Shown: positions 1 to 64,000 of the stretch, piece by piece
How the letters are laid out: the number at the start of each line of letters is the position of its first letter
Numbering within the stretch: position 1 is the stretch's first letter
Assembly (NCBI GenBank): GCA_965204375.1
Contig: OZ241986.1
Location: forward strand, 3,936,001-4,000,000
Source: Candidatus Latescibacterota bacterium
GTDB lineage: Bacteria > Latescibacterota > UBA2968
DNA length: 64,000 nucleotides
Reading direction: 5' to 3'
The notes under the pieces: model-generated
The model's input: the letters and a program-made list of their open reading frames with translations, nothing else
Databases searched by the model: none
What the model was told of the DNA's origin: nothing
Made by a program: the position numbers and the translations under genes

Positions 1-1635
1 CAACCGTTGGACAATCAAGCCCATCAGTGTTGTGCCACCAGTCATGTTGGCTACGATCTCGTCGGCATTTAACAAATGGGTACGAGCCTGTTCTGCTGAC
101 GTCTTAATCTCGGAAAAACCACCGTGTGGATCGGTCAGAATAATCTGATCAATGTCACCGCCAAAGCCCGCATGTTTGGCGGCGTTACAAATACTACTTG
201 ATGATGTGGCTGAGCAAATCACCAGGCAGGTACCAGGCTCAGCGACTTTTAACGCCGAAAACAATACGCCGGGTCTTGTTCCTTGCGGTGAAAGCAACAA
301 CCGACCGCCGCCACCACCCAATTGCGGCAGAGCAATATGTTCCGCTTTCAGTTGATCCCAAAACATCTGAACCGATTCAAGATATCCTGGTGGCTGTTCA
401 AGAGGATCGTAGCGCATGCCATGATGGTGTAGTATATTGCGTAGGTCTGCGAGTTGATTCCAGAAGTCGCCGAACGCCTTCTGCTTACAGGTTCTGATAG
501 CTTTGAACGCCTCATCTCTGGCAAATGCGCCGAGGGCACCGAGGCGGCGTTCATACCGCAAGCGCACATCTCGGTCCAACCACTTTTCGACCTCTTCGGG
601 ATTTCCGGATTTCAATATGGCCCAGGAAACCACCCACTCACGCATTAGACCAATAGCCAACGGAAATTGACCGCGCTCCAGGTACAAATCAATCATGCCA
701 GCTTGACGAGCCAGTTCATCTTTATCTATAGTAACTGTCTTTTTCCATTGATCCTTTGGGGGTGACTTTACAAAGGCCGTTTTGTCAGCAACGCTGACGA
801 TAGCGTCCGTTAGTTCTTTAGCGAGCGGCGGAAGATTGGGAGAATCTATGTCAGGAAGGGTGCAAATCGCATCAACGAGCACCCGACTGGCCTTTCGCAA
901 TTCCAGCGGCAAAGCGGACTCATAGGCAAAGGCGTGCTTCCCCAGTGACTCAACTGAATTATTGACTTGATTGAATTGAGCGTTCCATTTTTTCCCCTCA
1001 CTCATATTACCAGCTTTGAACAGTGCGACTTTTTTTTCGTTTAACATATCTGCCAACGGCTTAAGAAGTTGCGCTACAGGCTCAGTCGTCCCCTGGTCTC
1101 GGAACATCCGCACCGCGTGAAACCACTCTGGCAATTCGAGTAATGGCCGCAAGTCAATGATGGGTTTGGGATCGGCAGTCTCGACCATGCCATAGTAGGC
1201 ACCGCGAATTTTCACGCCGCGGAGCGATGTGAGATAGAGTACCAGAGCGTAAAAGATGAACGGAAAGTGCCGGAACCCCTGTGTAACATCAAGCGTGAGT
1301 TCCGCGCCTTCTGGAATTTTTTGGGCTACCTTTTCGAGAATCTCACGGATCTCGTCGGGACTTTTTCCGTCGGGAATATCAATTGCTTCGGGTTTAATTT
1401 CAAGGATGGTGCTAATTTCCGTCTTAAAAACCGGCCATGTTTTATCCCTGGCTCCATCTGTGACCATCGCGACAACGCGATTGGGTTGTTGCAATGAGTC
1501 GAAAAATTGCACCAAAGCCAGTGGGGTGAGCGGTGCGGTAGCTGTTTTACCATTCCACTGGTATTCTGTTGGGATGGCATTCATTCCCAGACTGGTCAGT
1601 AGAATATGCTTATTTTCGTGTGTTTCTTCTTCCAA
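1..1635 (-). CDS. csx1: Csx1/TM1812-like CARF-HEPN ribonuclease with an additional C-terminal CARF domain (3' end beyond window)
   Basis: Not in the ORF track; translated by hand. TTG at 1635 follows AAGGAG and the frame stays open to base 1. N-terminal 'ILLTSLG...LDVTQGFRHFP...AYYG...IIDL' is a DxTHG-type CARF; HEPN motif 'RNILHH' at ~421-441; poly-Gly linker, then 'LLLSPQGTRPGVLFSAL...ANMTGGTTLM' (second CARF). Confidence 0.85.
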   Translation of the reverse strand, partial: MEEETHENKHILLTSLGMNAIPTEYQWNGKTATAPLTPLALVQFFDSLQQPNRVVAMVTDGARDKTWPVFKTEISTILEIKPEAIDIPDGKSPDEIREILEKVAQKIPEGAELTLDVTQGFRHFPFIFYALVLYLTSLRGVKIRGAYYGMVETADPKPIIDLRPLLELPEWFHAVRMFRDQGTTEPVAQLLKPLADMLNEKKVALFKAGNMSEGKKWNAQFNQVNNSVESLGKHAFAYESALPLELRKASRVLVDAICTLPDIDSPNLPPLAKELTDAIVSVADKTAFVKSPPKDQWKKTVTIDKDELARQAGMIDLYLERGQFPLAIGLMREWVVSWAILKSGNPEEVEKWLDRDVRLRYERRLGALGAFARDEAFKAIRTCKQKAFGDFWNQLADLRNILHHHGMRYDPLEQPPGYLESVQMFWDQLKAEHIALPQLGGGGGRLLLSPQGTRPGVLFSALKVAEPGTCLVICSATSSSSICNAAKHAGFGGDIDQIILTDPHGGFSEIKTSAEQARTHLLNADEIVANMTGGTTLMGLIVQRL

Positions 1636-1656
1636 GAGTAACTCCTTTCCTGAGAT

Positions 1657-3342
1657 TTACAAACTCCCGTTTTTCTTCTCCGAATGAATCCCGCGATGGC
1701 AAGTTTTGCAGACAATGAGGGTCTTTCGCTTTCGCGCGATCATTTCTCGCATCCATTTGTTCTCTGGTACTCGCCCCTGTCTATGGACGAGTTTTCGGAT
1801 ATGATGCACTTCCACATGGCCTGCTACGCCGCAGCATTCGCACTGGTTTGACAGCAGGCGTTGGATGAGTTCTACCCCCTTGCACCACATCGCCCTGTTC
1901 TGGTCATGAACCGCAAGAAATATCCCTTCTCTCGGCCTCAACGGAAAGCCGCCAAAGCGCGCCATCCGAGGTTGTCCATCTTCACACAACACCGGCACCT
2001 CCACACACGTTTGAGGACCATAAGGCGTTTGTATGGTCGCCTTATACTGCTTCACAAGTTGATTCACATGTGTCTTGTGTTTTTTCGCAAGCGTCTTGAG
2101 CAACGACGAACTCATCACCCAGCGCAATACATTTAAGATATGGACATTGTGTGCCAAAAGGTAGTATTGCACATATCCGACATATCGACTCTGAAAAAGA
2201 CTGATGATTTCCCAATCGCTGTCATGGAGCAGTTCAGCGCGGTATGTGATGCGCCCGCGTTTTTGATACAGGCTACACTTCTCTTTTACAGCTTTTTTAG
2301 GCACACTGAGACTCAAGGTATTTTGAGTTGCGCCATTCAGATTTTTAATTTCGTATCCGAGAAAAAAAGCACTCTCTGTCCGACAGTGGGTAATTGCAGT
2401 CTTGTCCTCTGAAAGCTCCAATCTCAGCGTCTCTCGCAAAAATGCTTTGAGACATTCTTTGATCTCTTTTGCCTCTGCCTTTCGCCCGGTAAAACCGATC
2501 AAAAAATCGTCGGCATATCGGATATAGCGAATACGTCTGAAACTGGGACCCTGAGCATCCAATATGGTCAGGATTCTTTGCAACTCCTCTGGGGTTTTCC
2601 AACTCGCCTCTATGCGTTTCTCGCCCGTTGTGTACAGGGGCACAAGCGTATTTTCGACAAACTGATCCAACCTGCCGAGATAGATATTTGCGAGAAGTGG
2701 ACTGATGGGACCGCCTTGTGGCGTACCCCTCAGCGTAGGTTCGTAACGCCCATGCGCGATGCATCCGGCCTTGAGCAACTCTCCGATTAAGTCGATAAAC
2801 CGATCATCGTGAATTTTCTCTTTCAAAATAGACAGCAGGCACTCGTGATCTATGCTGTCAAAGCACGCTTTGATATCGCCCTCAATAAAATAGTCTATGT
2901 CTTTCCATCTCGAAATTTCCGCGAGTGCAGAATGGCAACCTCGCTGAGGCCGAAATCCGTGGGACAGGTCACTAAACTGGGGATCATAATAAGCATCCAG
3001 CAGAGATCGCATAACCTCTTGCACCAGTTTATCCGACCAAACAGGTATGCCGAGCGGACGCCGCCCGCCATTTTTCTTCGGAATATAGATGCGCTTGACA
3101 GGCGTCCATTGATATCGCTCGCAGCGGAATGCCTCAATGAGGGCATTGATTTTCGCCATAGACATGCCATCTGTGGTTTCTCGTGTGATGCCTTGCGTGG
3201 TCGCGCCAGCTTTTCGATACAGCCGTCCATAAGCGCGTAAAAAGAGGTCCGGGTTGTAGAGGTGTCGATAAATGTTCTCAAGGGGCAAATTTTGTCTGCC
3301 TCTTTTCTGTATGGCTTTTAATACGGGTTCCGCGATCTTCAC
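1657..3342 (-). CDS. Group II intron-type reverse transcriptase/maturase with C-terminal HNH-like endonuclease domain
   Basis: RT motifs 'RPLGIP..DKLVQ', 'SHGFRP.RGCH', 'EGDIK.CFD', 'GTPQGG.ISPLLANIYL', 'YADD'; domain X region; C-terminal 'CECCG..VEVHH..CKTCH..IH'. Confidence 0.92.
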   Translation of the reverse strand: MKIAEPVLKAIQKRGRQNLPLENIYRHLYNPDLFLRAYGRLYRKAGATTQGITRETTDGMSMAKINALIEAFRCERYQWTPVKRIYIPKKNGGRRPLGIPVWSDKLVQEVMRSLLDAYYDPQFSDLSHGFRPQRGCHSALAEISRWKDIDYFIEGDIKACFDSIDHECLLSILKEKIHDDRFIDLIGELLKAGCIAHGRYEPTLRGTPQGGPISPLLANIYLGRLDQFVENTLVPLYTTGEKRIEASWKTPEELQRILTILDAQGPSFRRIRYIRYADDFLIGFTGRKAEAKEIKECLKAFLRETLRLELSEDKTAITHCRTESAFFLGYEIKNLNGATQNTLSLSVPKKAVKEKCSLYQKRGRITYRAELLHDSDWEIISLFQSRYVGYVQYYLLAHNVHILNVLRWVMSSSLLKTLAKKHKTHVNQLVKQYKATIQTPYGPQTCVEVPVLCEDGQPRMARFGGFPLRPREGIFLAVHDQNRAMWCKGVELIQRLLSNQCECCGVAGHVEVHHIRKLVHRQGRVPENKWMREMIARKRKTLIVCKTCHRGIHSEKKNGSL

Positions 3343-3411
3343 GACGCATCTCTTGATTGTTTTTAAGTATTGAAAGGTCTGTATTAGAGACCTAAAAACC
3401 CTGACCGACTG

Positions 3412-4736
3412 GTTTCAATCCCCTAAAAATCGGGTCAAGTGTTCTGCTGAGTTTTCTCACTCAATTCAAACGTTTGACCATCCCCGTGTTTCAATCCCCT
3501 AAAAATCGGGTCAAGTGTTCTGCTTGACAGCTCCTCAGCCCGCGTAAATCAGTAGGTAGTAGTGTTTCAATCCCCTAAAAATCGGGTCAAGTGTTCTGCT
3601 CCCCTTTATATATCAGACATACGAGATCTGATTTCTTTGTTTCAATCCCCTAAAAATCGGGTCAAGTGTTCTGCTGTGTTTTAGATAATTTTTTAGATGC
3701 TGATTGATAATTACGTTTCAATCCCCTAAAAATCGGGTCAAGTGTTCTGCTATGCTCGCTGTCTATTACACCTCGAAAGGAAGACATCAAGTTTCAATCC
3801 CCTAAAAATCGGGTCAAGTGTTCTGCTGATTCTGACACACCACCGGGACGATGTTGTTGTATGCTGTTTCAATCCCCTAAAAATCGGGTCAAGTGTTCTG
3901 CTCGGAAGCCATCACTCTTCTCATATTTTTTGCGTACTATCGTTTCAATCCCCTAAAAATCGGGTCAAGTGTTCTGCTTCCCCATATGACATCACATTCA
4001 CACGCGGAGGAATCGTCCGTTTCAATCCCCTAAAAATCGGGTCAAGTGTTCTGCTTTGTTGTGTTGGAAATGGGCTTTGCTCTCTCAGCAACGTTTCAAT
4101 CCCCTAAAAATCGGGTCAAGTGTTCTGCTTCCTCGTACGAGAGCACAATTCATAAGCTCGTCAACAAGTTTCAATCCCCTAAAAATCGGGTCAAGTGTTC
4201 TGCTATGAACAAATTATTCGCAATTGCAACAGCTGTCGTTATGTTTCAATCCCCTAAAAATCGGGTCAAGTGTTCTGCTGCACCCGAACCTTCCAAACAG
4301 CGGGGTTGCTGAGAGAGGTTTCAATCCCCTAAAAATCGGGTCAAGTGTTCTGCTTTGCGCGTGTGCATATCAAATCAAACCCGATGACTCCAAATGGTTT
4401 CAATCCCCTAAAAATCGGGTCAAGTGTTCTGCTATCGATGGCGAATTGAGCGATAACGAAATGTACGTGCTCGTTTCAATCCCCTAAAAATCGGGTCAAG
4501 TGTTCTGCTCTGAAGCACTGGATATCCAGGTAGTGCAGCGAGAGATGTGTTTCAATCCCCTAAAAATCGGGTCAAGTGTTCTGCTGAAATCCGAATAAAC
4601 CGCAAACAGGAGCTGGTGATATGGGTTTCAATCCCCTAAAAATCGGGTCAAGTGTTCTGCGTGCAGAGGACCAGGCTAATTATGATCGTCGTTGGCCAAG
4701 TTTCAATCCCCTAAAAATCGGGTCAAGTGTTCTGCT
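3412..4736 (-). CRISPR. CRISPR array, 18 repeats and 17 spacers (37-42 bp)
   Basis: 37-bp repeat GTTTCAATCCCCTAAAAATCGGGTCAAGTGTTCTGCT on +, i.e. AGCAGAACACTTGACCCGATTTTTAGGGGATTGAAAC on -, ending in the canonical ATTGAAAC handle. All copies are identical except one terminal base at 4661. Confidence 0.99.
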
Positions 4737-4997
4737 CGCTCCTTTCTAACTCGCTGAGTCACAATTTGTTTGAGAGCCTGTTGCGACTCAGGCCATATTG
4801 ACAGGCGTACGCCCATCCATTTTGATTCAACCATTGCAATCCCATTCTGATAATCCCTTGTAGGACAAGAAATTACAAATTCGCGACCCAGAATAGGATG
4901 AAATGATTTACCTAATTTCCACTGCTTAAAAGCAGTATCAATCCAATGCGCCATATTGACAACCTCTTTTTAATCAGAGTCGCGAAGCTCCGGATAT
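4737..4997 (-). promoter_or_regulatory. CRISPR leader
   Basis: Relatively AT-rich 261 bp between the cas2 stop and the first repeat; contains the palindrome ACTGCTT-AA-AAGCAGT (4921-4936). Confidence 0.75.
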
Positions 4998-5276
4998 TCA
5001 AACAATAATATGATCTTTTTCATCCTGCGGAGGTGAACCACCTGTAAACTCGATTTTGCTCTCGCATGCGCGGCACAGCGTATAATAGCGCACCAGATCA
5101 CCCTCTGCAAGACCAATTTCACTCATGCGCTGCCGCAACTCGACAAATTGCCGTTCGCCAATGCGACACTCGAACACACTCTTTTGCACCCGCGTTCCAA
5201 AAGCCTCCAGCACCCGCGTCGCCTGCCTGCGCGTGCGGTCAGAACTAATATCAAAGCAAATGGTCACAAACATCAA
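4998..5276 (-). CDS. cas2: CRISPR-associated endonuclease Cas2
   Basis: 92 aa, 'FDIS.DR.R...L..FG.RVQKSVFEC'; overlaps the cas1 stop. Confidence 0.97.
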   Translation of the reverse strand: MMFVTICFDISSDRTRRQATRVLEAFGTRVQKSVFECRIGERQFVELRQRMSEIGLAEGDLVRYYTLCRACESKIEFTGGSPPQDEKDHIIV

Positions 5277-6271
5277 CGCACCAGAAAAGCCCTGTATTGG
5301 GCCTCCTCACCCAGAATCACCCGGGCCAATCGGCGCACCTGATATTCAAGGCAACGCCGGTAAGAAATCCGCTCCACCCGCTCGCCCCCCACGGGATAGG
5401 TCACACGGTCTTCAAGACGTCTCTGGTACCCCTCAATCAACCGCTTGCGGCCCTCTCCCTGCAAAAATACACCCCCATCTCGCGCTTCAAAATCCTCGCT
5501 CTGCACCCGGTTGTGGTTGATCAAATCCAGCACCAGCGCATCCACCAGCACGGGCCGAAACTCCTCCATCAAATCCAGTGCCAGAGAAGGACGCCCATAG
5601 TCAACCACATGCAGAAAACCCAGATACGGGTCGAGACCAACAAGATAAATCGCGCCTTCCACACTATTGCCCAGCAACGCATACCCAAAGCTGAGCAACG
5701 CATTAACCGGGTCTCTGGGCGGACGTCTGTTGCGTCCCTTAAACGCGAATCCTTCGGGAAAAAAAGTCCCAAGCACGCCAAAATAAGCCGCGGTGCCCGC
5801 CCCCTCAATGCCGCGCAAAGTTTCGGCATTGGTAGCCTGTCCCACCTGCTGAATTGACCGACGCAATCTATGGGCCACTGTCCCCACATCCACCTTGCGC
5901 CGCCGCGCCAGACGCATAAGCAGGGTTCGCATATTGCGGAGTTTTCCCTCTACCACAGCCCGCGCCACACGCAGACGAAACGGCTCATCTTCATAGCACT
6001 TGAACTGCTTTTGTCGCAACACCACATTGCGCCGCGCAGGCCCCACCAGCCGTCCCCGATACCGCCCATTGATACTTAAAAAAACCGTATCCACCCCTTG
6101 TTCGAGCAACGTACTCATCGCCGGAGCCGAAAGCGCGATTTGCCCCATAAGCACCACCTGCTCCAGATCGTGCAAATGCACCTCAACCAGAACTTGCTTG
6201 CGTCGCCGCACTTGCAAACGCTCCCCCCGGCGATAAACCCCCGCACCCTGATCTGTCACATAGAGAATCAC
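5273..6271 (-). CDS. cas1: CRISPR-associated endonuclease Cas1
   Basis: 'LRGIEG...YF', 'R.RRPP.DPVNALLSFGY', 'GFLH', 'SLALDLMEEFR'. Confidence 0.98.
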   Translation of the reverse strand: MILYVTDQGAGVYRRGERLQVRRRKQVLVEVHLHDLEQVVLMGQIALSAPAMSTLLEQGVDTVFLSINGRYRGRLVGPARRNVVLRQKQFKCYEDEPFRLRVARAVVEGKLRNMRTLLMRLARRRKVDVGTVAHRLRRSIQQVGQATNAETLRGIEGAGTAAYFGVLGTFFPEGFAFKGRNRRPPRDPVNALLSFGYALLGNSVEGAIYLVGLDPYLGFLHVVDYGRPSLALDLMEEFRPVLVDALVLDLINHNRVQSEDFEARDGGVFLQGEGRKRLIEGYQRRLEDRVTYPVGGERVERISYRRCLEYQVRRLARVILGEEAQYRAFLVR

Positions 6272-8199
6272 CCCAGGTCAACCTCCACCTGGAAACGCCC
6301 CTCTCCATCGCGGCGCAAAATCCACCCACCAGCCCGCAGTTCATCCCGATCTGCCGAAGTAATGGCATAGTGCAGATCGTCTTCGAGTTGCGCCAACTCG
6401 CGTTTCAGTCGTTGGTAATCCCGCTGCAAATTCACGTATTTATCCACCAGAGGCCCGTGGCGGTCTGCACTCTGTGACCGGCCTCTGGTAAACGTTGAAT
6501 CGAGATGCAACAGCGGAGAAGGATACCCTCCTTCGGGCAAATCGAACACACACGCGCAATTAACCGTCGAAGTGACCTCGGGAAGACGCTGGCGGATCCT
6601 GGGACAACTGATGGGAGAGGGCGGCGTGCGATCAATCTGCTGCTGAGTGATGGTCTCGGAGTAATCGAGACAATGCCCTATGATACTGTGGATCAACCGT
6701 CCCCCACCGTCGTCCAAATGCCCCAAAATGCACTTGAGCACCAACCGCTCGTCGTGTGTGAGATGATGCGTAACCACGGCTTTTTCCATTAGCGCGACCA
6801 GCACCGGACACCCCTTGAAAAGAGCCTCGTATTCGGGAAAATCTGCTTGCAGAGTTTGCACTGACCCGGCCGTACCACCTTGTGCGGGCGGAGCCACCAG
6901 ACGGGACACGGCCTGCTCAAAAGCCCCTCGCTCAACCTGTTGGATGCGCTGGAGAAAACCTTCCTGATCGCTATACTCCTGTCCGTCCAGATCGGTAAAC
7001 AAACACCTGCGTCCGGTTTTCAGATGAATCCCCAGCGGCAACTTGATCAAATTGCCCAGTTGATCTTCGGCGACTTGCTCTTGCTTGGGAAAAACTTCCC
7101 ACTGGAGTTCTGGCCCCGGCGGACCGACCCGCTGGACAACCGCCTCTAAAAAACGCTTCACCACTGCTGCGGGCACTGGCTCAGCAAAAAAAAGCCACAG
7201 ATGCACCCCCTTATATCCACTATCTTCCACATAAACCGGCAGGTGTAAGTCTTCGAACTGCCGCGCCAGCCGCCGGGCGTCTGCCAGCACCAACTCTTGA
7301 AGTCGAGCAGAAATGGGCTGACCCGCCTCGCCCGCTTTCAGGGCACTTTTGCGGATATCGATATCAATAGCCCCGAAAAGCACGGTCTGGTCTGCCCGCA
7401 CCGGGTACACGCCCAGAGTCGCCGTACCTTGCAGATGCAGAGCCAACAGATGATCGGCGAGAGGCTCCTGTAGCGGACTGTACCCAACCCGACCATTCTC
7501 ATCTATCCACTGCCGCGCATGCACCCCTTCCCGCCCGGCAAACAAGACCCGCATCCGCCGCGCGGCATCCTCTCCAGAAGGCACCTCGCTACTCGGCAAT
7601 TGTGCCAATTCTCGCATCCGCGCCATCACCACCTGAAGCGCGGTCTGCGCCTCCTCATTATTCGGATCGCACGCCAGACCCCGCTCATAAGCATCTGCGG
7701 CCAGCCCCCACAACTCGTCTTCGACATAGCACTGCGCCAGTTCAAAAGCAACCGCAGCGTGATCTGGACTCACCCGCAGGGCGCGCTGCAACAAACCCAC
7801 GGCCCGGTCCCGCTCGCCACGTTCCAAGCAGATCAGACCCAGCCTGTAGAGTACCACACCATTTTCAGGCGCCCGTTTTAGCAGATCTTCATAGATCTGC
7901 ACCGCCGTTTCCAATTCTTCTACTTCCTCGGCGATCAGACCCCACTCGACATAGTGTTCATCGCAGGGCAACTGGCCGCGGTACGCGATGCGGTCGCGCA
8001 CCTTGTCGGGTTCGTTCCGCCCCAGCCACACCCGCGCCATCAACTGATGCGCTGGCACACTAACCGGATCGGTCACCAGTACATCGGCACACAAACTCTC
8101 GGCGCGATCAAATTCCCCATCCTCAATATGCTGCCGCGCCTGATCCAACATATCCTGTATATCCGCCAAACGTATATCCCTCACAAAATCTCGTAGCAC
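6268..8199 (-). CDS. CRISPR-associated primase-polymerase (CAPP; TPR + AEP + Cys-rich PriL-like C-terminus)
   Basis: N-terminal TPR repeats; AEP motifs 'DID', 'SGYKGVH', 'GNLIKLP'; C-terminal Cys at GCP, HCLDY, ISC, CAC; overlaps both cas6 and cas1. Confidence 0.9.
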   Translation of the reverse strand: MLRDFVRDIRLADIQDMLDQARQHIEDGEFDRAESLCADVLVTDPVSVPAHQLMARVWLGRNEPDKVRDRIAYRGQLPCDEHYVEWGLIAEEVEELETAVQIYEDLLKRAPENGVVLYRLGLICLERGERDRAVGLLQRALRVSPDHAAVAFELAQCYVEDELWGLAADAYERGLACDPNNEEAQTALQVVMARMRELAQLPSSEVPSGEDAARRMRVLFAGREGVHARQWIDENGRVGYSPLQEPLADHLLALHLQGTATLGVYPVRADQTVLFGAIDIDIRKSALKAGEAGQPISARLQELVLADARRLARQFEDLHLPVYVEDSGYKGVHLWLFFAEPVPAAVVKRFLEAVVQRVGPPGPELQWEVFPKQEQVAEDQLGNLIKLPLGIHLKTGRRCLFTDLDGQEYSDQEGFLQRIQQVERGAFEQAVSRLVAPPAQGGTAGSVQTLQADFPEYEALFKGCPVLVALMEKAVVTHHLTHDERLVLKCILGHLDDGGGRLIHSIIGHCLDYSETITQQQIDRTPPSPISCPRIRQRLPEVTSTVNCACVFDLPEGGYPSPLLHLDSTFTRGRSQSADRHGPLVDKYVNLQRDYQRLKRELAQLEDDLHYAITSADRDELRAGGWILRRDGEGRFQVEVDLG

Positions 8200-9122
8200 C
8201 CCAGGCCAAAGCCCGTACCCTTACCCACATGCAAATCTGCGCCCAGTCGCAAAAGCGGCATAAACGGTTCTATGTCCCCAGTAAAAACCACATCGCCCAC
8301 CACACCGCCCAATTTCATCCTCTGATCCTGACGCAACGAATACCGCTCCCAATCGTACCAGCGCGTATTCACCGTTGCGGTCTGCACTTTTTCTGCCCGC
8401 GCAATCCACTGCCCGTAATCCAGTTCCAGTTCCGCGCCACAGTGAAAGCGCATCAGATCTGATACGCGCCGCAACAACGCGCGCACCAGCAGGGAAAAAT
8501 CGAGACGAGAAGCATAGCGTCCTCCCGCTTTGAGACGGATCGGCGTCTGCAACCGCAGATGCACCAACGAGCCAACATCTTCTCCCCTGGACGACCCAAC
8601 ACAAAGCGGATAATCCAGATCCAGCATGCCCGTATCCGCCTCATAAATGCACTGTTCGCCCGCCGCACTCAGCGCAACAACCCGCTTCAGCGCAACTTTC
8701 CCGCGCCCCGTCCCCAGGCCCTGACGCCCCATCTCTTCAAAGGCATAAATAAAATAGGGCAGAGAATCCAGTGCCCGCCCCACCAGCACCAGCCCGACAG
8801 ACAGTGCGTCGCCTACCTCGTAAATCTGGTGCGTCTCTCCAGGCGGTTCAATCACAAACGGATGTGGCGCGAAAGCGTATCCCCGGCTGTCTTCCTCATC
8901 GCTGAACGGCGGCGTCTCAAAAACATAATAATACACGCACTGGGCGCAGATCAGACACGTCGAACAGTCCATATCTCGCTTAACGCACACCAGCTTTTTG
9001 AACGCATGCCCAAAAGCCCCCCGAAGGGTCGATCCCTTGTAGGGCGGCAATTTCAAGCGATCAACCGCCACCATCTCCATGCGAAAACGCGCATAGTGAA
9101 TTTTACGCAGTTCATCTATCAT
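8181..9122 (-). CDS. cas6: crRNA processing endoribonuclease Cas6
   Basis: 'GSTLRGAFG', Cys-rich insert, C-terminal Gly loop 'GKGTGFGLG'; ATG at 9122 follows GAGGTG. Confidence 0.95.
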   Translation of the reverse strand: MIDELRKIHYARFRMEMVAVDRLKLPPYKGSTLRGAFGHAFKKLVCVKRDMDCSTCLICAQCVYYYVFETPPFSDEEDSRGYAFAPHPFVIEPPGETHQIYEVGDALSVGLVLVGRALDSLPYFIYAFEEMGRQGLGTGRGKVALKRVVALSAAGEQCIYEADTGMLDLDYPLCVGSSRGEDVGSLVHLRLQTPIRLKAGGRYASRLDFSLLVRALLRRVSDLMRFHCGAELELDYGQWIARAEKVQTATVNTRWYDWERYSLRQDQRMKLGGVVGDVVFTGDIEPFMPLLRLGADLHVGKGTGFGLGCYEIL

Positions 9123-9227
9123 AGGCTCACCTCTTTTGAATAGGGAAGCCATATATACGCGAATTGCGCGTTAAAAGCAAACACAGCATAACAGGTAGCA
9201 ACACACTGGCGCAGTCATACCACTCTT

Positions 9228-9536
9228 TTAGCGAGAAAGAAGCGGCCGGTAAACCTTCAAGGAACGTACATTTGATCTTATAGAAACCGGAAGTTTGTCC
9301 CAGCGCAGCAAAGCCAGATAGAGTTCTGCCGCCACATTTTCATCCGGAACAACAGGCACACCTGATTCGTTGAGGATTAAAAACTTTTCAGGACCCGGAT
9401 GTATTAAATTCCAACTGATTTGATAGACATTGCCATCACTTGCCCTGATCAAATAAGGTTGTGGCACAGCCTCGTTATCTTGGTCTGACCGCCTGATGAT
9501 CCTTAACAAAGCCTTTCCGTCACCAGCCAACTTCAC
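9228..9536 (-). CDS. Hypothetical protein
   Basis: 102-aa ORF with a GTGA overlap to the upstream peptidase stop. Confidence 0.55.
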   Translation of the reverse strand: MKLAGDGKALLRIIRRSDQDNEAVPQPYLIRASDGNVYQISWNLIHPGPEKFLILNESGVPVVPDENVAAELYLALLRWDKLPVSIRSNVRSLKVYRPLLSR

Positions 9537-12274
9537 TCGTTAATGATGTAGATAATGCGCCCATTCTCATCCGACACGTAGATCGGTCCTTTCAGGATAC
9601 AGTCCCCCCACTTGCTACTCTGGCCGCCAACGAGCTTCCCGCTCGGAGGGGCGGGCAAGCTATACGCATCGGCCCGACTAACATTGACGCGGTAGCCGAG
9701 ATCAGATAGGGACTGGATCGTGATCGCGCTCAGGGGATTGGCATCGTAACTGTGAGTCGGCGTCATAAGTTCGTTGCCGAACACGGACGCCCTCCAATGA
9801 CCGCCATCACTCTCTGTTGGTACCTTTGCCCCGTTGTAATTCCTACCACCTGCATTGTTGAACGCTTGAATCGATAGCGCGCCGGTGAAGTACCTGTCAC
9901 TACGCCCACGGAGCAAATCCAGGTAATCCCAAAGCGTCCCAATCCCCAGAACGTGCCCCATCTCATGTAAGACCACCGTCCAGAGAGATCCTTCCTCCTC
10001 TATCCTCTGAAGGTCGGCCGTATCTAACAATATCTTTCCAAGAATCGGCAATTTGGTGTCCCCTCGTATCCAAAAATATCCCGCTCGCCCAAGGGTATCG
10101 CCGGAGCCGTCGATACTGGTAGCCCCCACGAATATCCGCAGGTCATCCACGGTGTCATTAACGCGAATTCTTGCGCCCAAATCCGCGTCCCATTCATTAT
10201 ACGGATTGGTCGAAAAGTCGATATCACTGAGGTCTTCTGTAATGATCGACATCCAGTGCCTTGCCGCCTGTCGGAATACTGCCTTCTGAGAAATGGTAAA
10301 GTCGTTGTCGTTGACAAAGACGAGTTCGATATTGAAGTCCCCGCTCGTGCCCGACGTCGATTCCTGATTCGCCTCTATTTTCAGGGTATAGCTCCCAGCA
10401 GTAGAAGAATCATAACCTCGTATCCGGATATAGTAGGTGCCCGAACGAACCGAAGCAGAAGTATAGAAGTTGCTACCCACACCCGCATCGTCATCCTCAG
10501 TAAGAACCCGACCTGAACTATTCAGGATAGCACCGTAGGTATCCGTGCTACCCGTCGTATAAGCAACCAAAGTACCAGAACCACTCACACTAACGCGGAA
10601 GTAATCCGTATCCCCCGCTGATAACCTGCCAGAAGTCGTACTGCCCAACGAGACTCGCGTTGCCTCTGAGCGCGTGTTTCCATGGTCATCTACGATGGTG
10701 ACCGTGATGCGTATGGCAGTAGAGCAATTGTTTCCGGTATCGCTCTCGCCGCTGACATCATCCACGCAGGCACCGTAAAAATAGGTCCCTGCGCTCGATG
10801 GTACATTCAAACGGATTGACTCAGCACTCGTATTAGAAGCCGGAAGACCGCTCACCGCGTCCGTGCCAACTTCCCTATCACCCGTTGTAATCGTCGCGTT
10901 TGACGAGCGGTAATAGCGCAGTGTCGTAGTGGCAGACCGACCAGTACCCTGATTGCGGACGGTAGCTCTCAGCGTGAAGGATTGCCCTGACGTCAGGGTA
11001 TTATCGCTGACCGAAGGCGATTCAACAATCAGGTCCGGCGCACCACCGCCACCACCGCCACCACCGCCACTCGCAGGAGATACCGGTTTGCCAAAATCAT
11101 TGGTGAAGATCACAAAATCTGAAAAACCAATCGCACCATCGCTATCCAAATCGTATTTCGCTTGATATGTCCCATCGCCTCGGCTTGACCCAAACACGCC
11201 TGCAAACTGCACAAAGTCGGCAAAGCCAACCATACCATCCCCGTCAAAGTCGGGCGTCAGAACCGCAGAATCTGATTGCAACCCAACGCTAATACTCAGC
11301 GTCACGCGCTCAAATTGTCCACTCCGACCAAGTTCACCGCGCACCAGCCGAATACGCGTACCCGAAAACGCCGCCATCGTGCGAAAGCGAATCGTGCCTA
11401 CCAGACCCGTATTGGACGTGGCTTGACCACCCAAAGACCCAATACTGATCTGGACAAAAGTCGGATTTGTGCCGTGTTCTGCTGGAAGCACGACAACATT
11501 TGGCAGCACATCACCCGCATCAAAACCGTCATAACCAACCTGACCCGCATCGTATTCAAAGCGCGTAGAAATACCATTCGCATTTTGAATATCCCTGCCA
11601 AAAATCTGAATGGCAACAACCTGACCGGGCGATACATTCACAGATGTAGCCGCTTGATCACCTGCTGAGCCATTTACATCCAGGGACAGAGAAAAACTAT
11701 TCTGTGAGGATACAGACTGCTGTCTCGCTTTCGCAAAAGTAATTACGATCCTGATTGGATCATCTGGCGGTACGTGCTGAGACAGTGCGTTCATTGCCAG
11801 AGGTCTTACAGATTCGGGTAATGAGGCCAATAATTCTTCTAAAAGAAGCGGGCGTATGATATGCAGCGAATCCGCCGTCGCTGTGTACGTATAATTGGTC
11901 TTCATTTTCGCGGTTATGGTGAGTGCATGGGTATCGGACGCGACTGTATAATTCCCCTCATATCGGCTCGTATCGTGTACAGCGACAGTAAGCGGAACCA
12001 ATAATACCATAGAGAAATTGGTTACTGTTGTGTAGTCAGATTGAACCTTGCCATCTGAACCAAAAGTTATTGTGCCGTTGATCTCGCCTTCGACTGTAAG
12101 AGGCGATACAACCTGCACGAGCCCGGCCGGGACATAAGCGTTCAGCCCGATCTTCTCAGCTACCCATGAACCCACGATATCGCCACCTTGAGGCTTAGGG
12201 GTTTCTGGCAGCAGTCCCGCATCTGCCTGTCCAAATGCTATGAACACCGTAATAAGTAGAACGTAGTCTCTCAA
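9533..12274 (-). CDS. Secreted multidomain zinc metallopeptidase (cohesin-like, EF-hand/dockerin-like, CARDB, PPC, leishmanolysin/M8-like)
   Basis: Signal peptide; 'PDFDGDGMVGFADF' pair; poly-Gly linker; 'HEMGHVLGIG...GHW...ELMT'. Confidence 0.85.
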   Translation of the reverse strand: MRDYVLLITVFIAFGQADAGLLPETPKPQGGDIVGSWVAEKIGLNAYVPAGLVQVVSPLTVEGEINGTITFGSDGKVQSDYTTVTNFSMVLLVPLTVAVHDTSRYEGNYTVASDTHALTITAKMKTNYTYTATADSLHIIRPLLLEELLASLPESVRPLAMNALSQHVPPDDPIRIVITFAKARQQSVSSQNSFSLSLDVNGSAGDQAATSVNVSPGQVVAIQIFGRDIQNANGISTRFEYDAGQVGYDGFDAGDVLPNVVVLPAEHGTNPTFVQISIGSLGGQATSNTGLVGTIRFRTMAAFSGTRIRLVRGELGRSGQFERVTLSISVGLQSDSAVLTPDFDGDGMVGFADFVQFAGVFGSSRGDGTYQAKYDLDSDGAIGFSDFVIFTNDFGKPVSPASGGGGGGGGGAPDLIVESPSVSDNTLTSGQSFTLRATVRNQGTGRSATTTLRYYRSSNATITTGDREVGTDAVSGLPASNTSAESIRLNVPSSAGTYFYGACVDDVSGESDTGNNCSTAIRITVTIVDDHGNTRSEATRVSLGSTTSGRLSAGDTDYFRVSVSGSGTLVAYTTGSTDTYGAILNSSGRVLTEDDDAGVGSNFYTSASVRSGTYYIRIRGYDSSTAGSYTLKIEANQESTSGTSGDFNIELVFVNDNDFTISQKAVFRQAARHWMSIITEDLSDIDFSTNPYNEWDADLGARIRVNDTVDDLRIFVGATSIDGSGDTLGRAGYFWIRGDTKLPILGKILLDTADLQRIEEEGSLWTVVLHEMGHVLGIGTLWDYLDLLRGRSDRYFTGALSIQAFNNAGGRNYNGAKVPTESDGGHWRASVFGNELMTPTHSYDANPLSAITIQSLSDLGYRVNVSRADAYSLPAPPSGKLVGGQSSKWGDCILKGPIYVSDENGRIIYIINE

Positions 12275-12414
12275 TACTTTAAACCGCCATTCACTTAATT
12301 TTGTTGCTTTTGGGATTTTACATTGTGGAATCGAGAGGTCCCCTACTCAGCGCAAGTGATACACTTTCCCTTACTCGTGTACACATGGAGTTGCCCCGCT
12401 TCAGTGGAGAGTTT

Positions 12415-12785
12415 AGGCCAAAGCCAGAGGTGTCACCTTGTTGGCTCCGGCGATGCCCCCAAGGGGAAAGGTCAGGGTAAATTGGCATTGGAGGACTTTG
12501 AAGTAGATGCATCCAGACACATCCAGCAATGTCCAGCGGGCCACATGCCCTTCGAGATGTCTGTGAGCAAGAAACGCCTCCAGGTTCGATTTGCTATAGA
12601 TGTGTGTGGGCAATGCCCTTTGCAGGACCGCTACCCGATCAAGGGAAAAGATCGTCTCCAATACACCCACGAACGCATAAAGCAGCGTGCCCGGTGTCTA
12701 TCTCAACAGTCTCCCGCCTTTCGTGACCGATACCGTTGGCGAGCAGGCATCGAAGGGACCGTATCGCGTCTAAAGCATCAAGCAT
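12415..12785 (+). pseudogene. Fragment of IS1182-like transposase
   Basis: Diverged inverted copy of ~14795-15165 ('PKGKGQGKL.LEDFEVDAS', 'YRWRAGIE.T.SRLK'); N-terminus missing. Confidence 0.85.
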
Positions 12786-12837
12786 GATAGCTTCTGATGG
12801 GAGCCTCTTAAATACACCATAGCATATTTTTCTTCTT

Positions 12838-13647
12838 TTAAAAGGTTTTCCTGGCTCGTAGGTCTTGGGCTTGTTTGGCGATTATATCTACTTCTCGCGG
12901 GTCAAGGTATCCGTATGTTCGGTTCAGAATTTCTTTATACATTGCCTCAAGTTGCATCCCTAGTGCTGAATAGACAGCGTTATCTACTTCTAAGAACCTC
13001 TTAAACGACACATTTGGAGAATTCCACTTGGATATACCAATAGGGAGGGCGATAGGCGTAATATTTACGCTTTTGGTCCACATTTTTTCATTTGTGAGAC
13101 TTTCGTGAATAAGCAAAGTAACACGCGGATTCATGTAGATCGACCCTGTGTATTCCCAATACTTACTATAGCTAATGACTCGGATATTGGAAGTATCAAA
13201 ATTGAAATTGATTTGAGCGGTAAGAATTAAATTGCTATTGCTTTTATCCACAAATGTCATATCGTCAAATGTCGGGAATGGCCCTCGCAGTGTGTATCCG
13301 CGTGCAGTAATTATCTCACCAAAATCCGCTGCCATATTACTCGAAAATCTGTTAAACATTGGAATTGAAGGAAGCCCTACCATCATTATAGGCGAACCGC
13401 CTCCCGAGGGGTCCATATATGGATAAGGACTACTTGGATAACCCGGATTTTGGCCAAATTGACTTCCTATCACAGCAAATGTAATACCTGTTTTACCTGC
13501 AATATCTTCTTCAGGCATGTAGTCAAATGTAGGACGCCGTCTTAAGACAATCTCCTCACGCGTAGCTACACAACCGCCAAATATAGTGATACATAGCGCA
13601 GCCAATGTGAACAAACCACATAAATTTTTCCATCGTATAAAATACAT
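12838..13647 (-). CDS. Putative lipoprotein
   Basis: ATG at 13647 after AAGGAGAGG; signal peptide ending 'IFGGC'. Confidence 0.75.
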   Translation of the reverse strand: MYFIRWKNLCGLFTLAALCITIFGGCVATREEIVLRRRPTFDYMPEEDIAGKTGITFAVIGSQFGQNPGYPSSPYPYMDPSGGGSPIMMVGLPSIPMFNRFSSNMAADFGEIITARGYTLRGPFPTFDDMTFVDKSNSNLILTAQINFNFDTSNIRVISYSKYWEYTGSIYMNPRVTLLIHESLTNEKMWTKSVNITPIALPIGISKWNSPNVSFKRFLEVDNAVYSALGMQLEAMYKEILNRTYGYLDPREVDIIAKQAQDLRARKTF

Positions 13648-13676
13648 AATCCTCTCCTTTTTCTCCTTTTTTGCAT

Positions 13677-14132
13677 TTACCATCTGGTGACAGTTACGGC
13701 AAGAATAATCCAAATTAAACCTGCTAGCTTAATTCGTCCCCACATCCCTCTTGGTTCTATAAGTTTTTTCGACGATGTAGATGTTGTAATGATTTTGTAT
13801 ATGCGGTTTTTGTCAACATGCACATCCCGCACGCCAGGGGTTGTCCCTCTAACACCTATAAGGTGTTTCTCTATTACCTCCTCAATAACTACATGTTCGG
13901 AAGAAACAGATTTAACCTTGCCGCGTATTTCATTACTTTCTAAGAAACCACCAACATCCTCATAGTAAAACAAGGTCACTTCTTCCCCAATAAAGGACTT
14001 GAGATCATCTGCACCTAGAACAGCAGATTTATTTTCATCTCTACCTTTGCCCTCTAAATACTTATTGGCATAACAACCTACTTGTAATAGCAAAGCCAAA
14101 GGCAAAATAATGTATAACACCTTTTCATCCAT
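13677..14132 (-). CDS. Putative lipoprotein/membrane protein
   Basis: GGAGG RBS; 'LLLQVGC' lipobox; hydrophobic C-terminus. Confidence 0.7.
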   Translation of the reverse strand: MDEKVLYIILPLALLLQVGCYANKYLEGKGRDENKSAVLGADDLKSFIGEEVTLFYYEDVGGFLESNEIRGKVKSVSSEHVVIEEVIEKHLIGVRGTTPGVRDVHVDKNRIYKIITTSTSSKKLIEPRGMWGRIKLAGLIWIILAVTVTRW

Positions 14133-14292
14133 ATATCCCTCCCTTCAAAAACAAATTTCTAAATTCAGAAAGAAGCCTTCCTCCGCAGGTCACGGACAGG
14201 CATAATAAGTTTTAACCCCCTTTCTTGTTACATCCATCAAACGGGAAAATGCAACTTGATTTTGTGATTGTGGAACGTTACATTATTCACAA

Positions 14293-14416
14293 AGCGGGTT
14301 GCGGTTTGCAAGACCGTTTCCCTCTCTGTATGTTGCGGCAGAAGGCCACAGGTGCCAACCCGAGCGGCCTTCTGCCCTTCACGCAAGCATAACGATGTCT
14401 GCGGTTTTTTAATTTA
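14293..14416. repeat. Conserved ~125-bp intergenic element, copy A (copy B at 31556-31680)
   Basis: Aligns by eye with 31556-31680; 11-bp stem GGCAGAAGGCC/GGCCTTCTGCC at 14337-14376. Confidence 0.85.
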
Positions 14417-14456
14417 TAAAAACAGATTTGTCCATCAACATATCTGTGAATCTACC

Positions 14457-16295
14457 TCAAATCGCGGCAGGGATGCCGCTCCTACAGCAGATTGATGAGA
14501 TATTGTCAAATGTTGACGGGTCGGCAAAAAGTCTTAAAATCAAGGGAGAAAGCCCCCTGTAACCCCTTGTCGTGGGTACTTCAAATCGTCTGTTCATACG
14601 CCCTGATATAGGTTTGTAAGGCCCAATAACCCGCTGATGACCTTGCAAGGCACTCAAAAGCCTACCAAAAAGCTTTTGAGGGTAAAAGGACCCCCTATAG
14701 ACAGCGACACGATGGATATTGAGACCCAATGCGCTGAGCAAGACCCGATATTTTACCGCACCTTGCCCACGCACCCGCAGGTGAGCCAGTCCCATTTGAT
14801 GCTTTAGACGCGATATGGTCGCTTCGATGCCAGCACGCCAGCGGTATTGGTCACGGAAGACATCAGACTGTTCAAACAGACGCCGGGCACGTTGCTTGAC
14901 ACGCTCGTGGGTATATTGGAGACGCGCTTTCCCTGGGATTGGACAGTGCTCTTGCAAGGGGCATTGGTCACATAAATCTGGGGCAAATCGAACCTGAAGG
15001 CGTTTCTTGCTCACAGACATCTCAAGGGGTGCATGGCCGGCTGGACATCGCTGGATGTGCCCAGATGCATCTACTTCAAAGTCCTCCAACGTCAATTTAC
15101 CCTGACCTTTGCCCTTGGGGGGCATCGACGGAGCCAACAACGTGACACCTCTATCTTTGGCCTGCGCGATACATTTTGTCGAACCGTAGTGCGTATCGGC
15201 CAGCAGATGCTTGGGCATCACGCCACGGGCTTGTGTATCCTGTATGGCAGGTAAGAGGGCTTTACTGTCATGGACTGTCATCTTGCCAACGGCGATATGC
15301 GTGATCAGGTCTGGCAGGGCAACTTTAGACACGCCTGATGTGGCGTCCTGTGCCTCATCGTCTTTGTCGGTATCATCACAGAAGGTCTCCATGACCTGTA
15401 TGAGGTAGCCCACCCCACGATGCTTATTATAGCTGGCGTCAGGATCGGCCGGATTAAGCGTATTATCACACGGTATCGCATGGGGATCCCGCATCTGGAT
15501 GCTGCTTTGACCAGATGCGCCTTGTATGCGTTGGCACTGTTCTTCAAAAACACCTGCCAACAGATGGTAGCTGTCCAACTGCGCCGCTTCGGTTGGACAA
15601 AACAGCTTTAGCAATGCATCTATATCGGCGGCGGCTTCTAACAATCGACACTTTGACTGGCTCGGTGTGGTTAAAGCGAAACACCCATCGCCTGTGCGGG
15701 CAACATACTTGCGCCACAAGTCACAGTCCAGTTCCTGATACAACTCTGGGCAGGTTCGACGCAACTGGCGCAAGAATTTACTCATGGACTCGACCAGAAT
15801 GCCCAAGCGTGTCAGGTTGCGCATAAAGCTTTGGACACCCGTCGAGTCAATCCGCTGCTTGCGGGTATGAACCCCTACCGAATGAATGAGCTTGTCGGTC
15901 AGACTTTGGAAGAGCACCTCATCCAGGTGATGCTGAATCACCAAACGACGATAGGTGCGAAGCGTTCGCTCGCAAAAATAACAGTCGGCTTCACTGCGCA
16001 CATCAAGGGCATACTGCCAAGCGATGTTGAATGCAATGGCCTCCACTGTCTGTGCATCGGTCAAATCATGCAGTTGTTGCAGCACCAGTGCGCCGAGCAC
16101 AACGTGGAGGTCTTTGCTGGGACGCCCAAAATTTTTGCTAAAATGGGGGGCCAGTGCCTCAACGGGCAGTTCCAAAAGCAGATACTCTCGGAAAACACCA
16201 GCCCAGGAACGATCAAGAAGTTGCTTGCGTTTAGCCCCAAGCTGTATCCAGAAATCCGGTGGGGCTGCCCTATCGTGGTCTCGTAAAGTAAGCAT
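14457..16295 (-). CDS. IS1182-like DDE transposase
   Basis: 'GRPSK', 'RIDST', 'DPDASY', 'LADTHYG', 'YRWRAGIEATIS.LK'; the ORF reads through its own TIR. Confidence 0.85.
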   Translation of the reverse strand: MLTLRDHDRAAPPDFWIQLGAKRKQLLDRSWAGVFREYLLLELPVEALAPHFSKNFGRPSKDLHVVLGALVLQQLHDLTDAQTVEAIAFNIAWQYALDVRSEADCYFCERTLRTYRRLVIQHHLDEVLFQSLTDKLIHSVGVHTRKQRIDSTGVQSFMRNLTRLGILVESMSKFLRQLRRTCPELYQELDCDLWRKYVARTGDGCFALTTPSQSKCRLLEAAADIDALLKLFCPTEAAQLDSYHLLAGVFEEQCQRIQGASGQSSIQMRDPHAIPCDNTLNPADPDASYNKHRGVGYLIQVMETFCDDTDKDDEAQDATSGVSKVALPDLITHIAVGKMTVHDSKALLPAIQDTQARGVMPKHLLADTHYGSTKCIAQAKDRGVTLLAPSMPPKGKGQGKLTLEDFEVDASGHIQRCPAGHAPLEMSVSKKRLQVRFAPDLCDQCPLQEHCPIPGKARLQYTHERVKQRARRLFEQSDVFRDQYRWRAGIEATISRLKHQMGLAHLRVRGQGAVKYRVLLSALGLNIHRVAVYRGSFYPQKLFGRLLSALQGHQRVIGPYKPISGRMNRRFEVPTTRGYRGLSPLILRLFADPSTFDNISSICCRSGIPAAI

Positions 16296-16354
16296 AAACG
16301 AAATATAGCTTACCAAAACTATCGGGGCAATCTCTGACTTTTTGCCGACCCGTC
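14515..16354 (-). mobile_element. IS1182/IS5-like insertion sequence
   Basis: Perfect 19-bp TIR GACGGGTCGGCAAAAAGTC (14515-14533, 16336-16354) flanked by direct repeat AAATGTT; the exact TIR/TSD boundary is ambiguous by 1-2 bp. Confidence 0.9.
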
Positions 16355-16391
16355 AAATGTTGTGGATGGGTTTAGAACGCATCCTTTATGA

Positions 16392-17630
16392 TTATGCAGC
16401 GATTTTGCGTTCACCATCTACGAATTTCACCCCGTCAATGACGAGGGGTATGAGCTTGTAACCGCGTAATCTGACCCATGTTTTTTCAGCTTCAAGAGCC
16501 AGTTTATACACCATCGCCATTGTGGCTTTGACCGATCCGCAGCCTTTTGTCTGCCTCGTGCGATGCCTGACGGTAGCAAAAGTCGATTCAATCGGGTTGG
16601 TGGTGCGTAAATGGATCCAGTGTTTGGCAGGAAAATCATAAAAGGTGAAGAGCACCTCAAAATCTTTGGTGAGGCAGTCACAGGCTTTTTCATAGCGATC
16701 CTGATACAGACTCAAGAAGTGGTCATAGACCTTGTGCGCGGCCTCTTTTGTCGGCGACTGATACATATCTTGAAGGAGTCTCTTGGCATCCGGCTGCACA
16801 GATTTGGGTAGCTTATCCAACACATTAGCACTCTTATGCACCCAGCAGCGCTGATGTTTCGTGGCAGGGAATGTCTCTTCCAATGCGTGCCAGAAGCCCA
16901 TTGCGCCATCGCCTATGGCAAGAGCAGGGGCAAGGCGCAACCCGCGTGCTTTGACATCCAGTAAGAGGGTTTTCCAAGATAAGGTGCTCTCACGCTGTCC
17001 CTGCTCTATGGCAAGGACTTCCTTTTTACCTTCTGCTGTGGCACCAATGAGCACGAGAACACAGGGGCGATCATCAGACAGGCGTACGTTAAAATAGATA
17101 CCGTCTGCCCAGATATAGACATAGGCTTTATCGTGCAAGTCGCGCTTTTGCCATTGTTTATACTCGTCTTCCCAAATACGCTTTAAGCGCGTGATATTGG
17201 CTGGTGAAAGCCCTGGTGCGCCTTTGCCTAAGATCGCTTCGAGTGCTTGTGGGAAGGCCGAGGTAGAGACCCCTTTCAGATACAGTGTGGGGATCAATGT
17301 ATCAATGCTCGGACTGCGACGGGCATATTTAGGCAGGATCGCACTGGTGAAGTGCTCCCCGTCTCGACGATCGTGAACGCGGGGTTGTTTGACGGGTATT
17401 TTACCAATACCAGTGGTGACTTCTCGGGCAGGATGATACCCATTTTTGACCACCTCACGATGACCCTTTTCATCCACCTGATCAGCAAATCGGGCTATGT
17501 ATTCATTCACTTCATACCGCAAGGCGGCACATAACATCTTACGCGCACCATTTCTTATGACTTCCTCGAGGCTCTCGGCCAGTGTATCTTGCACTATGCT
17601 TTCCACTTCAAATGGGGTATATTCTTTCAC
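16392..17630 (-). CDS. IS256-family transposase
   Basis: 'KNGY', 'LYLKGVST', 'YIWADG', 'IGDGAMGF', 'QRCWVHK', 'RTTNPIES'. Confidence 0.96.
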   Translation of the reverse strand: MKEYTPFEVESIVQDTLAESLEEVIRNGARKMLCAALRYEVNEYIARFADQVDEKGHREVVKNGYHPAREVTTGIGKIPVKQPRVHDRRDGEHFTSAILPKYARRSPSIDTLIPTLYLKGVSTSAFPQALEAILGKGAPGLSPANITRLKRIWEDEYKQWQKRDLHDKAYVYIWADGIYFNVRLSDDRPCVLVLIGATAEGKKEVLAIEQGQRESTLSWKTLLLDVKARGLRLAPALAIGDGAMGFWHALEETFPATKHQRCWVHKSANVLDKLPKSVQPDAKRLLQDMYQSPTKEAAHKVYDHFLSLYQDRYEKACDCLTKDFEVLFTFYDFPAKHWIHLRTTNPIESTFATVRHRTRQTKGCGSVKATMAMVYKLALEAEKTWVRLRGYKLIPLVIDGVKFVDGERKIAA

Positions 17631-17751
17631 GAGCGTGTCCTTTCTCCCTCCTGGAGGGATTTTAGGTTTTTGTGATACTATAGGATACGCTCTTTTCTTT
17701 TACTCATCCACAACTTTTGAATATACCTCCAGATTGATTATTGCGTTATAA

Positions 17752-17947
17752 AGAAAAAAACCAGGTGTCATCACCTATGACACCCGGTTAATATTATGCC
17801 GGTCAAATGCCACAGGCTGTGTGACTCACTCTATAGCCCAGATTGAGCTCGGCCCTTTCGGAGACCGAAACCATAGCATTTAACCGGCTGGAGATTGCAC
17901 ATATTGTACCCGGCTCCCTCCAGCCGGCACTATAGAATGATTCACAC
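17752..17947 (-). ncRNA. Candidate structured non-coding RNA or attenuator (~195 nt), family unknown
   Basis: Bounded by a sigma70-like promoter and an intrinsic terminator; four complementary helices, including a GAAA-tetraloop hairpin. Confidence 0.55.
17754..17789 (-). terminator. Rho-independent terminator
   Basis: Minus strand ACCGGGTGTCAT-AGGTG-ATGACACCTGGT followed by a T-run. Confidence 0.8.
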
Positions 17948-17953
17948 GCCCTT

Positions 17954-17982
17954 ATAGTACAACATCAAAAATTCCTTCGCAA
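17954..17982 (-). promoter_or_regulatory. sigma70-like promoter
   Basis: TTGCGA-17 bp-TACTAT on the minus strand. Confidence 0.6.
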
Positions 17983-18151
17983 CAAAAAAATCGCTCATAA
18001 GACGACCTGCAGGTGCTGTCTGGTATAGCGCGTGTCGGCCAGGGGAGCATGTCGCTCGCCTGATTGCACCGCCAAATAGGACACATTCACAAGCATCTGG
18101 TTTCAAAAAAAAGTAACTATTCAGGACATTGTTGGAAACCCGTGTTGCTAA

Positions 18152-19872
18152 CCCGACTAATTCATGAAAGTTTTTGAATAGTCTATTTATGTCATCATTT
18201 CGATGTTGTAAGCCCTCTGTCCGTGTTTTTCTGTTTTTGTTGCTCCCGATTGTGTTTTTACCGGGTTCTGACAGGTCAATGTCATTGGTAGAGCGTGCCT
18301 GTGGTAGTCAAAAAGGGCAGAGGTTCCCCCTTGCCCTTGCCTGCCGAGTCTTTGCCCAGCACAAGGCGGTGTGCGCCAGTGATGTTGTCTGCCTTCTGCT
18401 TGCCATCTCTGCCCTCCTGCGTTTTGGGTTAAGGTCCTGCCCTTTTCAGATTGTGTAGGATTTTATGATACAGATGTTGCAAAGGATAGGACACAGGCAG
18501 ATGGAAGGTGATCCTTGTTTTCAACTCACAGACGCGTCCTGCGACTTTGAGGAAGCGATTTTGAATGGTATTGACCTGCGCGTTTATCCACCTTGTGCCA
18601 TTGAATCCTATTTGCGCCAATGTCTGTATCAAGACATAGGCGGCAGAATGGAGAAAGAGGCGGAACTGATTGGCAGTAAAGCTGTGACAGGATGTGCGGT
18701 CAGAGTGGAGAAAGGTTTTGTGATTTTTAATGAAGTTTTCCATCTGTCCGCGCGCACAATAGACGCTTTGATAGATAAAGGACGCCATTGAACTTTTCAG
18801 GTTGGTCACGACAAAGCGTGTGTTTTGGCCTCGGTCACTGATTTCGACCTTGCATACGATGCGTTGTGCCTTGTTCCAACTCTTTGCCTGATAGGAAAAC
18901 GAGGTAAAAAGACGCACGGCCTCCTTTGTATGTGCATAAAGCCTTTTGGCCTGCGCGATAAGGGGTTGTGCCGCCTCACAAAGCTTGGCATTGCTGGTCT
19001 GTCCTAAGATAAAATACAGGTCATCAGTCTCACAAAGGTGATGGACTTGCGGACAAGAAAAGTGGGCATCACCCCGCAAGATGATCGCCACATCAGGCCA
19101 AGCCTGACGCAGATAGGCCACCAAACGCTTGATAATGGCGACTATCTGTTGGCCGGTCGGACGGATACCGGGACGCAATATCGTAGTGATCAACTTACCG
19201 GTTTGTCCCTCATAAATATGCAAGGGCTGATAGGTGTAGGCATTGTAATAGCCATTGAATAGGGACAACTGCTGGGTCCCATAAACCGTATCCTGTGTAT
19301 CATCAATATCTAAGATGATCGCCTCGGGCGGCTTTTTATACGAAGCGATAAAACAATCGAGGAAGGCACGGGCAATCCGATACAAGTCGCTTCGCCTGAT
19401 CTGGTTCTCAAACCGGCTCATCGTGGGTTGACTGCCCAAGTCTTTACCTGAAAGCGGCAAGACACCACAGGCGGCCTTGATACCCGGATCGCTGCGTAAG
19501 GCATCACAATCATTGCCATCTTCATACCCACAGGCTATCTGGAACACCCGTTGCTTGACCAACTCTGCGACGGCGTGCCTCACATAACTCTTATGCCGAC
19601 GATCCCTGATCGCAGCACTCATGCGTGTTAAAATGCCAGATTTTGCCTCTACTTCTCGAAGCAATAACGCGCCGCTATCGCTGGTGAGAATGCCCCCATC
19701 AAAGGCGATATTGACACGTTTGCCGAAAATGCTTGCCAAAGGAACCTTGCGATGTTTATCTTGTGACCCCATGGTAGTTTCCTCCAAGTCTATTGTTTAA
19801 TGGTTATGGTGATAACCTATAATAATACAATGACTTGAATAAGGAAACTACCTTTTTTATGAATTTTTCAGG
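18152..19872 (-). mobile_element. IS1380-family insertion sequence
   Basis: Imperfect TIRs CCCGACTAATTCATGAAA / CCTGAAAAATTCATAAAA; CTAA on both flanks. Confidence 0.85.
18429..19772 (-). CDS. IS1380-family transposase
   Basis: 'FDGG.LTSDSG', 'GYEDGND', 'SQPTMSRFEN', 'LDIDDT', 'RGDAHF', 'Y..RGQMEN.IK'. Confidence 0.96.
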   Translation of the reverse strand: MGSQDKHRKVPLASIFGKRVNIAFDGGILTSDSGALLLREVEAKSGILTRMSAAIRDRRHKSYVRHAVAELVKQRVFQIACGYEDGNDCDALRSDPGIKAACGVLPLSGKDLGSQPTMSRFENQIRRSDLYRIARAFLDCFIASYKKPPEAIILDIDDTQDTVYGTQQLSLFNGYYNAYTYQPLHIYEGQTGKLITTILRPGIRPTGQQIVAIIKRLVAYLRQAWPDVAIILRGDAHFSCPQVHHLCETDDLYFILGQTSNAKLCEAAQPLIAQAKRLYAHTKEAVRLFTSFSYQAKSWNKAQRIVCKVEISDRGQNTRFVVTNLKSSMASFIYQSVYCARGQMENFIKNHKTFLHSDRTSCHSFTANQFRLFLHSAAYVLIQTLAQIGFNGTRWINAQVNTIQNRFLKVAGRVCELKTRITFHLPVSYPLQHLYHKILHNLKRAGP

Positions 19873-19933
19873 CTAACCACCTGTGTGGCAATAAAAGGCA
19901 AATGAATAAAAACAATTTGACATTTAGAAATTA

Positions 19934-20190
19934 TCACATGCCCCATACGTCAATCTCTACCCCGCTGGTAGATGTCCGGCGAAAGTGGAAGATCTTGTCC
20001 TCCCAACGCTTGCCTTCGCGACGGTCAAAAATCACCAGATGCCCTGCCTCTGCATCGCAACGATCCATGTACTCCGCCGTCTGTTCCAGACCCTCGGCAA
20101 TGGTCTGCTCCAGACTCTTATGAAGAATTTTGCACTCAATCACAACCTTGCGCGTCTGATCGCCCTGCGGCCAGACGATCAGCAGAAAAG
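19934..20190 (-). pseudogene. C-terminal PD-(D/E)XK-like fragment of an ATPase-nuclease gene
   Basis: 'VVIECK...GLEQTAEYMDRC...GHLVIFDR'; no N-terminal part or convincing start. Confidence 0.6.
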
Positions 20191-20275
20191 TAGATTTCAA
20201 AAGATATATCTGCCCGCAGACATTGTCAAATACCAACCCTTGACTCGCTTTTTCCGCTCAGAAGATGTATATTTT

Positions 20276-20767
20276 TCAATACGTCACCAGCACAGCTTCT
20301 TGATTGCCAATAAGTTGTGGATTCTGGTCCCGACTGTGATACCGACGCGCGGTGGTCAATACATCCTTCCTCACATACTCCGAAATCTCTGAGGCCGTCA
20401 CACGACGATCGCCATCACCATCCGCATCACCGCGCAACGCCTTCAAAAAGAAATACGTAAACAAAGAATGCTGATTGGACAGCACATCATCGCGCGGCAA
20501 CTCGGCGATTGTCCCGAAGGCATCCAATTCCTTATTGATCGCCACGGCCTTTGTATCCGAAAAACCATACTTCCCATAACGCTCAGTCGTGCTGATCTTA
20601 AATCGAAGCTCTGAGGCCGTAAACTCACTGTTGACAAAATACGTATATGTGACCAACTCATACTTACCTGCCTCTATACGCGAAAATATCGGAGCCGATT
20701 GCGCGTATTGGTGCCCAACACCTCTCTTTATCGGTTCAAACATCGCAAACTCCTTTCTGCGCCTCAA
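20276..20767 (-). pseudogene. Truncated caspase-family (C14) gene, C-terminal part only
   Basis: 'HSLFTYFFLKALRGDAD.DGD..VT..E...YV...QNPQ' without the catalytic HG/DAC motifs. Confidence 0.65.
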
Positions 20768-22164
20768 TGCATTTCACCATACTGGTCCTTCTCCACCAGA
20801 TAACTCGCCCAATCCACCCGCCAGGCATCTGCACCAACATCTTCATCCAACTGACGGGTCAACCCTTCTGGTGTCAGCATTGACCCAACCGGTTGCCATT
20901 CTTTTGCTGTTGCGATAACAAGCAGCGTTTCTAAACCAGACCCACGCGCTGCTGTGACCGACGACTCGTCTATCTCAAGTGCCCAATTAGACCCCTTCCG
21001 TAGAATGCGCCAACCCGCTCCCTCATACTCATTTTTAATCGGGACAGATTGCATATAACCAAAATGCCCATCGGCGAGGATTTCAAACAGATGCAGGTGG
21101 CAGGTGCTCGATACCTGCACTTCAATCTGAATCACACTATTTTCCGCAAACGCCTGCTCATCGGCAGAGCCGTTTAGATAAATAACAGGACCCTGTGCGC
21201 TATGACGGGAAGAAAACAAAGAACTGTAATGGAAATTCACCCCAGTGGATATAGGCAATTCCTTTGCATTGACCCGAATGCGATTCTCGCGCGATAGCGA
21301 CTTGATATCCTCAACCCAAAAGATAGCCTGACCGTTTGCATCCGTAGGCACGCGAACCGACCGCCCCATCTCCCCACTACTATTCCTGAGTTGTCCTGTG
21401 CCCCGCGTATAAGTTGCCCAAAGCGGGAATGACGCGAAGGGACTGCCTTGATAGTGAACTTGCACAACCAATGAATCGGCAAGAGACCCGCCATACGTGC
21501 CGCGCTGTTCATTGCCAGAAATCGCTTTGACCTCAAGATCTTTTTTGATAAGGGTTATTTCGCGTTCAATACCAATATCCGACAACGATGTCTTCTGATC
21601 TGGAAATGGCAATGTTCGAGCTACGTCCAATGCCTTGCTATATTCCTGAAGTGCGGTGACAACATCTGTCGTTATACTCAAATCTCCGTGCGCGACCATC
21701 TCTCCCACTTTATCCCATTGTTTTTGGATATGCTGTCGGTAAACCGTACGTTCAAGGCTTACGAGGGCATAATACTTTATCCCTTGTCTGTCGCTTTCGA
21801 TTTTGCTCTGATCAAGAGTTATTCCCGGTAGCGACTTCAGTGTAGCTGTGATACGCATTTGGTCGCTGTATTTTCGATCTATCTCCTCGTCTTTGCCCTC
21901 GCCCTTACTGTCAACGCGATATTCTTGTCGCACCTCAATAGTGCTCGATATCGCCTTGGTTAGCTCCGCACGCGCTTGATCTTTCGCCTTCTCCATACTT
22001 TCTGTACTCATACCTACGCCATAGTAATAGCGGGCATCATTAGGTGGTTTTTGGAACCAGCGGGGTTGAGCATGAGCGACGCCTGCCAGCGTGCAAAAGA
22101 GAAAACACGCCACGGCAAGAATACGCCACCCATTTTTTTTGGAGTGTGAATGGTATTCCATCAC
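20764..22164 (-). CDS. Secreted LPP20-like domain protein
   Basis: Signal peptide (AHA); 'PRW...YYYGVG...AK..ARAEL...I'. Confidence 0.7.
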   Translation of the reverse strand: MMEYHSHSKKNGWRILAVACFLFCTLAGVAHAQPRWFQKPPNDARYYYGVGMSTESMEKAKDQARAELTKAISSTIEVRQEYRVDSKGEGKDEEIDRKYSDQMRITATLKSLPGITLDQSKIESDRQGIKYYALVSLERTVYRQHIQKQWDKVGEMVAHGDLSITTDVVTALQEYSKALDVARTLPFPDQKTSLSDIGIEREITLIKKDLEVKAISGNEQRGTYGGSLADSLVVQVHYQGSPFASFPLWATYTRGTGQLRNSSGEMGRSVRVPTDANGQAIFWVEDIKSLSRENRIRVNAKELPISTGVNFHYSSLFSSRHSAQGPVIYLNGSADEQAFAENSVIQIEVQVSSTCHLHLFEILADGHFGYMQSVPIKNEYEGAGWRILRKGSNWALEIDESSVTAARGSGLETLLVIATAKEWQPVGSMLTPEGLTRQLDEDVGADAWRVDWASYLVEKDQYGEMH

Positions 22165-22176
22165 AATTAACGCACC

Positions 22177-25100
22177 TCATCTCTTAAACTCAACAATAGC
22201 CATCTCTTTGTCCCGTGCCTCAATCTGAGGGGTTTGCGGACGCCCAAACAAACGATTCGACCAATACCGCACGCCCTCGTCTTCATTGAGAAGATACGCT
22301 TCCAGTTCGGACACCGTGATGCGATCATCCGTGTTGCTATCTGCCGCGCCTTGCAAGCCCTTTAAAAAGAAATAGGTGAACAGGCTGTGTTGCTTTGCCG
22401 GATACCAATTGCTGACCCGATCATTGGATGTCGAGGTCAGCACAATTGCTTGCGAATGGCTCATCAGTGGATGCGACGGCTGGTCTAAAGCAGGTAGAAC
22501 TATCGGACTGATATTTTGAATGAGCATCTTCCCATCGCCTGTCATGCCACTAAAGCAGGCATCCAACACAACCGTCAAACTGCGCCCTTCCACTTTCGAC
22601 AAATCCGCATAGAAATCCTGCAAGCGATACGCATTGTCTGCATTGATATAATTGGGATCACAATCGGAAGGCACCAAAAATCCCTCGTTCGTATTCGTGC
22701 TTGGTGCACCGTGCCCTGAATAGTAAATAAAAACATCCGATTTGCCCTTCTTTACAAAAGCAGACAATCGCTTTCTGATCAGCGTCTTTAACGTCCCAGC
22801 GGTCATCAATTCATCCGGATCGCGCGGTAGAATATTCAGCGGGTCGTAACCGAAGGTTTTAATCAGGTATTCGCGGACAAATTGGGCATCGCGCCTGGCA
22901 TACTGGACATCCGTGGCCTTTTGATAATCAGCAATACCGATGACAACAGCCACTGCATCCGGATTGGAACCGGCAGCAGACGGGATGTTTTGTTCAATAT
23001 CTATTGAGAGACCCGTCGCCTGCACGACCCGCCGCGCTGGCCCCTCTTGTCCCTCAACAACCACAGTGCGAATCCGCTTGACGCGCTCATTCAGCGAAAT
23101 CGGCAGGCGGTAGTCTTGAACATCAACTAAGCCTGTCGCCTCGGCGAAATCGACAAATACTGGAATATCTGTCGCTGTTTTGTTTGTGTAAACGCTAAAA
23201 GAGAAGTCCTTGTAATCACCCGCCTTCAGTTCGCCAAGATTATATGCCGTTTTTGATGCCCCCGTGATAAAAACGTCATTGCCAGTAGAAACTTTGGCCT
23301 GAACAGCTTTGGCGTTGCCCGCACCTTGATTTTGAACGCGGACTGTCAATATCACCACTTCGGCAGGTTCGATCATCCCATTGCCGCTCGGCTCGTCAAC
23401 GCCCACATCTACAACGACCAACTTAGGCTTGATATAGGCCCGCGTCGAAAACGTGAGTTGTAGGGGATCCGGTGGAAAGGCGTTCTTTTCAGAGAATCGA
23501 AGGGTCAACGTATGCGTTGCGTTGCGGCTATGTATGGATGCCTCAATCGGAATTTCAACCGACCGACTTTCCCCTGGTGGAATATCACCAATAGTGGCAT
23601 TAGCATAAGAAAGTCCATCAATTCTCGGTGGCGTAATAGCAACTTGAACACCCGCAGCGTACCCTCTTCCACTGTTTTTGGCAGTTACAGTGATCACACC
23701 CTTTTCATTGGCATCGAGAAAATTGTTGCCCGACGCTTCAGAAAAACGGACAGCAGCAGCGAGAGCGGGTGGATACGATGGCGTGGGCTTTTCAATCTCT
23801 AGAGTTTCGGGTGGAAGAAGTGTTCGGTAAATCTTTTTGCTATCCGAGATCAAATGACCGTTGGGACTCCATGCTAAATGTTGAACGATACCGCTCGTCC
23901 GAATCGTTTTTTCTTTTTTTAGCTCTGTTTTAGTGGTAATGTTAGTGCCGATTCGCCAGAAGGTTATTGCTTGACCTCCTCCAGTTGCGAGAAACTGCCC
24001 ATCAGGACTGAAGGCGATGGCGCGACTTTCAGATTGCATCTTCCGAATCATCGTGCCTCTGATTACGTCCCAAAAGGACACGTAACCATATTGGCCAGCT
24101 GCAAGGTACTTCCCATCCGGACTAAAGGCGACAGCGGGGACACGACCGAGGCTGAAGCGGGTGATGCCATCAAGATTCATCTGTCGAATCTCTGAAGACT
24201 CTTCTTCAGTTCTCCTACCCCAGGGGGATAAGCGTATCATATCTCTTTTGTTCAACAATGGCTCATGCCAAAGGGTTACTTTGCTTATTACATCGCCTGC
24301 TGCGAGGTACTTCCCATCCGGACTAAAGGTAAAACTGTAATACTTATCCATATACCAAACTGATTTGCCCCTGATCACATCCCAGATTACTATAACGTCG
24401 TTGCCACCATATACTCCGAGGTACTTCCCATCCGGGCTAAAGGCAACAAAATTTCGGCTATTACTAACTTTCCAACTTCTGACACCGCTCAACTCAAATA
24501 TATTGCCACTGCTCAACTCTAAGATATACGGCCCCTTACTAAAGTCACTATCTCTACCTATTGCGAGGTACTTCCCATCCGGGCTAAAGGCGATGGTCTC
24601 ACAAAAACGCAAGTCAATCTGCCAAACTTTGTTGCCACTACTCAACTCTAAGATATACTGGTCACTATCTCTACCTATTGCGAGGTACTTCCCATCCGGG
24701 CTGAATGCAACGGCACTAATGTCTTCACCAAGACTAATGTCTTTGCCAAGATGATATACCTCATAAAAACTATACGTAACTCCCTGTCTCCAAATTGGAG
24801 GATATTCCAGCTTTACCCGCGCCAACCCTCGGCGATACCCTGGATCGATCGAAACATAGCCTGTTTTGGTGACCTGGTTCCAGTTGTTGTATAGGCTACG
24901 AGCCTCATCCTTATTGACTCGCAGATATCTCTTAAAACGCTGGACTTTCTCGTTGAGCTTCGCCTCAAAAGTAATTGGAAAGCGTTCTGAGTTGGCATCA
25001 TAGGCACCGAGCGTTACGGTAATGTCGCTTGTCTGGAAGGTCTTTCGGTACAAATTCGCAACTCGGTTTTGAATATCCTCGAGATAACGTTTCTGGAGTT

Positions 25101-25917
25101 GTGAACGATGCTGGAATAGAATTGATTCCAGTTGACTTTTACGCGCAGCATAGTCTGCATCGGATTCAAACTGATCCTTTGGCGCATTAAGTGGATTGGT
25201 CTTCTGTTCCTCGGCGATCTTCTGTTCAACGAGTCTGCGTTTCTGTTCAAGTTCAGCTTCAAGGACTTTAATCTGAGCAACTGTTTGGTCAAATGCATCT
25301 CGCAGCGTGGCGGTAGCATCCGTCTGATAGTCTCTCCCCTCCGATGATTTAGACGGCTTGGATATCAGTTCTGGTTTTGTCTTGGGTGATGGTTGTTCCC
25401 AACGCCGTTTCCATGCATCTGCTCTGCGCCTTGCTTCGGTTATTTGAGCACTCGTCATTCTTTTTGAAAGGAACTTGCGGTTTTGGGGGGCATACTTCTT
25501 ATCACCTCCTGCCTCGGCAAGTAAGGACCACATGTAAGATGTCACATAGTCCTCCCTCACACCAAAGCCATTCAGATACATATAACCAAGTTGGGTTTGA
25601 GCCCAAGTATTTCCTTGTTCGGCGGCCCTTCGATACCAAACTACTGCCTTTTCATTACTCGAACGCACACCATAGCCCTTATCATACATTAAGCCAAGGT
25701 AGCATTGTGCTGTAGCATCTCCTTGTGCAGCTAGGGGGCGAAATTCCTTGAGTGCCGTTGCGTAGTCACCTCGGTCATACGCATCTTTCCCTGTCTGAAA
25801 GTCTCCCCACGCTGATGATGTGGTGAGAAAACACAGCGATAGAATGGCGAGCAAGCGGCGCAGTGCTGAACGATACACAGGAGATTGCACCGTAGTTTTT
25901 CGTTTATTCTCATTCAT
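22177..25917 (-). CDS. Secreted Sel1-repeat / WD40-repeat / caspase-family (C14) protein
   Basis: ATG at 25917 after GGAGGAG; signal peptide; Sel1 'AQ..LG.MY..G.GV'; repeated 'AFSPDGKYLA'; catalytic 'YSGHG' and 'DACFSG'. Confidence 0.9.
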   Translation of the reverse strand: MNENKRKTTVQSPVYRSALRRLLAILSLCFLTTSSAWGDFQTGKDAYDRGDYATALKEFRPLAAQGDATAQCYLGLMYDKGYGVRSSNEKAVVWYRRAAEQGNTWAQTQLGYMYLNGFGVREDYVTSYMWSLLAEAGGDKKYAPQNRKFLSKRMTSAQITEARRRADAWKRRWEQPSPKTKPELISKPSKSSEGRDYQTDATATLRDAFDQTVAQIKVLEAELEQKRRLVEQKIAEEQKTNPLNAPKDQFESDADYAARKSQLESILFQHRSQLQKRYLEDIQNRVANLYRKTFQTSDITVTLGAYDANSERFPITFEAKLNEKVQRFKRYLRVNKDEARSLYNNWNQVTKTGYVSIDPGYRRGLARVKLEYPPIWRQGVTYSFYEVYHLGKDISLGEDISAVAFSPDGKYLAIGRDSDQYILELSSGNKVWQIDLRFCETIAFSPDGKYLAIGRDSDFSKGPYILELSSGNIFELSGVRSWKVSNSRNFVAFSPDGKYLGVYGGNDVIVIWDVIRGKSVWYMDKYYSFTFSPDGKYLAAGDVISKVTLWHEPLLNKRDMIRLSPWGRRTEEESSEIRQMNLDGITRFSLGRVPAVAFSPDGKYLAAGQYGYVSFWDVIRGTMIRKMQSESRAIAFSPDGQFLATGGGQAITFWRIGTNITTKTELKKEKTIRTSGIVQHLAWSPNGHLISDSKKIYRTLLPPETLEIEKPTPSYPPALAAAVRFSEASGNNFLDANEKGVITVTAKNSGRGYAAGVQVAITPPRIDGLSYANATIGDIPPGESRSVEIPIEASIHSRNATHTLTLRFSEKNAFPPDPLQLTFSTRAYIKPKLVVVDVGVDEPSGNGMIEPAEVVILTVRVQNQGAGNAKAVQAKVSTGNDVFITGASKTAYNLGELKAGDYKDFSFSVYTNKTATDIPVFVDFAEATGLVDVQDYRLPISLNERVKRIRTVVVEGQEGPARRVVQATGLSIDIEQNIPSAAGSNPDAVAVVIGIADYQKATDVQYARRDAQFVREYLIKTFGYDPLNILPRDPDELMTAGTLKTLIRKRLSAFVKKGKSDVFIYYSGHGAPSTNTNEGFLVPSDCDPNYINADNAYRLQDFYADLSKVEGRSLTVVLDACFSGMTGDGKMLIQNISPIVLPALDQPSHPLMSHSQAIVLTSTSNDRVSNWYPAKQHSLFTYFFLKGLQGAADSNTDDRITVSELEAYLLNEDEGVRYWSNRLFGRPQTPQIEARDKEMAIVEFKR

Positions 25918-25951
25918 CTTAAATCTCCTCCCTTTTGGGGAAGGTCGTGTT

Positions 25952-26251
25952 TTATGTCCCTTTATTTCGTCGCGCCTCAATATTTTTGACCCTTGTTCTA
26001 ATATCTCCCAGTATCAATAACCGACCAAAAAAAACAACCGCTGTAAGAAACCAGGTAATGGCCCCGATAATAGCACCCTTTATACCAGAAATAGAAGCCA
26101 ACGAAAAAAGACCATCCCCACTCTGTGACATAAACTCCTCTCCCATGAGAATTGGGAAAAACCATCCAACCACCAGAAAAAAAAGAAGAGATAGCCAGAG
26201 ACCTATCTCAATAAATATCCGATGGGAATTAACAATCAACTTTGCAAGCAT
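25952..26251 (-). CDS. Small two-TM membrane protein
   Basis: ATG at 26251 after AAGGAG; two hydrophobic segments. Confidence 0.65.
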   Translation of the reverse strand: MLAKLIVNSHRIFIEIGLWLSLLFFLVVGWFFPILMGEEFMSQSGDGLFSLASISGIKGAIIGAITWFLTAVVFFGRLLILGDIRTRVKNIEARRNKGT

Positions 26252-26271
26252 ATTTTTCTCCTTTCGGCCTC

Positions 26272-27483
26272 CTATCGCCACGCTTCGTACAGAGATATAC
26301 GATCGAGAACTTTCACGAGATAATCCCGCGTCTCTTTGTAGGGCAACGATTCCTTCAAATGTTCGTAGAGCTTGTCCCAATGCATATTCGCTATAACGGG
26401 CAAAGCTGCACTCACCACAGTCTCACCCGTCAGTGCCCGGCTCACATTACCGGGACCCGTATTATAGCCCGCAATAACGCAAAGCTGGGCCTTCTGGTCA
26501 TCCTCAACGCCAGCGAAAAATCGGTTCCGCAGCAAGTACAGGTACGCGCTTCCCAACTCAATATTCTTATTTGGATCATAAAAGTAAGACGGCGGCAAAA
26601 TGCGGTCATCCTTGTACACATAACGATAGGCTTCCCGACCACCGCTTTTCGGCACCAACTGCATCAGTCCCAGGGCTGGAACAGGAGACTTTGCCTTGGG
26701 ATTAAAAAAACTTTCCGTATGGATCACTGCACATACCAGAGGCACATCCACATCATAGCGCTGCGCGTATTCCCGGATCGTGGGTAAATACCGCCCGGCC
26801 CGCTTCTCCAAATGATCTGGGACCAGAGGAAACGTCGCCGTGGCTTTCATGCGCTCCTGACCATCCTTGCCAGTAACCGTGGTAAAAACCACCTTATTAC
26901 TTTGCGCCACATCCTGGGCAAAGGCATCTACTTTCTCAGGTGTAACAGCCTCACCATCCTGGTCGGCAACCTGACCTTGCAGAACCGGAGCCGTGTCCAG
27001 AGGCTTCGGCGTGTCCTCCGAACCATCGGGTAACGCGACCTTATAATCAGACGAAGTGCCCTGATCGCTGATCAATGCGACAACCGCATCCTTCAACTTA
27101 TCGCGAGCCTCCTCCTCACTCGTTTCGAGCAACACCTCGACCTCAGCCTGCCCCTGTTCAAAGTCAACACGACTTCGCCGTTGCAAATCCTCGCTATACT
27201 CCACCCAATCTTTTCGCGTTGAGCCAACGAACTCGCCCCATTGCTTTTCCACTTCCTCTTTGAACTGCGCAAAAGCGACACTATCGGCTCTGACAAAAGC
27301 GTTGTACTGCTGGAGAAACTGCTGGGCAAACTGCTCCTGTGCCTGCTGTTGCTGCTGGCGGAACCGCTCAAATTCATCCTGTGCCCTCACTTCCGGCTGC
27401 GAAAAAAGAATTGGGAAAATCAGGAACAAGGCCAGCTTTAAGAACGCGAAGGCCTGTTGCAGTTGCTTTAAGAAATACGACAT
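26272..27483 (-). CDS. mltC: MltC-like lytic murein transglycosylase
   Basis: SLT motifs 'IHTESFFNP.A.S', 'GLMQL', 'YNTGPGNV', 'ETRDY'; N-terminal DUF3393-like 'WVEYS...RSRVDFE.G'. Confidence 0.85.
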   Translation of the reverse strand: MSYFLKQLQQAFAFLKLALFLIFPILFSQPEVRAQDEFERFRQQQQQAQEQFAQQFLQQYNAFVRADSVAFAQFKEEVEKQWGEFVGSTRKDWVEYSEDLQRRSRVDFEQGQAEVEVLLETSEEEARDKLKDAVVALISDQGTSSDYKVALPDGSEDTPKPLDTAPVLQGQVADQDGEAVTPEKVDAFAQDVAQSNKVVFTTVTGKDGQERMKATATFPLVPDHLEKRAGRYLPTIREYAQRYDVDVPLVCAVIHTESFFNPKAKSPVPALGLMQLVPKSGGREAYRYVYKDDRILPPSYFYDPNKNIELGSAYLYLLRNRFFAGVEDDQKAQLCVIAGYNTGPGNVSRALTGETVVSAALPVIANMHWDKLYEHLKESLPYKETRDYLVKVLDRISLYEAWR

Positions 27484-27624
27484 CGTGAACCTCAAGTGTA
27501 AAATTTTCAAGTAGATTTGAGTTAGCGATTGCGACCCAGAAATGGCCTTTAAGTTGCATCTTTACGGGATCTCTATCAACACACGGTCTCCCTTCACTAC
27601 CTATCAAGATCGGTTCTACGGAAG

Positions 27625-28005
27625 TCACATTATGCGTATGCCCTTCAAGCATAACGGTGGATTGAGCTTCGACAATTGAAGCAGCGCAGATCCCCTGACC
27701 GTCTGCTCGAACAATTGCTCTCCCTGTACTCTCACCCGCCTGCTCCAGGATAGCTGACGAAGTGCCCTATCCAGTACCCGGTCATAATCCGTCGCAGCAT
27801 ACCCCTGAAGCACAAAACTAACACCCACGACTGTCTGTGGAGGAGGGTTACAAAACAAAGCCGGGTATTTTTTTTGCCCGACTGATGAAATAGAATCCAA
27901 TGTATAAGTCGGTGGGATAGGAGATGTTCGGGTTCCAGCGCACGATACGACCAGTCCTGCCAACCATACCCCTATCCACCGATGCCAACGACATACAGAA
28001 TTCAT
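27625..28005 (-). pseudogene. Probably truncated lipoprotein gene
   Basis: 'LVVSC' lipobox; runs into WD40 ('LEGHTHNVTSV') and caspase debris. Confidence 0.5.
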
Positions 28006-28076
28006 GGAGCCATCTTTTTCCCCAGTGAGTGACGTTATACGCGAACCAACAGTATCTGGTCGTGGGCAAAAAATTC

Positions 28077-28622
28077 CTATTGATCTCCACGTTTTTCTTC
28101 ATACGCCTTTATTTCTTTATCCAACTCCTCAAATGCCTGGCTGGCGCGGAAGCGCGTGTAGAGGTTTTTGTTCGCCTTGATCTTCGCCATCAACGCTGCG
28201 TTAGCCGCACCAATAGGCAAACTCATCAAAACATACACCTTGAAGGTGCCGTTTTCTAACTGATGGATCTCCTTTTCTTCCTCTGTGGCACCATGAAGCG
28301 TCTCAGAGGTCACGGTTTTGGTGACAGACGTGAATTGCTCCAGGAGTTCGGTGTCAGCGTCTTCACCCACTTCTTCCTGAAACAGTTTCTCCAGATTATT
28401 CACTTTGATAGCCATCTGTTGAGCCAGGTCCGCACGGGTTTGCGTCTTGGCCTTTTTTGTCGCCACCTCCATATCGCGGGAATCGCCTGTAGCTGCGGCA
28501 TAGAGATATTCGGCATCCGCATTGGGCGGATTTTCATACCATTTGGGCAAACCCTTTACTTTCAGGCTTGAAGCACACCCATAACAACAAATCGCAAGCA
28601 CCAGCAAAATGACTTTACGCAT
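28077..28622 (-). CDS. LPP20-family lipoprotein
   Basis: GGAGG RBS; 'CYGC' lipobox; 'PKWY.NPP...A.KKA...RA.LA'. Confidence 0.8.
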   Translation of the reverse strand: MRKVILLVLAICCYGCASSLKVKGLPKWYENPPNADAEYLYAAATGDSRDMEVATKKAKTQTRADLAQQMAIKVNNLEKLFQEEVGEDADTELLEQFTSVTKTVTSETLHGATEEEKEIHQLENGTFKVYVLMSLPIGAANAALMAKIKANKNLYTRFRASQAFEELDKEIKAYEEKRGDQ

Positions 28623-28723
28623 AACTACTTCCTCCTTTGTGAAAGACGTATGAACTGCTTTTTCGGCAAAAGATCACGGACTACCGATCCGAGTATCATC
28701 TCCATACAATCCAGGTTGCATCT

Positions 28724-28940
28724 TTACGGGATCTGTATCAACACACGGTCTCCTTCACTACCTATCAAGATCGGTTCTTGGGAACGATCCCACTGCGTCT
28801 TAGCTGCTTCTGAAACCCAACGTTTCGTGTAAGCCGCCAATTCATTGAGTGTAATCTCCTTATTGATACTGCCACCGCCTGCACCATCTGCTTCTCCCCG
28901 CAGACCCTTGAGCAAATAATACGTGAACAAACCGTGACGC
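28724..28940 (-). pseudogene. Caspase-family C-terminal fragment
   Basis: 'HGLFTYYLLKGLRGEAD...ITLNEL..Y...QEP'. Confidence 0.65.
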
Positions 28941-29037
28941 TTCGACCTCATAGGTACGGGGGACGCGAAAGCGCAGAACGCCTTCGACTGTTTCATTGGG
29001 ATGAATGGTCCCAAGCGTCTCCTTCTCCTGCTGCACC

Positions 29038-29539
29038 TCAAGTCCACGGTTTATGTCTTCCGAGTTTAATATCGGGATTATCCGAACTCAGATGCAATTC
29101 CACATCAATACCCGGGTCAAGTCCAAAAAGTTCTGTAAAAAGGTAGCTCCGTGAAATAGTAGAAAGAATCCTTCCTTGATTCTCTTTTAAAGACTCTCTG
29201 AACTCTAGATCATCTTCTGAAAATTTATCTGGAAAAAGTGCCATCGTGGCAACGTAAAGCTCCAGTATGCCTATAGCCAATAAACCTATACCACCATCAC
29301 TGCCCCATCTGTATTTTTTGATTGACCGTTTTTGTTCTTGGTAATAGGGAGTATATCGCAAATTCAAACCGAATCCATTACCAATGGGCGTGAAGGCCAG
29401 TTTGACCTCTCCGTGTTTCTGAAGTTGTTTCAATTGTTTTCTTTTTCATAACAAGAGGTAGCATTACTGTACAACCAGTCAAACTACATGCCAACAGCGC
29501 AATGAGAATCAGATTCCCAAGATGCTTCAATTTCTTCAT
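29038..29539 (-). pseudogene. Frameshifted lipoprotein gene
   Basis: ATG at 29539 gives MKKLKHLGNLILIALLACSLTGC and stops early; ORF 29038-29433 continues in another frame after an A-rich tract. Confidence 0.55.
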
Positions 29540-29639
29540 GGTGATACTCTCTTTTGGATTTTACTTGTGACGCGCAGGGGTATTGGTCCTTGTTCATAGA
29601 TTGATCAAGGCCAACAGGTATTGAGACTTCTCTTACTGT

Positions 29640-29915
29640 TTACAATCCTGTTTTAGCCTTCAAAATCAAAAACATGATTATAGCACCAATGATGGCAGCC
29701 CACATGAGATATACCAATGTTGCGAGAGGGCCTTTGAGTTTCTTCCCATCGCCGTTGTTGCCATCGCCACCATCGTTGCCAGAGATCTCCGAGACCTTAA
29801 CAGAGAGATAAGTTACCAGAATGAGCAAAAGTACAGATGCCGCTATGATAAAAAAACTCATCCACTGCATGAGTGCCTTTATTTCCTCATACATCCCAAA
29901 AATTACCGCCTCCAA
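29640..29915 (-). CDS. Small two-TM membrane protein
   Basis: Two hydrophobic helices around a Gly/Asn/Asp loop; start uncertain. Confidence 0.55.
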   Translation of the reverse strand: MEAVIFGMYEEIKALMQWMSFFIIAASVLLLILVTYLSVKVSEISGNDGGDGNNGDGKKLKGPLATLVYLMWAAIIGAIIMFLILKAKTGL

Positions 29916-29988
29916 ACCTAAGAGTTGATATATTTGTCCATTTCGTGATCCGAGAGCAGAAACAGAGGACTTGTCGAAAGAATCAAAT

Positions 29989-30606
29989 TTATTTTCCTTC
30001 TATTGCACACAGTAAAACTGCACCTGCAATTCCCAGCCTTCTGTCAAGTAGCCCTTTTTTGTCCATTGAAAAATCAAGATTTATCTTCATGACAAAAGGA
30101 TTGCGGTTTTGTTTAAACTGGCAGACTTCTTCCCCGCTTAATTCCCCCCTGTATGTTTGGGGAACCAGACTCGCCAAAAGGCTGAAGCGACGGAGCAATC
30201 CTGCAAGTAAGGTATCTTCTTTGATATGTCCTATTTCTCTGTCTTCCGCATCCATTATGATCCACTCGTCTCTTAAAAAGAAAGATTTCATACCCTTTCG
30301 TTTCAAAGCCCCCACTTTTGTATCGGTGGCAGGATCGACAACATCATAAGTGGCTGCAAAGTCGATGATTTGTCGAGCTTGAATTGTCAATATCTCTGTG
30401 TGCATATCTTTATCCGTATAAATTCGTATGTCCTCCTTCAATTTAAAAGATTTCATTTTCGAGTAGGACGCCAGGTTACCATTTGGATCGTAAATTTGGA
30501 ACTCTGCCTTCGCACCAAGCGAAGGTGCTATCTTCTTGCGTACAAGATAACTTTCATGGATAAAGACTTCTGAAGTGGATTGCCTGGTCTGTATATCACC
30601 GGTCAT
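29989..30606 (-). CDS. LURP-one/scramblase-like protein
   Basis: 'FKLKEDIR.Y.D', 'IIDFAATYDV.D', 'GALKRKG.KS', 'LDRRLG.A.AVLL.AIE'. Confidence 0.7.
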   Translation of the reverse strand: MTGDIQTRQSTSEVFIHESYLVRKKIAPSLGAKAEFQIYDPNGNLASYSKMKSFKLKEDIRIYTDKDMHTEILTIQARQIIDFAATYDVVDPATDTKVGALKRKGMKSFFLRDEWIIMDAEDREIGHIKEDTLLAGLLRRFSLLASLVPQTYRGELSGEEVCQFKQNRNPFVMKINLDFSMDKKGLLDRRLGIAGAVLLCAIEGK

Positions 30607-30701
30607 TATTCTTGTCTCCTTAAAGTTGCGCTGTCAAACTTCAACGGCTTGTATCGGATCAATAAGTTTGGATGAAGTGCAGATTGAGTCTATTTCGCAT
30701 A

Positions 30702-31181
30702 TCAAAACCATTTGCGTTTCTCAATGATGTAGATTTGTTCAAACTCCTCATCGGACTTTGTCAGGTATATAACCCCTTCAATAAAGGCGATTATGCCAAC
30801 AATTATGTGCGGGGTCCACAACAACATCCAACTCACAGTCCAACCAACTGTATTAATCAGCAAAAAAACTAGTCCAGGTCCCGTGAAGCCGAGATAAAAT
30901 TTATGGATACCCAGGTGACCTAAAAAGATACCGAGAAGTCCTGCTGCTGTTTTGCTTTTCCCTGAAGATGCCAGGCTTGCAGTTAATGAAGATGCCCTGT
31001 TTACAGCTAAGTATATTTCCTTCGCCTGGTTGTCTTCCACGGTAAAATCAACGGACATACCGCGAGCAGGGGGACGATCTCCCTGCCAATCGGATCCATC
31101 GAAACTATATCTCTCACCATCCTCTCCCGAAATCGCGCCAGAGTTAGACTGAACTGAAAAATTCAGTATTTGACCTTTCAT
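30702..31181 (-). CDS. TM2-domain protein with N-terminal cold-shock/OB-like domain
   Basis: 'MKGQIL.F...GAISG.DG.RY.F' plus 'KSK.AAGLLGIFLG.LGIHKFYLG'. Confidence 0.85.
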   Translation of the reverse strand: MKGQILNFSVQSNSGAISGEDGERYSFDGSDWQGDRPPARGMSVDFTVEDNQAKEIYLAVNRASSLTASLASSGKSKTAAGLLGIFLGHLGIHKFYLGFTGPGLVFLLINTVGWTVSWMLLWTPHIIVGIIAFIEGVIYLTKSDEEFEQIYIIEKRKWF

Positions 31182-31230
31182 TGCAATCCCTCCTTTAATA
31201 CTTTAGCCAGTTAAGTGACATGATTACTGC

Positions 31231-31509
31231 CTAATTTGACAATTTCCGTAGCGATATTTTAAACTCGACTTTCTCAATGGCACGATCTACAGCCTCTTTG
31301 AGATCAGGGCGTTTGAAATTAAATACAAACGACCACCTGGCATCGGTACCTTCAACCCGCGACCCTTTTGCCTCGGTGTCAATCTTCAGTTGCGTATCCT
31401 TTGAGGAAATCACGGTAAAGTCAATCATTCGGTAATTGGCACATCCAATTACTGTTAGCCCCAGATACAGAAGTAACATCAATTTGAGGATGGCAATTGC
31501 ACACTTCAT
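31231..31509 (-). CDS. Putative lipoprotein (possibly truncated)
   Basis: ATG at 31509 after GGAG; 'VIGC' lipobox; 'DFTVISSK...P.LKEAVDRAIEK'. Confidence 0.65.
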   Translation of the reverse strand: MKCAIAILKLMLLLYLGLTVIGCANYRMIDFTVISSKDTQLKIDTEAKGSRVEGTDARWSFVFNFKRPDLKEAVDRAIEKVEFKISLRKLSN

Positions 31510-31555
31510 GGTATTATTTTCTCCCAAAGAAAGAGGAACTTTATATTGTGAACAG

Positions 31556-31680
31556 AGCGGATTGCGGGTTGCAGCACCGTTCTCATCTCTGTATGTTGCG
31601 GCGGAAGGCCACAGGCTGCCAAACCGAGCGGCCTTCTGCCATTCCCGCAGGCACAACACATGCCTGCGTTTTTTTGATTT
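31556..31680. repeat. Conserved intergenic element, copy B
   Basis: Homologous to 14293-14416; stem at 31600-31640. Confidence 0.85.
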
Positions 31681-31896
31681 ACACATAATTTACACACCCC
31701 TTCCTTAAGACAATTATATACACAACAAAAAAAGGGTTTGCAATAAAAAATTTTAATTGAATCTACCAAGAGATTACTGGTCCATGATTTTACCTCGATT
31801 GCATGATCGAACAATCTAAAAAGAGCGCGAGATAGACGCGCACGGGCTTGCGTTTTACAGCGTGCGTGTGTATCTTTGCCCGCGAGAAAAACCTTC

Positions 31897-31928
31897 TGGA
31901 TTGCGGCTCGAAACCCTGCCGCGATGAC
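31897..31928 (+). repeat. REP-like palindromic element (copies at 33213-33270, 38352-38383 inverted, 54750-54808)
   Basis: Consensus AAACC..C-TGGATCGCGGCT...GCCGCGATGAC. Confidence 0.8.
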
Positions 31929-31964
31929 AGGCAAAACCGACAACCAAACCCAAAGGAAGGAATA

Positions 31965-33161
31965 ATGTTTGAATCCCTGACCATGGCGCCTGCGGATCCC
32001 ATTATAGGATTGACTGAAGCATTCAAAAATGATCCAAACCCCAACAAAATAAACCTCGGCGTTGGCGTGTACAAAGACGGCGACGGCAACACGCCAATAT
32101 TTGCCTCTGTAAAAACGGCAGAAGAACGCCTACTCGCACATGAAGACACCAAAAATTATCTGGGCATAGAAGGCGACGAAGCGTATAACAAAGCCGTCCA
32201 GGAACTCCTCTGGGGAACAGAACACGAAATACTCACCAGTGGACGCGCGGGAACAGCCCAGGCACCGGGCGGCACGGGCGCATTGCGCATTGCCGGTGAC
32301 TTTATTCATCAACACTATCCCAATGCCCGCGTATGGCTGAGCGACCCCACCTGGGCAAACCACCCCAAAATATTTGAATCTGCCAGTGTACCCACAGAAA
32401 CCTATCGCTATTACAACCCCACATCTTTTGACCTGGACTTCGACGCACTCATCCAGGACCTCGGGCAAATCCCCGCTGGCGATGTCGTCTTGCTACACGG
32501 ATGTTGTCACAACCCGACCGGCGTCGATCCCTCCGCCGAACAATGGGCGCAAATATCCGATGTCGTCGCAGACCGCGGCATCATTCCACTCGTGGACTTT
32601 GCCTATCAGGGCCTGGGCAATGGCCTTGCTGAAGACGCCGTCGGACTCCAATCACTCAGCCGGCCCGGCTGCGAACTCCTCGTCGCCAGTTCCTTCTCCA
32701 AAAACTTTGGCCTCTACCGCGAGCGCACGGGCGCACTGACCATCGTGGGCAAAAACGCCAATACCGTTGAAAAAGCGATGAGCCACATCAAAATCTGCAT
32801 CCGCACAAATTACTCCAACCCACCCTCGCACGGCGCACAGGCAGTCGCAACAGTCCTCAACGACCCCGCCTTGCGGGCACAATGGGACGGCGAAGTAAAA
32901 GCCATGCGCGACCGCATCAACAACATGCGCACCCTATTTGTGGATACCCTCGAAACAAAAGGCGTGCGGCGCGACTTTTCATTTATCGCACACCAGAGAG
33001 GCATGTTCTCTTTCTCCGGGTTGACCCCCGAACAAGTAGAAGCATTGCGCGAGAAATTTTCAATATACATAGTCAGTTCGGGACGCATCAATGTAGCGGG
33101 CATGACAAAGGACAATATCGGGCCGTTGTGTGAAGCGATAGCGGAAGTATTGGGAGATTAA
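31965..33161 (+). CDS. aspC: Aspartate/aromatic aminotransferase
   Basis: 'APADPI.GL', 'KINLGVGVY', 'HNPTG', 'DFAYQG', 'SFSKNFGLY.ER', 'SGRIN'. Confidence 0.95.
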   Translation: MFESLTMAPADPIIGLTEAFKNDPNPNKINLGVGVYKDGDGNTPIFASVKTAEERLLAHEDTKNYLGIEGDEAYNKAVQELLWGTEHEILTSGRAGTAQAPGGTGALRIAGDFIHQHYPNARVWLSDPTWANHPKIFESASVPTETYRYYNPTSFDLDFDALIQDLGQIPAGDVVLLHGCCHNPTGVDPSAEQWAQISDVVADRGIIPLVDFAYQGLGNGLAEDAVGLQSLSRPGCELLVASSFSKNFGLYRERTGALTIVGKNANTVEKAMSHIKICIRTNYSNPPSHGAQAVATVLNDPALRAQWDGEVKAMRDRINNMRTLFVDTLETKGVRRDFSFIAHQRGMFSFSGLTPEQVEALREKFSIYIVSSGRINVAGMTKDNIGPLCEAIAEVLGD

Positions 33162-33163
33162 TC

Positions 33164-33193
33164 CGCAGATGAACGCAGATGAACGCAGATGAA
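33164..33193 (+). repeat. 10-mer tandem repeat CGCAGATGAA (also 38291-38328, ~62701-62730, inverted ~45718-45742)
   Basis: Read directly from the sequence; lies at gene boundaries. Confidence 0.85.
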
Positions 33194-33307
33194 AAGCAAA
33201 AGGCAAAACCTCTGGATCGCGGCTAAGCATGCCCCTGCATGCTTTAAGCAGGGGACCATGCCGCGATGACGGCTCTATAGCGAATGAAGCCCTTCCAAGG
33301 AGAAATC

Positions 33308-34081
33308 ATGACACTCAAAGACCGCGTAGCAATCGTCACTGGCGCAAGCTCTGGCATAGGGCGAGGCATAGCACTAGCACTCGCAGGAGAAGGCGCACAT
33401 GTAGCAGTAGCCGACATACAGGAAACGCCCAAAAAGGGCATCTATCACGACACCGACCTGACCACTTCTACAGTAGAGGAAATAGAAAAACGCGGCGGGA
33501 AAGGGATCTTTGTGCAGACCGACGTATCGAATGACGAAGCGGTACGCAATCTGATCGAACAGACCGTCTCCGAATTTGGCAAACTGGACATCCTAATAAA
33601 CAACGCCGGCATCACAATACCCGGAGGCATTGAAGAAACAACCATCGCCGACTACGACACCGTAATGGGCGTAAACCTTCGGGCACTATATGTAGCCAGC
33701 AAACTCGCCATGCCACACCTGAAAAAACCATCCGGCAGAATCATCCACATCGCATCTGTACAGTCATTTGGCGGTGGCGGCGGACCAGCGTATGCCGCAT
33801 CAAAAGCGGGCGTCGTCAACCTCACGCGAGACACCGCCCTGGAACTGGCCCCCTTTGGCGCAACCGTCAACGCGATCTGCCCGGGCTACATCGAAACGCC
33901 CATACAGGACTATCTCACACCGCAGGAAATTGAAGACTGCAAAGTAAAAACCCCGTTACCCCGCCTGGGATTGCCATCGGACATCGGCAACGCCGCAGTA
34001 TTCTTCGCATCGGACGCCGCCTCCTGGATCACCGGCACAGCCCTACCCGTGGATGGTGGATGGATGGCGTCTATTTTTTAA
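33308..34081 (+). CDS. SDR-family oxidoreductase
   Basis: 'TGASSGIG', 'NNAG', 'YAASK', 'VDGG'. Confidence 0.95.
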   Translation: MTLKDRVAIVTGASSGIGRGIALALAGEGAHVAVADIQETPKKGIYHDTDLTTSTVEEIEKRGGKGIFVQTDVSNDEAVRNLIEQTVSEFGKLDILINNAGITIPGGIEETTIADYDTVMGVNLRALYVASKLAMPHLKKPSGRIIHIASVQSFGGGGGPAYAASKAGVVNLTRDTALELAPFGATVNAICPGYIETPIQDYLTPQEIEDCKVKTPLPRLGLPSDIGNAAVFFASDAASWITGTALPVDGGWMASIF

Positions 34082-34087
34082 TCCGCA

Positions 34088-36562
34088 TCAATGCGGTATC
34101 CCCAACTGATGCATCCGCCGGTGAATCGCTTGACGGGCTTCGATGAAGGGACGTTCCAGATACGCGAGATGGTCCAACTCGCCGTGATGGTGTGTCGCCG
34201 TGCCGGAGGCGTGTCGGGCAGCGGTTTGACGGATGTACGCCAGATCGCCATCGATAAGCGTCAGCATATACTGGGCGGCTTCCAGATCGAACATCCACCA
34301 CTCGCCACCGCAGGCGATGTAAATCGGCGACGTATGGGCGAAAATTCCCCGTCCCCAGCCATCGTGATGGGGAACACTGGTATAATTGGGACCGGCACAT
34401 CGGGCGGCAATCCACGTATGCCCATCCACCTTCACCTTCGCCTTCAGTTCCAATCGCCGCGCACCCTTGTTGTCCTCCGTCGAAGCAACAACGCGCCCTG
34501 CCTGAACGATCTCCAGCGTATGAATCGGAAAAATACTCTCCGCCCACGCTTCGACCTCCACCGTACCTGCCCCCGACAACTGCATTGTATCGCCAACCTG
34601 GTGTCCATCTGCGGTAAGGTGAATAATGGGACCACCGCTGTGAAATGTTCGCCCCTGCGACACACTCTTGCACCAATTATCGTACGTAAATTCCCCATCG
34701 GGCAAATAGGCATACGTGCGGTAAATACCAACGGGCACATCGCTACTCATCTTATCCGTTCCACCAACCAGCGGCAAGCGATAACCGCAGTTGAGATAGC
34801 GGTAGTATTCCAGATGATTGAACGGCGCATGACGCAGCATCTCCACGCCATCTACGCGACCCGTGGCAATCAGTGCCGCAGGCTCCCCATTCGGATTCGG
34901 GAGATGCGGGACAATAACCGAACCGCCCTGCGCATGACACTGATCCGCCCAATCGCTCATCGTGATCTCCAGCGTACCACCCAACTCGGACTCACCCGGA
35001 CCGTCACTACACCACGGCATCACCGGTTCCTTGAGACCCCACAGGATGAGATGCCCCAGAAAATGCTGCCTATTCTCCTGACCAACATAGACGATATTAT
35101 TCCCATCTTGCGAAATACTCGGTCGTCCCGTAAAATCCTCCGTATTGGTAAAAAGATTGCCCCACTGCGACGGAAGCAAATTAACGATATTGAGATCCTC
35201 TCCCTGGGACTCCGTATGACTGCCCTGTGTCGAGAGAAAGTGAACGTGCGAATCCCCGCTATACCATCCCTCTCCATTCATATGAATCCACCGCTTGAGA
35301 CGCAAAGTCAGTTCGCGTTGTCCCGGTTCGATCTTCACCCGCGTCCGCATCGGCTCATACTCAAATCCCCTGGCGACATCCACAATGACCTCGCCGCGCG
35401 GCAACCACCCCTGGCAACGACCGTCAATGTACGCATAGGTGATTTGTCCAAGCCGAAGATCTCCACCGATATCAATATGCCAGCTATCGAGATTGGAATT
35501 GACCTGATTGTGATGACCGTAAGGCTGATAGGGAATCCCCTCCGGCGAGCGGAAATGGACGCGGCAGGGGATGGGCTTGCCCGTATCGTCATCAAGCACA
35601 GTAACGTGAACCCAATTCCGCCCCCGGTCCAGGAGTTCCACGCGCATTCGCGAGGTCTCCACCACCTTCTTCTCCTCAACATCACCCCACTTGACCTCGC
35701 CCACCTTTTCCTCGCCCTGCTTCACCGTCATCGTAGCCGAAGGCGTGGCAGCGACCTCGACATAAGCCGGGCTTGACCTGGGATTCTGCGCCTCTCCCCA
35801 ACCGGCGAAATCATCATTGACGAAATCATCGGCAGACGCTTCGGGCAGTGGATGAACATAAGTTGCCGTCCCTCGATCTACCTCCACGCTGAGATCAAAC
35901 GGTTTTTCCGCATCTTCGGGATGGGTCAAAATCAGGCGCGCTTCGCGCTTCCCGTGTCGCACAAAGGGATATTCTTCAAGATGCGAAAGCGTGACACCAG
36001 CAATAATAAAACGCGGACCATTCGGGATAATCTCCAGCGACTCGACCACGCGATCCGGCAGAGGATTCTCCCACGCCCACAGAAAGTATCCGCGGGACGT
36101 GCCGCGCGACACCTCGGTCTGACGTCGCCCCATATCCTGCCATTTCCCTTCGTAACGCGGCAACAACCGGTCGTTCTGGTCCGGAAGTGCGACAAAGGGC
36201 GCGCCGCCGCTGGATAAATGTGCAATTTCAAAACGCTCGCGGATGGGAATGCGGAATTCTTCACCCTCCGCCATCCGGAACAAATAATCCGCCACGTTCT
36301 CCCCCAATGGACCACCCTCCATCAGATCGGAATCCAGCAAGCGATGGGCAATAATCACGCGGCGTGCCGACTCGTTGATTGGAATTGTCACACCACCAGA
36401 AGCCTCATCCAGCGCGATAAAACAATTCGAACCATCGTCATGTACCAAAAACGGCAAACCGCGGAATAATTGTTTGCCTATAGGAGCATTCGCGTTTGCG
36501 CCCAAAACTTCAAGCCCCGCATTGCACAACGCCGACAAATCGAGAGGTTGATAGTCTGCCAT
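34088..36562 (-). CDS. CehA/McbA-family (PHP-like) metallohydrolase
   Basis: 'ARGFEY', 'WYSGDSHVH', 'GGTD', 'AHTSPIY'; ATG at 36562 after AAGGA. Confidence 0.8.
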   Translation of the reverse strand: MADYQPLDLSALCNAGLEVLGANANAPIGKQLFRGLPFLVHDDGSNCFIALDEASGGVTIPINESARRVIIAHRLLDSDLMEGGPLGENVADYLFRMAEGEEFRIPIRERFEIAHLSSGGAPFVALPDQNDRLLPRYEGKWQDMGRRQTEVSRGTSRGYFLWAWENPLPDRVVESLEIIPNGPRFIIAGVTLSHLEEYPFVRHGKREARLILTHPEDAEKPFDLSVEVDRGTATYVHPLPEASADDFVNDDFAGWGEAQNPRSSPAYVEVAATPSATMTVKQGEEKVGEVKWGDVEEKKVVETSRMRVELLDRGRNWVHVTVLDDDTGKPIPCRVHFRSPEGIPYQPYGHHNQVNSNLDSWHIDIGGDLRLGQITYAYIDGRCQGWLPRGEVIVDVARGFEYEPMRTRVKIEPGQRELTLRLKRWIHMNGEGWYSGDSHVHFLSTQGSHTESQGEDLNIVNLLPSQWGNLFTNTEDFTGRPSISQDGNNIVYVGQENRQHFLGHLILWGLKEPVMPWCSDGPGESELGGTLEITMSDWADQCHAQGGSVIVPHLPNPNGEPAALIATGRVDGVEMLRHAPFNHLEYYRYLNCGYRLPLVGGTDKMSSDVPVGIYRTYAYLPDGEFTYDNWCKSVSQGRTFHSGGPIIHLTADGHQVGDTMQLSGAGTVEVEAWAESIFPIHTLEIVQAGRVVASTEDNKGARRLELKAKVKVDGHTWIAARCAGPNYTSVPHHDGWGRGIFAHTSPIYIACGGEWWMFDLEAAQYMLTLIDGDLAYIRQTAARHASGTATHHHGELDHLAYLERPFIEARQAIHRRMHQLGIPH

Positions 36563-36594
36563 GACAGGTATCCTTTCTTTATAGGGTGTATATC

Positions 36595-38283
36595 TCACAA
36601 AAAATCCAAATCTGCGCCGAGATGAGCGGGCAAAACGCATTTGGCATACAGGTGTCGCCATCCGCGCTCGGGAATTGGCAAAGGAACAAAAGCCTCGCGG
36701 CGACGCGCAAGCTCCGACTCATTGACCAGCAAATCAATGCGGCGTTCTCTTGCATTCAACTCAACCATATCGCCATCGCGAACAAAGGCAAGCGGTCCCC
36801 CTGTCGCCGCCTCGGGAGAACAGTGCAACACCACCGTGCCATAAGACGTCCCACTCATACGCGCATCGGAAATCCGCACCATATCTTTAACTCCTTTTTG
36901 CGCCAAATACTTGGGAATAGGCAGAGACCCCGCCTCCGGAAACCCATCTCCCACGGGACCGGCATTTCGCAAAATCATCACATGATCCGGCGTAATATTG
37001 AGCGCGGGATCATCAATCCGCGCGGATGCATCCTCAGCAGAATCAAAAACAACCGCAGGACCCCGGTGCGCGAGCAATTCCGGAGACGCCGCTGCAACCT
37101 TCAGCACAGCCCCATCCGGCGCCAGATTCCCGCGAACCACAATCAGCGCGCCCGTAGCACCAAGGGGATTATCCAGCGAGCGAATAGTACTTTGCCAGGA
37201 CTGAGGAGGTTGAACCGTCTTCAAATAATCGCCCAACGCCTGCCCTGTAATCGTCGGCACAGAACAATCCAACAGAGACGCCAGCGCCTTGAGCAACGCG
37301 GGAACACCACCCGCATTGTGAAAATCCTCCATATAGCCCACACCTGCGGGCTTGCAATCCACCAGCAACGGCACCCGTTGCGACACCTCGTGCATATCTT
37401 CCAGAGTCAGCCGAGTCCCCGCCCGCCGCGCAATCGCCAGAAGATGCACAATCGCATTCGTAGAACCACCCAGCGCGTGTAGCACCGCAAGCGCATTGAG
37501 AAAAGACGCCCGCGTGAGCAATTGTACGGGCCGGCGTTCCGCACGAGCAAGAGCAACGGCCATGCGCCCAGACCGCACCCCCACGCGCAATCGATCCCCC
37601 GTACCCGAAAGCGGTGTTGCACCACCAGAAACCATCAAACCCAGCGTCTCCACCACACTCGCCATCGTCGAAGCAGTCCCCATAACCATACACGTCCCCG
37701 GCGTACTGCAAAGCGACTGAGTCACACCTTCGATCTGCTCATCGCTCAGTTCCCCAGCGCGAAATTGCGCCCAATAGCGGCGGCAATCTGTACACGCACC
37801 CAATCTCTCACCCTGCCACGAACCCGTTCGCATCGCGCCAGACACCACCTGAACAGCGGGAATATTAGCCGACGCAGCAGCCATCAACTGCGCCGGCACA
37901 GTCTTATCGCAGCCCCCCATCAGCACCACCGCATCCATAGGTTGAGCCGTAATCAGTTCCTCGGTCTCCATAGACAGCAGATTCCGAAAAAGCATCGTCG
38001 TAGGCGAAAAGAAAATCTCATTCAGCGAAATCGTGGGAAACACAAAAGGCAGGCCACCGCCTTCGAAAACCCCGCGCTTGACCGCCTCGATCAAATCCGG
38101 CATATGCCCGTGACAGGGATTGTAATCAGAAGCCGTCGAAGCAATCCCAATAACGGGACGATCCACATCCTCGCCATCATATCCCGCAGCCGCGAGAAAC
38201 GCCCTGCGAATATACTTGCTAAATTCCGGATCGCCGTAGCTCGTCAAATTCCGATTGATACCTGTATCTGTCGATTGGGTCAT
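36595..38283 (-). CDS. IlvD/Edd-family dehydratase
   Basis: 'NPCH', 'GCDKT.PA', 'GTC.VMGTASTM', 'GGSTNA', 'SDARMSGT'. Confidence 0.93.
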   Translation of the reverse strand: MTQSTDTGINRNLTSYGDPEFSKYIRRAFLAAAGYDGEDVDRPVIGIASTASDYNPCHGHMPDLIEAVKRGVFEGGGLPFVFPTISLNEIFFSPTTMLFRNLLSMETEELITAQPMDAVVLMGGCDKTVPAQLMAAASANIPAVQVVSGAMRTGSWQGERLGACTDCRRYWAQFRAGELSDEQIEGVTQSLCSTPGTCMVMGTASTMASVVETLGLMVSGGATPLSGTGDRLRVGVRSGRMAVALARAERRPVQLLTRASFLNALAVLHALGGSTNAIVHLLAIARRAGTRLTLEDMHEVSQRVPLLVDCKPAGVGYMEDFHNAGGVPALLKALASLLDCSVPTITGQALGDYLKTVQPPQSWQSTIRSLDNPLGATGALIVVRGNLAPDGAVLKVAAASPELLAHRGPAVVFDSAEDASARIDDPALNITPDHVMILRNAGPVGDGFPEAGSLPIPKYLAQKGVKDMVRISDARMSGTSYGTVVLHCSPEAATGGPLAFVRDGDMVELNARERRIDLLVNESELARRREAFVPLPIPERGWRHLYAKCVLPAHLGADLDFL

Positions 38284-38400
38284 AGTAATCCGCAGATGAA
38301 CGCAGATGAACGCAGATGAACGCAGATAAATTCAGCCATCAACTTATTGTCGTCATCGCGGCATGATGTTGAGCCGCGATCCAGGAGGTTTTGCTGACCG

Positions 38401-40245
38401 CTAATCGCTGATCGCTCTGGAAAGCGCGTGCTCTGCTGAAACAAGCATGCCACTGATAATCTCATAGGCGAGTTGATCAATATTCTCGCGTGTCTGAGCC
38501 AGATCCTCCCCAGCCAGATCCGCGCAATCAGCCGAAGATGCCGAAACATAATACTTGATCTTGGGTTCTGTACCAGAAGGCCGGGCTGTTACCCGCGTGT
38601 GCCCTTCTTCCGTAAAAGTAAAAGCGAGAACATTGCCCGTAGCACCCTGAATCGCACGCGTAGTACCCGTCTGAACATTGCGCACAATATTCGTCTGGTG
38701 ATCAACGACCTCAATCACCCTGTACCCGCCAATTTCAGCAGGCGGATCCTCGCGCAGACCAGTCATAATCTGGGCAATCTCCTCATTGCCCCGTGCGCCT
38801 TCTCGATACGTCGATTTCTGCACCTCACAAAAATATCCAAACGCGCGATAAATATCATCCAGATAATCCCGCAGCGTGCGACCTTGCCTCTTGAGTTTAG
38901 CCGCGCACTCCGCGAGCAAAACCGCAGCAACAGCCGCATCCTTATCGCGCACAAAATCCGTAAACAAATAACCGTGGCTCTCTTCCGTACCAAACACAAA
39001 GGTCTCATCATCTGACAAATTATTGATCACATCGCCAATATATTTGAACCCGACAAGGAGGTTATCAACAGGTATCAGACCAAAATCCCTCGCAACAAGA
39101 CTAATGAGATCCGTCGTAACAATCGTCTTACACACAACACCCCTATCGGACAATTTGCCCTGATCTCTAAGTGAAGTCAAAATATAATAACACAAAACAG
39201 CGCCAATCTGATTGCCATTAATCGCAAGCTCTTCGGGAGCGGCATCCCAGCCCTTCTGCGGATGGGGCAGCGCGCAACCCAGACGATCGGCATCTGGATC
39301 GCTCGCCAGAACAATATCAGCCCGAACCTGTCTTGCCTCTTCAATAGATATAGAAAGCGCGCCCGGATCTTCGGGATTTGCCACACCCCCTGCCACCGTC
39401 GGGAAATTGCCATCCGGAACATCTTGCGCCTCCACCAGATGGAGAGAATAGCCGAGCTTCTGAAGCGCGGGCACAACACTCGTTGAACCAACGCCGTGTA
39501 GCGGCGTATAAACGACACGTATATCGCGGGCATCGCAAAGAGAAAGATCCACCAGCTTTTCAACATATTGTGCGTCGAGCTCTGCATCGAGCACCTCAAT
39601 CAACCCTCGATCCACCCCGTCCGCATAGTCAATTCTATCGAGACGTTCAACAGCACCAACCTCGGCAATAATATTCTTATCGTGCGGCGGAACAACCTGT
39701 CCGCCATCAATCCAGTACGCCTTAAAACCATTATCCGACGGAGGATTGTGACTCGCGCTAATAACCACACCAGCAACAGCACCTGTCTGGCGGAGCGCAA
39801 AAGAAAGATGAGGCGTTGCCCGAGGACCGTCAAACAACCGTGCGACAATACCATTACCCGCAATAATCGCAGCCGTCTCCCGTGCAAAAACATCCGAATT
39901 ATTGCGCGTATCATACGCGATCACCACACCCATATCTCTGGCATCTTCAATACCCGATTTGAGAATATACTGCGCCAACCCCTGCGCCGCCTCTCCAATC
40001 GTCCTCAAATTAATACGGTTGGGACCCGGGCCCATCTTGCCCCGAATACCACCCGTACCAAACTCGATATGCGTGCGAAAAGCATCCTCGAGCTCGTCTA
40101 TATCTTCATCTTCAACGAGCAATTGAATTTCCGGTACAAAATCGGCAAATACTGAATCAGTAAGCCATTGGGAAACTGCTCGAAAAGCCGCGACAGAAAG
40201 CCTGTTCTCCGCGGCCCAGTCTTTGATCTGCTGGTGTGTCTTCAT
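38401..40245 (-). CDS. Phosphoglucomutase/phosphomannomutase
   Basis: 'FGTGG.RG', 'SASHNP', 'DPDADR', 'EESHG', 'RPSGTEPK.K.Y'. Confidence 0.95.
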   Translation of the reverse strand: MKTHQQIKDWAAENRLSVAAFRAVSQWLTDSVFADFVPEIQLLVEDEDIDELEDAFRTHIEFGTGGIRGKMGPGPNRINLRTIGEAAQGLAQYILKSGIEDARDMGVVIAYDTRNNSDVFARETAAIIAGNGIVARLFDGPRATPHLSFALRQTGAVAGVVISASHNPPSDNGFKAYWIDGGQVVPPHDKNIIAEVGAVERLDRIDYADGVDRGLIEVLDAELDAQYVEKLVDLSLCDARDIRVVYTPLHGVGSTSVVPALQKLGYSLHLVEAQDVPDGNFPTVAGGVANPEDPGALSISIEEARQVRADIVLASDPDADRLGCALPHPQKGWDAAPEELAINGNQIGAVLCYYILTSLRDQGKLSDRGVVCKTIVTTDLISLVARDFGLIPVDNLLVGFKYIGDVINNLSDDETFVFGTEESHGYLFTDFVRDKDAAVAAVLLAECAAKLKRQGRTLRDYLDDIYRAFGYFCEVQKSTYREGARGNEEIAQIMTGLREDPPAEIGGYRVIEVVDHQTNIVRNVQTGTTRAIQGATGNVLAFTFTEEGHTRVTARPSGTEPKIKYYVSASSADCADLAGEDLAQTRENIDQLAYEIISGMLVSAEHALSRAISD

Positions 40246-40490
40246 AAATACTCCAATTCAAGAACGAATAGACGAATAGACGAATAGACGAACCCCGCTC
40301 CGCCCCCAAAGTAGATACAAACTCCGCCGTTGATTCGTTGATGAACTGGCCTGAGAGACGGCCAGTTGTACCCCGCTCCGTTGATTCGCGCTTTTCTTTT
40401 ATCGCCATATATTGCCATCTACAGACCACCGTGTCAAGCCCAGAACCAAAACTACTTGACTTTAGCACTCATTTTTGCCCTATTTTGAAA

Positions 40491-41225
40491 ATGCTCACAA
40501 CAATCCTCATCGCCATTGGCCTTGTACTGGGTATCCCCCTCGCAATACTGGCACTTTTCTTATGCCTGCCAATCCGCGCAGGCGCAACGGGGTACTACCG
40601 CGAAAATGACTACAGCATATCCGGTTTCGCGCGCGGTTGTGCCGGGCTATGTGGTATTGTTTGCGACATTGACAAAAAGGGGATACAATTGCGCGTAGTT
40701 ATCGGACGCTGGACCGCGTGGCGACCCGGGGCAAAACCGCCATCATCAGAGCCAACAACAGAATCCGAAAGAGATATCTCCACCGAACCACAACGGGACA
40801 GACCGAAAAAAAAACCATATCCAACAGAGACCTTACGCGCAAAAGCAAAACAATACCTGAACTATGCTACAGAAGTGCGTCCCATTCTGACGCGATTTAT
40901 AAAACGATTGCTGAAAACAATATCACTTCAACACGCGGAATTGAATCTGGAGTTAGGAACAGACGATCCCGCCTTCACCGGACGTCTATTTGGATATATT
41001 GAAGCGACCAAACGCATCTTTGGCAAACGCATCCGCATCTCGCTCACCCCTGATTTTTTGCAACCGCGCTTTGCCGGATCGGGATCCTTAAAACTCTCCA
41101 TTTATCTTCACCGTTTGATATTCGCCGCACTCGCCCTTGCTGTGCGCGGCGGACTCATGCGCGCAAAAATCTGGTGGACAAAACGCAAAAACAGGCGCAA
41201 AGTCCCCTTAACTGCTAACTACTGA
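40491..41225 (+). CDS. DUF2953/YtfI-like membrane protein
   Basis: N-terminal TM helix, 'GTDDPA.TG..G', 'PDF'; precedes the YtfJ-like gene. Confidence 0.75.
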   Translation: MLTTILIAIGLVLGIPLAILALFLCLPIRAGATGYYRENDYSISGFARGCAGLCGIVCDIDKKGIQLRVVIGRWTAWRPGAKPPSSEPTTESERDISTEPQRDRPKKKPYPTETLRAKAKQYLNYATEVRPILTRFIKRLLKTISLQHAELNLELGTDDPAFTGRLFGYIEATKRIFGKRIRISLTPDFLQPRFAGSGSLKLSIYLHRLIFAALALAVRGGLMRAKIWWTKRKNRRKVPLTANY

Positions 41226-41256
41226 TTATTATGACTATACTTTATCGGGAGGCAAC

Positions 41257-41643
41257 ATGGCAATAGAAGACATGGTGCGAACAATGTTACACGAACTGCG
41301 TGAAATCGTGAAAACCGAAACCGTAGTAGGCGAACCCCTTGTCCTGGGCGACGTCACCATCATACCCGTATCCAAAATATCCTTTGGATTTGGCGCAGGT
41401 GGTGGACAGGGCGAAAAAGACGACGGAAGCAGTGGCACGGGCGGAGGCGGCTCTGTGCAACCCGTGGCATTCATCGTCATACAAAAAGGCAAAGCACAGC
41501 TTCTACCCATAGAAGACAAAAGCATGTCTATCGCCGACCTGCTCAAATACGCGCCCGATGTACTTGAAAAAATTAAAGCATTTAAGGACAAACGAAAAAA
41601 AAAGGAAGAAGAGAACGACGGCAGCGAAGAAGAAAAAGAATAA
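41257..41643 (+). CDS. GerW/YtfJ-family protein
   Basis: 'TVVGEP', 'IIPVSKISFGFGAGG', 'GGGGSVQPVAF'. Confidence 0.9.
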   Translation: MAIEDMVRTMLHELREIVKTETVVGEPLVLGDVTIIPVSKISFGFGAGGGQGEKDDGSSGTGGGGSVQPVAFIVIQKGKAQLLPIEDKSMSIADLLKYAPDVLEKIKAFKDKRKKKEEENDGSEEEKE

Positions 41644-41707
41644 CAACCGCGCATCGGCCAATAAATTCACCGACGATGAATAATTAAAAAAATCGCTGGA
41701 AATACCA

Positions 41708-42157
41708 TTGATAGGAGATTATCATTCAGTGAAACGCACCTCTCCGCCACCTTTGGAACTCGATTATGAAAGCAATCCTGTACATCGCAACCCTTCACGC
41801 CGACATCACCATACACAATGGTCAAAACACATATCAGAAGATGAGGAATTTCTCATCTTTTGTGACTCCGTATCCAGGGGATGGGGAAATCGCAGTACCT
41901 GTTTTTGGGGTATAAAAATAGACGAAAAAAGAGAACTGATGACATTGAATGATCCATCCTACCATAACGGTCAGATTGCAAAATGGTGTAGATTTGTGAG
42001 CAATACAAAGCCTGAAATTTGGCACGGTTATCCACTATGGCCGGATCCACGTAGGCCAAACCCGTCTCAAGACGTTCTGTTACAATGGGCGCGGTACCGT
42101 CCTCTTTCTAAAGCCAAAGTCGCAAAATTATTAAGGGGGAGACGATGCAGTTTCTAA
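41708..42157 (+). CDS. Hypothetical protein with WHGYP motif
   Basis: 149-aa ORF (start may be GTG at 41729) overlapping the next gene. Confidence 0.7.
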   Translation: MIGDYHSVKRTSPPPLELDYESNPVHRNPSRRHHHTQWSKHISEDEEFLIFCDSVSRGWGNRSTCFWGIKIDEKRELMTLNDPSYHNGQIAKWCRFVSNTKPEIWHGYPLWPDPRRPNPSQDVLLQWARYRPLSKAKVAKLLRGRRCSF

Positions 42158-43440
42158 AACTTAAATTGCCAGGGGCTTATCTCGATGCCTTTCTTTACAG
42201 AGGGCATCTCTATTTGCTTACAGAAGAGAACACATTGCAAGTACTCGACTGGAATAGATTGATAGAACGCGTTTTCCCTGCACCAGATAGAAGTGGAATT
42301 GATCCATTAGCTGCTATGATATGGACCAATAATTCGTTAGTCCATAAACATAGGAATCTCATAGATAAACATAGAAATCTCATAGATTGGACTCAATATG
42401 ACGAGTTCAAAAACATGCCACTCAAAAATCTTCAGAGGATGAATGATACTGTTCTTTACCCTGAAGAGAATGAATGCAATGAATTTAATCTGGGGCCTGA
42501 GAGGTTTCACACGCTTGAACTTTACCATTCTCATGTATGGCTGCTCGGCGAAAAAGGTGTCAGTTATGTGAAGACAGGGCCGGGACATGTTAAGGGAAAA
42601 TGCTCCAATATCTATCGAGTACTCGATGATTGTGCCTATTCTCTCGGCGCAAGATCGGACATGCTATGGGTCACGTCACCCGATTTGGTACATGTTATAT
42701 CTATCCGCGATATTTCGCCAAGACGTGTGAAAGTGGAATTTGGAGAAGAGAATTCCTTATCCATTTCGGCAAACCACATCGGATGGCACTGGGAAGATGC
42801 CGTGATGACCTCAGATTTTGACTTTCATACGAGTATCTGGATGCGTGTCTCTCGCCAAAATGTCAGTGCCCAAAAAGTCATGGATGCTGATCCAGTCTAT
42901 ACAAATCGCGAGCAAATTTTAGAGGAGTACTCTACAGGGAAGGAAGTACCTACTGAAACAAAGAACGCTTCCTTTTACGAGATCGCACCTGATATCGGAA
43001 AATCTCAGCGACTCTACTGTAGCAGAGAACGAGCTGTGGGCGTATCACCTGATCACTCTGTGCAGGCTTTCAATTGGGGATTCGATCTTAAAACCGAACA
43101 AAACGGGCTTTCAGCTTATACGATTTCAAATCCCAATGTAGAACGTGTGCTCATTGGTACTTTTGGATGGATCATTGAAGAAACATCAGGTGTTCTTTTG
43201 ATAGATAAAATTAAGAAGAGAAGATTATATAACAAGGAACCGACGCAAGTCCGTACATTCCCATCTGCTCATTGGTATGAAAACCTGGTTCTCATCGTAG
43301 GTGATGAGGATATCGAAGTTATCGCAATTCTCGATTATGACTTTCTAATACCCAAGAAATTGCAAGACGTCAATATTGGTAGAAAATCGGAATATTTCTT
43401 AGATAGTTACAGACAATATTCTGCAGGCGGTGGTTTTTAG
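42145..43440 (+). CDS. Hypothetical protein (beta-rich)
   Basis: 431-aa ORF, more AT-rich than its flanks, no recognised motif. Confidence 0.8.
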   Translation: MQFLKLKLPGAYLDAFLYRGHLYLLTEENTLQVLDWNRLIERVFPAPDRSGIDPLAAMIWTNNSLVHKHRNLIDKHRNLIDWTQYDEFKNMPLKNLQRMNDTVLYPEENECNEFNLGPERFHTLELYHSHVWLLGEKGVSYVKTGPGHVKGKCSNIYRVLDDCAYSLGARSDMLWVTSPDLVHVISIRDISPRRVKVEFGEENSLSISANHIGWHWEDAVMTSDFDFHTSIWMRVSRQNVSAQKVMDADPVYTNREQILEEYSTGKEVPTETKNASFYEIAPDIGKSQRLYCSRERAVGVSPDHSVQAFNWGFDLKTEQNGLSAYTISNPNVERVLIGTFGWIIEETSGVLLIDKIKKRRLYNKEPTQVRTFPSAHWYENLVLIVGDEDIEVIAILDYDFLIPKKLQDVNIGRKSEYFLDSYRQYSAGGGF

Positions 43441-43471
43441 TGCTACTTATAACTCCTTTGCGACCCTACTG

Positions 43472-45565
43472 ATGCTCTCAAACTTAAACCAGCCCTTGCG
43501 AACCCTGCCGGGCATTGGACTAAAGCGCGAAAAAGTATTGGAAAACGCAGGCATCGCCACCGTGGGCGACCTCCTATTGTATGTGCCCTATCGGTACATA
43601 GATCGATCCACCGAAGTCGGAATCGCACACCTGCCACTGGATGGGGAAGTCACCGCAGTAGGCGAAATCGTAAGCATGCAGATAATCCCCGGCAAGCGTC
43701 GGCGATTCGTCATGACAGTCGAAGACCAGACCGGATCGGTCGCCTGTACGTGGTTCGGAGGCATACAATACCTCAAAAACGCATACCGCGCGGGCGACAT
43801 CGTAGCACTGGGAGGAAAATTGACGCGATTCGGGCGCACCTTGCAAATGGTACACCCCGAAATAGAAGTTCTCGCAAACGAAGACGACGACAATCAGCGG
43901 CTGCATACCGGACGCATCATCCCGCTGTATTCCACCACATCAAAAATGAAAGCAGACCGCCTCACAGCCCGCGCACTTCGCCGTCTCTTATTCGCCGCGC
44001 TACAAACCGTTGGAGATCAGATTGAAGACCCATTGGATGAAAACATACGCAAACGCTGTGGCATAATGCCCCTGCGAGACGCAATTGAAAAAATCCATTT
44101 CCCGGACACAACAGCGGACATAGACACTGCGCGGCAGCGCCTATCTTTTGATGAAATTTTCTATATCCAGCTTTACCTTGGACACGCAAAAAAACTGCGC
44201 CAGCGCACACCCGGGCGCGTTCTGACATGCAACGGCTCGCTAACGCGGCAACTCGTGGCAAATCTACCCTTCAAACTAACGCATGCACAAACGCACGCCA
44301 TTGCAGAAATCGGTCACGACTTACAGCATCCCGTAGCCATGCACCGCCTGTTACAGGGCGACGTGGGATCCGGCAAAACCCTCGTCGCCCTCCACGCCAT
44401 GTTATGTGCAGCAGACAGCGGCGCGCAAGCCGCCTTAATGGCACCCACAGAGATCTTAGCCGAACAACACGCCCACACCATACGAGAACTCGTCGCACCA
44501 TTGGGCTTAGACATAGCACTGGTGACAGGACGCATGCGAAAAGCGCAACGCGCCAAAATACTGGACGGATTGAGTTCTGGAAAAATAAAACTGACAGTCG
44601 GCACACATGCCCTGTTGCAAAACGACATCGCATTTGCCGACCTCGCACTCATCGTGGTCGATGAACAACACCGCTTTGGCGTGGTACAGCGCGCCATGCT
44701 GCGCGAAAAAGGCAATACACCCCATCTGCTGGTCATGACCGCCACCCCCATACCCAGATCCCTATCTCTGACCCTGTATGGCGATCTGGATGTCACCATC
44801 ATCGACGCCCTACCGCCTGGTCGCATCCCTGTACGCACGGGATGGCGTTATGCACAGGACCGCGCCCGAGCACTGCAATTTCTGCGCAGCGAACTGCAAC
44901 AAGGGCGTCAGGCATATATCGTCTATCCACTCGTATCCGAATCCGAAAAAAGCGACCTGCAAGCCGCCACCGCCGCCTTTGAAGACCTGCAAAAAGATGC
45001 ACTCTCCAACTTCCGATTGGGCTTGCTTCACGGACGGCTAAAACGCGACGAAAAAGAAACCACAATGTCTGCCTTCAGGCGCGGCGACCTGGATGCGCTG
45101 GTCACGACAACAGTTATCGAAGTCGGCGTCGATATACCCAACGCCACAGTCATGATGGTCGAACACGCCGAACGCTTTGGACTATCGCAATTGCACCAAT
45201 TGCGCGGACGCGTGGGCCGCGGTCAACATCAATCCTACTGCATCTTAATTGCAGACCCCCAGGACGCGCTATCGGATGACGCACGTGAACGCCTCGACGC
45301 CATGGCGCGAACAACGGACGGATTCGAAATCTCAGAAGCCGACTTGTGCATCCGGGGACCCGGACATATTTTTGGCACACAACAAGCCGGCTTCCCCAAA
45401 TTTCACTTTGCCGACCTCGCACGCGACGGCACCTTAATCACCGCCGCACGCCGAGAAGCACAGACACTCCTATCCCACGACCCAAATTTGACCGCGCATA
45501 CTGTTTTAAGACGAGAATTAGACGCAACCGCACTTCACGACATGCAAATTGTGGAAGCGGGATAA
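43472..45565 (+). CDS. recG: ATP-dependent DNA helicase RecG
   Basis: 'RLLQGDVGSGKT', 'DEQHRFG', 'TATPIPR', 'QLRGRVGRG'. Confidence 0.97.
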   Translation: MLSNLNQPLRTLPGIGLKREKVLENAGIATVGDLLLYVPYRYIDRSTEVGIAHLPLDGEVTAVGEIVSMQIIPGKRRRFVMTVEDQTGSVACTWFGGIQYLKNAYRAGDIVALGGKLTRFGRTLQMVHPEIEVLANEDDDNQRLHTGRIIPLYSTTSKMKADRLTARALRRLLFAALQTVGDQIEDPLDENIRKRCGIMPLRDAIEKIHFPDTTADIDTARQRLSFDEIFYIQLYLGHAKKLRQRTPGRVLTCNGSLTRQLVANLPFKLTHAQTHAIAEIGHDLQHPVAMHRLLQGDVGSGKTLVALHAMLCAADSGAQAALMAPTEILAEQHAHTIRELVAPLGLDIALVTGRMRKAQRAKILDGLSSGKIKLTVGTHALLQNDIAFADLALIVVDEQHRFGVVQRAMLREKGNTPHLLVMTATPIPRSLSLTLYGDLDVTIIDALPPGRIPVRTGWRYAQDRARALQFLRSELQQGRQAYIVYPLVSESEKSDLQAATAAFEDLQKDALSNFRLGLLHGRLKRDEKETTMSAFRRGDLDALVTTTVIEVGVDIPNATVMMVEHAERFGLSQLHQLRGRVGRGQHQSYCILIADPQDALSDDARERLDAMARTTDGFEISEADLCIRGPGHIFGTQQAGFPKFHFADLARDGTLITAARREAQTLLSHDPNLTAHTVLRRELDATALHDMQIVEAG

Positions 45566-45573
45566 CTGCTGAG

Positions 45574-45660
45574 AAGTGTGAAGGAAGAAGTGTGAAGTGT
45601 GAAGGAATACGAAGAAGGCGTGGGGCGGCGGGCTAACCGCTGACGGCTAACCGCTAATAG
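45574..45660 (+). repeat. Heptamer-type short tandem repeats (AAGTGTG; GCTAACC/GCTGACG)
   Basis: Read directly; a related inverted AAGTGTG-like tract lies at ~54853-54882. Confidence 0.65.
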
Positions 45661-45689
45661 TTGACACCCCTATTGTATTATGGTAGATT
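45661..45689 (+). promoter_or_regulatory. sigma70-like promoter
   Basis: TTGACA-17 bp-TAGATT upstream of the PfkB-hflKC genes. Confidence 0.6.
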
Positions 45690-45801
45690 GATTCGGCATT
45701 CTTAGGCATACATCCATGTTCATCTGCGATCATCTGCGTTCAGGCTCGGATTACTCGCCTTCATTCTGCGGATGTTTCTTTATTGCCCCGGAAACTGACT
45801 G

Positions 45802-46776
45802 ATGAATCATGAGCTGCGCATTGCGTTGCTTGGCACGATTAACCGCGACACGATTCACACCGCCGATGGCGTGACAACCGAAAGCTACGGCGGTTTGTTG
45901 TACAGCATCCTGGCATTGGCTGAGATCGCGTCTTCTGATGTGGTGATTTATCCGATCTGCAACGCAGGAGCAGACATAGAAGCCGTGGTGCGAGAAAAAC
46001 TCGCGCCATATCCACACGTCAAATACGACGGCATTCAATTTGTATCGGGCAAAAATCCCCATTGCTTTTTGGATTACGACGCAAACGGGCGCAAACGCGA
46101 AACCCTGCACAACGATGTCCCGCAAATCTCTTTTTCACAAATTGAACCATTTTTAGACTGCGACGCGATATGCTTTAATTTCATCACCGGGATGGAACTC
46201 GCCCTCGAAACCGCACAACGCGTGCGTCGTTTCGCCACCGGTTTGCTATTGATGGATGTCCACAGTTTAACCCTGGGCATGGACGAAAAACGCCGCCGAT
46301 TCTGGCGCGTGCCCCCGAAGTGGAAAAAATGGATGGGATGCGTAGATGTCGTACAAATGAATGAACAAGAGGGCGCTTTACTCGCCAACGAAACACTGGA
46401 TAGCAAAGACGCAACACGCCGTTTTGCAAAACAAGTATTATGCGCGGGACCTTCAGTATTGATGATCACGCGCAGCGACCGCGGTTCTGAAACAATTTCT
46501 CAAAATGACCGCTCAGACATTGTGATCGACAAATTCGATCCCGCGCCCATCACTGAACCCTGTGACGAAACCGGATGTGGCGACACCTTTTTAATGGGAT
46601 ATACCTGGGCCTTCTTGCAAACGGGCAACCGCGCCTTTGCCAGTCGTTTTGCCAATCGAGTGGCGGGTATCAACGTGTGTTTGCGCGGCATTGAAGGCAT
46701 TGCAAAAATAAGCCAATTCCTAAACCCCGAAGACCTGCCTGTGGGGACACGCAGACAGGTCAATCTGCCGTATTAA
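45802..46776 (+). CDS. PfkB-family carbohydrate kinase
   Basis: 'MNEQE', 'DETGCGDTF'. Confidence 0.85.
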   Translation: MNHELRIALLGTINRDTIHTADGVTTESYGGLLYSILALAEIASSDVVIYPICNAGADIEAVVREKLAPYPHVKYDGIQFVSGKNPHCFLDYDANGRKRETLHNDVPQISFSQIEPFLDCDAICFNFITGMELALETAQRVRRFATGLLLMDVHSLTLGMDEKRRRFWRVPPKWKKWMGCVDVVQMNEQEGALLANETLDSKDATRRFAKQVLCAGPSVLMITRSDRGSETISQNDRSDIVIDKFDPAPITEPCDETGCGDTFLMGYTWAFLQTGNRAFASRFANRVAGINVCLRGIEGIAKISQFLNPEDLPVGTRRQVNLPY

Positions 46777-46810
46777 ACGGCATTCTCCCCGGTCCTGAAA
46801 GGAGGGCCTG

Positions 46811-47785
46811 ATGCAAGAATATCAATTTCCAAATCGTCCAAATTTCGACTTGCAATTCAACCCCAAGTTCATCTATTACGGGTTAATTGTACTGGCATTG
46901 CTCTGGTTGGCCAGTGGCATCTATACAGTGCGGCAAGATGAGCAAGCAGTCGTATTTCAATTCGGACGAGCGGTAAGCCTGGAAGATCCTGGCATCCACT
47001 ACCACTGGCCCACACCCATTCAGCGCGTTGAAAAAGAGCGCGTATCAGAGGTAAAACGCCTCGAAGTCGGTTTTCGCACCATCAGCGTGAGCCCCACGCC
47101 GAGATACCAGAAGGTCTCAGCCGAATCCGCAATGTTGACCGGCGACGAGAATATCGTCGATGTAGAACTAATCGTTCAGTATCGCATCCGCGATTTGGAG
47201 AACTATTTGTTCCAGGTCAACGACCAGCGAAAAGCCATCAAAGACGTGACCGAGGCCGCATTGCGCCAGGTCGTTGGGCAGCGCACCATCGACGAGGCTC
47301 TCACAGAGGGCAAGCTGGAAATTCAAGAAGAGATTCTGAAACAGGTTCAAGAAGTCCTGGATATCTACGAAATTGGCGTGCGCGTCGATCAAGCCAAATT
47401 GCAGACCGTATCTGTACCCCAGGAAGTCGATCACGCATTTAAGGACGTCGCCAATGCGCGAGAAGACAAAGAACGTCTCCGCAACGAAGCCGAAGCCTAT
47501 CGCAATGACATCATCCCGAAAACGCGCGGTGAAGCCGAAAAAATGATCCGAGAAGCCGAAGCCTATAAAGTCGAGCGAGTCAAGCGCTCTCAAGGCGATG
47601 CAGACCGCTTCGTCGAGGTACTCAAAGAATATCGCACCGCAAAAGACGTGACCGAAACGCGAATGTACCTCGAAACAATGGAAAAAATCCTGCCCGGCAT
47701 ACAAAAATTCGTCGTCGAATCCGACGGCAAGGGCGGCATTCTCAACGTTCTCAACCTGCAAAAGCCATTAGGAGGAGGAAATTGA
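46811..47785 (+). CDS. hflK: FtsH modulator HflK
   Basis: SPFH domain, 'MLTGDENIV', 'NEAEAY.N', 'R.YLETME'. Confidence 0.95.
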   Translation: MQEYQFPNRPNFDLQFNPKFIYYGLIVLALLWLASGIYTVRQDEQAVVFQFGRAVSLEDPGIHYHWPTPIQRVEKERVSEVKRLEVGFRTISVSPTPRYQKVSAESAMLTGDENIVDVELIVQYRIRDLENYLFQVNDQRKAIKDVTEAALRQVVGQRTIDEALTEGKLEIQEEILKQVQEVLDIYEIGVRVDQAKLQTVSVPQEVDHAFKDVANAREDKERLRNEAEAYRNDIIPKTRGEAEKMIREAEAYKVERVKRSQGDADRFVEVLKEYRTAKDVTETRMYLETMEKILPGIQKFVVESDGKGGILNVLNLQKPLGGGN

Positions 47786-47786
47786 T

Positions 47787-48647
47787 ATGCGCAACCTCGT
47801 AACTCTGGTGGTCATTTTGATAGCAGCGGTTATCTTAATTCAATCATCGTGTTATATCGTGGATGAACGCAAACAGGTCGTCGTCACAGAATTTGGGCAA
47901 CCCGTACGCACCGTACAGTCCCCGGGCCTGCATTTTAAAATTCCGTTTATCCAGCAATTGCACACCTTCGAAGATCGCCTGCTGTACAGCGATGCCGATC
48001 CCAGACAAATTTACACACAGGACAAGAAAAACCTCATCGTCGATAATTTTGCCCGCTGGCGCATCACAGATCCACTCAAGTTTCTGGTATCTGTGCAAAA
48101 TGTCTCCTATGCACAATCGCGCCTGGACGACATCATTTTTTCAGCGGTACGCGAAGAACTCGGGCAACGCACGCTGGTCGAGATCGTAGTTACGCACCGC
48201 GAGGATATCATGAAGACAGTGACAGAGCGCTCCCACGAGGCAGCACTCGGACTGGGCATTGATATCCTCGATGTGCGGATTAAGCGCGCAGACCTGCCGC
48301 GCGAAAACAAAAACAACGTGTTTGAACGCATGCGCGCCGAACGCGAACGGCAGGCCAAAGAATACCGCGCCGAAGGTGAAGAAGAGGCTCTGAAAATTCG
48401 CGCGGAAGCCGACCTCGAAGTCGCGCGCCTCAAATCCGAAGCCCTGCAAAAATCGCAGTTAATTCGCGGCGAAGGCGATGCCGAAGCATTGCGTATCTAT
48501 GCCGATGCCTTTGAACAAGACCCCCGTTTTTTTCAATTCTGGCGCACCCTCGAAGCCTATGAAAAAACCCTGGGCGAAGGAACGACCGTCGTGATGCCTC
48601 CCACCAGCGATTTCTTCAAGTACCTGACCCAAAAGCGTCCGCGGTAG
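47787..48647 (+). CDS. hflC: FtsH modulator HflC
   Basis: 'PGLHFKIPF', 'DVRIKRADLP', 'RMRAER', 'DP.FF.F.R.LEAY'. Confidence 0.95.
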   Translation: MRNLVTLVVILIAAVILIQSSCYIVDERKQVVVTEFGQPVRTVQSPGLHFKIPFIQQLHTFEDRLLYSDADPRQIYTQDKKNLIVDNFARWRITDPLKFLVSVQNVSYAQSRLDDIIFSAVREELGQRTLVEIVVTHREDIMKTVTERSHEAALGLGIDILDVRIKRADLPRENKNNVFERMRAERERQAKEYRAEGEEEALKIRAEADLEVARLKSEALQKSQLIRGEGDAEALRIYADAFEQDPRFFQFWRTLEAYEKTLGEGTTVVMPPTSDFFKYLTQKRPR

Positions 48648-48705
48648 GGATGGCCCGCAGTGGGCGGGTACAGGTCCGCCCACTGCGCCTCAACGAGGCA
48701 ATCCC

Positions 48706-49638
48706 ATGTCTGCCCGTTTAACGAAAATCTCGTATCTCTGCTTTCTCCTCCTCTTCTCTTTTTCCGCAGCAAACGCGACAGAATGGCACAGATTTGAACG
48801 CGATGGCCTCGCCTTACACCTCGCGCATAACAATGCGGTTCGGGCAGGGGAATTGTTGAACGCACTCCTTATTGGACGCAATGAAATCCGGCGCAAACTG
48901 GGCGGTGCCCCCGAAATACCCATAGAGGTTTATCTCGCACCGGACGAAGCTGTTTTTCGAGAATTGACACACGGGCGGTTGCCTCATTGGAGCGCGGGAG
49001 TTGCATTTCTCGAATCGCGCACCATTGTTCTGCAAGCCAGCGCCGACAATTTGCTACAGGTTGCGCGGCACGAATTTGCCCATATATTTTTGCACGCCAT
49101 CGCGCCATCGCGCGTGCCCGTCTGGTTTCACGAAGGCGTGGCGATGTGGGCGTCGCACGAGTGGCGTTTGCGACAAAGCGCGGCTGTGTTTTACGCGGTC
49201 TTTTCCGAAAACTTAATCCCGCTCTCCGAAATTGACGAAGTCCTATCTTTCCCCTCGGCAAAAGCCGACCTGGCCTACACGGAAAGTTTGCTGGCAGTCT
49301 CTTTTTTGATCCGTTTGGGCGGTCCCAATGCCGTAGTCGTCATGCTTTCCGAACTGGAAGCAGATGCGCCCTTTGAAGTCGCACTATTTCGCGTAACTGG
49401 CGAAACGCCCCGCGAATTTGAACGGCGATGGCGCGATGATGTACAGGCGCGATTCAGTCTGATGACACTACTCTTTTCGCCCGATTTGATCTGGCTGTAT
49501 CTCACCTTGCTCTTGCTGCTCGCCTATATATGCGTGAGACTGCGGAATCGCGCGACCTTGCGGCGGTGGGAAGCCGAAGATGCAGCCGAGGAATTGACCT
49601 TACAATTGCGCGTATATCGCCGAGAGGACGAGCAGTGA
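48706..49638 (+). CDS. Peptidase MA-like zinc metallopeptidase
   Basis: 'HEFAH', 'PVWFHEG.A'; signal peptide and C-terminal TM. Confidence 0.8.
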   Translation: MSARLTKISYLCFLLLFSFSAANATEWHRFERDGLALHLAHNNAVRAGELLNALLIGRNEIRRKLGGAPEIPIEVYLAPDEAVFRELTHGRLPHWSAGVAFLESRTIVLQASADNLLQVARHEFAHIFLHAIAPSRVPVWFHEGVAMWASHEWRLRQSAAVFYAVFSENLIPLSEIDEVLSFPSAKADLAYTESLLAVSFLIRLGGPNAVVVMLSELEADAPFEVALFRVTGETPREFERRWRDDVQARFSLMTLLFSPDLIWLYLTLLLLLAYICVRLRNRATLRRWEAEDAAEELTLQLRVYRREDEQ

Positions 49639-50237
49639 TCATAGGCGTAACAGGAGGCATTGGCGCGGGAAAAAGCACCGTATGCGCCGTATTTGAAAAA
49701 GCTGGCGCGCACATAATCGACGCCGATGCAACAGGTCACGAAGTACTCCGCGACCCAATTGTAATTCGCAACCTATCCGATGTGTTTGGACGAGAGATTC
49801 TGGATTCCGACGGACAAATCGCACGCCGGAAATTGGGCAAACGGGCCTTCGCCTCTGACAAAAACCGCGAAAAACTCAACACCATCGTGTGGCAACCGCT
49901 ACGGCAATTGTTGCTGGACAAAATTCACGCCGCTCTGGATAGAGAACCCACACGCCCCGTAGTTGTGGATGCAGCCCTGCTGGTCGAGCGCGGCGATCCG
50001 AAAAAAATCGTCGATGTACTCGTCGTTGTAACAGCCCCCGAATCCTTGCGAATTCAGCGGACAATGGCGCGATTGGGCATCTCCAAAGCCGAAGTTGTGG
50101 CGCGACTATCCGCACAATTGCCCGAAGAAAACAAAGTCGCGGTCGCGGATTTTGTCGTAGTCAATGACAAAACACCCGCCGTGTGTCGCCAGCGCGCGCG
50201 GGCTATTTGGAACAAATTGCAATGTGAGGAGAGATGA
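49635..50237 (+). CDS. coaE: Dephospho-CoA kinase
   Basis: 'IIGVTGGIGAGKST', 'IDAD'; GTG start overlapping the upstream stop. Confidence 0.93.
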   Translation: MIIGVTGGIGAGKSTVCAVFEKAGAHIIDADATGHEVLRDPIVIRNLSDVFGREILDSDGQIARRKLGKRAFASDKNREKLNTIVWQPLRQLLLDKIHAALDREPTRPVVVDAALLVERGDPKKIVDVLVVVTAPESLRIQRTMARLGISKAEVVARLSAQLPEENKVAVADFVVVNDKTPAVCRQRARAIWNKLQCEER

Positions 50238-51565
50238 ATTACACGCCACATACAGAACGCGATATTCAGCACATGCTCAACGTGATCGGAGTAGCATCCA
50301 CTGATGATCTATTTGCCCCCGTTCCCGAATCACTACGTCTGAACACACTCAATTTGCCCCCTGGAATCAGTGAAATGGAAGCGATGGCCTTTGTGCAATC
50401 GCTAACCGATTGTGGGAGCGAGACACCCCTATCGTTTTTGGGCGGAGGTGCTTACGATCACTTTTCGCCGAGCGTGGTCGATGCTATCATTTCGCGAGGC
50501 GAATTTTTTACAGCCTACACGCCCTATCAGCCCGAGGTGAGCCAGGGAACCCTTCGGGCTATTTTTGAATTTCAATCCATGATTTGTGAACTCACCAACA
50601 TGGAAGTCGCCAATGCGTCCATGTACGACGGCGCTTCTGCACTGGCCGAAGCCGTACTTATGTCAGTCCGTCTGAACAACCGTACACGCGTCTTATTGCC
50701 GCGCAGCCTGCATCCATTTTACCGCCAGGTGGTAGCGACCTATGTGCGGGGTATAGACCTCGAACTCGTGGATATTCCCTGGTCTGACTCCGGCGCACTG
50801 GACATGTCCGCTTTGAAGTGCGAATTAAACGACAATACCGCTGCCGTAGTCGTACAAAATCCGAATTTTTTGGGCGTGCTCGAACGCCTGTACGAAATTG
50901 GCGACCTCGTCAACAATACCAGAACAGCTTTTATAGCCTGCGTCAACCCCATATCCCTGAGCGCAATTCGCCCACCGGGCGACTTCGGCGCCGATATTGT
51001 CGTAGGCGATGGACAGCCATTGGGCCTGCCCCTGTCTTACGGGGGTCCTTACGTCGGCTTTTTTGCATCTCGGGAGAGCCATGTGCGAAAAATGCCCGGT
51101 CGCATCTGCGGCCAGACCACCGACGTAGATGGCAAACGCGGCTTTGTACTGACATTGCAAACCCGCGAACAACACATCCGACGCGAACGCGCCACATCGA
51201 ACATCTGCACCAACCAGACCCTTTGTGCAACCGCAGCAACCGTGTACCTATCCTCAATCGGACCGCAGGGCTTCCGCGAAGTTGGCGAACTGAACTGGCA
51301 TCAAAGCCATCGCGCATTGCAGGCGTTGACCGCTTTAGACGGGGTGCGCCAGAAATTCTCCGGTCCAATATTTAACGAATTCGTTCTGGAAACAGACCGC
51401 AAAGCATCCGATATCCTGACCGCTTTGCAACATCGGGGCATTGAAGCCGGCATCGACCTGGGCCGATTTTATCCCGAACTCGAAAATTGTATTCTCACAT
51501 GTGTCACGGAAAAACGCACAGACGCCGACATTGATCGCCTCATCGATGCGTGGAGGACATTGTAA
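50234..51565 (+). CDS. gcvPA: Glycine dehydrogenase subunit 1
   Basis: 'YTPYQPEVSQG', 'NASMYDG', 'TREQHIRRE.ATSNICTNQ'. Confidence 0.96.
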   Translation: MNYTPHTERDIQHMLNVIGVASTDDLFAPVPESLRLNTLNLPPGISEMEAMAFVQSLTDCGSETPLSFLGGGAYDHFSPSVVDAIISRGEFFTAYTPYQPEVSQGTLRAIFEFQSMICELTNMEVANASMYDGASALAEAVLMSVRLNNRTRVLLPRSLHPFYRQVVATYVRGIDLELVDIPWSDSGALDMSALKCELNDNTAAVVVQNPNFLGVLERLYEIGDLVNNTRTAFIACVNPISLSAIRPPGDFGADIVVGDGQPLGLPLSYGGPYVGFFASRESHVRKMPGRICGQTTDVDGKRGFVLTLQTREQHIRRERATSNICTNQTLCATAATVYLSSIGPQGFREVGELNWHQSHRALQALTALDGVRQKFSGPIFNEFVLETDRKASDILTALQHRGIEAGIDLGRFYPELENCILTCVTEKRTDADIDRLIDAWRTL

Positions 51566-53013
51566 TGGATCGCGATATATTGATCTTTGAACGCGGCGCG
51601 CCGGACCGACGCTGTGTCGCATTTCCCGCTGCCGTGGATTCCGGAACAGCAATACCCGAAACCATGCGCCGCGATGTGCCCCCCGGCCTCCCCGAAGTGA
51701 GCGAACTGGAACTCGTGCGCCACTACACCGCGCTTTCACAGATGAACTTCAGCATCGACACGCATTTTTATCCCCTGGGATCCTGCACCATGAAATACAA
51801 TCCCAGAGTACACGAAAAAGCGGCGCGTATCCCGCAGATCGCGGGATTGCATCCCCTATCGGAAAACGCCCAACCCGCCCTGCAAATCTTATGGGAAATG
51901 GAACAAGTACTCAAAGCCGTCAGCGGAATGGATGGATTCACCTTTCAACCCACAGCCGGGGCGCAGGGCGAATTTGTGGGCATATCACTGATCGCCGCCT
52001 ATCACAGGGCACAGGGCAACGCCAAAAAAGTAGTACTCATCCCCGACTCTGCCCACGGCACAAACCCGGCAACCGCAGCAATCTGCGGATATGCAGTACA
52101 GGCAATTAAATCAACAGAACGCGGCACAGTCGATGTAGAAGACCTCAAGACGCACTTGACCGAAGACGTAGCCGGATTGATGTTGACCAACCCCAACACA
52201 TTTGGCGTATTTGAAGACGAAATTGAAGACATCGCCGCGTTAGTACACGACGCGGGCGGCCTATTGTATTACGACGGCGCAAACCTGAATGCCTTTCTGG
52301 GGCAATGTCGCCCCGGCGACATGGGCTTTGACGTTGTACACATCAACCTGCACAAAACATTTACCACGCCCCACGGTGGCGGAGGACCCGGCTCTGGTCC
52401 CGTAGGCGTAACAAAGGCACTCCTGCCATTCTTACCCCTGCCCGTAGTCGCAAAAGAAGGCGATACATTCAAGCTCGACTTTGACCGCCCGGAATCCATC
52501 GGCAAAGTGAGTTCATTCTACGGCAATTTTGGCATGGTCATACGCGCATTGGTCTATGCCAAAATGCTCGGCGCAGAAGGCATGCGCCGCACCAGTGAAA
52601 TGGCCGTCTTGAATGCCAATTACATCGCGGCAAAACTCGACCCCCACTACGACCGCCCCAAAAATGCACAACCCATGCACGAAATGGTATTCTCGGCATC
52701 GCGACAAAAAAAGGCGAACGGGATTACCGCAACCGACATCGCCAAACGGCTGATCGACTACGGCGTCCATCCGCCCACCATTTACTTTCCCCTGCCCAAC
52801 GTAGCACCCGAAACCATGCTCATCGAACCAACCGAAACCGAAAGCCTCGAACAGGTCAACGACTTTATCAAAGCCATGATTCAAATAGCAAAAGAAGCCG
52901 AAGAAAACCCCGACCTGCTCAAAGAAGCCCCCCACGCAACGCCCGTGCGAAGACTGGACGAAGCAACCGCCGCGCGAAAACCCATCCTTCGGTTCAAAAC
53001 CAATAACCCTTGA
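51565..53013 (+). CDS. gcvPB: Glycine dehydrogenase subunit 2
   Basis: 'YPLGSCTMKYNP', 'HGTNPA', 'NLHKTF.TPHGGGGPG'. Confidence 0.96.
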   Translation: MDRDILIFERGAPDRRCVAFPAAVDSGTAIPETMRRDVPPGLPEVSELELVRHYTALSQMNFSIDTHFYPLGSCTMKYNPRVHEKAARIPQIAGLHPLSENAQPALQILWEMEQVLKAVSGMDGFTFQPTAGAQGEFVGISLIAAYHRAQGNAKKVVLIPDSAHGTNPATAAICGYAVQAIKSTERGTVDVEDLKTHLTEDVAGLMLTNPNTFGVFEDEIEDIAALVHDAGGLLYYDGANLNAFLGQCRPGDMGFDVVHINLHKTFTTPHGGGGPGSGPVGVTKALLPFLPLPVVAKEGDTFKLDFDRPESIGKVSSFYGNFGMVIRALVYAKMLGAEGMRRTSEMAVLNANYIAAKLDPHYDRPKNAQPMHEMVFSASRQKKANGITATDIAKRLIDYGVHPPTIYFPLPNVAPETMLIEPTETESLEQVNDFIKAMIQIAKEAEENPDLLKEAPHATPVRRLDEATAARKPILRFKTNNP

Positions 53014-53052
53014 CATATTCAAATACCCAACTATATTCCCTGGGGAATATAG
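53010..53052 (+). promoter_or_regulatory. sigma70-like promoter overlapped by a palindromic operator
   Basis: TTGACA-16 bp-TATATT; perfect inverted repeat CTATATTCCC-TG-GGGAATATAG at 53031-53052. Confidence 0.7.
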
Positions 53053-53078
53053 CTTGTTGATCTCTCCAGGAGCTATCC

Positions 53079-53279
53079 ATGAGCAAGAAAGGCATCTCGC
53101 AAGAACTAATTACAACTCGAGAGGCGGCTGAAAATCTTGGATATACAATTCAGCACACACGCCTGTTGATACGTCGTGGACAAATTGAAGCAACAAAATT
53201 TGGCAGAGATTGGCTGGTCGTGCGCGAATCTGTTGTCGAATATAAGACGGGTGGTGCATCAGACAATCCCGACAAATGA
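53079..53279 (+). CDS. Excisionase-like HTH DNA-binding protein
   Basis: AGGAG RBS; 'ITTREAAE.LGY...R.LIR.GQI.A.KFGRDW'. Confidence 0.85.
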   Translation: MSKKGISQELITTREAAENLGYTIQHTRLLIRRGQIEATKFGRDWLVVRESVVEYKTGGASDNPDK

Positions 53280-53316
53280 GCGGGATAGGTCTGATGAAAT
53301 AGAAAGGAAGGGCATC

Positions 53317-53700
53317 ATGGCAACACTTGAAGAAGTCAAAGAGGAAATAGGGCAACTGCGGCTTGAGCACGGCAACAAGTTGACGCATCTTGAGACAGAA
53401 ATTGGGCAACTGCGACTTGAGCAAGACAACAAGTTGACTCGGCTTGAGACAGAAGTCAAAGAAGAAATAGGACAACTTCGGCTTGAACACGGCACCCAAT
53501 TGACGCGGCTTGAGACATTGGTTGAACCCATGCCAGAACAATTAAAAAAAATTGAAGAAAGCCTGAGAGCACTTGAAAGAAGCCATGCCGAGCACAAAGG
53601 CATGGTAGTCGGCGCGAGATGGATTATCGGAGTTGGGCTTGCAGTGCTGGCGGCCTGTGGTGGCGTTGCCGGTGCTGTTGTCAGCCACGTTTTGAAGTAA
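53317..53700 (+). CDS. Coiled-coil repeat protein with C-terminal TM anchor
   Basis: Three 'EIGQLRLE...LT.LET' repeats and a hydrophobic C-terminus; ATG after AAGGAAGG. Confidence 0.75.
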   Translation: MATLEEVKEEIGQLRLEHGNKLTHLETEIGQLRLEQDNKLTRLETEVKEEIGQLRLEHGTQLTRLETLVEPMPEQLKKIEESLRALERSHAEHKGMVVGARWIIGVGLAVLAACGGVAGAVVSHVLK

Positions 53701-53733
53701 CCCATATAAGAGAGAAGCGTACCGAGGTAACAG

Positions 53734-54588
53734 ATGCATACGAGCAACGTAAAAGCACCACCCCTCAAAATTCAAGGCATCAAAACAAAACTCGTTTCAT
53801 TTATTATGCACAATGTGAAATGGGATGGACAAGGAAGGTGGGTTGAACCATTCTTGGGGTCAGGAGTTGTGGCACTAAACGTCAACCCAGAGAAAGCCCT
53901 GCTCGCAGATACGAATGAACACATCATTCACTTCTATCGCGCCATACAAACTGGCGAAATGAATCCTTATGATTTGCGCTGCTTTTTAGAACGAGAAGGT
54001 AGTGAGCTAAAAGAAAAAGGCCAGGACCACTACTATGAACTGCGTGAACGTTTTAATACACATCACTCACCCTTTGACTTTCTCTTTTTGAATCGCGCGT
54101 GTTTTAACGGCATGATGAGATTCAACTCAAAGGGCAAATTTAACGTGCCTTTTTGCAGAAAACCCGAAAGATTTGCTCAGGCTTATATCACCAAAATATG
54201 CAATCAAGTCGCCTGGGCACTTAAAAAAATAAAGGGAAAAAATTGGCACTTCACGGTTCAGGATTGGCGCGACACCCTCAGCCAAATTGAAGATTCAGAT
54301 TTTGTGTACCTCGATCCGCCTTATAATGACAGACATACAGATTATTACAACCAATGGCGCGACAGCGATGCAGATGGGTTGGCACAAGCAGTCAAAAAGT
54401 TAAAGGCTCCTTTTGCCTACTCGACCTGGAAGCAAAATAAATACCGTACAAATGACCACCTGACAAAGCACTTCTCTGATTTTCCCACAGCAACAAAGGC
54501 GCATTTCTACCATGTCGGATCAAAAGAATCGCTCCGCAACGCGATGGAAGAAGCTCTCGTCATGTCACCAGCAGCTTTTGTTTTTTAA
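53734..54588 (+). CDS. Dam-family N6-adenine DNA methyltransferase, M.EcoRV-like
   Basis: 'PPLK.QGIKTKLV', 'EPFLGSG', 'FNGMMRFNSKG.FNVPFC.KP.RFAQAYITKI', 'DPPY', 'HFYHVG'. Confidence 0.92.
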   Translation: MHTSNVKAPPLKIQGIKTKLVSFIMHNVKWDGQGRWVEPFLGSGVVALNVNPEKALLADTNEHIIHFYRAIQTGEMNPYDLRCFLEREGSELKEKGQDHYYELRERFNTHHSPFDFLFLNRACFNGMMRFNSKGKFNVPFCRKPERFAQAYITKICNQVAWALKKIKGKNWHFTVQDWRDTLSQIEDSDFVYLDPPYNDRHTDYYNQWRDSDADGLAQAVKKLKAPFAYSTWKQNKYRTNDHLTKHFSDFPTATKAHFYHVGSKESLRNAMEEALVMSPAAFVF

Positions 54589-54902
54589 TCGGCGCAAAAA
54601 CTCCAGGCCTCAACCGTACCCTCCTTAATTTTATCCTCAGGTAAGACCCATCTCACTTTGCATCTCGCATATTCCCATTCTCCGGGCAGTTCAAGATTTT
54701 CTGGCATGTTCTTTTTGAACTTATTATGGTAAAATACAGTAAACCCTTCTGGATCGCGGCTCAGCCCTGCCCCGTAGTGATTTTATACGGGGACCACGCC
54801 GCGATGACAGCTTTGCTGATAGGGTTGATTAATGGTATAAGGTTGATGCATTTTCACACTTCTCACTTCCTACTTCACACTTCCCACAAAACAGGTGCTA
54901 TC

Positions 54903-55721
54903 ATGCCCTTCCAATTCACGGAAAAACACATCGCCGATTACCACACCCTCGGCTACACCATATTCCAAGACATCATACCCACAACCCTACTCACAGACCT
55001 TCGCCGCGTCGCTGACAAAGCCAGAGAAATAGCGCGCAAAGTCACCGGTCCCCAGGCGCAGCGCCTCCAGCCCATAGCCAAATACGACCTCGACCAGCGC
55101 CCCTTCAAAAACTACGGCGAACTGCCAGAACTCAACGACGCCATCCACCGAGTCCTCACCCCGCATCACTACCACGCCGACCTCAACCGCACCGGCATCC
55201 TCCTCGAACCCGCCGAATACCCCTGGTGTACGGACTGGCACCGCGACTGGCGCGATCACATGCCCAGAGAAGTCTTTGAATCCGAATTTCGCGAAGAATG
55301 GCAATGGCAATCCTTCCACATCGACTACCAGAACCAGATCAACTGCGCTCTATACGAAGACCCCGCCACCTGGATCGTACCCGGCAGCCACTATCGCCAG
55401 CGCAACCTCCCCGGTGAAATCGCCGCCAAAAACGCCTATGACCGCGACAAATTCCGCAATCAGAGCCCCGTCTCCAACGAACAACAAGAACGCGACTGCC
55501 TCGCCTACACGCGCAACATGCCCGGCGCTGTACAACTGCGCCTCAACGCGGGCGACTTCGCCCTCTACCGCTCCAGTGCCTGGCATCTTGGCAATTATGT
55601 TCCCTACCGCAAACGCGCCACCATCCACGACTTCTGCGGCACACCTGAATATTCCCAACACATCAACGAACGCGTTGAAAGAAAAGAAACAGCCATCAAA
55701 CGCCTCGCCTCTGCGACATAA
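54903..55721 (+). CDS. PhyH-family Fe(II)/2OG dioxygenase
   Basis: 'WHRD', 'IVPGSH', 'L.AGD', 'WH.G'. Confidence 0.88.
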   Translation: MPFQFTEKHIADYHTLGYTIFQDIIPTTLLTDLRRVADKAREIARKVTGPQAQRLQPIAKYDLDQRPFKNYGELPELNDAIHRVLTPHHYHADLNRTGILLEPAEYPWCTDWHRDWRDHMPREVFESEFREEWQWQSFHIDYQNQINCALYEDPATWIVPGSHYRQRNLPGEIAAKNAYDRDKFRNQSPVSNEQQERDCLAYTRNMPGAVQLRLNAGDFALYRSSAWHLGNYVPYRKRATIHDFCGTPEYSQHINERVERKETAIKRLASAT

Positions 55722-55821
55722 ACATATTATGGACGCGGCATATAACAGTTGTCTTTGAATTTTACTCTTCTTAAATTTAGCAATAATTATACAACATACG
55801 TTCACCTACAGGAGCCACGCT

Positions 55822-56592
55822 ATGCAACTCACACCCGAACAAATACGCGAATTTTACGACCGCGGTTACGTCAAAATACCCGGCGCCATATCAAAAGCCA
55901 TGGTCGATACCGCGCGCCAGGCCGTCAACCACTCAATCGGCACCCTGGGCCCAAACGGCGAAGACATGTCCAAACACCGCGCAGCGCAATTTTGTCGCGA
56001 CTTAAACGGCGCCCCGGTTATCATGGACCTCTTCAACGCCAGCCCGGTCACCTCCCTCGCCGAATCGCTCATGGGAGAAGGCAACTTACAAAAACCCATC
56101 AGAGGCGCGCAAGTCGCCCCGCGATTTCCCAACGTAATCGGCAATATCCCACCCGAACCGCGCGGGCATCTCGACGGCATGGGCACTGGCATGAATGGCA
56201 TGCCAAAAGGCGTGTACCGCCGCGGATTCACGGCCTTCGCCGTCATCTACCTCGCCGACGTACCCGAACCCTACAGCGGCAACTTCACCGTCTGGCCCCA
56301 ATCCCATCGCTTCTTTGAAAACTACCTCAAACGCGAGGGCCTCGAAACACTCTCCAGCGGCACCCCGCGCGTTGACCTGCCCGAAGGCCCGGACATGGTC
56401 ACAGGAAACGCCGGTGACCTCGTCATCGCACACCATCAAATGATACACGGCGCATGCCACAATGCCTCACCCAACATACGCTACGCCGCCATCGCGCGCC
56501 TCCGCCACATTGACTGCGACAAAAATGGCAACGACTGCTTCCAGGACATCTGGCGCGAATTTCCCTGCGTGCGCGAAGCCATCGCAGCGTAA
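55822..56592 (+). CDS. PhyH-family dioxygenase
   Basis: 'GHLDG', 'GNFTVWP.SH', 'AGD', 'HG...N.S..IR'. Confidence 0.88.
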   Translation: MQLTPEQIREFYDRGYVKIPGAISKAMVDTARQAVNHSIGTLGPNGEDMSKHRAAQFCRDLNGAPVIMDLFNASPVTSLAESLMGEGNLQKPIRGAQVAPRFPNVIGNIPPEPRGHLDGMGTGMNGMPKGVYRRGFTAFAVIYLADVPEPYSGNFTVWPQSHRFFENYLKREGLETLSSGTPRVDLPEGPDMVTGNAGDLVIAHHQMIHGACHNASPNIRYAAIARLRHIDCDKNGNDCFQDIWREFPCVREAIAA

Positions 56593-56617
56593 ACCATCTC
56601 ACCGGGGGAATAACACC

Positions 56618-57379
56618 ATGTTAAATCAGGCACAAAAACGCCAATTCGCCGAAGAAGGCTACCTCAAAATCCCGGGAGCTGTCCCCAAAAACATGATCGA
56701 AACGTCTCTTCGCGCCGTCAATCATTCCATCGGCAACGTGGGCATTGGCGGCGAAGACCTCTCCAGACACCGCTCCGGATTCTTTTGCGCCGAGCTTCTG
56801 GACGCGCCCTTCATCCTCGACATGTACAACAAAACCCTGGTCATGCAAATAGCCGAATCCCTCATGGGCAAAGGCAACGTCCTCCCCGTTGAACGCGCCA
56901 AAACCTATCCGCGCTTCCCTCTCCCCCTCGGTCAGGAACCATCGCCACCGCGCGGACACATCGACGGCATTGGCAGCGGCACCAACGGCACAGCCAAAGG
57001 CGATTACAAACGCTCATTCACCGCCTTCGCCGTTGTCTATCTCGTCGATGTACCCGAACCCTACAGCGGCAACTTCACCGTCTGGCCCCAATCCCATCGC
57101 TTCTTTGCCGACTACTTTACAAAACACGGCCACGAAGTACTCGCCAACGGCATGCCCCGGCCCGACCTGCCCAAAGATCCCATCATGATCACCGGCAACG
57201 CGGGCGACCTCATCCTCGCACACCACCAGGTCGTTCACGGAGCCTGTCTCAACGCATCGCCCAACGTGCGCCTCGCCACCATCACCCGCCTCAAGCATAA
57301 ACATGCCGACGAAATCGGCAAAGACGCGTACACGGATATCTGGCGAGAATGGTCTGGTGTTCGCGAGGTCCTATCGTAA
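56618..57379 (+). CDS. PhyH-family dioxygenase (paralog of the upstream gene)
   Basis: 'GHIDG', 'GNFTVWP.SH'. Confidence 0.88.
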   Translation: MLNQAQKRQFAEEGYLKIPGAVPKNMIETSLRAVNHSIGNVGIGGEDLSRHRSGFFCAELLDAPFILDMYNKTLVMQIAESLMGKGNVLPVERAKTYPRFPLPLGQEPSPPRGHIDGIGSGTNGTAKGDYKRSFTAFAVVYLVDVPEPYSGNFTVWPQSHRFFADYFTKHGHEVLANGMPRPDLPKDPIMITGNAGDLILAHHQVVHGACLNASPNVRLATITRLKHKHADEIGKDAYTDIWREWSGVREVLS

Positions 57380-57387
57380 AATTCACC

Positions 57388-58170
57388 ATGTCCATCACCA
57401 TCACCGAAGCGCAAAAACAACAATACAAAGACGAAGGCTATTTCATCCTCGAAGCCGTCATACCCGAACACCACCTCGAACTCCTACGAGACGAATGCCA
57501 GACCTTCATCGACACCATGCACGCGCGCATGGATGAACAGGGTACGGACACCATCGGCATCAACCACCGCAACAAACGCTACTTCGTCTCCAACTGCTTT
57601 CGCCAGCAACCCAAACTTCGCACCTTCCTCTTCAGCGATCTCATGGCCAAAATATGCCGTGCCACCCTCGGCGACAACGCGTACCTCTTCTGGGAACAAT
57701 ACGTCGTCAAAGGCGCGGAAACCGGCATGAAATTCTCATGGCATCAGGACTCGGGCTATGTCGGTTATCCCGACCACAAACCGTATCTCACCTGCTGGTG
57801 TGCGCTTGACGACATGAACGAAGAAAACGGCACCATCCACCTCCTGCCCTATTCGCGCAGCGGCATTCGCTCGTGGGTACACCACATCGTCGAAGAAGGC
57901 AGCAATGACAAAGTCGGCTACTTTGGCAAAGACCCCGGCCTCATTGCAGAAGTACCCGCAGGCAGCATTGTCGCCTTCTCCAGCATCGTCTTCCACAGCA
58001 GCAGCACCAACACCACCCCAAAACTGCGCCGCGCTTACCTGGGCCAATACTCCTGCGAACCCATCCTATCATCCGACGGCAGCAAACTCTGGGGCAACGC
58101 CGAACCCTTCCTCCGCAATGGCAAATCCACAGTCGGTGAACCCCCACCCGACTTGCCGCTCGACGACTAA
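57388..58170 (+). CDS. PhyH-family dioxygenase
   Basis: 'WHQDSGY', 'W.ALDD..EENG', 'HSS..N.T...RR'. Confidence 0.92.
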   Translation: MSITITEAQKQQYKDEGYFILEAVIPEHHLELLRDECQTFIDTMHARMDEQGTDTIGINHRNKRYFVSNCFRQQPKLRTFLFSDLMAKICRATLGDNAYLFWEQYVVKGAETGMKFSWHQDSGYVGYPDHKPYLTCWCALDDMNEENGTIHLLPYSRSGIRSWVHHIVEEGSNDKVGYFGKDPGLIAEVPAGSIVAFSSIVFHSSSTNTTPKLRRAYLGQYSCEPILSSDGSKLWGNAEPFLRNGKSTVGEPPPDLPLDD

Positions 58171-59498
58171 AACTCGCGCCACCAGTACGGATTGGACATC
58201 TCCCCCGGATGAGTGGAATGAACCAATTCGTAAAATCCCGTACCCCGCCGATCTCTAAACACAAATTCGTAGCGCCGCGCGGTCTCGTAAAACCACACCT
58301 CCGAAGGCTTCTGACCCGCAGCAGAAGTCCGATAATCAATATCATCGGGCGGCCCGTATTGAATATAAACCCGTCCCCGGTCCGTATCCGATCCCCGCTG
58401 CCATCTGCCAATCCCAAAATGCGTCTCCACATAATGCACACGCATCAAATGCTGAAGCAGGCGCTCATTAGTCGGCGTATCGGGCGCGTCGTCCAACTGC
58501 TTCCAGAAAACCTTCAAAAACGCCAGCCTGGCGGGCCAGCTCTCCAGCGCGTCATAAGACCGCCGCGTCTTCTCATCGGCGACATACCGGATATCTGCAT
58601 AATACCGGATCAAATCCCTCTGCACCTGCGTAAGCCCTTCGGGCAAATCTTTTGAAACCAGAAAAATGGGACGCCTCGTCTGAAAATACTGCCGACTACT
58701 CCCATCAAACGCCTCCACCTGAAGATCATAAGTACCCTCCCGCAAACCCTCTGTATCCAGAACCTCCGCCCTCACACAACTCTCCCCTGGCTTTAAAAAC
58801 CGCTTCGCGGGATAAGTACGCACAACCATCCCCTCCGCATCGATCAGACGGTACCCCATAATAAAACTCTCTCCCGACAACGACAGATTATACACCTCAA
58901 AATAAATCTGCAGCGGCTCTCCGATAACATAATTTCGGGTAATATTCGGCACGACCTTCCAGCCCTGCTTGACAAACCGATGCACCTCCCCGCTTCGCGC
59001 CACATGAGAAGATAGTTGCAAATCGCTAAACACCAATCCCACGCGACGCTCGTAATCCGGTATCTGAAGCGACGCAGTACAACGCCCGCTCTCCTCCGCA
59101 TGGATATCCTTAATCTGCACAATCAGCCGATAATCTCCCGGCTTCAAATCAAAATAAACCGCATCCTTAAACGGCGCCCCGATCCCCACATCCAGCTCTG
59201 GAACAGCAACCTGCTGAACCCATGTCCGATGAGCCACCCGATTATCCAGCGTATCCAGCACCACAGCAACCAGAGAAATCTTCCCAACAGACTCCCCCGC
59301 CTGTTCTCGAAGCTCGAGCTGGCTCGCATCCAGCAACAAAGCCACCTCCTGGCGAGTATAACCTTCAGGACCCCGAAAAGCTGACAAATCGACAAAAAAA
59401 CGCAGGTTGCCCGTACTCGACAAAGGCAAATCCTGCGCTATTATGCCACCCGCCTGCGACCAGATGAGCAGCACCGCGACACAACGTATCCATCTCAT
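58167..59498 (-). CDS. GWxTD-domain protein
   Basis: 'FW...D..PDTP.NE', 'G..TDRGRVYI.YGPPD', 'EVW.Y'; signal peptide. Confidence 0.88.
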   Translation of the reverse strand: MRWIRCVAVLLIWSQAGGIIAQDLPLSSTGNLRFFVDLSAFRGPEGYTRQEVALLLDASQLELREQAGESVGKISLVAVVLDTLDNRVAHRTWVQQVAVPELDVGIGAPFKDAVYFDLKPGDYRLIVQIKDIHAEESGRCTASLQIPDYERRVGLVFSDLQLSSHVARSGEVHRFVKQGWKVVPNITRNYVIGEPLQIYFEVYNLSLSGESFIMGYRLIDAEGMVVRTYPAKRFLKPGESCVRAEVLDTEGLREGTYDLQVEAFDGSSRQYFQTRRPIFLVSKDLPEGLTQVQRDLIRYYADIRYVADEKTRRSYDALESWPARLAFLKVFWKQLDDAPDTPTNERLLQHLMRVHYVETHFGIGRWQRGSDTDRGRVYIQYGPPDDIDYRTSAAGQKPSEVWFYETARRYEFVFRDRRGTGFYELVHSTHPGEMSNPYWWREF

Positions 59499-59512
59499 GG
59501 CGTATTTTCCTG

Positions 59513-59552
59513 TCAGAATCAGGATTTTCAGGATTTAAGGATTTTCAGAATT
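59513..59552. repeat. 9-mer tandem repeat (TCAGGATTT-like)
   Basis: Read directly at the PhyH/GWxTD junction. Confidence 0.65.
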
Positions 59553-60323
59553 CCACACCTCACAGCCCCTAAACAGCATAGTCTTACCCGGAACATATCG
59601 CGGGCGCGCCGCATACACATTCGCAACATCCGGAGAGGCTTTGCCGCGCACGAGAATATTCTCGTGATCTTCTCTATTCACCCATGTCGTCGTGGGAATA
59701 TACCGCAACGTGAGACCAACGCGCCACTGGTCTGAAGTATTGGCATTGGAACCGTGGATAATATTCGGATTGTGGATCGAAACATCGCCCGCATCAAGCT
59801 CCAGATCAACCGCATCAGAATCGTCAATCTGATCCGGATGAATCCCCACGCCGAGCACGTATTTTTTCTGGTCCAGATCAATGAGATCGCGGCGCTTGAG
59901 CAAATGCTTATTATGCGTTCCCGGCAACACCCGCATACAGCCATTTTCAACCGTCGAAGGCGTCCCCGCAACCCACAAAGTCGTCACCTCCATCGGCTCG
60001 AGGGGCCAATAAGACCCGTCTTGATGCCACTGCACAGCCTGACCATCGCCCGGGGGTTTGGCGATATAATGTGCGGCAAACATCGCGACATCGGACCCGA
60101 GAAACTGTTCCGCAATATCCACAAGACGTTCATCCCCCACGAGCCGGTGCATAAAAGGATCGCGGGCGAGCAAATGGTGATGCAAACGCTCGGGACGCAC
60201 GCCGGGATTCCTCTCGATAAGCCAGTGGACGTGTTGCACCGTCTCCTCTGCGAGCGCCGCATCAATAGCCTTACGCGCAATAACATAGCCATTTTGATCG
60301 TATTCACTACGCAAATTATTCAT
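59535..60323 (-). CDS. PhyH-family dioxygenase
   Basis: 'KPPG', 'WHQD.SYW', 'ENGCM..LPG.H', 'HGS.AN.S'. Confidence 0.92.
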   Translation of the reverse strand: MNNLRSEYDQNGYVIARKAIDAALAEETVQHVHWLIERNPGVRPERLHHHLLARDPFMHRLVGDERLVDIAEQFLGSDVAMFAAHYIAKPPGDGQAVQWHQDGSYWPLEPMEVTTLWVAGTPSTVENGCMRVLPGTHNKHLLKRRDLIDLDQKKYVLGVGIHPDQIDDSDAVDLELDAGDVSIHNPNIIHGSNANTSDQWRVGLTLRYIPTTTWVNREDHENILVRGKASPDVANVYAARPRYVPGKTMLFRGCEVWNSENP

Positions 60324-60324
60324 A

Positions 60325-61782
60325 TCACCCCGACCTGATCTCTCGCAACCGATCCGCCATCCGCTCGGCAACATTGGGATGGATTGACGCCACATTCTCA
60401 ATCTGCCCAATATCGCCCGAAAGATTATAGAGTTGCGGAACAGGGGAATTGCCAGTCTCAATATTCACATTCGTATTCACAGGCGGACCCTGGTGCGGCG
60501 GAATAAACACCCAATCTCCCTGCCGCAAAACGGTCTTTGCCTGAACACCCTCCAGAACGATCTCCGCACGACCCTCATCGCTTTGCCCCAGCAGAGCATC
60601 GAGAACATCCACGCTATCGGGACCTGCATCCGCATCCAGCGAAACACCTGCAAGAGCGGCAAAAGACGCAAAAAAATCGACCTGACTGACCAGCGCCTCA
60701 GATTCCCCGATCTCCACATTACCGGGCCAGGAAACGATAAAAGGCACGCGAGTACCCCCATCGTACATACTGTATTTTCCCCCGCGCAACGGACCTGCTG
60801 GCCGGTGATCGCCGCACAACTCAACCGCCTCATCGTAATAACCATCATTCAGCACCGGACCATTATCGCTGGAAAAAACCACAATCGTATCTTCTTTTAA
60901 ACCACATCGTTCAAGCGCATTGAGCATCTCGCCAACACACCAGTCCATCTCGGCAATCGCATCGCCGCGCGGACCCAATCCAGTGCTCCCCACAAATCTG
61001 GGATGGGGCAAACGCGGAACATGGGGCTGGTGGAACGCGTAATACAGGAAAAAAGGACCATCCTTGTTCTCTTCCACAAATGAAACGGCCTTATCCAAAA
61101 ACACATCGGCCATATCTTCATCCACCCAAAGAGCAGCCTCGCCCCCTCTCATATACCCGATCCGACTCACCCCATTGACAATACTCATATCGTGCCCGTG
61201 GTGGAACATCATCTTCAGCAACTCGGGATTGTCCTTCCCGGTCGGCAAACCCGGAAACGGCTTATTCTTATCGTACTCCACCTCAATCGGATCGGACGGA
61301 TCGAGACCCACCACATCTCTGCCATCCAGATACACACAGGGCACGCGATCATTGGTCGCAGCCATAATAAAGGACTCGTCAAAACCAATATCCAGAGGTG
61401 TCAGCGGAAGCGGCTCATTCCAATTTTGATACCCCTCGCCAATACCCAGATGCCATTTGCCAACAACACCCGTTGTATAACCCGCCTCCTTGAGCACAGA
61501 AGGCAACGTAGCAGTATCGGGATCTATAATAAGTGGCGCATCGCCGGGCAAAATATGCGCGCGTTCATTGCGCCAGGAATAAGACCCCGTAAGCAAGCTA
61601 TAGCGCGAAGGCGTACACGTCGCCGCCGTGGCATACCCCTGATAAAACATCAAACCTTCAGAAGCCAAACGATCAATATTGGGCGTATCGAGCACCGTAG
61701 CACCGTAACAACTCACATCTCCAAAACCGAGATCATCCGCGTACATAACAACAATATTGGGGTGCCTTGCCGAATCCGTCAT
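60325..61782 (-). CDS. Arylsulfatase (Cys-type)
   Basis: 'PNIV...ADDLG.GD', 'CTPSR', 'GKWHLG', 'SDNG'. Confidence 0.95.
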   Translation of the reverse strand: MTDSARHPNIVVMYADDLGFGDVSCYGATVLDTPNIDRLASEGLMFYQGYATAATCTPSRYSLLTGSYSWRNERAHILPGDAPLIIDPDTATLPSVLKEAGYTTGVVGKWHLGIGEGYQNWNEPLPLTPLDIGFDESFIMAATNDRVPCVYLDGRDVVGLDPSDPIEVEYDKNKPFPGLPTGKDNPELLKMMFHHGHDMSIVNGVSRIGYMRGGEAALWVDEDMADVFLDKAVSFVEENKDGPFFLYYAFHQPHVPRLPHPRFVGSTGLGPRGDAIAEMDWCVGEMLNALERCGLKEDTIVVFSSDNGPVLNDGYYDEAVELCGDHRPAGPLRGGKYSMYDGGTRVPFIVSWPGNVEIGESEALVSQVDFFASFAALAGVSLDADAGPDSVDVLDALLGQSDEGRAEIVLEGVQAKTVLRQGDWVFIPPHQGPPVNTNVNIETGNSPVPQLYNLSGDIGQIENVASIHPNVAERMADRLREIRSG

Positions 61783-61919
61783 ATTTTTTTTATCCTTTCT
61801 AATAGAACTACTGGCGCAATTGTATCCCGTTGCGTACATTACGGGTTCGCAATATAGGACGTTATCCAAACCGCAAGCAAGCGGAAATACTTGCCACACT
61901 CATTGAACAAGGAGAATAT

Positions 61920-62696
61920 ATGATTACTCGACTAACGATTCTCGCGGTATTGCTGAGCACAATGGCCCAGGCGGAAACCAATCCCCCAGCCGAAGGATTC
62001 AACCAGTCAGAATCAGATACAAAAGCAATTGAAATTGCCGATGCAGTCATGGAAAAAATGGGCGGATGGGAAAATTGGAATCAGACCCGATACATCACAT
62101 GGCGTTTCTTTGGACGGCGTCTGCACGTATGGGACAAATGGACGGGCAACCTGCGGCATGAAGACGGGGACATGCTCATCTTGACGAACATAAACACCAA
62201 AAAAGGCCGCGTCTGGTTCGGCGGAACAGAGCAAACAAACCCCGACTCTGTAAAAAAATATATGAATCAGGGTTACAGGCGATGGATCAACGACTCCTAC
62301 TGGCTCGTCATGCCCTATAAATTGAAAGACACGGGCGTCACCTTAAAATACAGCGGCGAAGACAAAACCCTGGAGGACCGCCCCGCACACAAATTAACTC
62401 TCACCTTTCAAAACACCGGCGTCACGCCGCGAAACAAATACGATGTATGGGTAGATAAAGAGCACAACCTGGTCACAGAATGGGCATTTTATCGCAACGC
62501 ATCGGACGCAGAACCGCGATTCCGCAGCCCGTGGACAAACTGGACAAAACACGGCAACATCCTGCTCTCCGACGGACGCGGGTCAACGCGCAGAGGCGAA
62601 CGCAAGCATACGGATATAGCCGTCTTTGATATATTGCCAGCCTCGGTATTTGAAAGCCCCGACCCCGTAGATATGATGGCATTGAAGAATCGGTAG
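61920..62696 (+). CDS. Secreted hypothetical protein
   Basis: AGGAG RBS, signal peptide, 'MGG.E.W', 'WINDSYWL.MPYKL.D.GV'. Confidence 0.8.
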   Translation: MITRLTILAVLLSTMAQAETNPPAEGFNQSESDTKAIEIADAVMEKMGGWENWNQTRYITWRFFGRRLHVWDKWTGNLRHEDGDMLILTNINTKKGRVWFGGTEQTNPDSVKKYMNQGYRRWINDSYWLVMPYKLKDTGVTLKYSGEDKTLEDRPAHKLTLTFQNTGVTPRNKYDVWVDKEHNLVTEWAFYRNASDAEPRFRSPWTNWTKHGNILLSDGRGSTRRGERKHTDIAVFDILPASVFESPDPVDMMALKNR

Positions 62697-62789
62697 TATC
62701 CGCAGATGGACGCAGATAGACACAGATGAAATATGAGCTACTGTCAAGGTGTAAAGCGCAGTACTGAGTTATGAAGCATCAATGTAAAT

Positions 62790-63233
62790 CTATCCCGCAA
62801 GAATATTCTTCAGCGAATCAAAACCGCCTTGAAAGACCCCATTACCGACAAAATCGACAAGCTCATCTTCTTCATCTGCTGGACAGCCAAATTCCGCGGT
62901 CCACTGAATATACGTCCGATTGCCATCCGTAACAGGTGTCAAACTCAGCGTTGCCACATAGTCTTCAACCGACATAGGCGACTCGAGAATAGAATACGTA
63001 CACGTAAAAGTGACATCGCTCAACGTCAGCAACTGTTCGCGAATATTGCCGCCATCATTCAAATTAAAATTGCGAATACAGCCCACGCTATCGCTGGATT
63101 CACCACCTTCAATATGGCTATCTGCAACCGCGGGATGCCATTCGGGCAGCGCATTAAAATCGCGAATTTTTTCCCACACAGCATCCACTGATGCGTCGAG
63201 AACCGAACTGACAAATACATTGGCCTTAGCCAT
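62790..63233 (-). CDS. SRPBCC/polyketide cyclase family protein
   Basis: 'VW..IRDFN.L..WHP', 'G.IR', 'T.IQW.AEF'. Confidence 0.9.
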   Translation of the reverse strand: MAKANVFVSSVLDASVDAVWEKIRDFNALPEWHPAVADSHIEGGESSDSVGCIRNFNLNDGGNIREQLLTLSDVTFTCTYSILESPMSVEDYVATLSLTPVTDGNRTYIQWTAEFGCPADEEDELVDFVGNGVFQGGFDSLKNILAG

Positions 63234-63290
63234 TTCATCTTCCTCCCTGTGTTATTGTTTAAATAGCGCAGCAAGTTGGTAGAATACAGT

Positions 63291-64000
63291 TTAAGATGCC
63301 ATCTCTCTCCATTCCAGACGGACTTTAAGTTCGTTCAATTGCCTCCAGGGAAGATGGCCTTCATATTGAAGCCTTCCGACGACGATACCCGGAGCAATAC
63401 CCTGTTCGTCAGCGAATGCACAAATCACCTCCTCTTCGCACGGACAACTTGCAACAAACCGCTCCCACGCGTGCTTCGGCACCAGCCTGTTTGTCGCCCA
63501 TTCATTCGCTTCGGCTTCAAGGTCTGCGATCTCATCCTGCTTCATGCCATCAATAAATACGCTCTTCTTGCTGTGGAGAAGAACATGTGCGGCCTCGTGG
63601 AACAGGCTGAACCACAAATGGTCGTCTGTCTTGTAGCGTGCGCTCAACTGGATTATAGCCTTCCGAGGGGAAAGCCACCGCGCTGCCCCGCTAAGGGCTG
63701 TTCTCGGCAGAGGCTTAATCAGAGCCAGGGCAACGCCAGCTTGATTGCAGAGTTGTTGCGCGTCGGATAGCCCTTTTTCTATCGGTACTCGCGTCAGTTT
63801 GCGAATCTCTTGCAACGCCTGTTTAAAACGCATCTCATTGTAGTCGGCGCAATCCTGTTGTCCAGCATCAAGCTCTCCGAGCCGGAGCCATGTTGCCAGC
63901 GCAATCTCGTCACTTTCAAAACTCGGCGAATGTCGATACGCCACATTCGCCAAACTATATTTCATGTGCCAGGCCTTAATCGAACCAACGCCGAAAAATG
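63291..64000 (-). CDS. ImmA/IrrE-family metallopeptidase domain protein (5' end beyond window)
   Basis: 'SGAARW', 'DD..WFSLFHEAAHVLLH', 'E.EAN'; frame open to the window edge. Confidence 0.88.
   Translation of the reverse strand, partial: FFGVGSIKAWHMKYSLANVAYRHSPSFESDEIALATWLRLGELDAGQQDCADYNEMRFKQALQEIRKLTRVPIEKGLSDAQQLCNQAGVALALIKPLPRTALSGAARWLSPRKAIIQLSARYKTDDHLWFSLFHEAAHVLLHSKKSVFIDGMKQDEIADLEAEANEWATNRLVPKHAWERFVASCPCEEEVICAFADEQGIAPGIVVGRLQYEGHLPWRQLNELKVRLEWREMAS

Follow-up and report, generated by a model that had tools for sequence, protein, structure and literature searches.

A group II intron-type reverse transcriptase without a ribozyme behind the array of a CAPP-containing type III CRISPR locus

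The origin model published for CRISPR-associated reverse transcriptases (CARTs) starts with an intron near cas1, whose RNA is lost and whose reverse transcriptase (RT) then co-evolves (available sections of PMC8632793 and PMC6013744). The earliest stages of this scheme are marked in the accessible text as arrangements not yet identified, and a recruitment stage that still bears the endonuclease is drawn in published models, which in their available parts list it as not yet found. Whether the RTs of CRISPR adaptation have a single origin or several is debated in the accessible portion of PMC6013744. The available text of several papers (PMC8211822, PMC10415136, PMC8632793) likewise describes fusions of an RT with a primase-polymerase (CAPP-RT or CART-CAPP; Caloramator, Geobacillus) and, for clade 12, RTs 'adjacent or fused' to an AEP; in itself, the combination of these two kinds of enzyme at CRISPR loci has precedents. 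For CAPPs, the accessible text of PMC8211822 states that they favour DNA templates, that an AxA mutant is inactive and that Cas1-Cas2 integrates double-stranded prespacers only.

An earlier sequence-only reading of the locus studied here knew of no described system with its arrangement. The published RT-AEP pairing qualifies this view, which stands, as far as the available text of those papers goes, for a separate intron-type RT placed after the array. Our literature search returned no published account of an arrangement in which a full-length intron-type RT, encoded separately and carrying X and HNH domains, follows an array beside an apparently active TPR-type CAPP; related loci may be listed in supplementary RT clade lists (Toro) and in CAPP neighbourhood tables.

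Organization of the locus

The window (the whole stretch of 64,000 nucleotides that was analyzed) was said to begin with a co-oriented run with tight junctions from cas6 to a csx1-like gene, and every part of it was found on the minus strand: cas6, CAPP, cas1, cas2, leader, array, RT and a CARF-HEPN gene. The proposed end of cas6 at 9122 proved to be an internal Met; the gene (8181..9152; 323 aa; PF10040, E 9e-19; TIGR01877 match below cut-off) reaches 9152, and its orthologues are 94% identical in locus L006 and 87.5% identical in L007. It overlaps by 19 nt with the CAPP gene (6268..8199; 643 aa), which encodes a protein with TPR and archaeo-eukaryotic primase-polymerase parts (type A1; PF22548, E 4e-42, and TPR families). 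CAPP, cas1 (5273..6271; 332 aa; PF01867, E 3e-101; TIGR00287, 311 bits) and cas2 (4998..5276; 92 aa; PF09827, E 8e-19; TIGR01573) are joined by 4-nt overlaps at both junctions and thus form a CAPP operon with cas1-cas2. The identity proposed for CAPP was upheld, since it scores 360 bits against NF040561 (cut-off 200), the type A1 family model. In the alignment to the CAPP core structure 7nqd both the D-I-D motif (DxD) and the conserved His are kept, and the enzyme is apparently catalytically competent.

The leader between cas2 and the first repeat measures 261 nt by its coordinates (4737..4997) and holds a promoter-like site, a consensus match only, at 4962-4934 on the minus strand. It is followed by the CRISPR array (3412..4736), in which 18 repeats of 37 nt (17 identical) enclose 17 spacers of 37-42 nt; the repeat did not match the CRISPR-DR families of Rfam. 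A repeat 3' end of this type marks the transcribed strand, and the minus-strand repeat ends in ATTGAAAC, which agrees with transcription of the array in the direction of the genes. After a gap of 69 nt (3343..3411), the RT gene (1657..3342; 561 aa) encodes RT, X/maturase, D and HNH (En) domains (Pfam RVT_1, Intron_maturas2 and AI2M-like HNH). The array, here 1.3 kb long, separates the RT from cas2, and the RT does not adjoin cas1. No terminator-like sites besides hairpins derived from the repeats were detected between the array and the RT, and we infer that the two are co-transcribed. The RT stop lies 21 nt before the start of the CARF-HEPN gene (Csx1-like; 588 aa; TIGR02221), which occupies 1..1635 and continues for another 131 nt to the left of the window. 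Its translation contains R-N-x-x-H-H-H, which we take to be the HEPN motif.

Inspection of the sequence left of the window for cas10, csm or cmr genes, as the sequence-only reading had proposed, revealed a type III-D effector module. Csx19 (TIGR03984, 90 bits against 35) and a TIGR03986 RAMP protein scored above their cut-offs; we call the subtype III-D-like because the csx10 and cas10 matches remained below theirs.

RT-bearing and RT-less cassettes

The genomic context of the RT was readable for six members of a lineage of 25 sequences, namely our own locus and L006, L007, L061, L062 and L063. In all six, the first long gene behind an array is the RT, lying 22-761 nt beyond the last intact repeat, and CAPP-cas1-cas2 stand before the array in 5/5 contexts with visible upstream sequence. 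The RT thus recurs at the array trailer with orthologous CAPP-cas1-cas2 in five other genomes, as the sequence-only reading had asked, with identities across the RT-bearing loci of 81-94% for CAPP and 86-96% for cas1. The genes downstream vary: TIGR02221 CARF and III-D genes were found in our own locus and in L006, Csm6 (TIGR02710) in L007, L061 and L063, the last also with Cmr1/Cmr2, and a Card1-like gene in L062, and the cas10 of L007 and of L062 shows only 28% identity. The constant neighbours of the RT are therefore CAPP-cas1-cas2 and the array, while the effector modules vary (III-D, III-B). All six contexts fall within one phylum, one class and two families and, coming from a single class, are not independent.

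Absence of the RT from related loci, which the sequence-only reading had named as a point against its proposal, was observed in part. The RT is present in the five sister genomes, and it found no match in genomes G001, G017 and G019, whose CAPP is 81% and whose cas1 is 84-85% identical, nor at the second CAPP locus of our own genome (L053). In locus L051 an orthologue of csx1 directly follows the array with no RT in between. Since the RT is missing from loci with an 81%-identical CAPP, it is an add-on, and the three loci together with L053 indicate that CAPP-Cas1-Cas2 can do without it.

The 149 spacers of six arrays gave only matches of 17-21 nt, the size expected by chance, when compared with the own genome. 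No spacer was common to different arrays; one near-duplicate pair was seen within the L006 array. The spacers of our own array and of L062 had no match among GenBank phages. Contigs assembled from short reads (four runs) break or collapse in the array and are uninformative on spacer turnover.

The RT and its lineage

The RT has the full length of a group II intron-type protein and lacks the intron ribozyme. Its best solved relative is LtrA (5g2x), aligned over residues 4-552 with an E-value of 1e-98, followed at a distance by Cas6-RT-Cas1 (7kft, 4e-12) and the RT of a CART-CAPP (8bgj, 2e-10). The G2L4 structures 9d4s and 9d5x gave only 4e-4, and a close relation to G2L4 was not seen. The protein carries the RT, X/maturase, D and En domains of group II intron-encoded proteins; its TIGR04416 score of 278 bits lies under the cut-off of 300. 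It is 46-53% identical to the proteins of intron-type genome loci and 60-62% identical to the nearest intron proteins. As an intron-like RT without intron RNA in a cas1-bearing CRISPR-cas locus, it is CRISPR-associated.

No intron RNA was detected with Rfam at E<=1 in any of the six lineage loci (positions 1-12000 of the window and five sister loci). The same search located RF00029 directly 3' of the ORF in 16/16 scanned loci, drawn from 20 intron-type genome loci, as well as in two controls, the paralogue L005 of our own genome and the intron L054 of genome G016; a domain V lies right behind the ORF in all 18 intron-type genome relatives scanned. The metagenome search with the RT returned intron-type relatives only, at no more than 60% identity. 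Among the 12 of these that were scanned, RF00029 occurred in seven (five just 3' of the ORF, two elsewhere or on the other strand), one had a D1-D4 match only and four had neither, these four being partial RT matches or contigs that end at the match. The gaps between array and RT showed no similarity to each other or to 25 intron loci, including intron 5' regions, so they hold neither a ribozyme remnant nor a conserved untranslated RNA; visual comparison showed a resemblance to other loci only in the roughly 15 nt ahead of the RT's GTG start. An intact but unusual intron was also considered, and it was ruled out because the flanks of the ORF (5', 69 nt; 3', 21 nt) leave no room for it. Near-identical multiple copies, a sign of intron mobility, were not present in our own genome (G000), where the RT gene occurs once and its only other match is 37-50% identical.

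The FastTree drawing places all 25 lineage sequences in one group. Common to them is a deletion between RT motifs 4 and 5 that removes at least 23 aa, to which our own subclade adds a further deletion of about 15 aa. A long stem of 0.89 leads to the trio of our own type, whose monophyly has full support (100/100). YADD and the Cys/His framework of the HNH domain are kept in every lineage sequence. A lack of purifying selection on the RT, which the sequence-only reading had also counted against its proposal, was not observed: the dN/dS of the RT is 0.11-0.14, compared with 0.09-0.14 for cas6, CAPP, cas1 and cas2, at dS 0.2-0.5. By domain, the ratio amounts to 0.09-0.13 for RT, 0.06-0.13 for X and 0.14-0.19 for D+En. 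The frame is open in 6/6 loci, with 552-573 codons, at dS from 0.2 to >1.

The histories of the RT and the cassette are not fully congruent. Between two RT clades the RTs are 60-70% identical (dS 1.1-2.2), while CAPP and cas1 of the same clades are 81-88% identical (dS 0.6-1.1). CAPP and Cas1 of genome G143 pair with those of G136, yet its RT is nearer to our own clade. An RT remnant of 68 codons was found in L028, with no cas match within 10 kb on either side, and two short partial RT proteins are P0020 and P0035.

Possible origin and role, and comparison with known systems

We consider it probable that the RT is a domesticated group II intron protein that has become a selected part of the adaptation cassette. 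An LtrA-like intron would have inserted into the trailer of a type III array and shed its whole ribozyme, leaving the full-length RT-X-D-HNH protein, which selection would then have kept as the sixth component of a portable cassette, (cas6)-CAPP-cas1-cas2-leader-array-RT. In the proposed mechanism the RT would make first-strand cDNA from RNA; CAPP, a DNA-dependent primase-polymerase, would prime and synthesize the second strand, fill the repeat gaps after integration, or both; and the duplex would be integrated by the unfused Cas1-Cas2. The HNH domain may nick or trim ends. We infer a role of the RT in acquiring RNA-derived spacers. A complex prediction for Cas1, Cas2 and the RT scored 0.02 and is uninformative either way.

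A bolder version of this mechanism, which we regard as unlikely, is a three-enzyme RNA-to-spacer machine that still resembles retrohoming and would represent an early, endonuclease-bearing stage of RT recruitment. Here the HNH domain would nick DNA at the leader-repeat junction or close to it, or else process the prespacer, and the RT would synthesize target-primed or self-primed cDNA from captured RNA, possibly its own transcript. CAPP would prime the second strand and fill gaps for an unfused Cas1-Cas2 of the ordinary kind.

A domesticated and useful RT could also work outside adaptation, in the cyclic-oligoadenylate/CARF arm, the effector complex, interference by way of cDNA or DNA repair, its place behind the array being a relic of where the intron landed. 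This explanation is possible but less probable than not by a good deal. A CARF-family gene lies close behind the RT in 5/6 loci, which makes a tie to signalling effectors conceivable; moreover, the array stands between the RT and cas1-cas2, the history of the RT is partly incongruent with that of CAPP/Cas1, orthologous cassettes do without it, and the available text of PMC12337344 reports repair roles for domesticated intron-like RTs. However, the families of the CARF genes differ (TIGR02221, TIGR02710, Card1-like), as do the effector modules (III-D, III-B), and the constant neighbours are CAPP-cas1-cas2 and the array. In addition, L051 possesses the orthologous csx1 without an RT, and the match to G2L4 is far weaker than that to LtrA.

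That the RT still serves introns, as a trans-acting maturase/RT or as a mobile element with an RNA partner unseen by Rfam, is very unlikely. The X (maturase) domain is indeed the most constrained one (dN/dS 0.06-0.13), and introns are present, with L005 in G000 and two matching places of equal identities and scores in G016, but these introns encode intact proteins of their own. The single gene copy in G000, the absence of intron RNA at E<=1 from 6/6 loci and flanks that resemble neither intron 5' regions nor each other argue against such a service, as do the lineage-wide deletion in the RT insertion and the long stem branch. Hardly credible, and already disfavoured, is an inert, decaying intron remnant kept by linkage alone: truncated copies exist (68 codons in L028; P0020 and P0035), but frames of 552-573 codons have stayed open in six loci at dS 0.2 to >1, dN/dS is low in every RT domain and the catalytic motifs are kept in 25/25 sequences.

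The RT lineage looks like an early recruitment stage caught alive, with a complete, ribozyme-less and selected RT-X-D-HNH protein that is 46-62% identical to proteins of working introns. Orthologous CAPP-Cas1-Cas2 cassettes with and without the RT provide a natural contrast. Since the RT is here a protein distinct from an apparently active CAPP, unlike in the dead-primase fusions, the division of labour between RT, primase-polymerase and integrase should be testable by simple mutants. For RNA recording, a compact nuclease-bearing RT that supplies an integrase may be of interest as well.

The Marinitoga piezophila CAPP operon (CAPP-cas1-cas2), from a type III system, likewise encodes a TPR-AEP-CTD protein beside cas1 and cas2; in the accessible text on this CAPP-TPR type, an RT is described solely as a CAPP-RT fusion, whereas here it is a separate gene after the array. 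The CAPP-RT and CART-CAPP fusions and clade 12, as far as their available descriptions go, also combine an RT and an AEP for one Cas1-Cas2 in type III systems. The CART-CAPP fusions are single proteins with a short fingers-palm RT and a primase-polymerase domain found inactive (accessible part of PMC10415136), in contrast to two genes about 3 kb apart at our locus, a TPR-type CAPP with DxD and a complete intron-type RT. The LtrA-like mobile introns (Ll.LtrB/LtrA; Herpetosiphon intron L013) share the RT(0-7)-X-D-En architecture and align end to end, but the present RT has no ribozyme, occurs in one copy per genome, is fixed at CRISPR arrays and belongs to a lineage with its own deletion of at least 23 aa. 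The CARTs (stand-alone, RT-Cas1 and Cas6-RT-Cas1; RT-CRISPR clades, Toro) are likewise intron-derived, RNA-less RTs of type III systems with cas1-cas2. Unlike them, this RT retains full X, D and HNH endonuclease domains and lies after the array instead of beside or fused to cas1. It is also far nearer to LtrA (1e-98) than to two solved CARTs (4e-12, 2e-10), the structures 7kft and 8bgj that stand here for the published RT-CRISPR clades 1-15. The RT looks like a recruitment by CRISPR that took place independently and more recently.

Organization of the locus and its flanks

All genes of the CRISPR locus of the source genome, a single contig of 6.34 Mb, are located on the minus strand, and their names are all backed by Pfam and NCBIfam. 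The locus comprises cas6 (8181-9152), the TPR-AEP primase-polymerase gene CAPP (6268-8199), cas1 (5273-6271), cas2 (4998-5276), a leader of 261 nt (4737-4997), an array of 18 repeats of 37 nt (3412-4736), the gene of a 561-aa RT (1657-3342) and a CARF-HEPN gene (1-1635), the stop of which lies 131 nt left of the window. The short or overlapping junctions reported in the sequence-only reading were recovered: the genes from cas6 to cas2 overlap by 19, 4 and 4 nt, the last repeat is separated from the RT start by 69 nt, and the RT stop from the next start by 21 nt. No terminator-like sites were found between the array and the RT besides the hairpins formed by the repeats themselves, and judging from the sequence the RT may be co-transcribed with the array. 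The G+C content is 0.56-0.59 across cas2-cas6 (window 5000-9000), while it is 0.44-0.50 across the array, the RT (approximately 0.47) and the CARF gene (1-5000), and these two halves of the locus may have separate histories.

Inspection of the sequence left of the window, which the same reading had proposed as a check for effector genes, revealed a minus-strand row with a short Cas10-like gene, a Csx10-like RAMP, another RAMP and csx19, as well as a RAMP of family TIGR03986 that carries a fused cold-shock domain, and a CARF-adenosine-deaminase gene. By its gene content, this set is a type III-D-like effector module, and the RT accordingly lies within the locus, with the array on one side and the effectors on the other. 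The deaminase gene (L004:9303-11114 of the left flank, minus strand; G000:C1:3925303-3927114) forms the end of the III-D row. Its product, 603 aa in length, combines a CARF-like region at the N-terminus (PF09623) with an adenosine deaminase domain (PF00962, E 8e-38) and resembles the CARF-deaminase effectors known as Cad1. The cold-shock domain is C-terminal in the TIGR03986 RAMP fusion of the own locus (L004:11260-13665, minus strand) and N-terminal in that of the sister locus L007 (13373-14977). A match to this domain in the sister locus L061 (4209-4397) lies at the C-terminus of an ORF (3318-4400) immediately before CAPP and is overlapped by a weak cspA thermoregulator match (4144-4459).

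Directly upstream of cas6, a 913-aa protein is encoded (9533-12274, minus strand), in which a CARDB domain passes the Pfam cut-off (E 2.5e-10) and metallopeptidase families give weak matches; it is a non-cas gene and marks the border of the locus. Beyond it, the region 12323-19787 holds three long ORFs (14457-16316, 16392-17630 and 18429-19787), judged by eye from their translations to be transposases, and a fragment (12323-12787) whose translation corresponds to the C-terminal part of the first of these.

Recurrence of the RT behind CRISPR arrays

The nearest RTs in genome_contigs were found in the sister loci L006 (94% identical) and L007 (87%), both of the same genus; of 20 genomes from other species that were searched, 2 carry the gene. 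L006 shows the order cas6, CAPP, cas1, cas2, 31 repeats, RT, followed by the same CARF gene and the same III-D genes as the own locus. L007 carries cas6, CAPP, cas1, cas2, three repeats and the RT 22 nt past the last repeat, but its effectors are unlike those of the own locus, with Csm6 (TIGR02710), the RAMP with the N-terminal cold-shock domain and a cas10 that is only 28% identical. In the protein database, the RT lineage comprises P0001-P0008 (83-91% identical) and P0009-P0019 (60-68%), followed by ordinary intron proteins at no more than 55%. When 168 genomes of the phylum were searched with P0010 as query, three further carriers (G143, G136 and G125) were found in another family. Among the corresponding loci, L061 has CAPP, cas1, cas2, 33 repeats, RT and Csm6; L062 has CAPP, cas1, cas2, 55 repeats and RT, with a Card1-like gene and a divergent cas10 behind it; and in L063 the contig begins within the array, followed by RT, Csm6, Cmr1 and Cmr2.

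The conservation of the RT at the array trailer, for which a check had been suggested, was therefore borne out, as the RT is the first long gene after the array in all six readable contexts. CAPP-cas1-cas2 precedes the array in 5/5 contexts with visible upstream sequence. The distance from the last intact repeat to the RT ranges from 22 to 761 nt; degenerate repeats occur in these gaps, as do an ORF of 138 codons in L063 and a short piece of an ORF in L062, and the gaps showed no similarity to intron 5' regions or among the loci. As counterpoints, a CARF gene follows the RT in five of the six loci, although from three different families, and every RT carrier falls within a single class of one phylum.

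Several further features of these loci were observed. In the L006 array, one spacer is present twice (8312-8344 and 8674-8706, 97% identity), the first spacer has an 85% match in the sequence past the last intact repeat (7483-7509 and 9737-9763), and two repeat variants occur in separate blocks, a hint of duplication or recombination within the array. L007 has an exact tandem duplication of 24 nt between cas1 and cas2 (9206-9253), which lengthens the cas2 frame to 120 codons. As a further counterpoint, all that another Latescibacteria genome keeps of the CRISPR-type RT is an N-terminal piece of 68 codons (L028:10001-10204, 85% identical), a remnant that reads on from an unrelated upstream frame and has no cas match within 10 kb on either side.

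Origin, selection and history of the RT

The RT contains RVT_1, type II intron maturase and AI2M-like HNH domains (Pfam), and its residues 4-552 align to LtrA, the Ll.LtrB intron protein, with an E-value of 1e-98, whereas matches to the solved CRISPR RTs were much weaker (4e-12 for Cas6-RT-Cas1 and 2e-10 for the CART-CAPP RT) and that to G2L4 reached only 4e-4. Window 1-12000 was free of any Rfam hit in a permissive scan (E≤1), and none of the six RT loci gave an intron RNA match at this threshold. The 69 and 21 nt flanking the RT leave no space for ribozyme domains. As controls, RF00029 was detected at the ORF end of the second RT of the source genome (L005, 37-50% identical), in the G016 intron L054, and in all 16 scanned loci (46-53% identical to the RT) from the 20 intron-type relatives in genome_contigs, L020 and L024-L026 being left out. 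The group II intron of L005 (7529-9576; G000:C1:1647529-1649576) looks complete: it encodes an RT-X-HNH protein of 635 aa and has domain V/VI at 9419-9576. In G016, the genome of L007, a closer intron is found in two matching places with the same identities and scores, and its identity to the CRISPR-linked RT is 62% in one half and 49% in the other.

The reading frame is open in 6/6 loci. Among the own locus, L006 and L007, the dN/dS of the RT is 0.11-0.14 (dS 0.22-0.53), and cas6, CAPP, cas1 and cas2 of the same genomes show 0.09-0.14 at about the same dS. By domain, values of 0.09-0.13 (RT core), 0.06-0.13 (X) and 0.14-0.19 (D+En) were obtained; the values between subclades (0.11-0.18) are only rough because dS is saturated (>1). 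The arrangement noticed in the sequence-only reading is real and under selection. Within the tree of intron proteins, the stem leading to the RTs of the own locus, L006 and L007 is long, at 0.89 changes per site, which fits rapid change after loss of the RNA partner and subsequent constraint. A deletion of at least 23 residues between RT motifs 4 and 5 is common to all 25 lineage members, and the own subclade has an extra deletion of ∼15 residues after motif 7; the deleted residues are presumably intron-specific insertions contacting intron RNA. YADD and the HNH Cys/His framework are kept in 25/25 members.

The RT is an add-on to the CAPP-cas1-cas2 cassette. CAPP is present in 10 of the 20 genomes of the genus, and no RT match was found in G001, G017 and G019, where CAPP is 81% and cas1 84-85% identical. 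Absence from related loci, named in the sequence-only reading as one part of a refuting outcome, is seen in these three genomes; the dN/dS of 0.11-0.14 among the own locus, L006 and L007 indicates purifying selection. In locus L051, the array is followed directly by an orthologue of the CARF gene (64% identical). The source genome also has a second, paralogous CAPP-cas1-cas2 locus (L053; G000:C1:5197001-5217000; CAPP 41%, cas1 58% identical), which lacks an RT and has a separate array whose repeats are of another type.

A FastTree phylogeny of CAPP+Cas1 resolves three groups, namely A (own, G014 and G016; support 0.98) and B (G143 and G136; 0.84), both with the RT, and C (G001, G017 and G019; 0.99), which has none. 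Since the distant outgroup attaches to the branch leading to A (0.92), one RT gain and one loss in C are implied, although, given the long outgroup branch (1.13), there may have been two gains. The RT and the cassette do not have exactly one common history: RT identity between A and B is 60-70% (dS 1.1-2.2) versus 81-88% for CAPP and cas1 (dS 0.6-1.1), and G143 is closest to G136 in CAPP+Cas1, yet its RT groups nearer to clade A. Recombination across arrays with similar repeats would account for these differences in identity, tree and G+C content. That the RT travels with the cassette therefore means an association persisting despite shuffling, not strict co-inheritance.

A candidate role in adaptation and comparison with known systems

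CAPP scores 360 bits against the curated type A1 family model (cut-off 200), and the D-x-D and His motifs known from the solved CAPP core are conserved in it. According to the sections of PMC8211822 covered, such CAPPs are DNA-dependent primases/polymerases with strand displacement and a clear preference for DNA templates, associate with Cas1 and Cas2, and are proposed by the authors to act in prespacer synthesis and gap filling. The RT would supply RNA copying, the sole function missing from the CAPP-Cas1-Cas2 set. In what we consider the most economical model, the RT would make first-strand cDNA from RNA, CAPP would prime and synthesise the second strand, the unfused Cas1-Cas2 would integrate the duplex, and CAPP would fill the repeat gaps. 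The retained HNH domain might nick or trim DNA; in mobile introns, HNH generates the primer for reverse transcription (PMC8632793, in part). The predicted role of the RT in adaptation is likely.

In the covered parts of PMC6013744 and PMC8632793, RTs without intron RNA that adjoin or are fused to Cas1 in type III loci are well described, and CRISPR-linked RTs are sorted into 13-15 clades of several origins. Fusions of RT and AEP (CAPP-RT, CART-CAPP) are likewise described in the passages of PMC8211822 and PMC10415136 covered, as are RTs "adjacent or fused" to AEP; the latter, the CART paper, contains neither the word HNH nor the word maturase. Within the literature covered, which included passages of PMC8934634 and extended neither to supplements nor to the 2019 RT survey, we found no CRISPR-linked RT keeping X, D and HNH, no RT fixed at the array trailer and no such RT system in the phylum Latescibacterota. 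The earlier remark that the arrangement was not familiar as a described system holds for a full-length RT after the array, but not for the pairing of RT and AEP at CRISPR loci, which the same parts of PMC8211822 and PMC10415136 report. The RT is best classed as a new lineage of CRISPR-associated RTs, recently recruited and attached to a TPR-CAPP adaptation cassette. It shares the RT-X-D-En architecture of LtrA, the Ll.LtrB protein, to which it aligns over residues 4-552, but here without intron RNA. Whereas the primase-polymerase domain is inactive in the CART-CAPP and CAPP-RT fusions studied (PMC8211822 and PMC10415136, passages covered), the CAPP of this locus keeps both motifs.

Follow-up and report, generated by a model that had tools for sequence, protein, structure and literature searches.

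Background

How does a gene for a whole group II intron protein come to stand directly past a CRISPR array with no intron RNA around it, and what does it do there? The prevailing view of CRISPR-associated reverse transcriptases (RTs) traces them to group II introns which inserted at CRISPR loci and then lost their RNA; the described clades are old and mostly fused to Cas1. CRISPR RTs of group II intron origin are reported to enable spacer uptake from RNA, and fusions of RT and AEP are reported to exist (PMC8632793). The known CRISPR-RT papers, supplements aside, yielded no earlier description of a CRISPR reverse transcriptase from the Latescibacterota.

In this study we analyze such a gene in a 64,000-nucleotide stretch of a Latescibacterota genome (the window) and follow its locus through the phylum. 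Our best explanation, to which we give a probability of roughly 60%, is that the RT is a separately domesticated intron protein of the ML lineage and serves a type III adaptation cassette as a stand-alone CRISPR-associated RT.

The reverse transcriptase gene and its protein

The RT gene occupies positions 3342..1657 of the minus strand, stop codon included, and starts with GTG. Its intact frame of 561 aa, read by the first-pass annotation as carrying RT, X and HNH-like domains, has three Pfam domains that bear this reading out (RVT_1, Intron_maturas2 and AI2M-like HNH). Residues 1–335 (2338..3342, minus strand here and below) form an N-terminal extension and the RT fingers and palm with a YADD motif (RVT_1 at residues 87–332, E 3.9e-32). 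They are followed by the X, or maturase/thumb, domain at residues 336–440 (2023..2337; Intron_maturas2 at 357–432, E 4.2e-10; dN/dS 0.07–0.24), by the DNA-binding D region at residues 441–495 (1858..2022; delimited approximately by alignment with intron proteins; dN/dS 0.10–0.45), and by the En domain, an HNH with two Cys pairs, at residues 496–561 plus the stop codon (1657..1857; AI2M-like_HNH at 501–549, E 1.5e-12; dN/dS 0.07–0.28). Every mark of a group II intron-encoded protein is therefore in place: a YADD RT, an X domain, and a D/En region with HNH and Cys pairs. In the clade to which the protein belongs, Y276 A277 D278 D279 (the YADD) and F152–K158 are invariant in all 25 members, as are the En residues C501, C504, H513, H514, C545, C548, H549 and H553, and compared with intron proteins the clade has a specific deletion of ~20–45 aa between the LVPxYT block and YADD. 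The TIGR04416 model aligns with residues 34–422 at 278 bits, below its cut-off of 300; CRISPR-linked RT proteins score 270–285 bits, against 277–290 for intron proteins of the same lineage, which likewise fall below the cut-off.

The protein is most like LtrA (E 1.3e-98), compared with E 4.1e-12 for Cas6-RT-Cas1 and 1.9e-10 for the CART-CAPP RT (8bgj), a comparison in which the 15 described CRISPR-RT clades are represented by two PDB entries, both remote. The recruitment of this RT thus appears, at the level of sequence similarity, to be separate from that of the CRISPR RTs with solved structures, in agreement with the possibility of an independent domestication raised in the first-pass annotation. 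Structure prediction from the 25-sequence alignment reached a mean pLDDT of 48.6, too low for fold comparison, and the predicted complex of RT and Cas1 scored 0.00, which is no answer for or against.

The CRISPR cassette and its flanks

The cassette lies on the minus strand and opens with cas6 (8181..9152; Pfam CRISPR_Cas6 E 9.3e-19), whose counterparts at the same place are 94% identical in genome G076 and 88% in G072. The next gene encodes a CRISPR-associated primase-polymerase (CAPP; 6268..8199; NCBIfam NF040561 at 360 bits, cut-off 200; Pfam AEP-TOTE and TPR). It combines TPR, AEP and a C-terminal domain in an operon with cas1-cas2, an architecture matching the CAPP_A 'CAPP-TPR' of Zabrady 2021 (PMC8211822); CAPP is reported in the same source to bind Cas1 and Cas2. 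Then follow cas1 (5273..6271; Pfam Cas_Cas1 E 3e-101) and cas2 (4998..5276; TIGR01573 E 8.6e-16); Cas4 is absent from the cassette as read.

Between cas2 and the array lies a stretch of 261 nt (4737..4997) that is the probable leader, as judged from the minus-strand repeat ends (...GGGGATTGAAAC), from the degenerate repeats of relatives, which lie at the RT-proximal end of the array, and from a promoter-like site, matched by consensus only, at minus-strand positions 4962-4934. The array itself (3412..4736, minus strand) consists of 18 repeats of 37 nt with 17 spacers of 37–42 nt between them. No full-length match to any of the 17 spacers occurs elsewhere in the source genome; for two of them there are partial matches, of 16 and 19 nt, a size expected by chance.

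Two short gaps bound the RT gene, and both distances in the first-pass annotation are exact: 69 bp to the last repeat, which ends at 3412, and 21 bp to the next start codon, a TTG at 1635. The 69-nt gap (3343..3411, minus strand) resembles the equivalent piece of related introns only in the ribosome-binding site and its spacer; it contains no strong promoter or terminator match, and its fold z-score of -1.34 is not notable. The 21-nt gap (1636..1656, minus strand), identical in length in G076, holds a GGAAAGGAG ribosome-binding site and is too short for domains V–VI. Beyond it a csx gene of the CARF family TM1812/TIGR02221 (DxTHG) runs off the window (1..1635, minus strand; TIGR02221 at 81 bits, cut-off 76.25), and past this gene, outside the window, lies a type III-D-like effector module. 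In L066 the downstream genes encode a Cas10-like protein, Csx10-like and Csx7-like RAMPs, Csx19, a TIGR03986 RAMP/cold-shock fusion and a CARF-adenosine deaminase. Among the sequencing runs searched for the locus, no RNA run containing it was found; three runs, all from one study, contain at least half of the sampled words (share 0.66–0.67).

Conservation and synteny in the Latescibacterota

Orthologs of the RT, 60–94% identical, occur in five other Latescibacterota genomes (G076, G072, G140, G122, G133), in all of which the gene stands directly past the array on the same strand; the six genomes represent two families. Across the six loci the last repeat lies 22–771 nt upstream of the RT gene, and the order CAPP, cas1, cas2, array, RT is kept in all five genomes that have the upstream side on the same contig. 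The cassette of G122 is split across two contig ends, each running into array. The 'recent' domestication proposed in the first-pass annotation is not supported, given the shared layout in two families, identities down to 60%, and dS of at least 1 between deep RT pairs.

CAPP, cas1 and cas2 are 81–95% identical among the RT-bearing loci, whereas the effector genes past the RT vary: for the Cas10-like protein the identity is 28% in G072 and in G133, and none was found in G140. With conserved adaptation genes on one side and variable effectors on the other, the RT therefore moves together with the adaptation genes. The two features by which a CART is recognized, an RT gene without intron RNA in a CRISPR-Cas locus with cas1-cas2, and an association kept across genomes together with co-inheritance with the adaptation genes (6/6 loci), are both seen. 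Adaptation does not need the RT, since four of the ten orthologous CAPP cassettes (CAPP identity at least 78%) are without it (G087, G082, G091, G135); the RT is an optional add-on to the CAPP-cas1 cassette. The CAPP gene of G072 at one point seemed broken by an in-frame TAG, but this codon lies upstream of the start codon and the gene is intact.

The position of the gene counts against a role in adaptation. The RT is not next to cas1, from which cas2, the leader and the whole array separate it, and it adjoins the CARF/effector side, standing in all six genomes between the array and a CARF-family gene, with 14–105 nt to the next gene and no promoter-like site between array and RT. The RT may thus be a selected part of the CRISPR locus that works outside adaptation, as a nuclease/RT effector or an RNA-handling factor on the CARF/type III-D side or in relation to pre-crRNA, and the invariant HNH residues and a Cas10-like protein of only 544 aa would fit such a role. 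We nevertheless regard it as unlikely, since the effector modules are not conserved in the RT-bearing loci, in contrast to CAPP, cas1 and cas2, and the polymerase motif is conserved as much as the nuclease.

Alternatively, the RT could serve a general host function that has no tie to CRISPR, such as the DNA repair proposed for free-standing intron-like RTs, and be hitch-hiking beside the array. Such RTs without intron RNA exist, for example G2L4 (PMC6013744), and the gaps in the distribution of the gene among CAPP cassettes are in line with this idea. It is made improbable by the fact that all six full-length clade members of known context lie directly past an array, while 168 genomes of the phylum yielded no member at any other place; the only other trace is a 68-aa RT remnant ~660 nt from a solitary repeat in G073, an eroded locus.

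Phylogeny and selection

The six CRISPR-linked RTs group with 19 metagenome proteins in a single clade (SH-aLRT 97), and none of 21 proteins that do have a domain V falls inside it. The dN/dS estimate proposed in the first-pass annotation gave 0.12–0.19 for the RT, compared with 0.10–0.12 for CAPP and 0.08–0.10 for cas1. Every domain of the RT is under purifying selection, and the catalytic residues of both the polymerase and the HNH are invariant, so the view of the gene as a domesticated intron-encoded protein that still carries maturase and nuclease is upheld for RT, X, D and En alike.

In close pairs the RT co-diverges with cas1 and CAPP: between the source genome and G076, dS is 0.22, 0.23 and 0.23 for RT, CAPP and cas1. 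Divergence of the RT at the level of dN is about double that of its neighbors (0.20 between the source genome and G140, against 0.10 for CAPP and 0.065 for cas1), and for G140 and G133 its dS of 1.56 is likewise about twice that of CAPP (0.61) and cas1 (0.74). For deep pairs the trees are mildly incongruent. In the RT tree the G133 group branches outside all others (support 92), whereas the tree of CAPP and Cas1 joins G133 to G122 (89/86), and some exchange between cassettes is therefore possible.

Group II introns do land in type III loci, as illustrated by the ML-class intron of Herpetosiphon aurantiacus beside RAMP genes (PMC5541045), so that the gene might be a decaying intron remnant, its frame open by chance or its RNA lost recently. 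This is contradicted by the low dN/dS over dS values reaching at least 1 in six genomes, and the true decaying intron copies of the phylum (G146 and G080) show the opposite state, with the ORF broken and a domain V still scoring 68 bits; a recent transfer of a single sequence to six loci is excluded by the identities of 60–94%. We consider decay very improbable.

Search for intron RNA

A mobile group II intron would have domains I–III (~500–600 nt) upstream of the ORF and domains V–VI some 20–40 nt past its stop, and would be expected in multiple or near-identical copies. Here 69 nt separate the ORF from a CRISPR repeat on its upstream side, the next gene begins 21 nt past the stop, and the RT is single-copy per genome at a syntenic site. 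Rfam gave no match at gathering score over all 64 kb, and at E<=10 the 20 matches in positions 1-6000 were 18 weak ones to CRISPR-DR10 and two unrelated ones, with no intron family among them. R1, a lineage model of domains V–VI (a covariance model from 21 related introns), was run with filters off and found nothing at or beside the RT ORF, nor did an nhmmer profile of the 5' intron at the RT locus of the source genome. Domain V was matched at none of the six CRISPR-linked RT loci, the window included. The one real intron of the source genome served as positive control and, though absent from the training sets of both home-made models, was detected by Rfam, R1 (44.1 bits, E 7.8e-7) and the 5' profile (E 1.3e-49) alike.

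Among relatives outside the clade, domain V is the rule. RF00029 lies directly past the ORF in all 20 relatives on genome contigs at <=53% identity, domain V stands just 3' of the ORF in 25 of 25 checked RT relatives at <=54% identity, and it accompanies the source genome's own intron as well as all four intron copies of the phylum. The 80 RT-like loci kept from JGI metagenome contigs are all <=59% identical; 61 of them match R1 and are therefore introns rather than clade members. Viral contigs yielded no RT relatives. When the array-csx junction of the RT-less G087 was compared, as a candidate empty site, with the RT flanks, the alignable parts were confined to an old, degenerate repeat and the start of csx.

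The absence of domain V after the stop, noted in the first-pass annotation, is thus upheld by Rfam and by R1, and neither a domain V in or beside the ORF nor a near-identical complete intron elsewhere, which that annotation had named as evidence against its own reading, was found. It is scarcely credible that the RT acts in trans as the maturase of group II introns at other places in the genome, whether ORF-less or not, since, despite its conserved X domain and one or two domain V matches elsewhere in each of the source genome, G072 and G122, three of the five other carriers (G076, G140 and G133; 93–98% complete) have no RF00029 match among the 150 of ~300–350 candidates scored per genome, and the sole intron of the source genome encodes its own 597-aa protein, 37–50% identical by segment to the CRISPR-linked RT.

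A model of recruitment and function

Under our preferred reading, a domesticated ML-lineage protein acting in adaptation, the ribozyme would have been removed on both sides of the RT ORF, to within ~20 nt upstream and 14–105 nt downstream, and the gene would since have been passed on as a fixture of the cassette, in the order cas6, CAPP, cas1, cas2, leader, array and RT. We infer a role for the RT in spacer capture. It may make DNA from RNA protospacers or from RNA ends that Cas1-Cas2 has joined to the array, with CAPP supplying priming or second-strand synthesis, and the type III system would thereby take spacers from transcripts. The HNH domain could nick DNA or trim its ends in a cassette that, as read, has no Cas4.

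A bolder form of this model, which we think quite unlikely, is that target-primed reverse transcription has been re-aimed at CRISPR adaptation without the ribozyme, resulting in a spacer capture that resembles retrohoming. The HNH would then nick array or invader DNA for a primer, or take the place of Cas4 in trimming prespacers; starting from the nicked end, the RT would reverse-transcribe transcript RNA, and CAPP would make the second strand for Cas1-Cas2. If true, the locus would be a living intermediate of the first CRISPR recruitment of intron RTs.

A clade that keeps the whole intron protein under selection, nuclease included, looks like an early stage of intron-to-CRISPR recruitment. 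The RT-less sister cassettes (G087, G082, G091, G135), the eroded G073 locus and the true introns of the same lineage in the phylum provide natural controls, and two questions become testable, what the RT adds to a Cas1-Cas2-CAPP integrase and whether an intron HNH domain can serve in adaptation. Tool builders, too, may take an interest in a stand-alone RT that is compact and carries a nickase.

Comparison with known systems

The CRISPR RTs known to us, RT-Cas1 and Cas6-RT-Cas1 fusions among them, have no En domain, and a role of En here would therefore be without precedent. In protein architecture and sequence family the Latescibacterota RT is like the proteins of mobile ML-class introns such as Ll.LtrB (LtrA) and that of Herpetosiphon aurantiacus, to which it is 49% identical, but it lacks the intron RNA (domains I–VI) of those introns and is single-copy and syntenic. 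It shares with the G2L RTs and with MatK and nMAT the condition of an intron-derived protein outliving its own ribozyme. To our knowledge the G2L RTs have neither an En domain nor a CRISPR context. MatK and nMAT are organellar and nuclear maturases that still serve introns, unlike an RT of which three carrier genomes (G076, G140, G133) have no RF00029 match among the candidates scored.

The stand-alone CARTs are closer. Archaeal clade 1 of Toro et al. is said to consist of stand-alone CRISPR RTs from a class F intron, and like these the Latescibacterota RT is intron-derived, without intron RNA, and a separate gene in a type III locus near cas1-cas2. It differs in its LtrA-like/ML lineage, in its full-length X, D and HNH En regions, and in its place past the array, where theirs is beside cas1. 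A published recruitment model (PMC6013744) has a 'stage 2' to which both would belong. With the RT-Cas1 and Cas6-RT-Cas1 fusions of Marinomonas mediterranea and Thiomicrospira (PDB 7kft) it has in common the type III context and a presumed spacer uptake from RNA, although it is unfused and far closer to LtrA. CART-CAPP, finally, likewise pairs an RT with a primase-polymerase in one adaptation module with Cas1-Cas2. In the Latescibacterota each has a gene of its own, the CAPP is of the TPR-AEP-CTD type and the RT is of a different lineage; the pairing therefore looks convergent, and would be the second of an RT with a CRISPR primase-polymerase.

Locus organization and the RT protein

On the minus strand of the window, one block of genes in a single orientation runs from cas6 through csx. 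It comprises cas6 (9152-8181), a TPR-AEP primase-polymerase of the CRISPR-associated primase-polymerase (CAPP) family (8199-6268; NF040561 scores 360 bits, above its cut-off of 200), cas1 (6271-5273), cas2 (5276-4998), a 261-nt leader, a CRISPR array of 18 identical 37-nt repeats (4736-3412), the reverse transcriptase (RT) ORF (3342-1657) and a csx gene of the TM1812/TIGR02221 family (1635-1, truncated by the window end). A type III-D-like effector set continues past the window end, with a Cas10-like protein, Csx10-like and Csx7-like RAMPs, Csx19, a TIGR03986 RAMP fused to a cold-shock domain and a CARF-adenosine deaminase. Read on the minus strand, the 3' end of the repeats is ...GGGGATTGAAAC, and arrays in relatives carry degenerate repeats on the RT-proximal side; by these signs the trailer end of the array is the one next to the RT.

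The first-pass annotation had described an intact 561-aa ORF with RT, X and HNH domains, 69 nt from the last repeat and 21 nt from the next start, and this holds to the nucleotide: the frame is unbroken from a GTG start, and Pfam finds RVT_1, Intron_maturas2 and an AI2M-like HNH domain. Among solved structures, the nearest relative is LtrA of the Ll.LtrB intron (E 1.3e-98). CRISPR-linked RTs score 270-285 bits with TIGR04416, no lower than true intron proteins of the same lineage (277-290). Across an alignment of the 25-sequence RT clade the YADD motif, the HNH histidines and both Cys pairs do not vary; relative to intron proteins, the clade shows a loss of ~20-45 residues in the RT4-RT5 interval, with a smaller one of a few residues ahead of the X domain.

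Several neighboring genes were noted in passing. In L066, the source-genome stretch holding the effector genes, the TIGR03986 RAMP (11260-13665, minus; G000:C1 ~3927260-3929665; 801 aa, 282 bits) has its cold-shock domain at the C-terminus (CSD, E 9.6e-27), and a related CSD piece lies upstream of CAPP in genome G140. The type III-D-like module is closed by a 603-aa protein (L066 9303-11114, minus) with a CARF-like N-terminus (Cas_NE0113) and an adenosine deaminase domain, which appears Cad1-like. A few kb upstream of cas6, three differing transposase genes of the IS1182-like, IS256 and IS1380 families stand in series (window 14457-19787, minus), and at 22177-25980 (minus) a 1267-aa protein has Sel1/TPR-like repeats together with a serine-peptidase-like region and, at its C-terminus, a caspase-like domain of the EACC1-associated type.

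Absence of intron RNA

That no intron RNA accompanies the ORF was confirmed by three approaches. Rfam gave no match at gathering score over the 64-kb window, and no intron family among matches at E<=10 in window 1-6000. A domain V-VI covariance model, trained on the 21 introns whose proteins are closest to the RT and run filters-off across the six CRISPR-linked loci, had its top match (E 0.11) within a CAPP gene; the source genome's own intron, outside the training set, scored 44.1 bits. A profile built from the first 700 nt of 20 related introns recovered that control intron at E 1.3e-49; its one match in the CRISPR loci was a stretch of ~30 nt at the G140 start codon. In side-by-side comparison, intron likeness upstream of the ORF is limited to the ribosome-binding site and spacer (GAGGTATGCGTA before ATG in introns; GAGGTTTGCGTA and AGAGATGCGTC before GTG in CRISPR-linked RTs), placing the 5' break ~20 nt ahead of the RT ORF.

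The Rfam domain V model, RF00029, matches within a few tens of nt past the ORF in 20 of 20 relatives from genome contigs at <=53% identity (examined as sets of 6 and 14), and also after the ORFs of the source genome's paralog and of four intron copies in the phylum, so that with all controls pooled domain V is present in 25 of 25 relatives checked. Two of those four copies, in G146 and G080, have broken ORFs and still score 68 bits for domain V; real decay in the phylum thus looks like the reverse of the RT locus. The sole complete group II intron of the source genome (G000:C1 1647649-1649485; stretches L003 and L067) encodes a 597-aa protein 37-50% identical to the CRISPR-linked RT, with domain V 37 nt past the ORF match.

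Conservation, origin and selection

Among 168 Latescibacterota genomes searched, five others, spanning two families, hold full-length RT orthologs: G076 (94% identity), G072 (87%), G140 (71% by genome search, 68% by tblastn), G122 (64% and 62%) and G133 (64% and 60%). In all five the array precedes the RT on the same strand, with a gap of 22-771 nt that sometimes holds a degenerate repeat or small ORF, and the next gene starts 14-105 nt past the RT stop; neither Rfam nor the filters-off model found domain V at these loci. In G122 the gap (L058 1120-1891) contains a small ORF and a degenerate repeat; in G133 (L059) it contains an ORF fragment that, read from the sequence, may resemble the start of a PHP-type phosphoesterase. 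CAPP-cas1-cas2 lies upstream in 5 of 5 genomes with that side on one contig (81-95% identity), and in G122 CAPP-cas1 is at the end of a separate contig. Downstream effector genes vary (Cas10-like, 28% identical in G072 and G133). The RT belongs with the adaptation cassette and array and is tied to no particular effector.

In an RT tree of 67 rows from a quick search, the six CRISPR-linked RTs group with 19 metagenome proteins (P0003-P0021, 60-91% identical) in one clade (SH-aLRT 97) that includes 0 of 21 domain-V-bearing proteins and is sister to these rather than nested among them, with the root weakly supported. By dN/dS, selection is purifying: 0.12-0.19 over the whole gene, and below 0.3 by domain in most pairs, the D region reaching 0.45 in one. 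The same genome pairs give 0.10-0.12 for CAPP and 0.08-0.10 for cas1. In the closest pair dS is equal for RT, CAPP and cas1 (0.22, 0.23, 0.23), as co-inheritance would predict.

CAPP cassette orthologs (>=78% identity) occur in ten genomes, four of which (G082, G087, G091, G135) lack the RT; in G087 the csx gene directly follows the array. On the CAPP+Cas1 tree RT presence costs three changes, e.g. one gain and two losses. In G073 all that is left is a single lone repeat and RT codons 1-68. RT protein divergence is ~2x that of CAPP and cas1, RT dS between G140 and G133 is ~2x theirs, and the RT and cassette trees disagree mildly in deep branching order. These results make the RT an optional module, and some exchange between cassettes may have occurred. 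Among cassettes without an RT, that of G135 is followed by an array (L071 6108-19981) with 184 or more repeats, extending past the stretch retrieved, and that of G087 has an array whose trailer end (L069 8131-8304), with degenerate repeat ends, contains a perfect tandem duplication of 87 nt comprising a repeat and a spacer. A second CAPP-cas1 pair in the source genome (G000:C1 5211695-5213566; L072) is 41-42% (CAPP) and 58% (Cas1) identical to the window's, with no RT match nearby.

Interpretation and comparison with known systems

The RT is best read as a CRISPR-associated RT that stands alone and is of LtrA-like, apparently separate origin. The first-pass annotation's picture of a domesticated intron-encoded protein keeping maturase and nuclease domains was right in substance; its dating of the event as recent was wrong, given orthologs down to 60% identity in five other genomes, fixed synteny and selection. 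The protein keeps a conserved HNH endonuclease domain and is paired with the CAPP primase-polymerase. We infer a role in spacer acquisition, and likewise any use of the nuclease. The RT might instead act in interference or RNA processing, a possibility disfavored by the variation of effector modules among RT loci, or serve a host function unrelated to CRISPR, also possible but disfavored by its occurrence exclusively beside arrays. A maturase acting in trans is unlikely, since scoring 150 of the ~300-350 candidates per genome gave no RF00029 match in G076, G140 or G133. A fresh intron remnant is ruled out by selection and synteny.

Type III systems are well known to contain RTs of group II intron descent that lack intron RNA and are fused or adjacent to Cas1; of the 15 clades described, the majority are nearer class C introns, one archaeal clade derives from a class F intron, and clade 12 has an AEP primase fused or adjacent (PMC6013744; PMC8632793). 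Three such systems have been shown to take up RNA spacers in an RT-dependent manner (PMC8632793), TPR-type CAPPs complex with Cas1 and Cas2 (PMC8211822), and CART-CAPP fusions prime DNA synthesis (PMC10415136). Our literature search found no description of the present clade; a possibly relevant 2019 RNA Biology survey, together with the supplements of all papers, lay outside that search. In Herpetosiphon aurantiacus, an RT beside a CRISPR-Cas locus is a true ML-class intron, recently inserted (PMC5541045), and is probably our stretch L012 from that strain, which has domain V, directly follows type III RAMP genes and encodes a protein 49% identical to the RT. The RT clade has no intron RNA, keeps the whole protein and is fixed in position; it is the next step for the H. 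aurantiacus intron's lineage.
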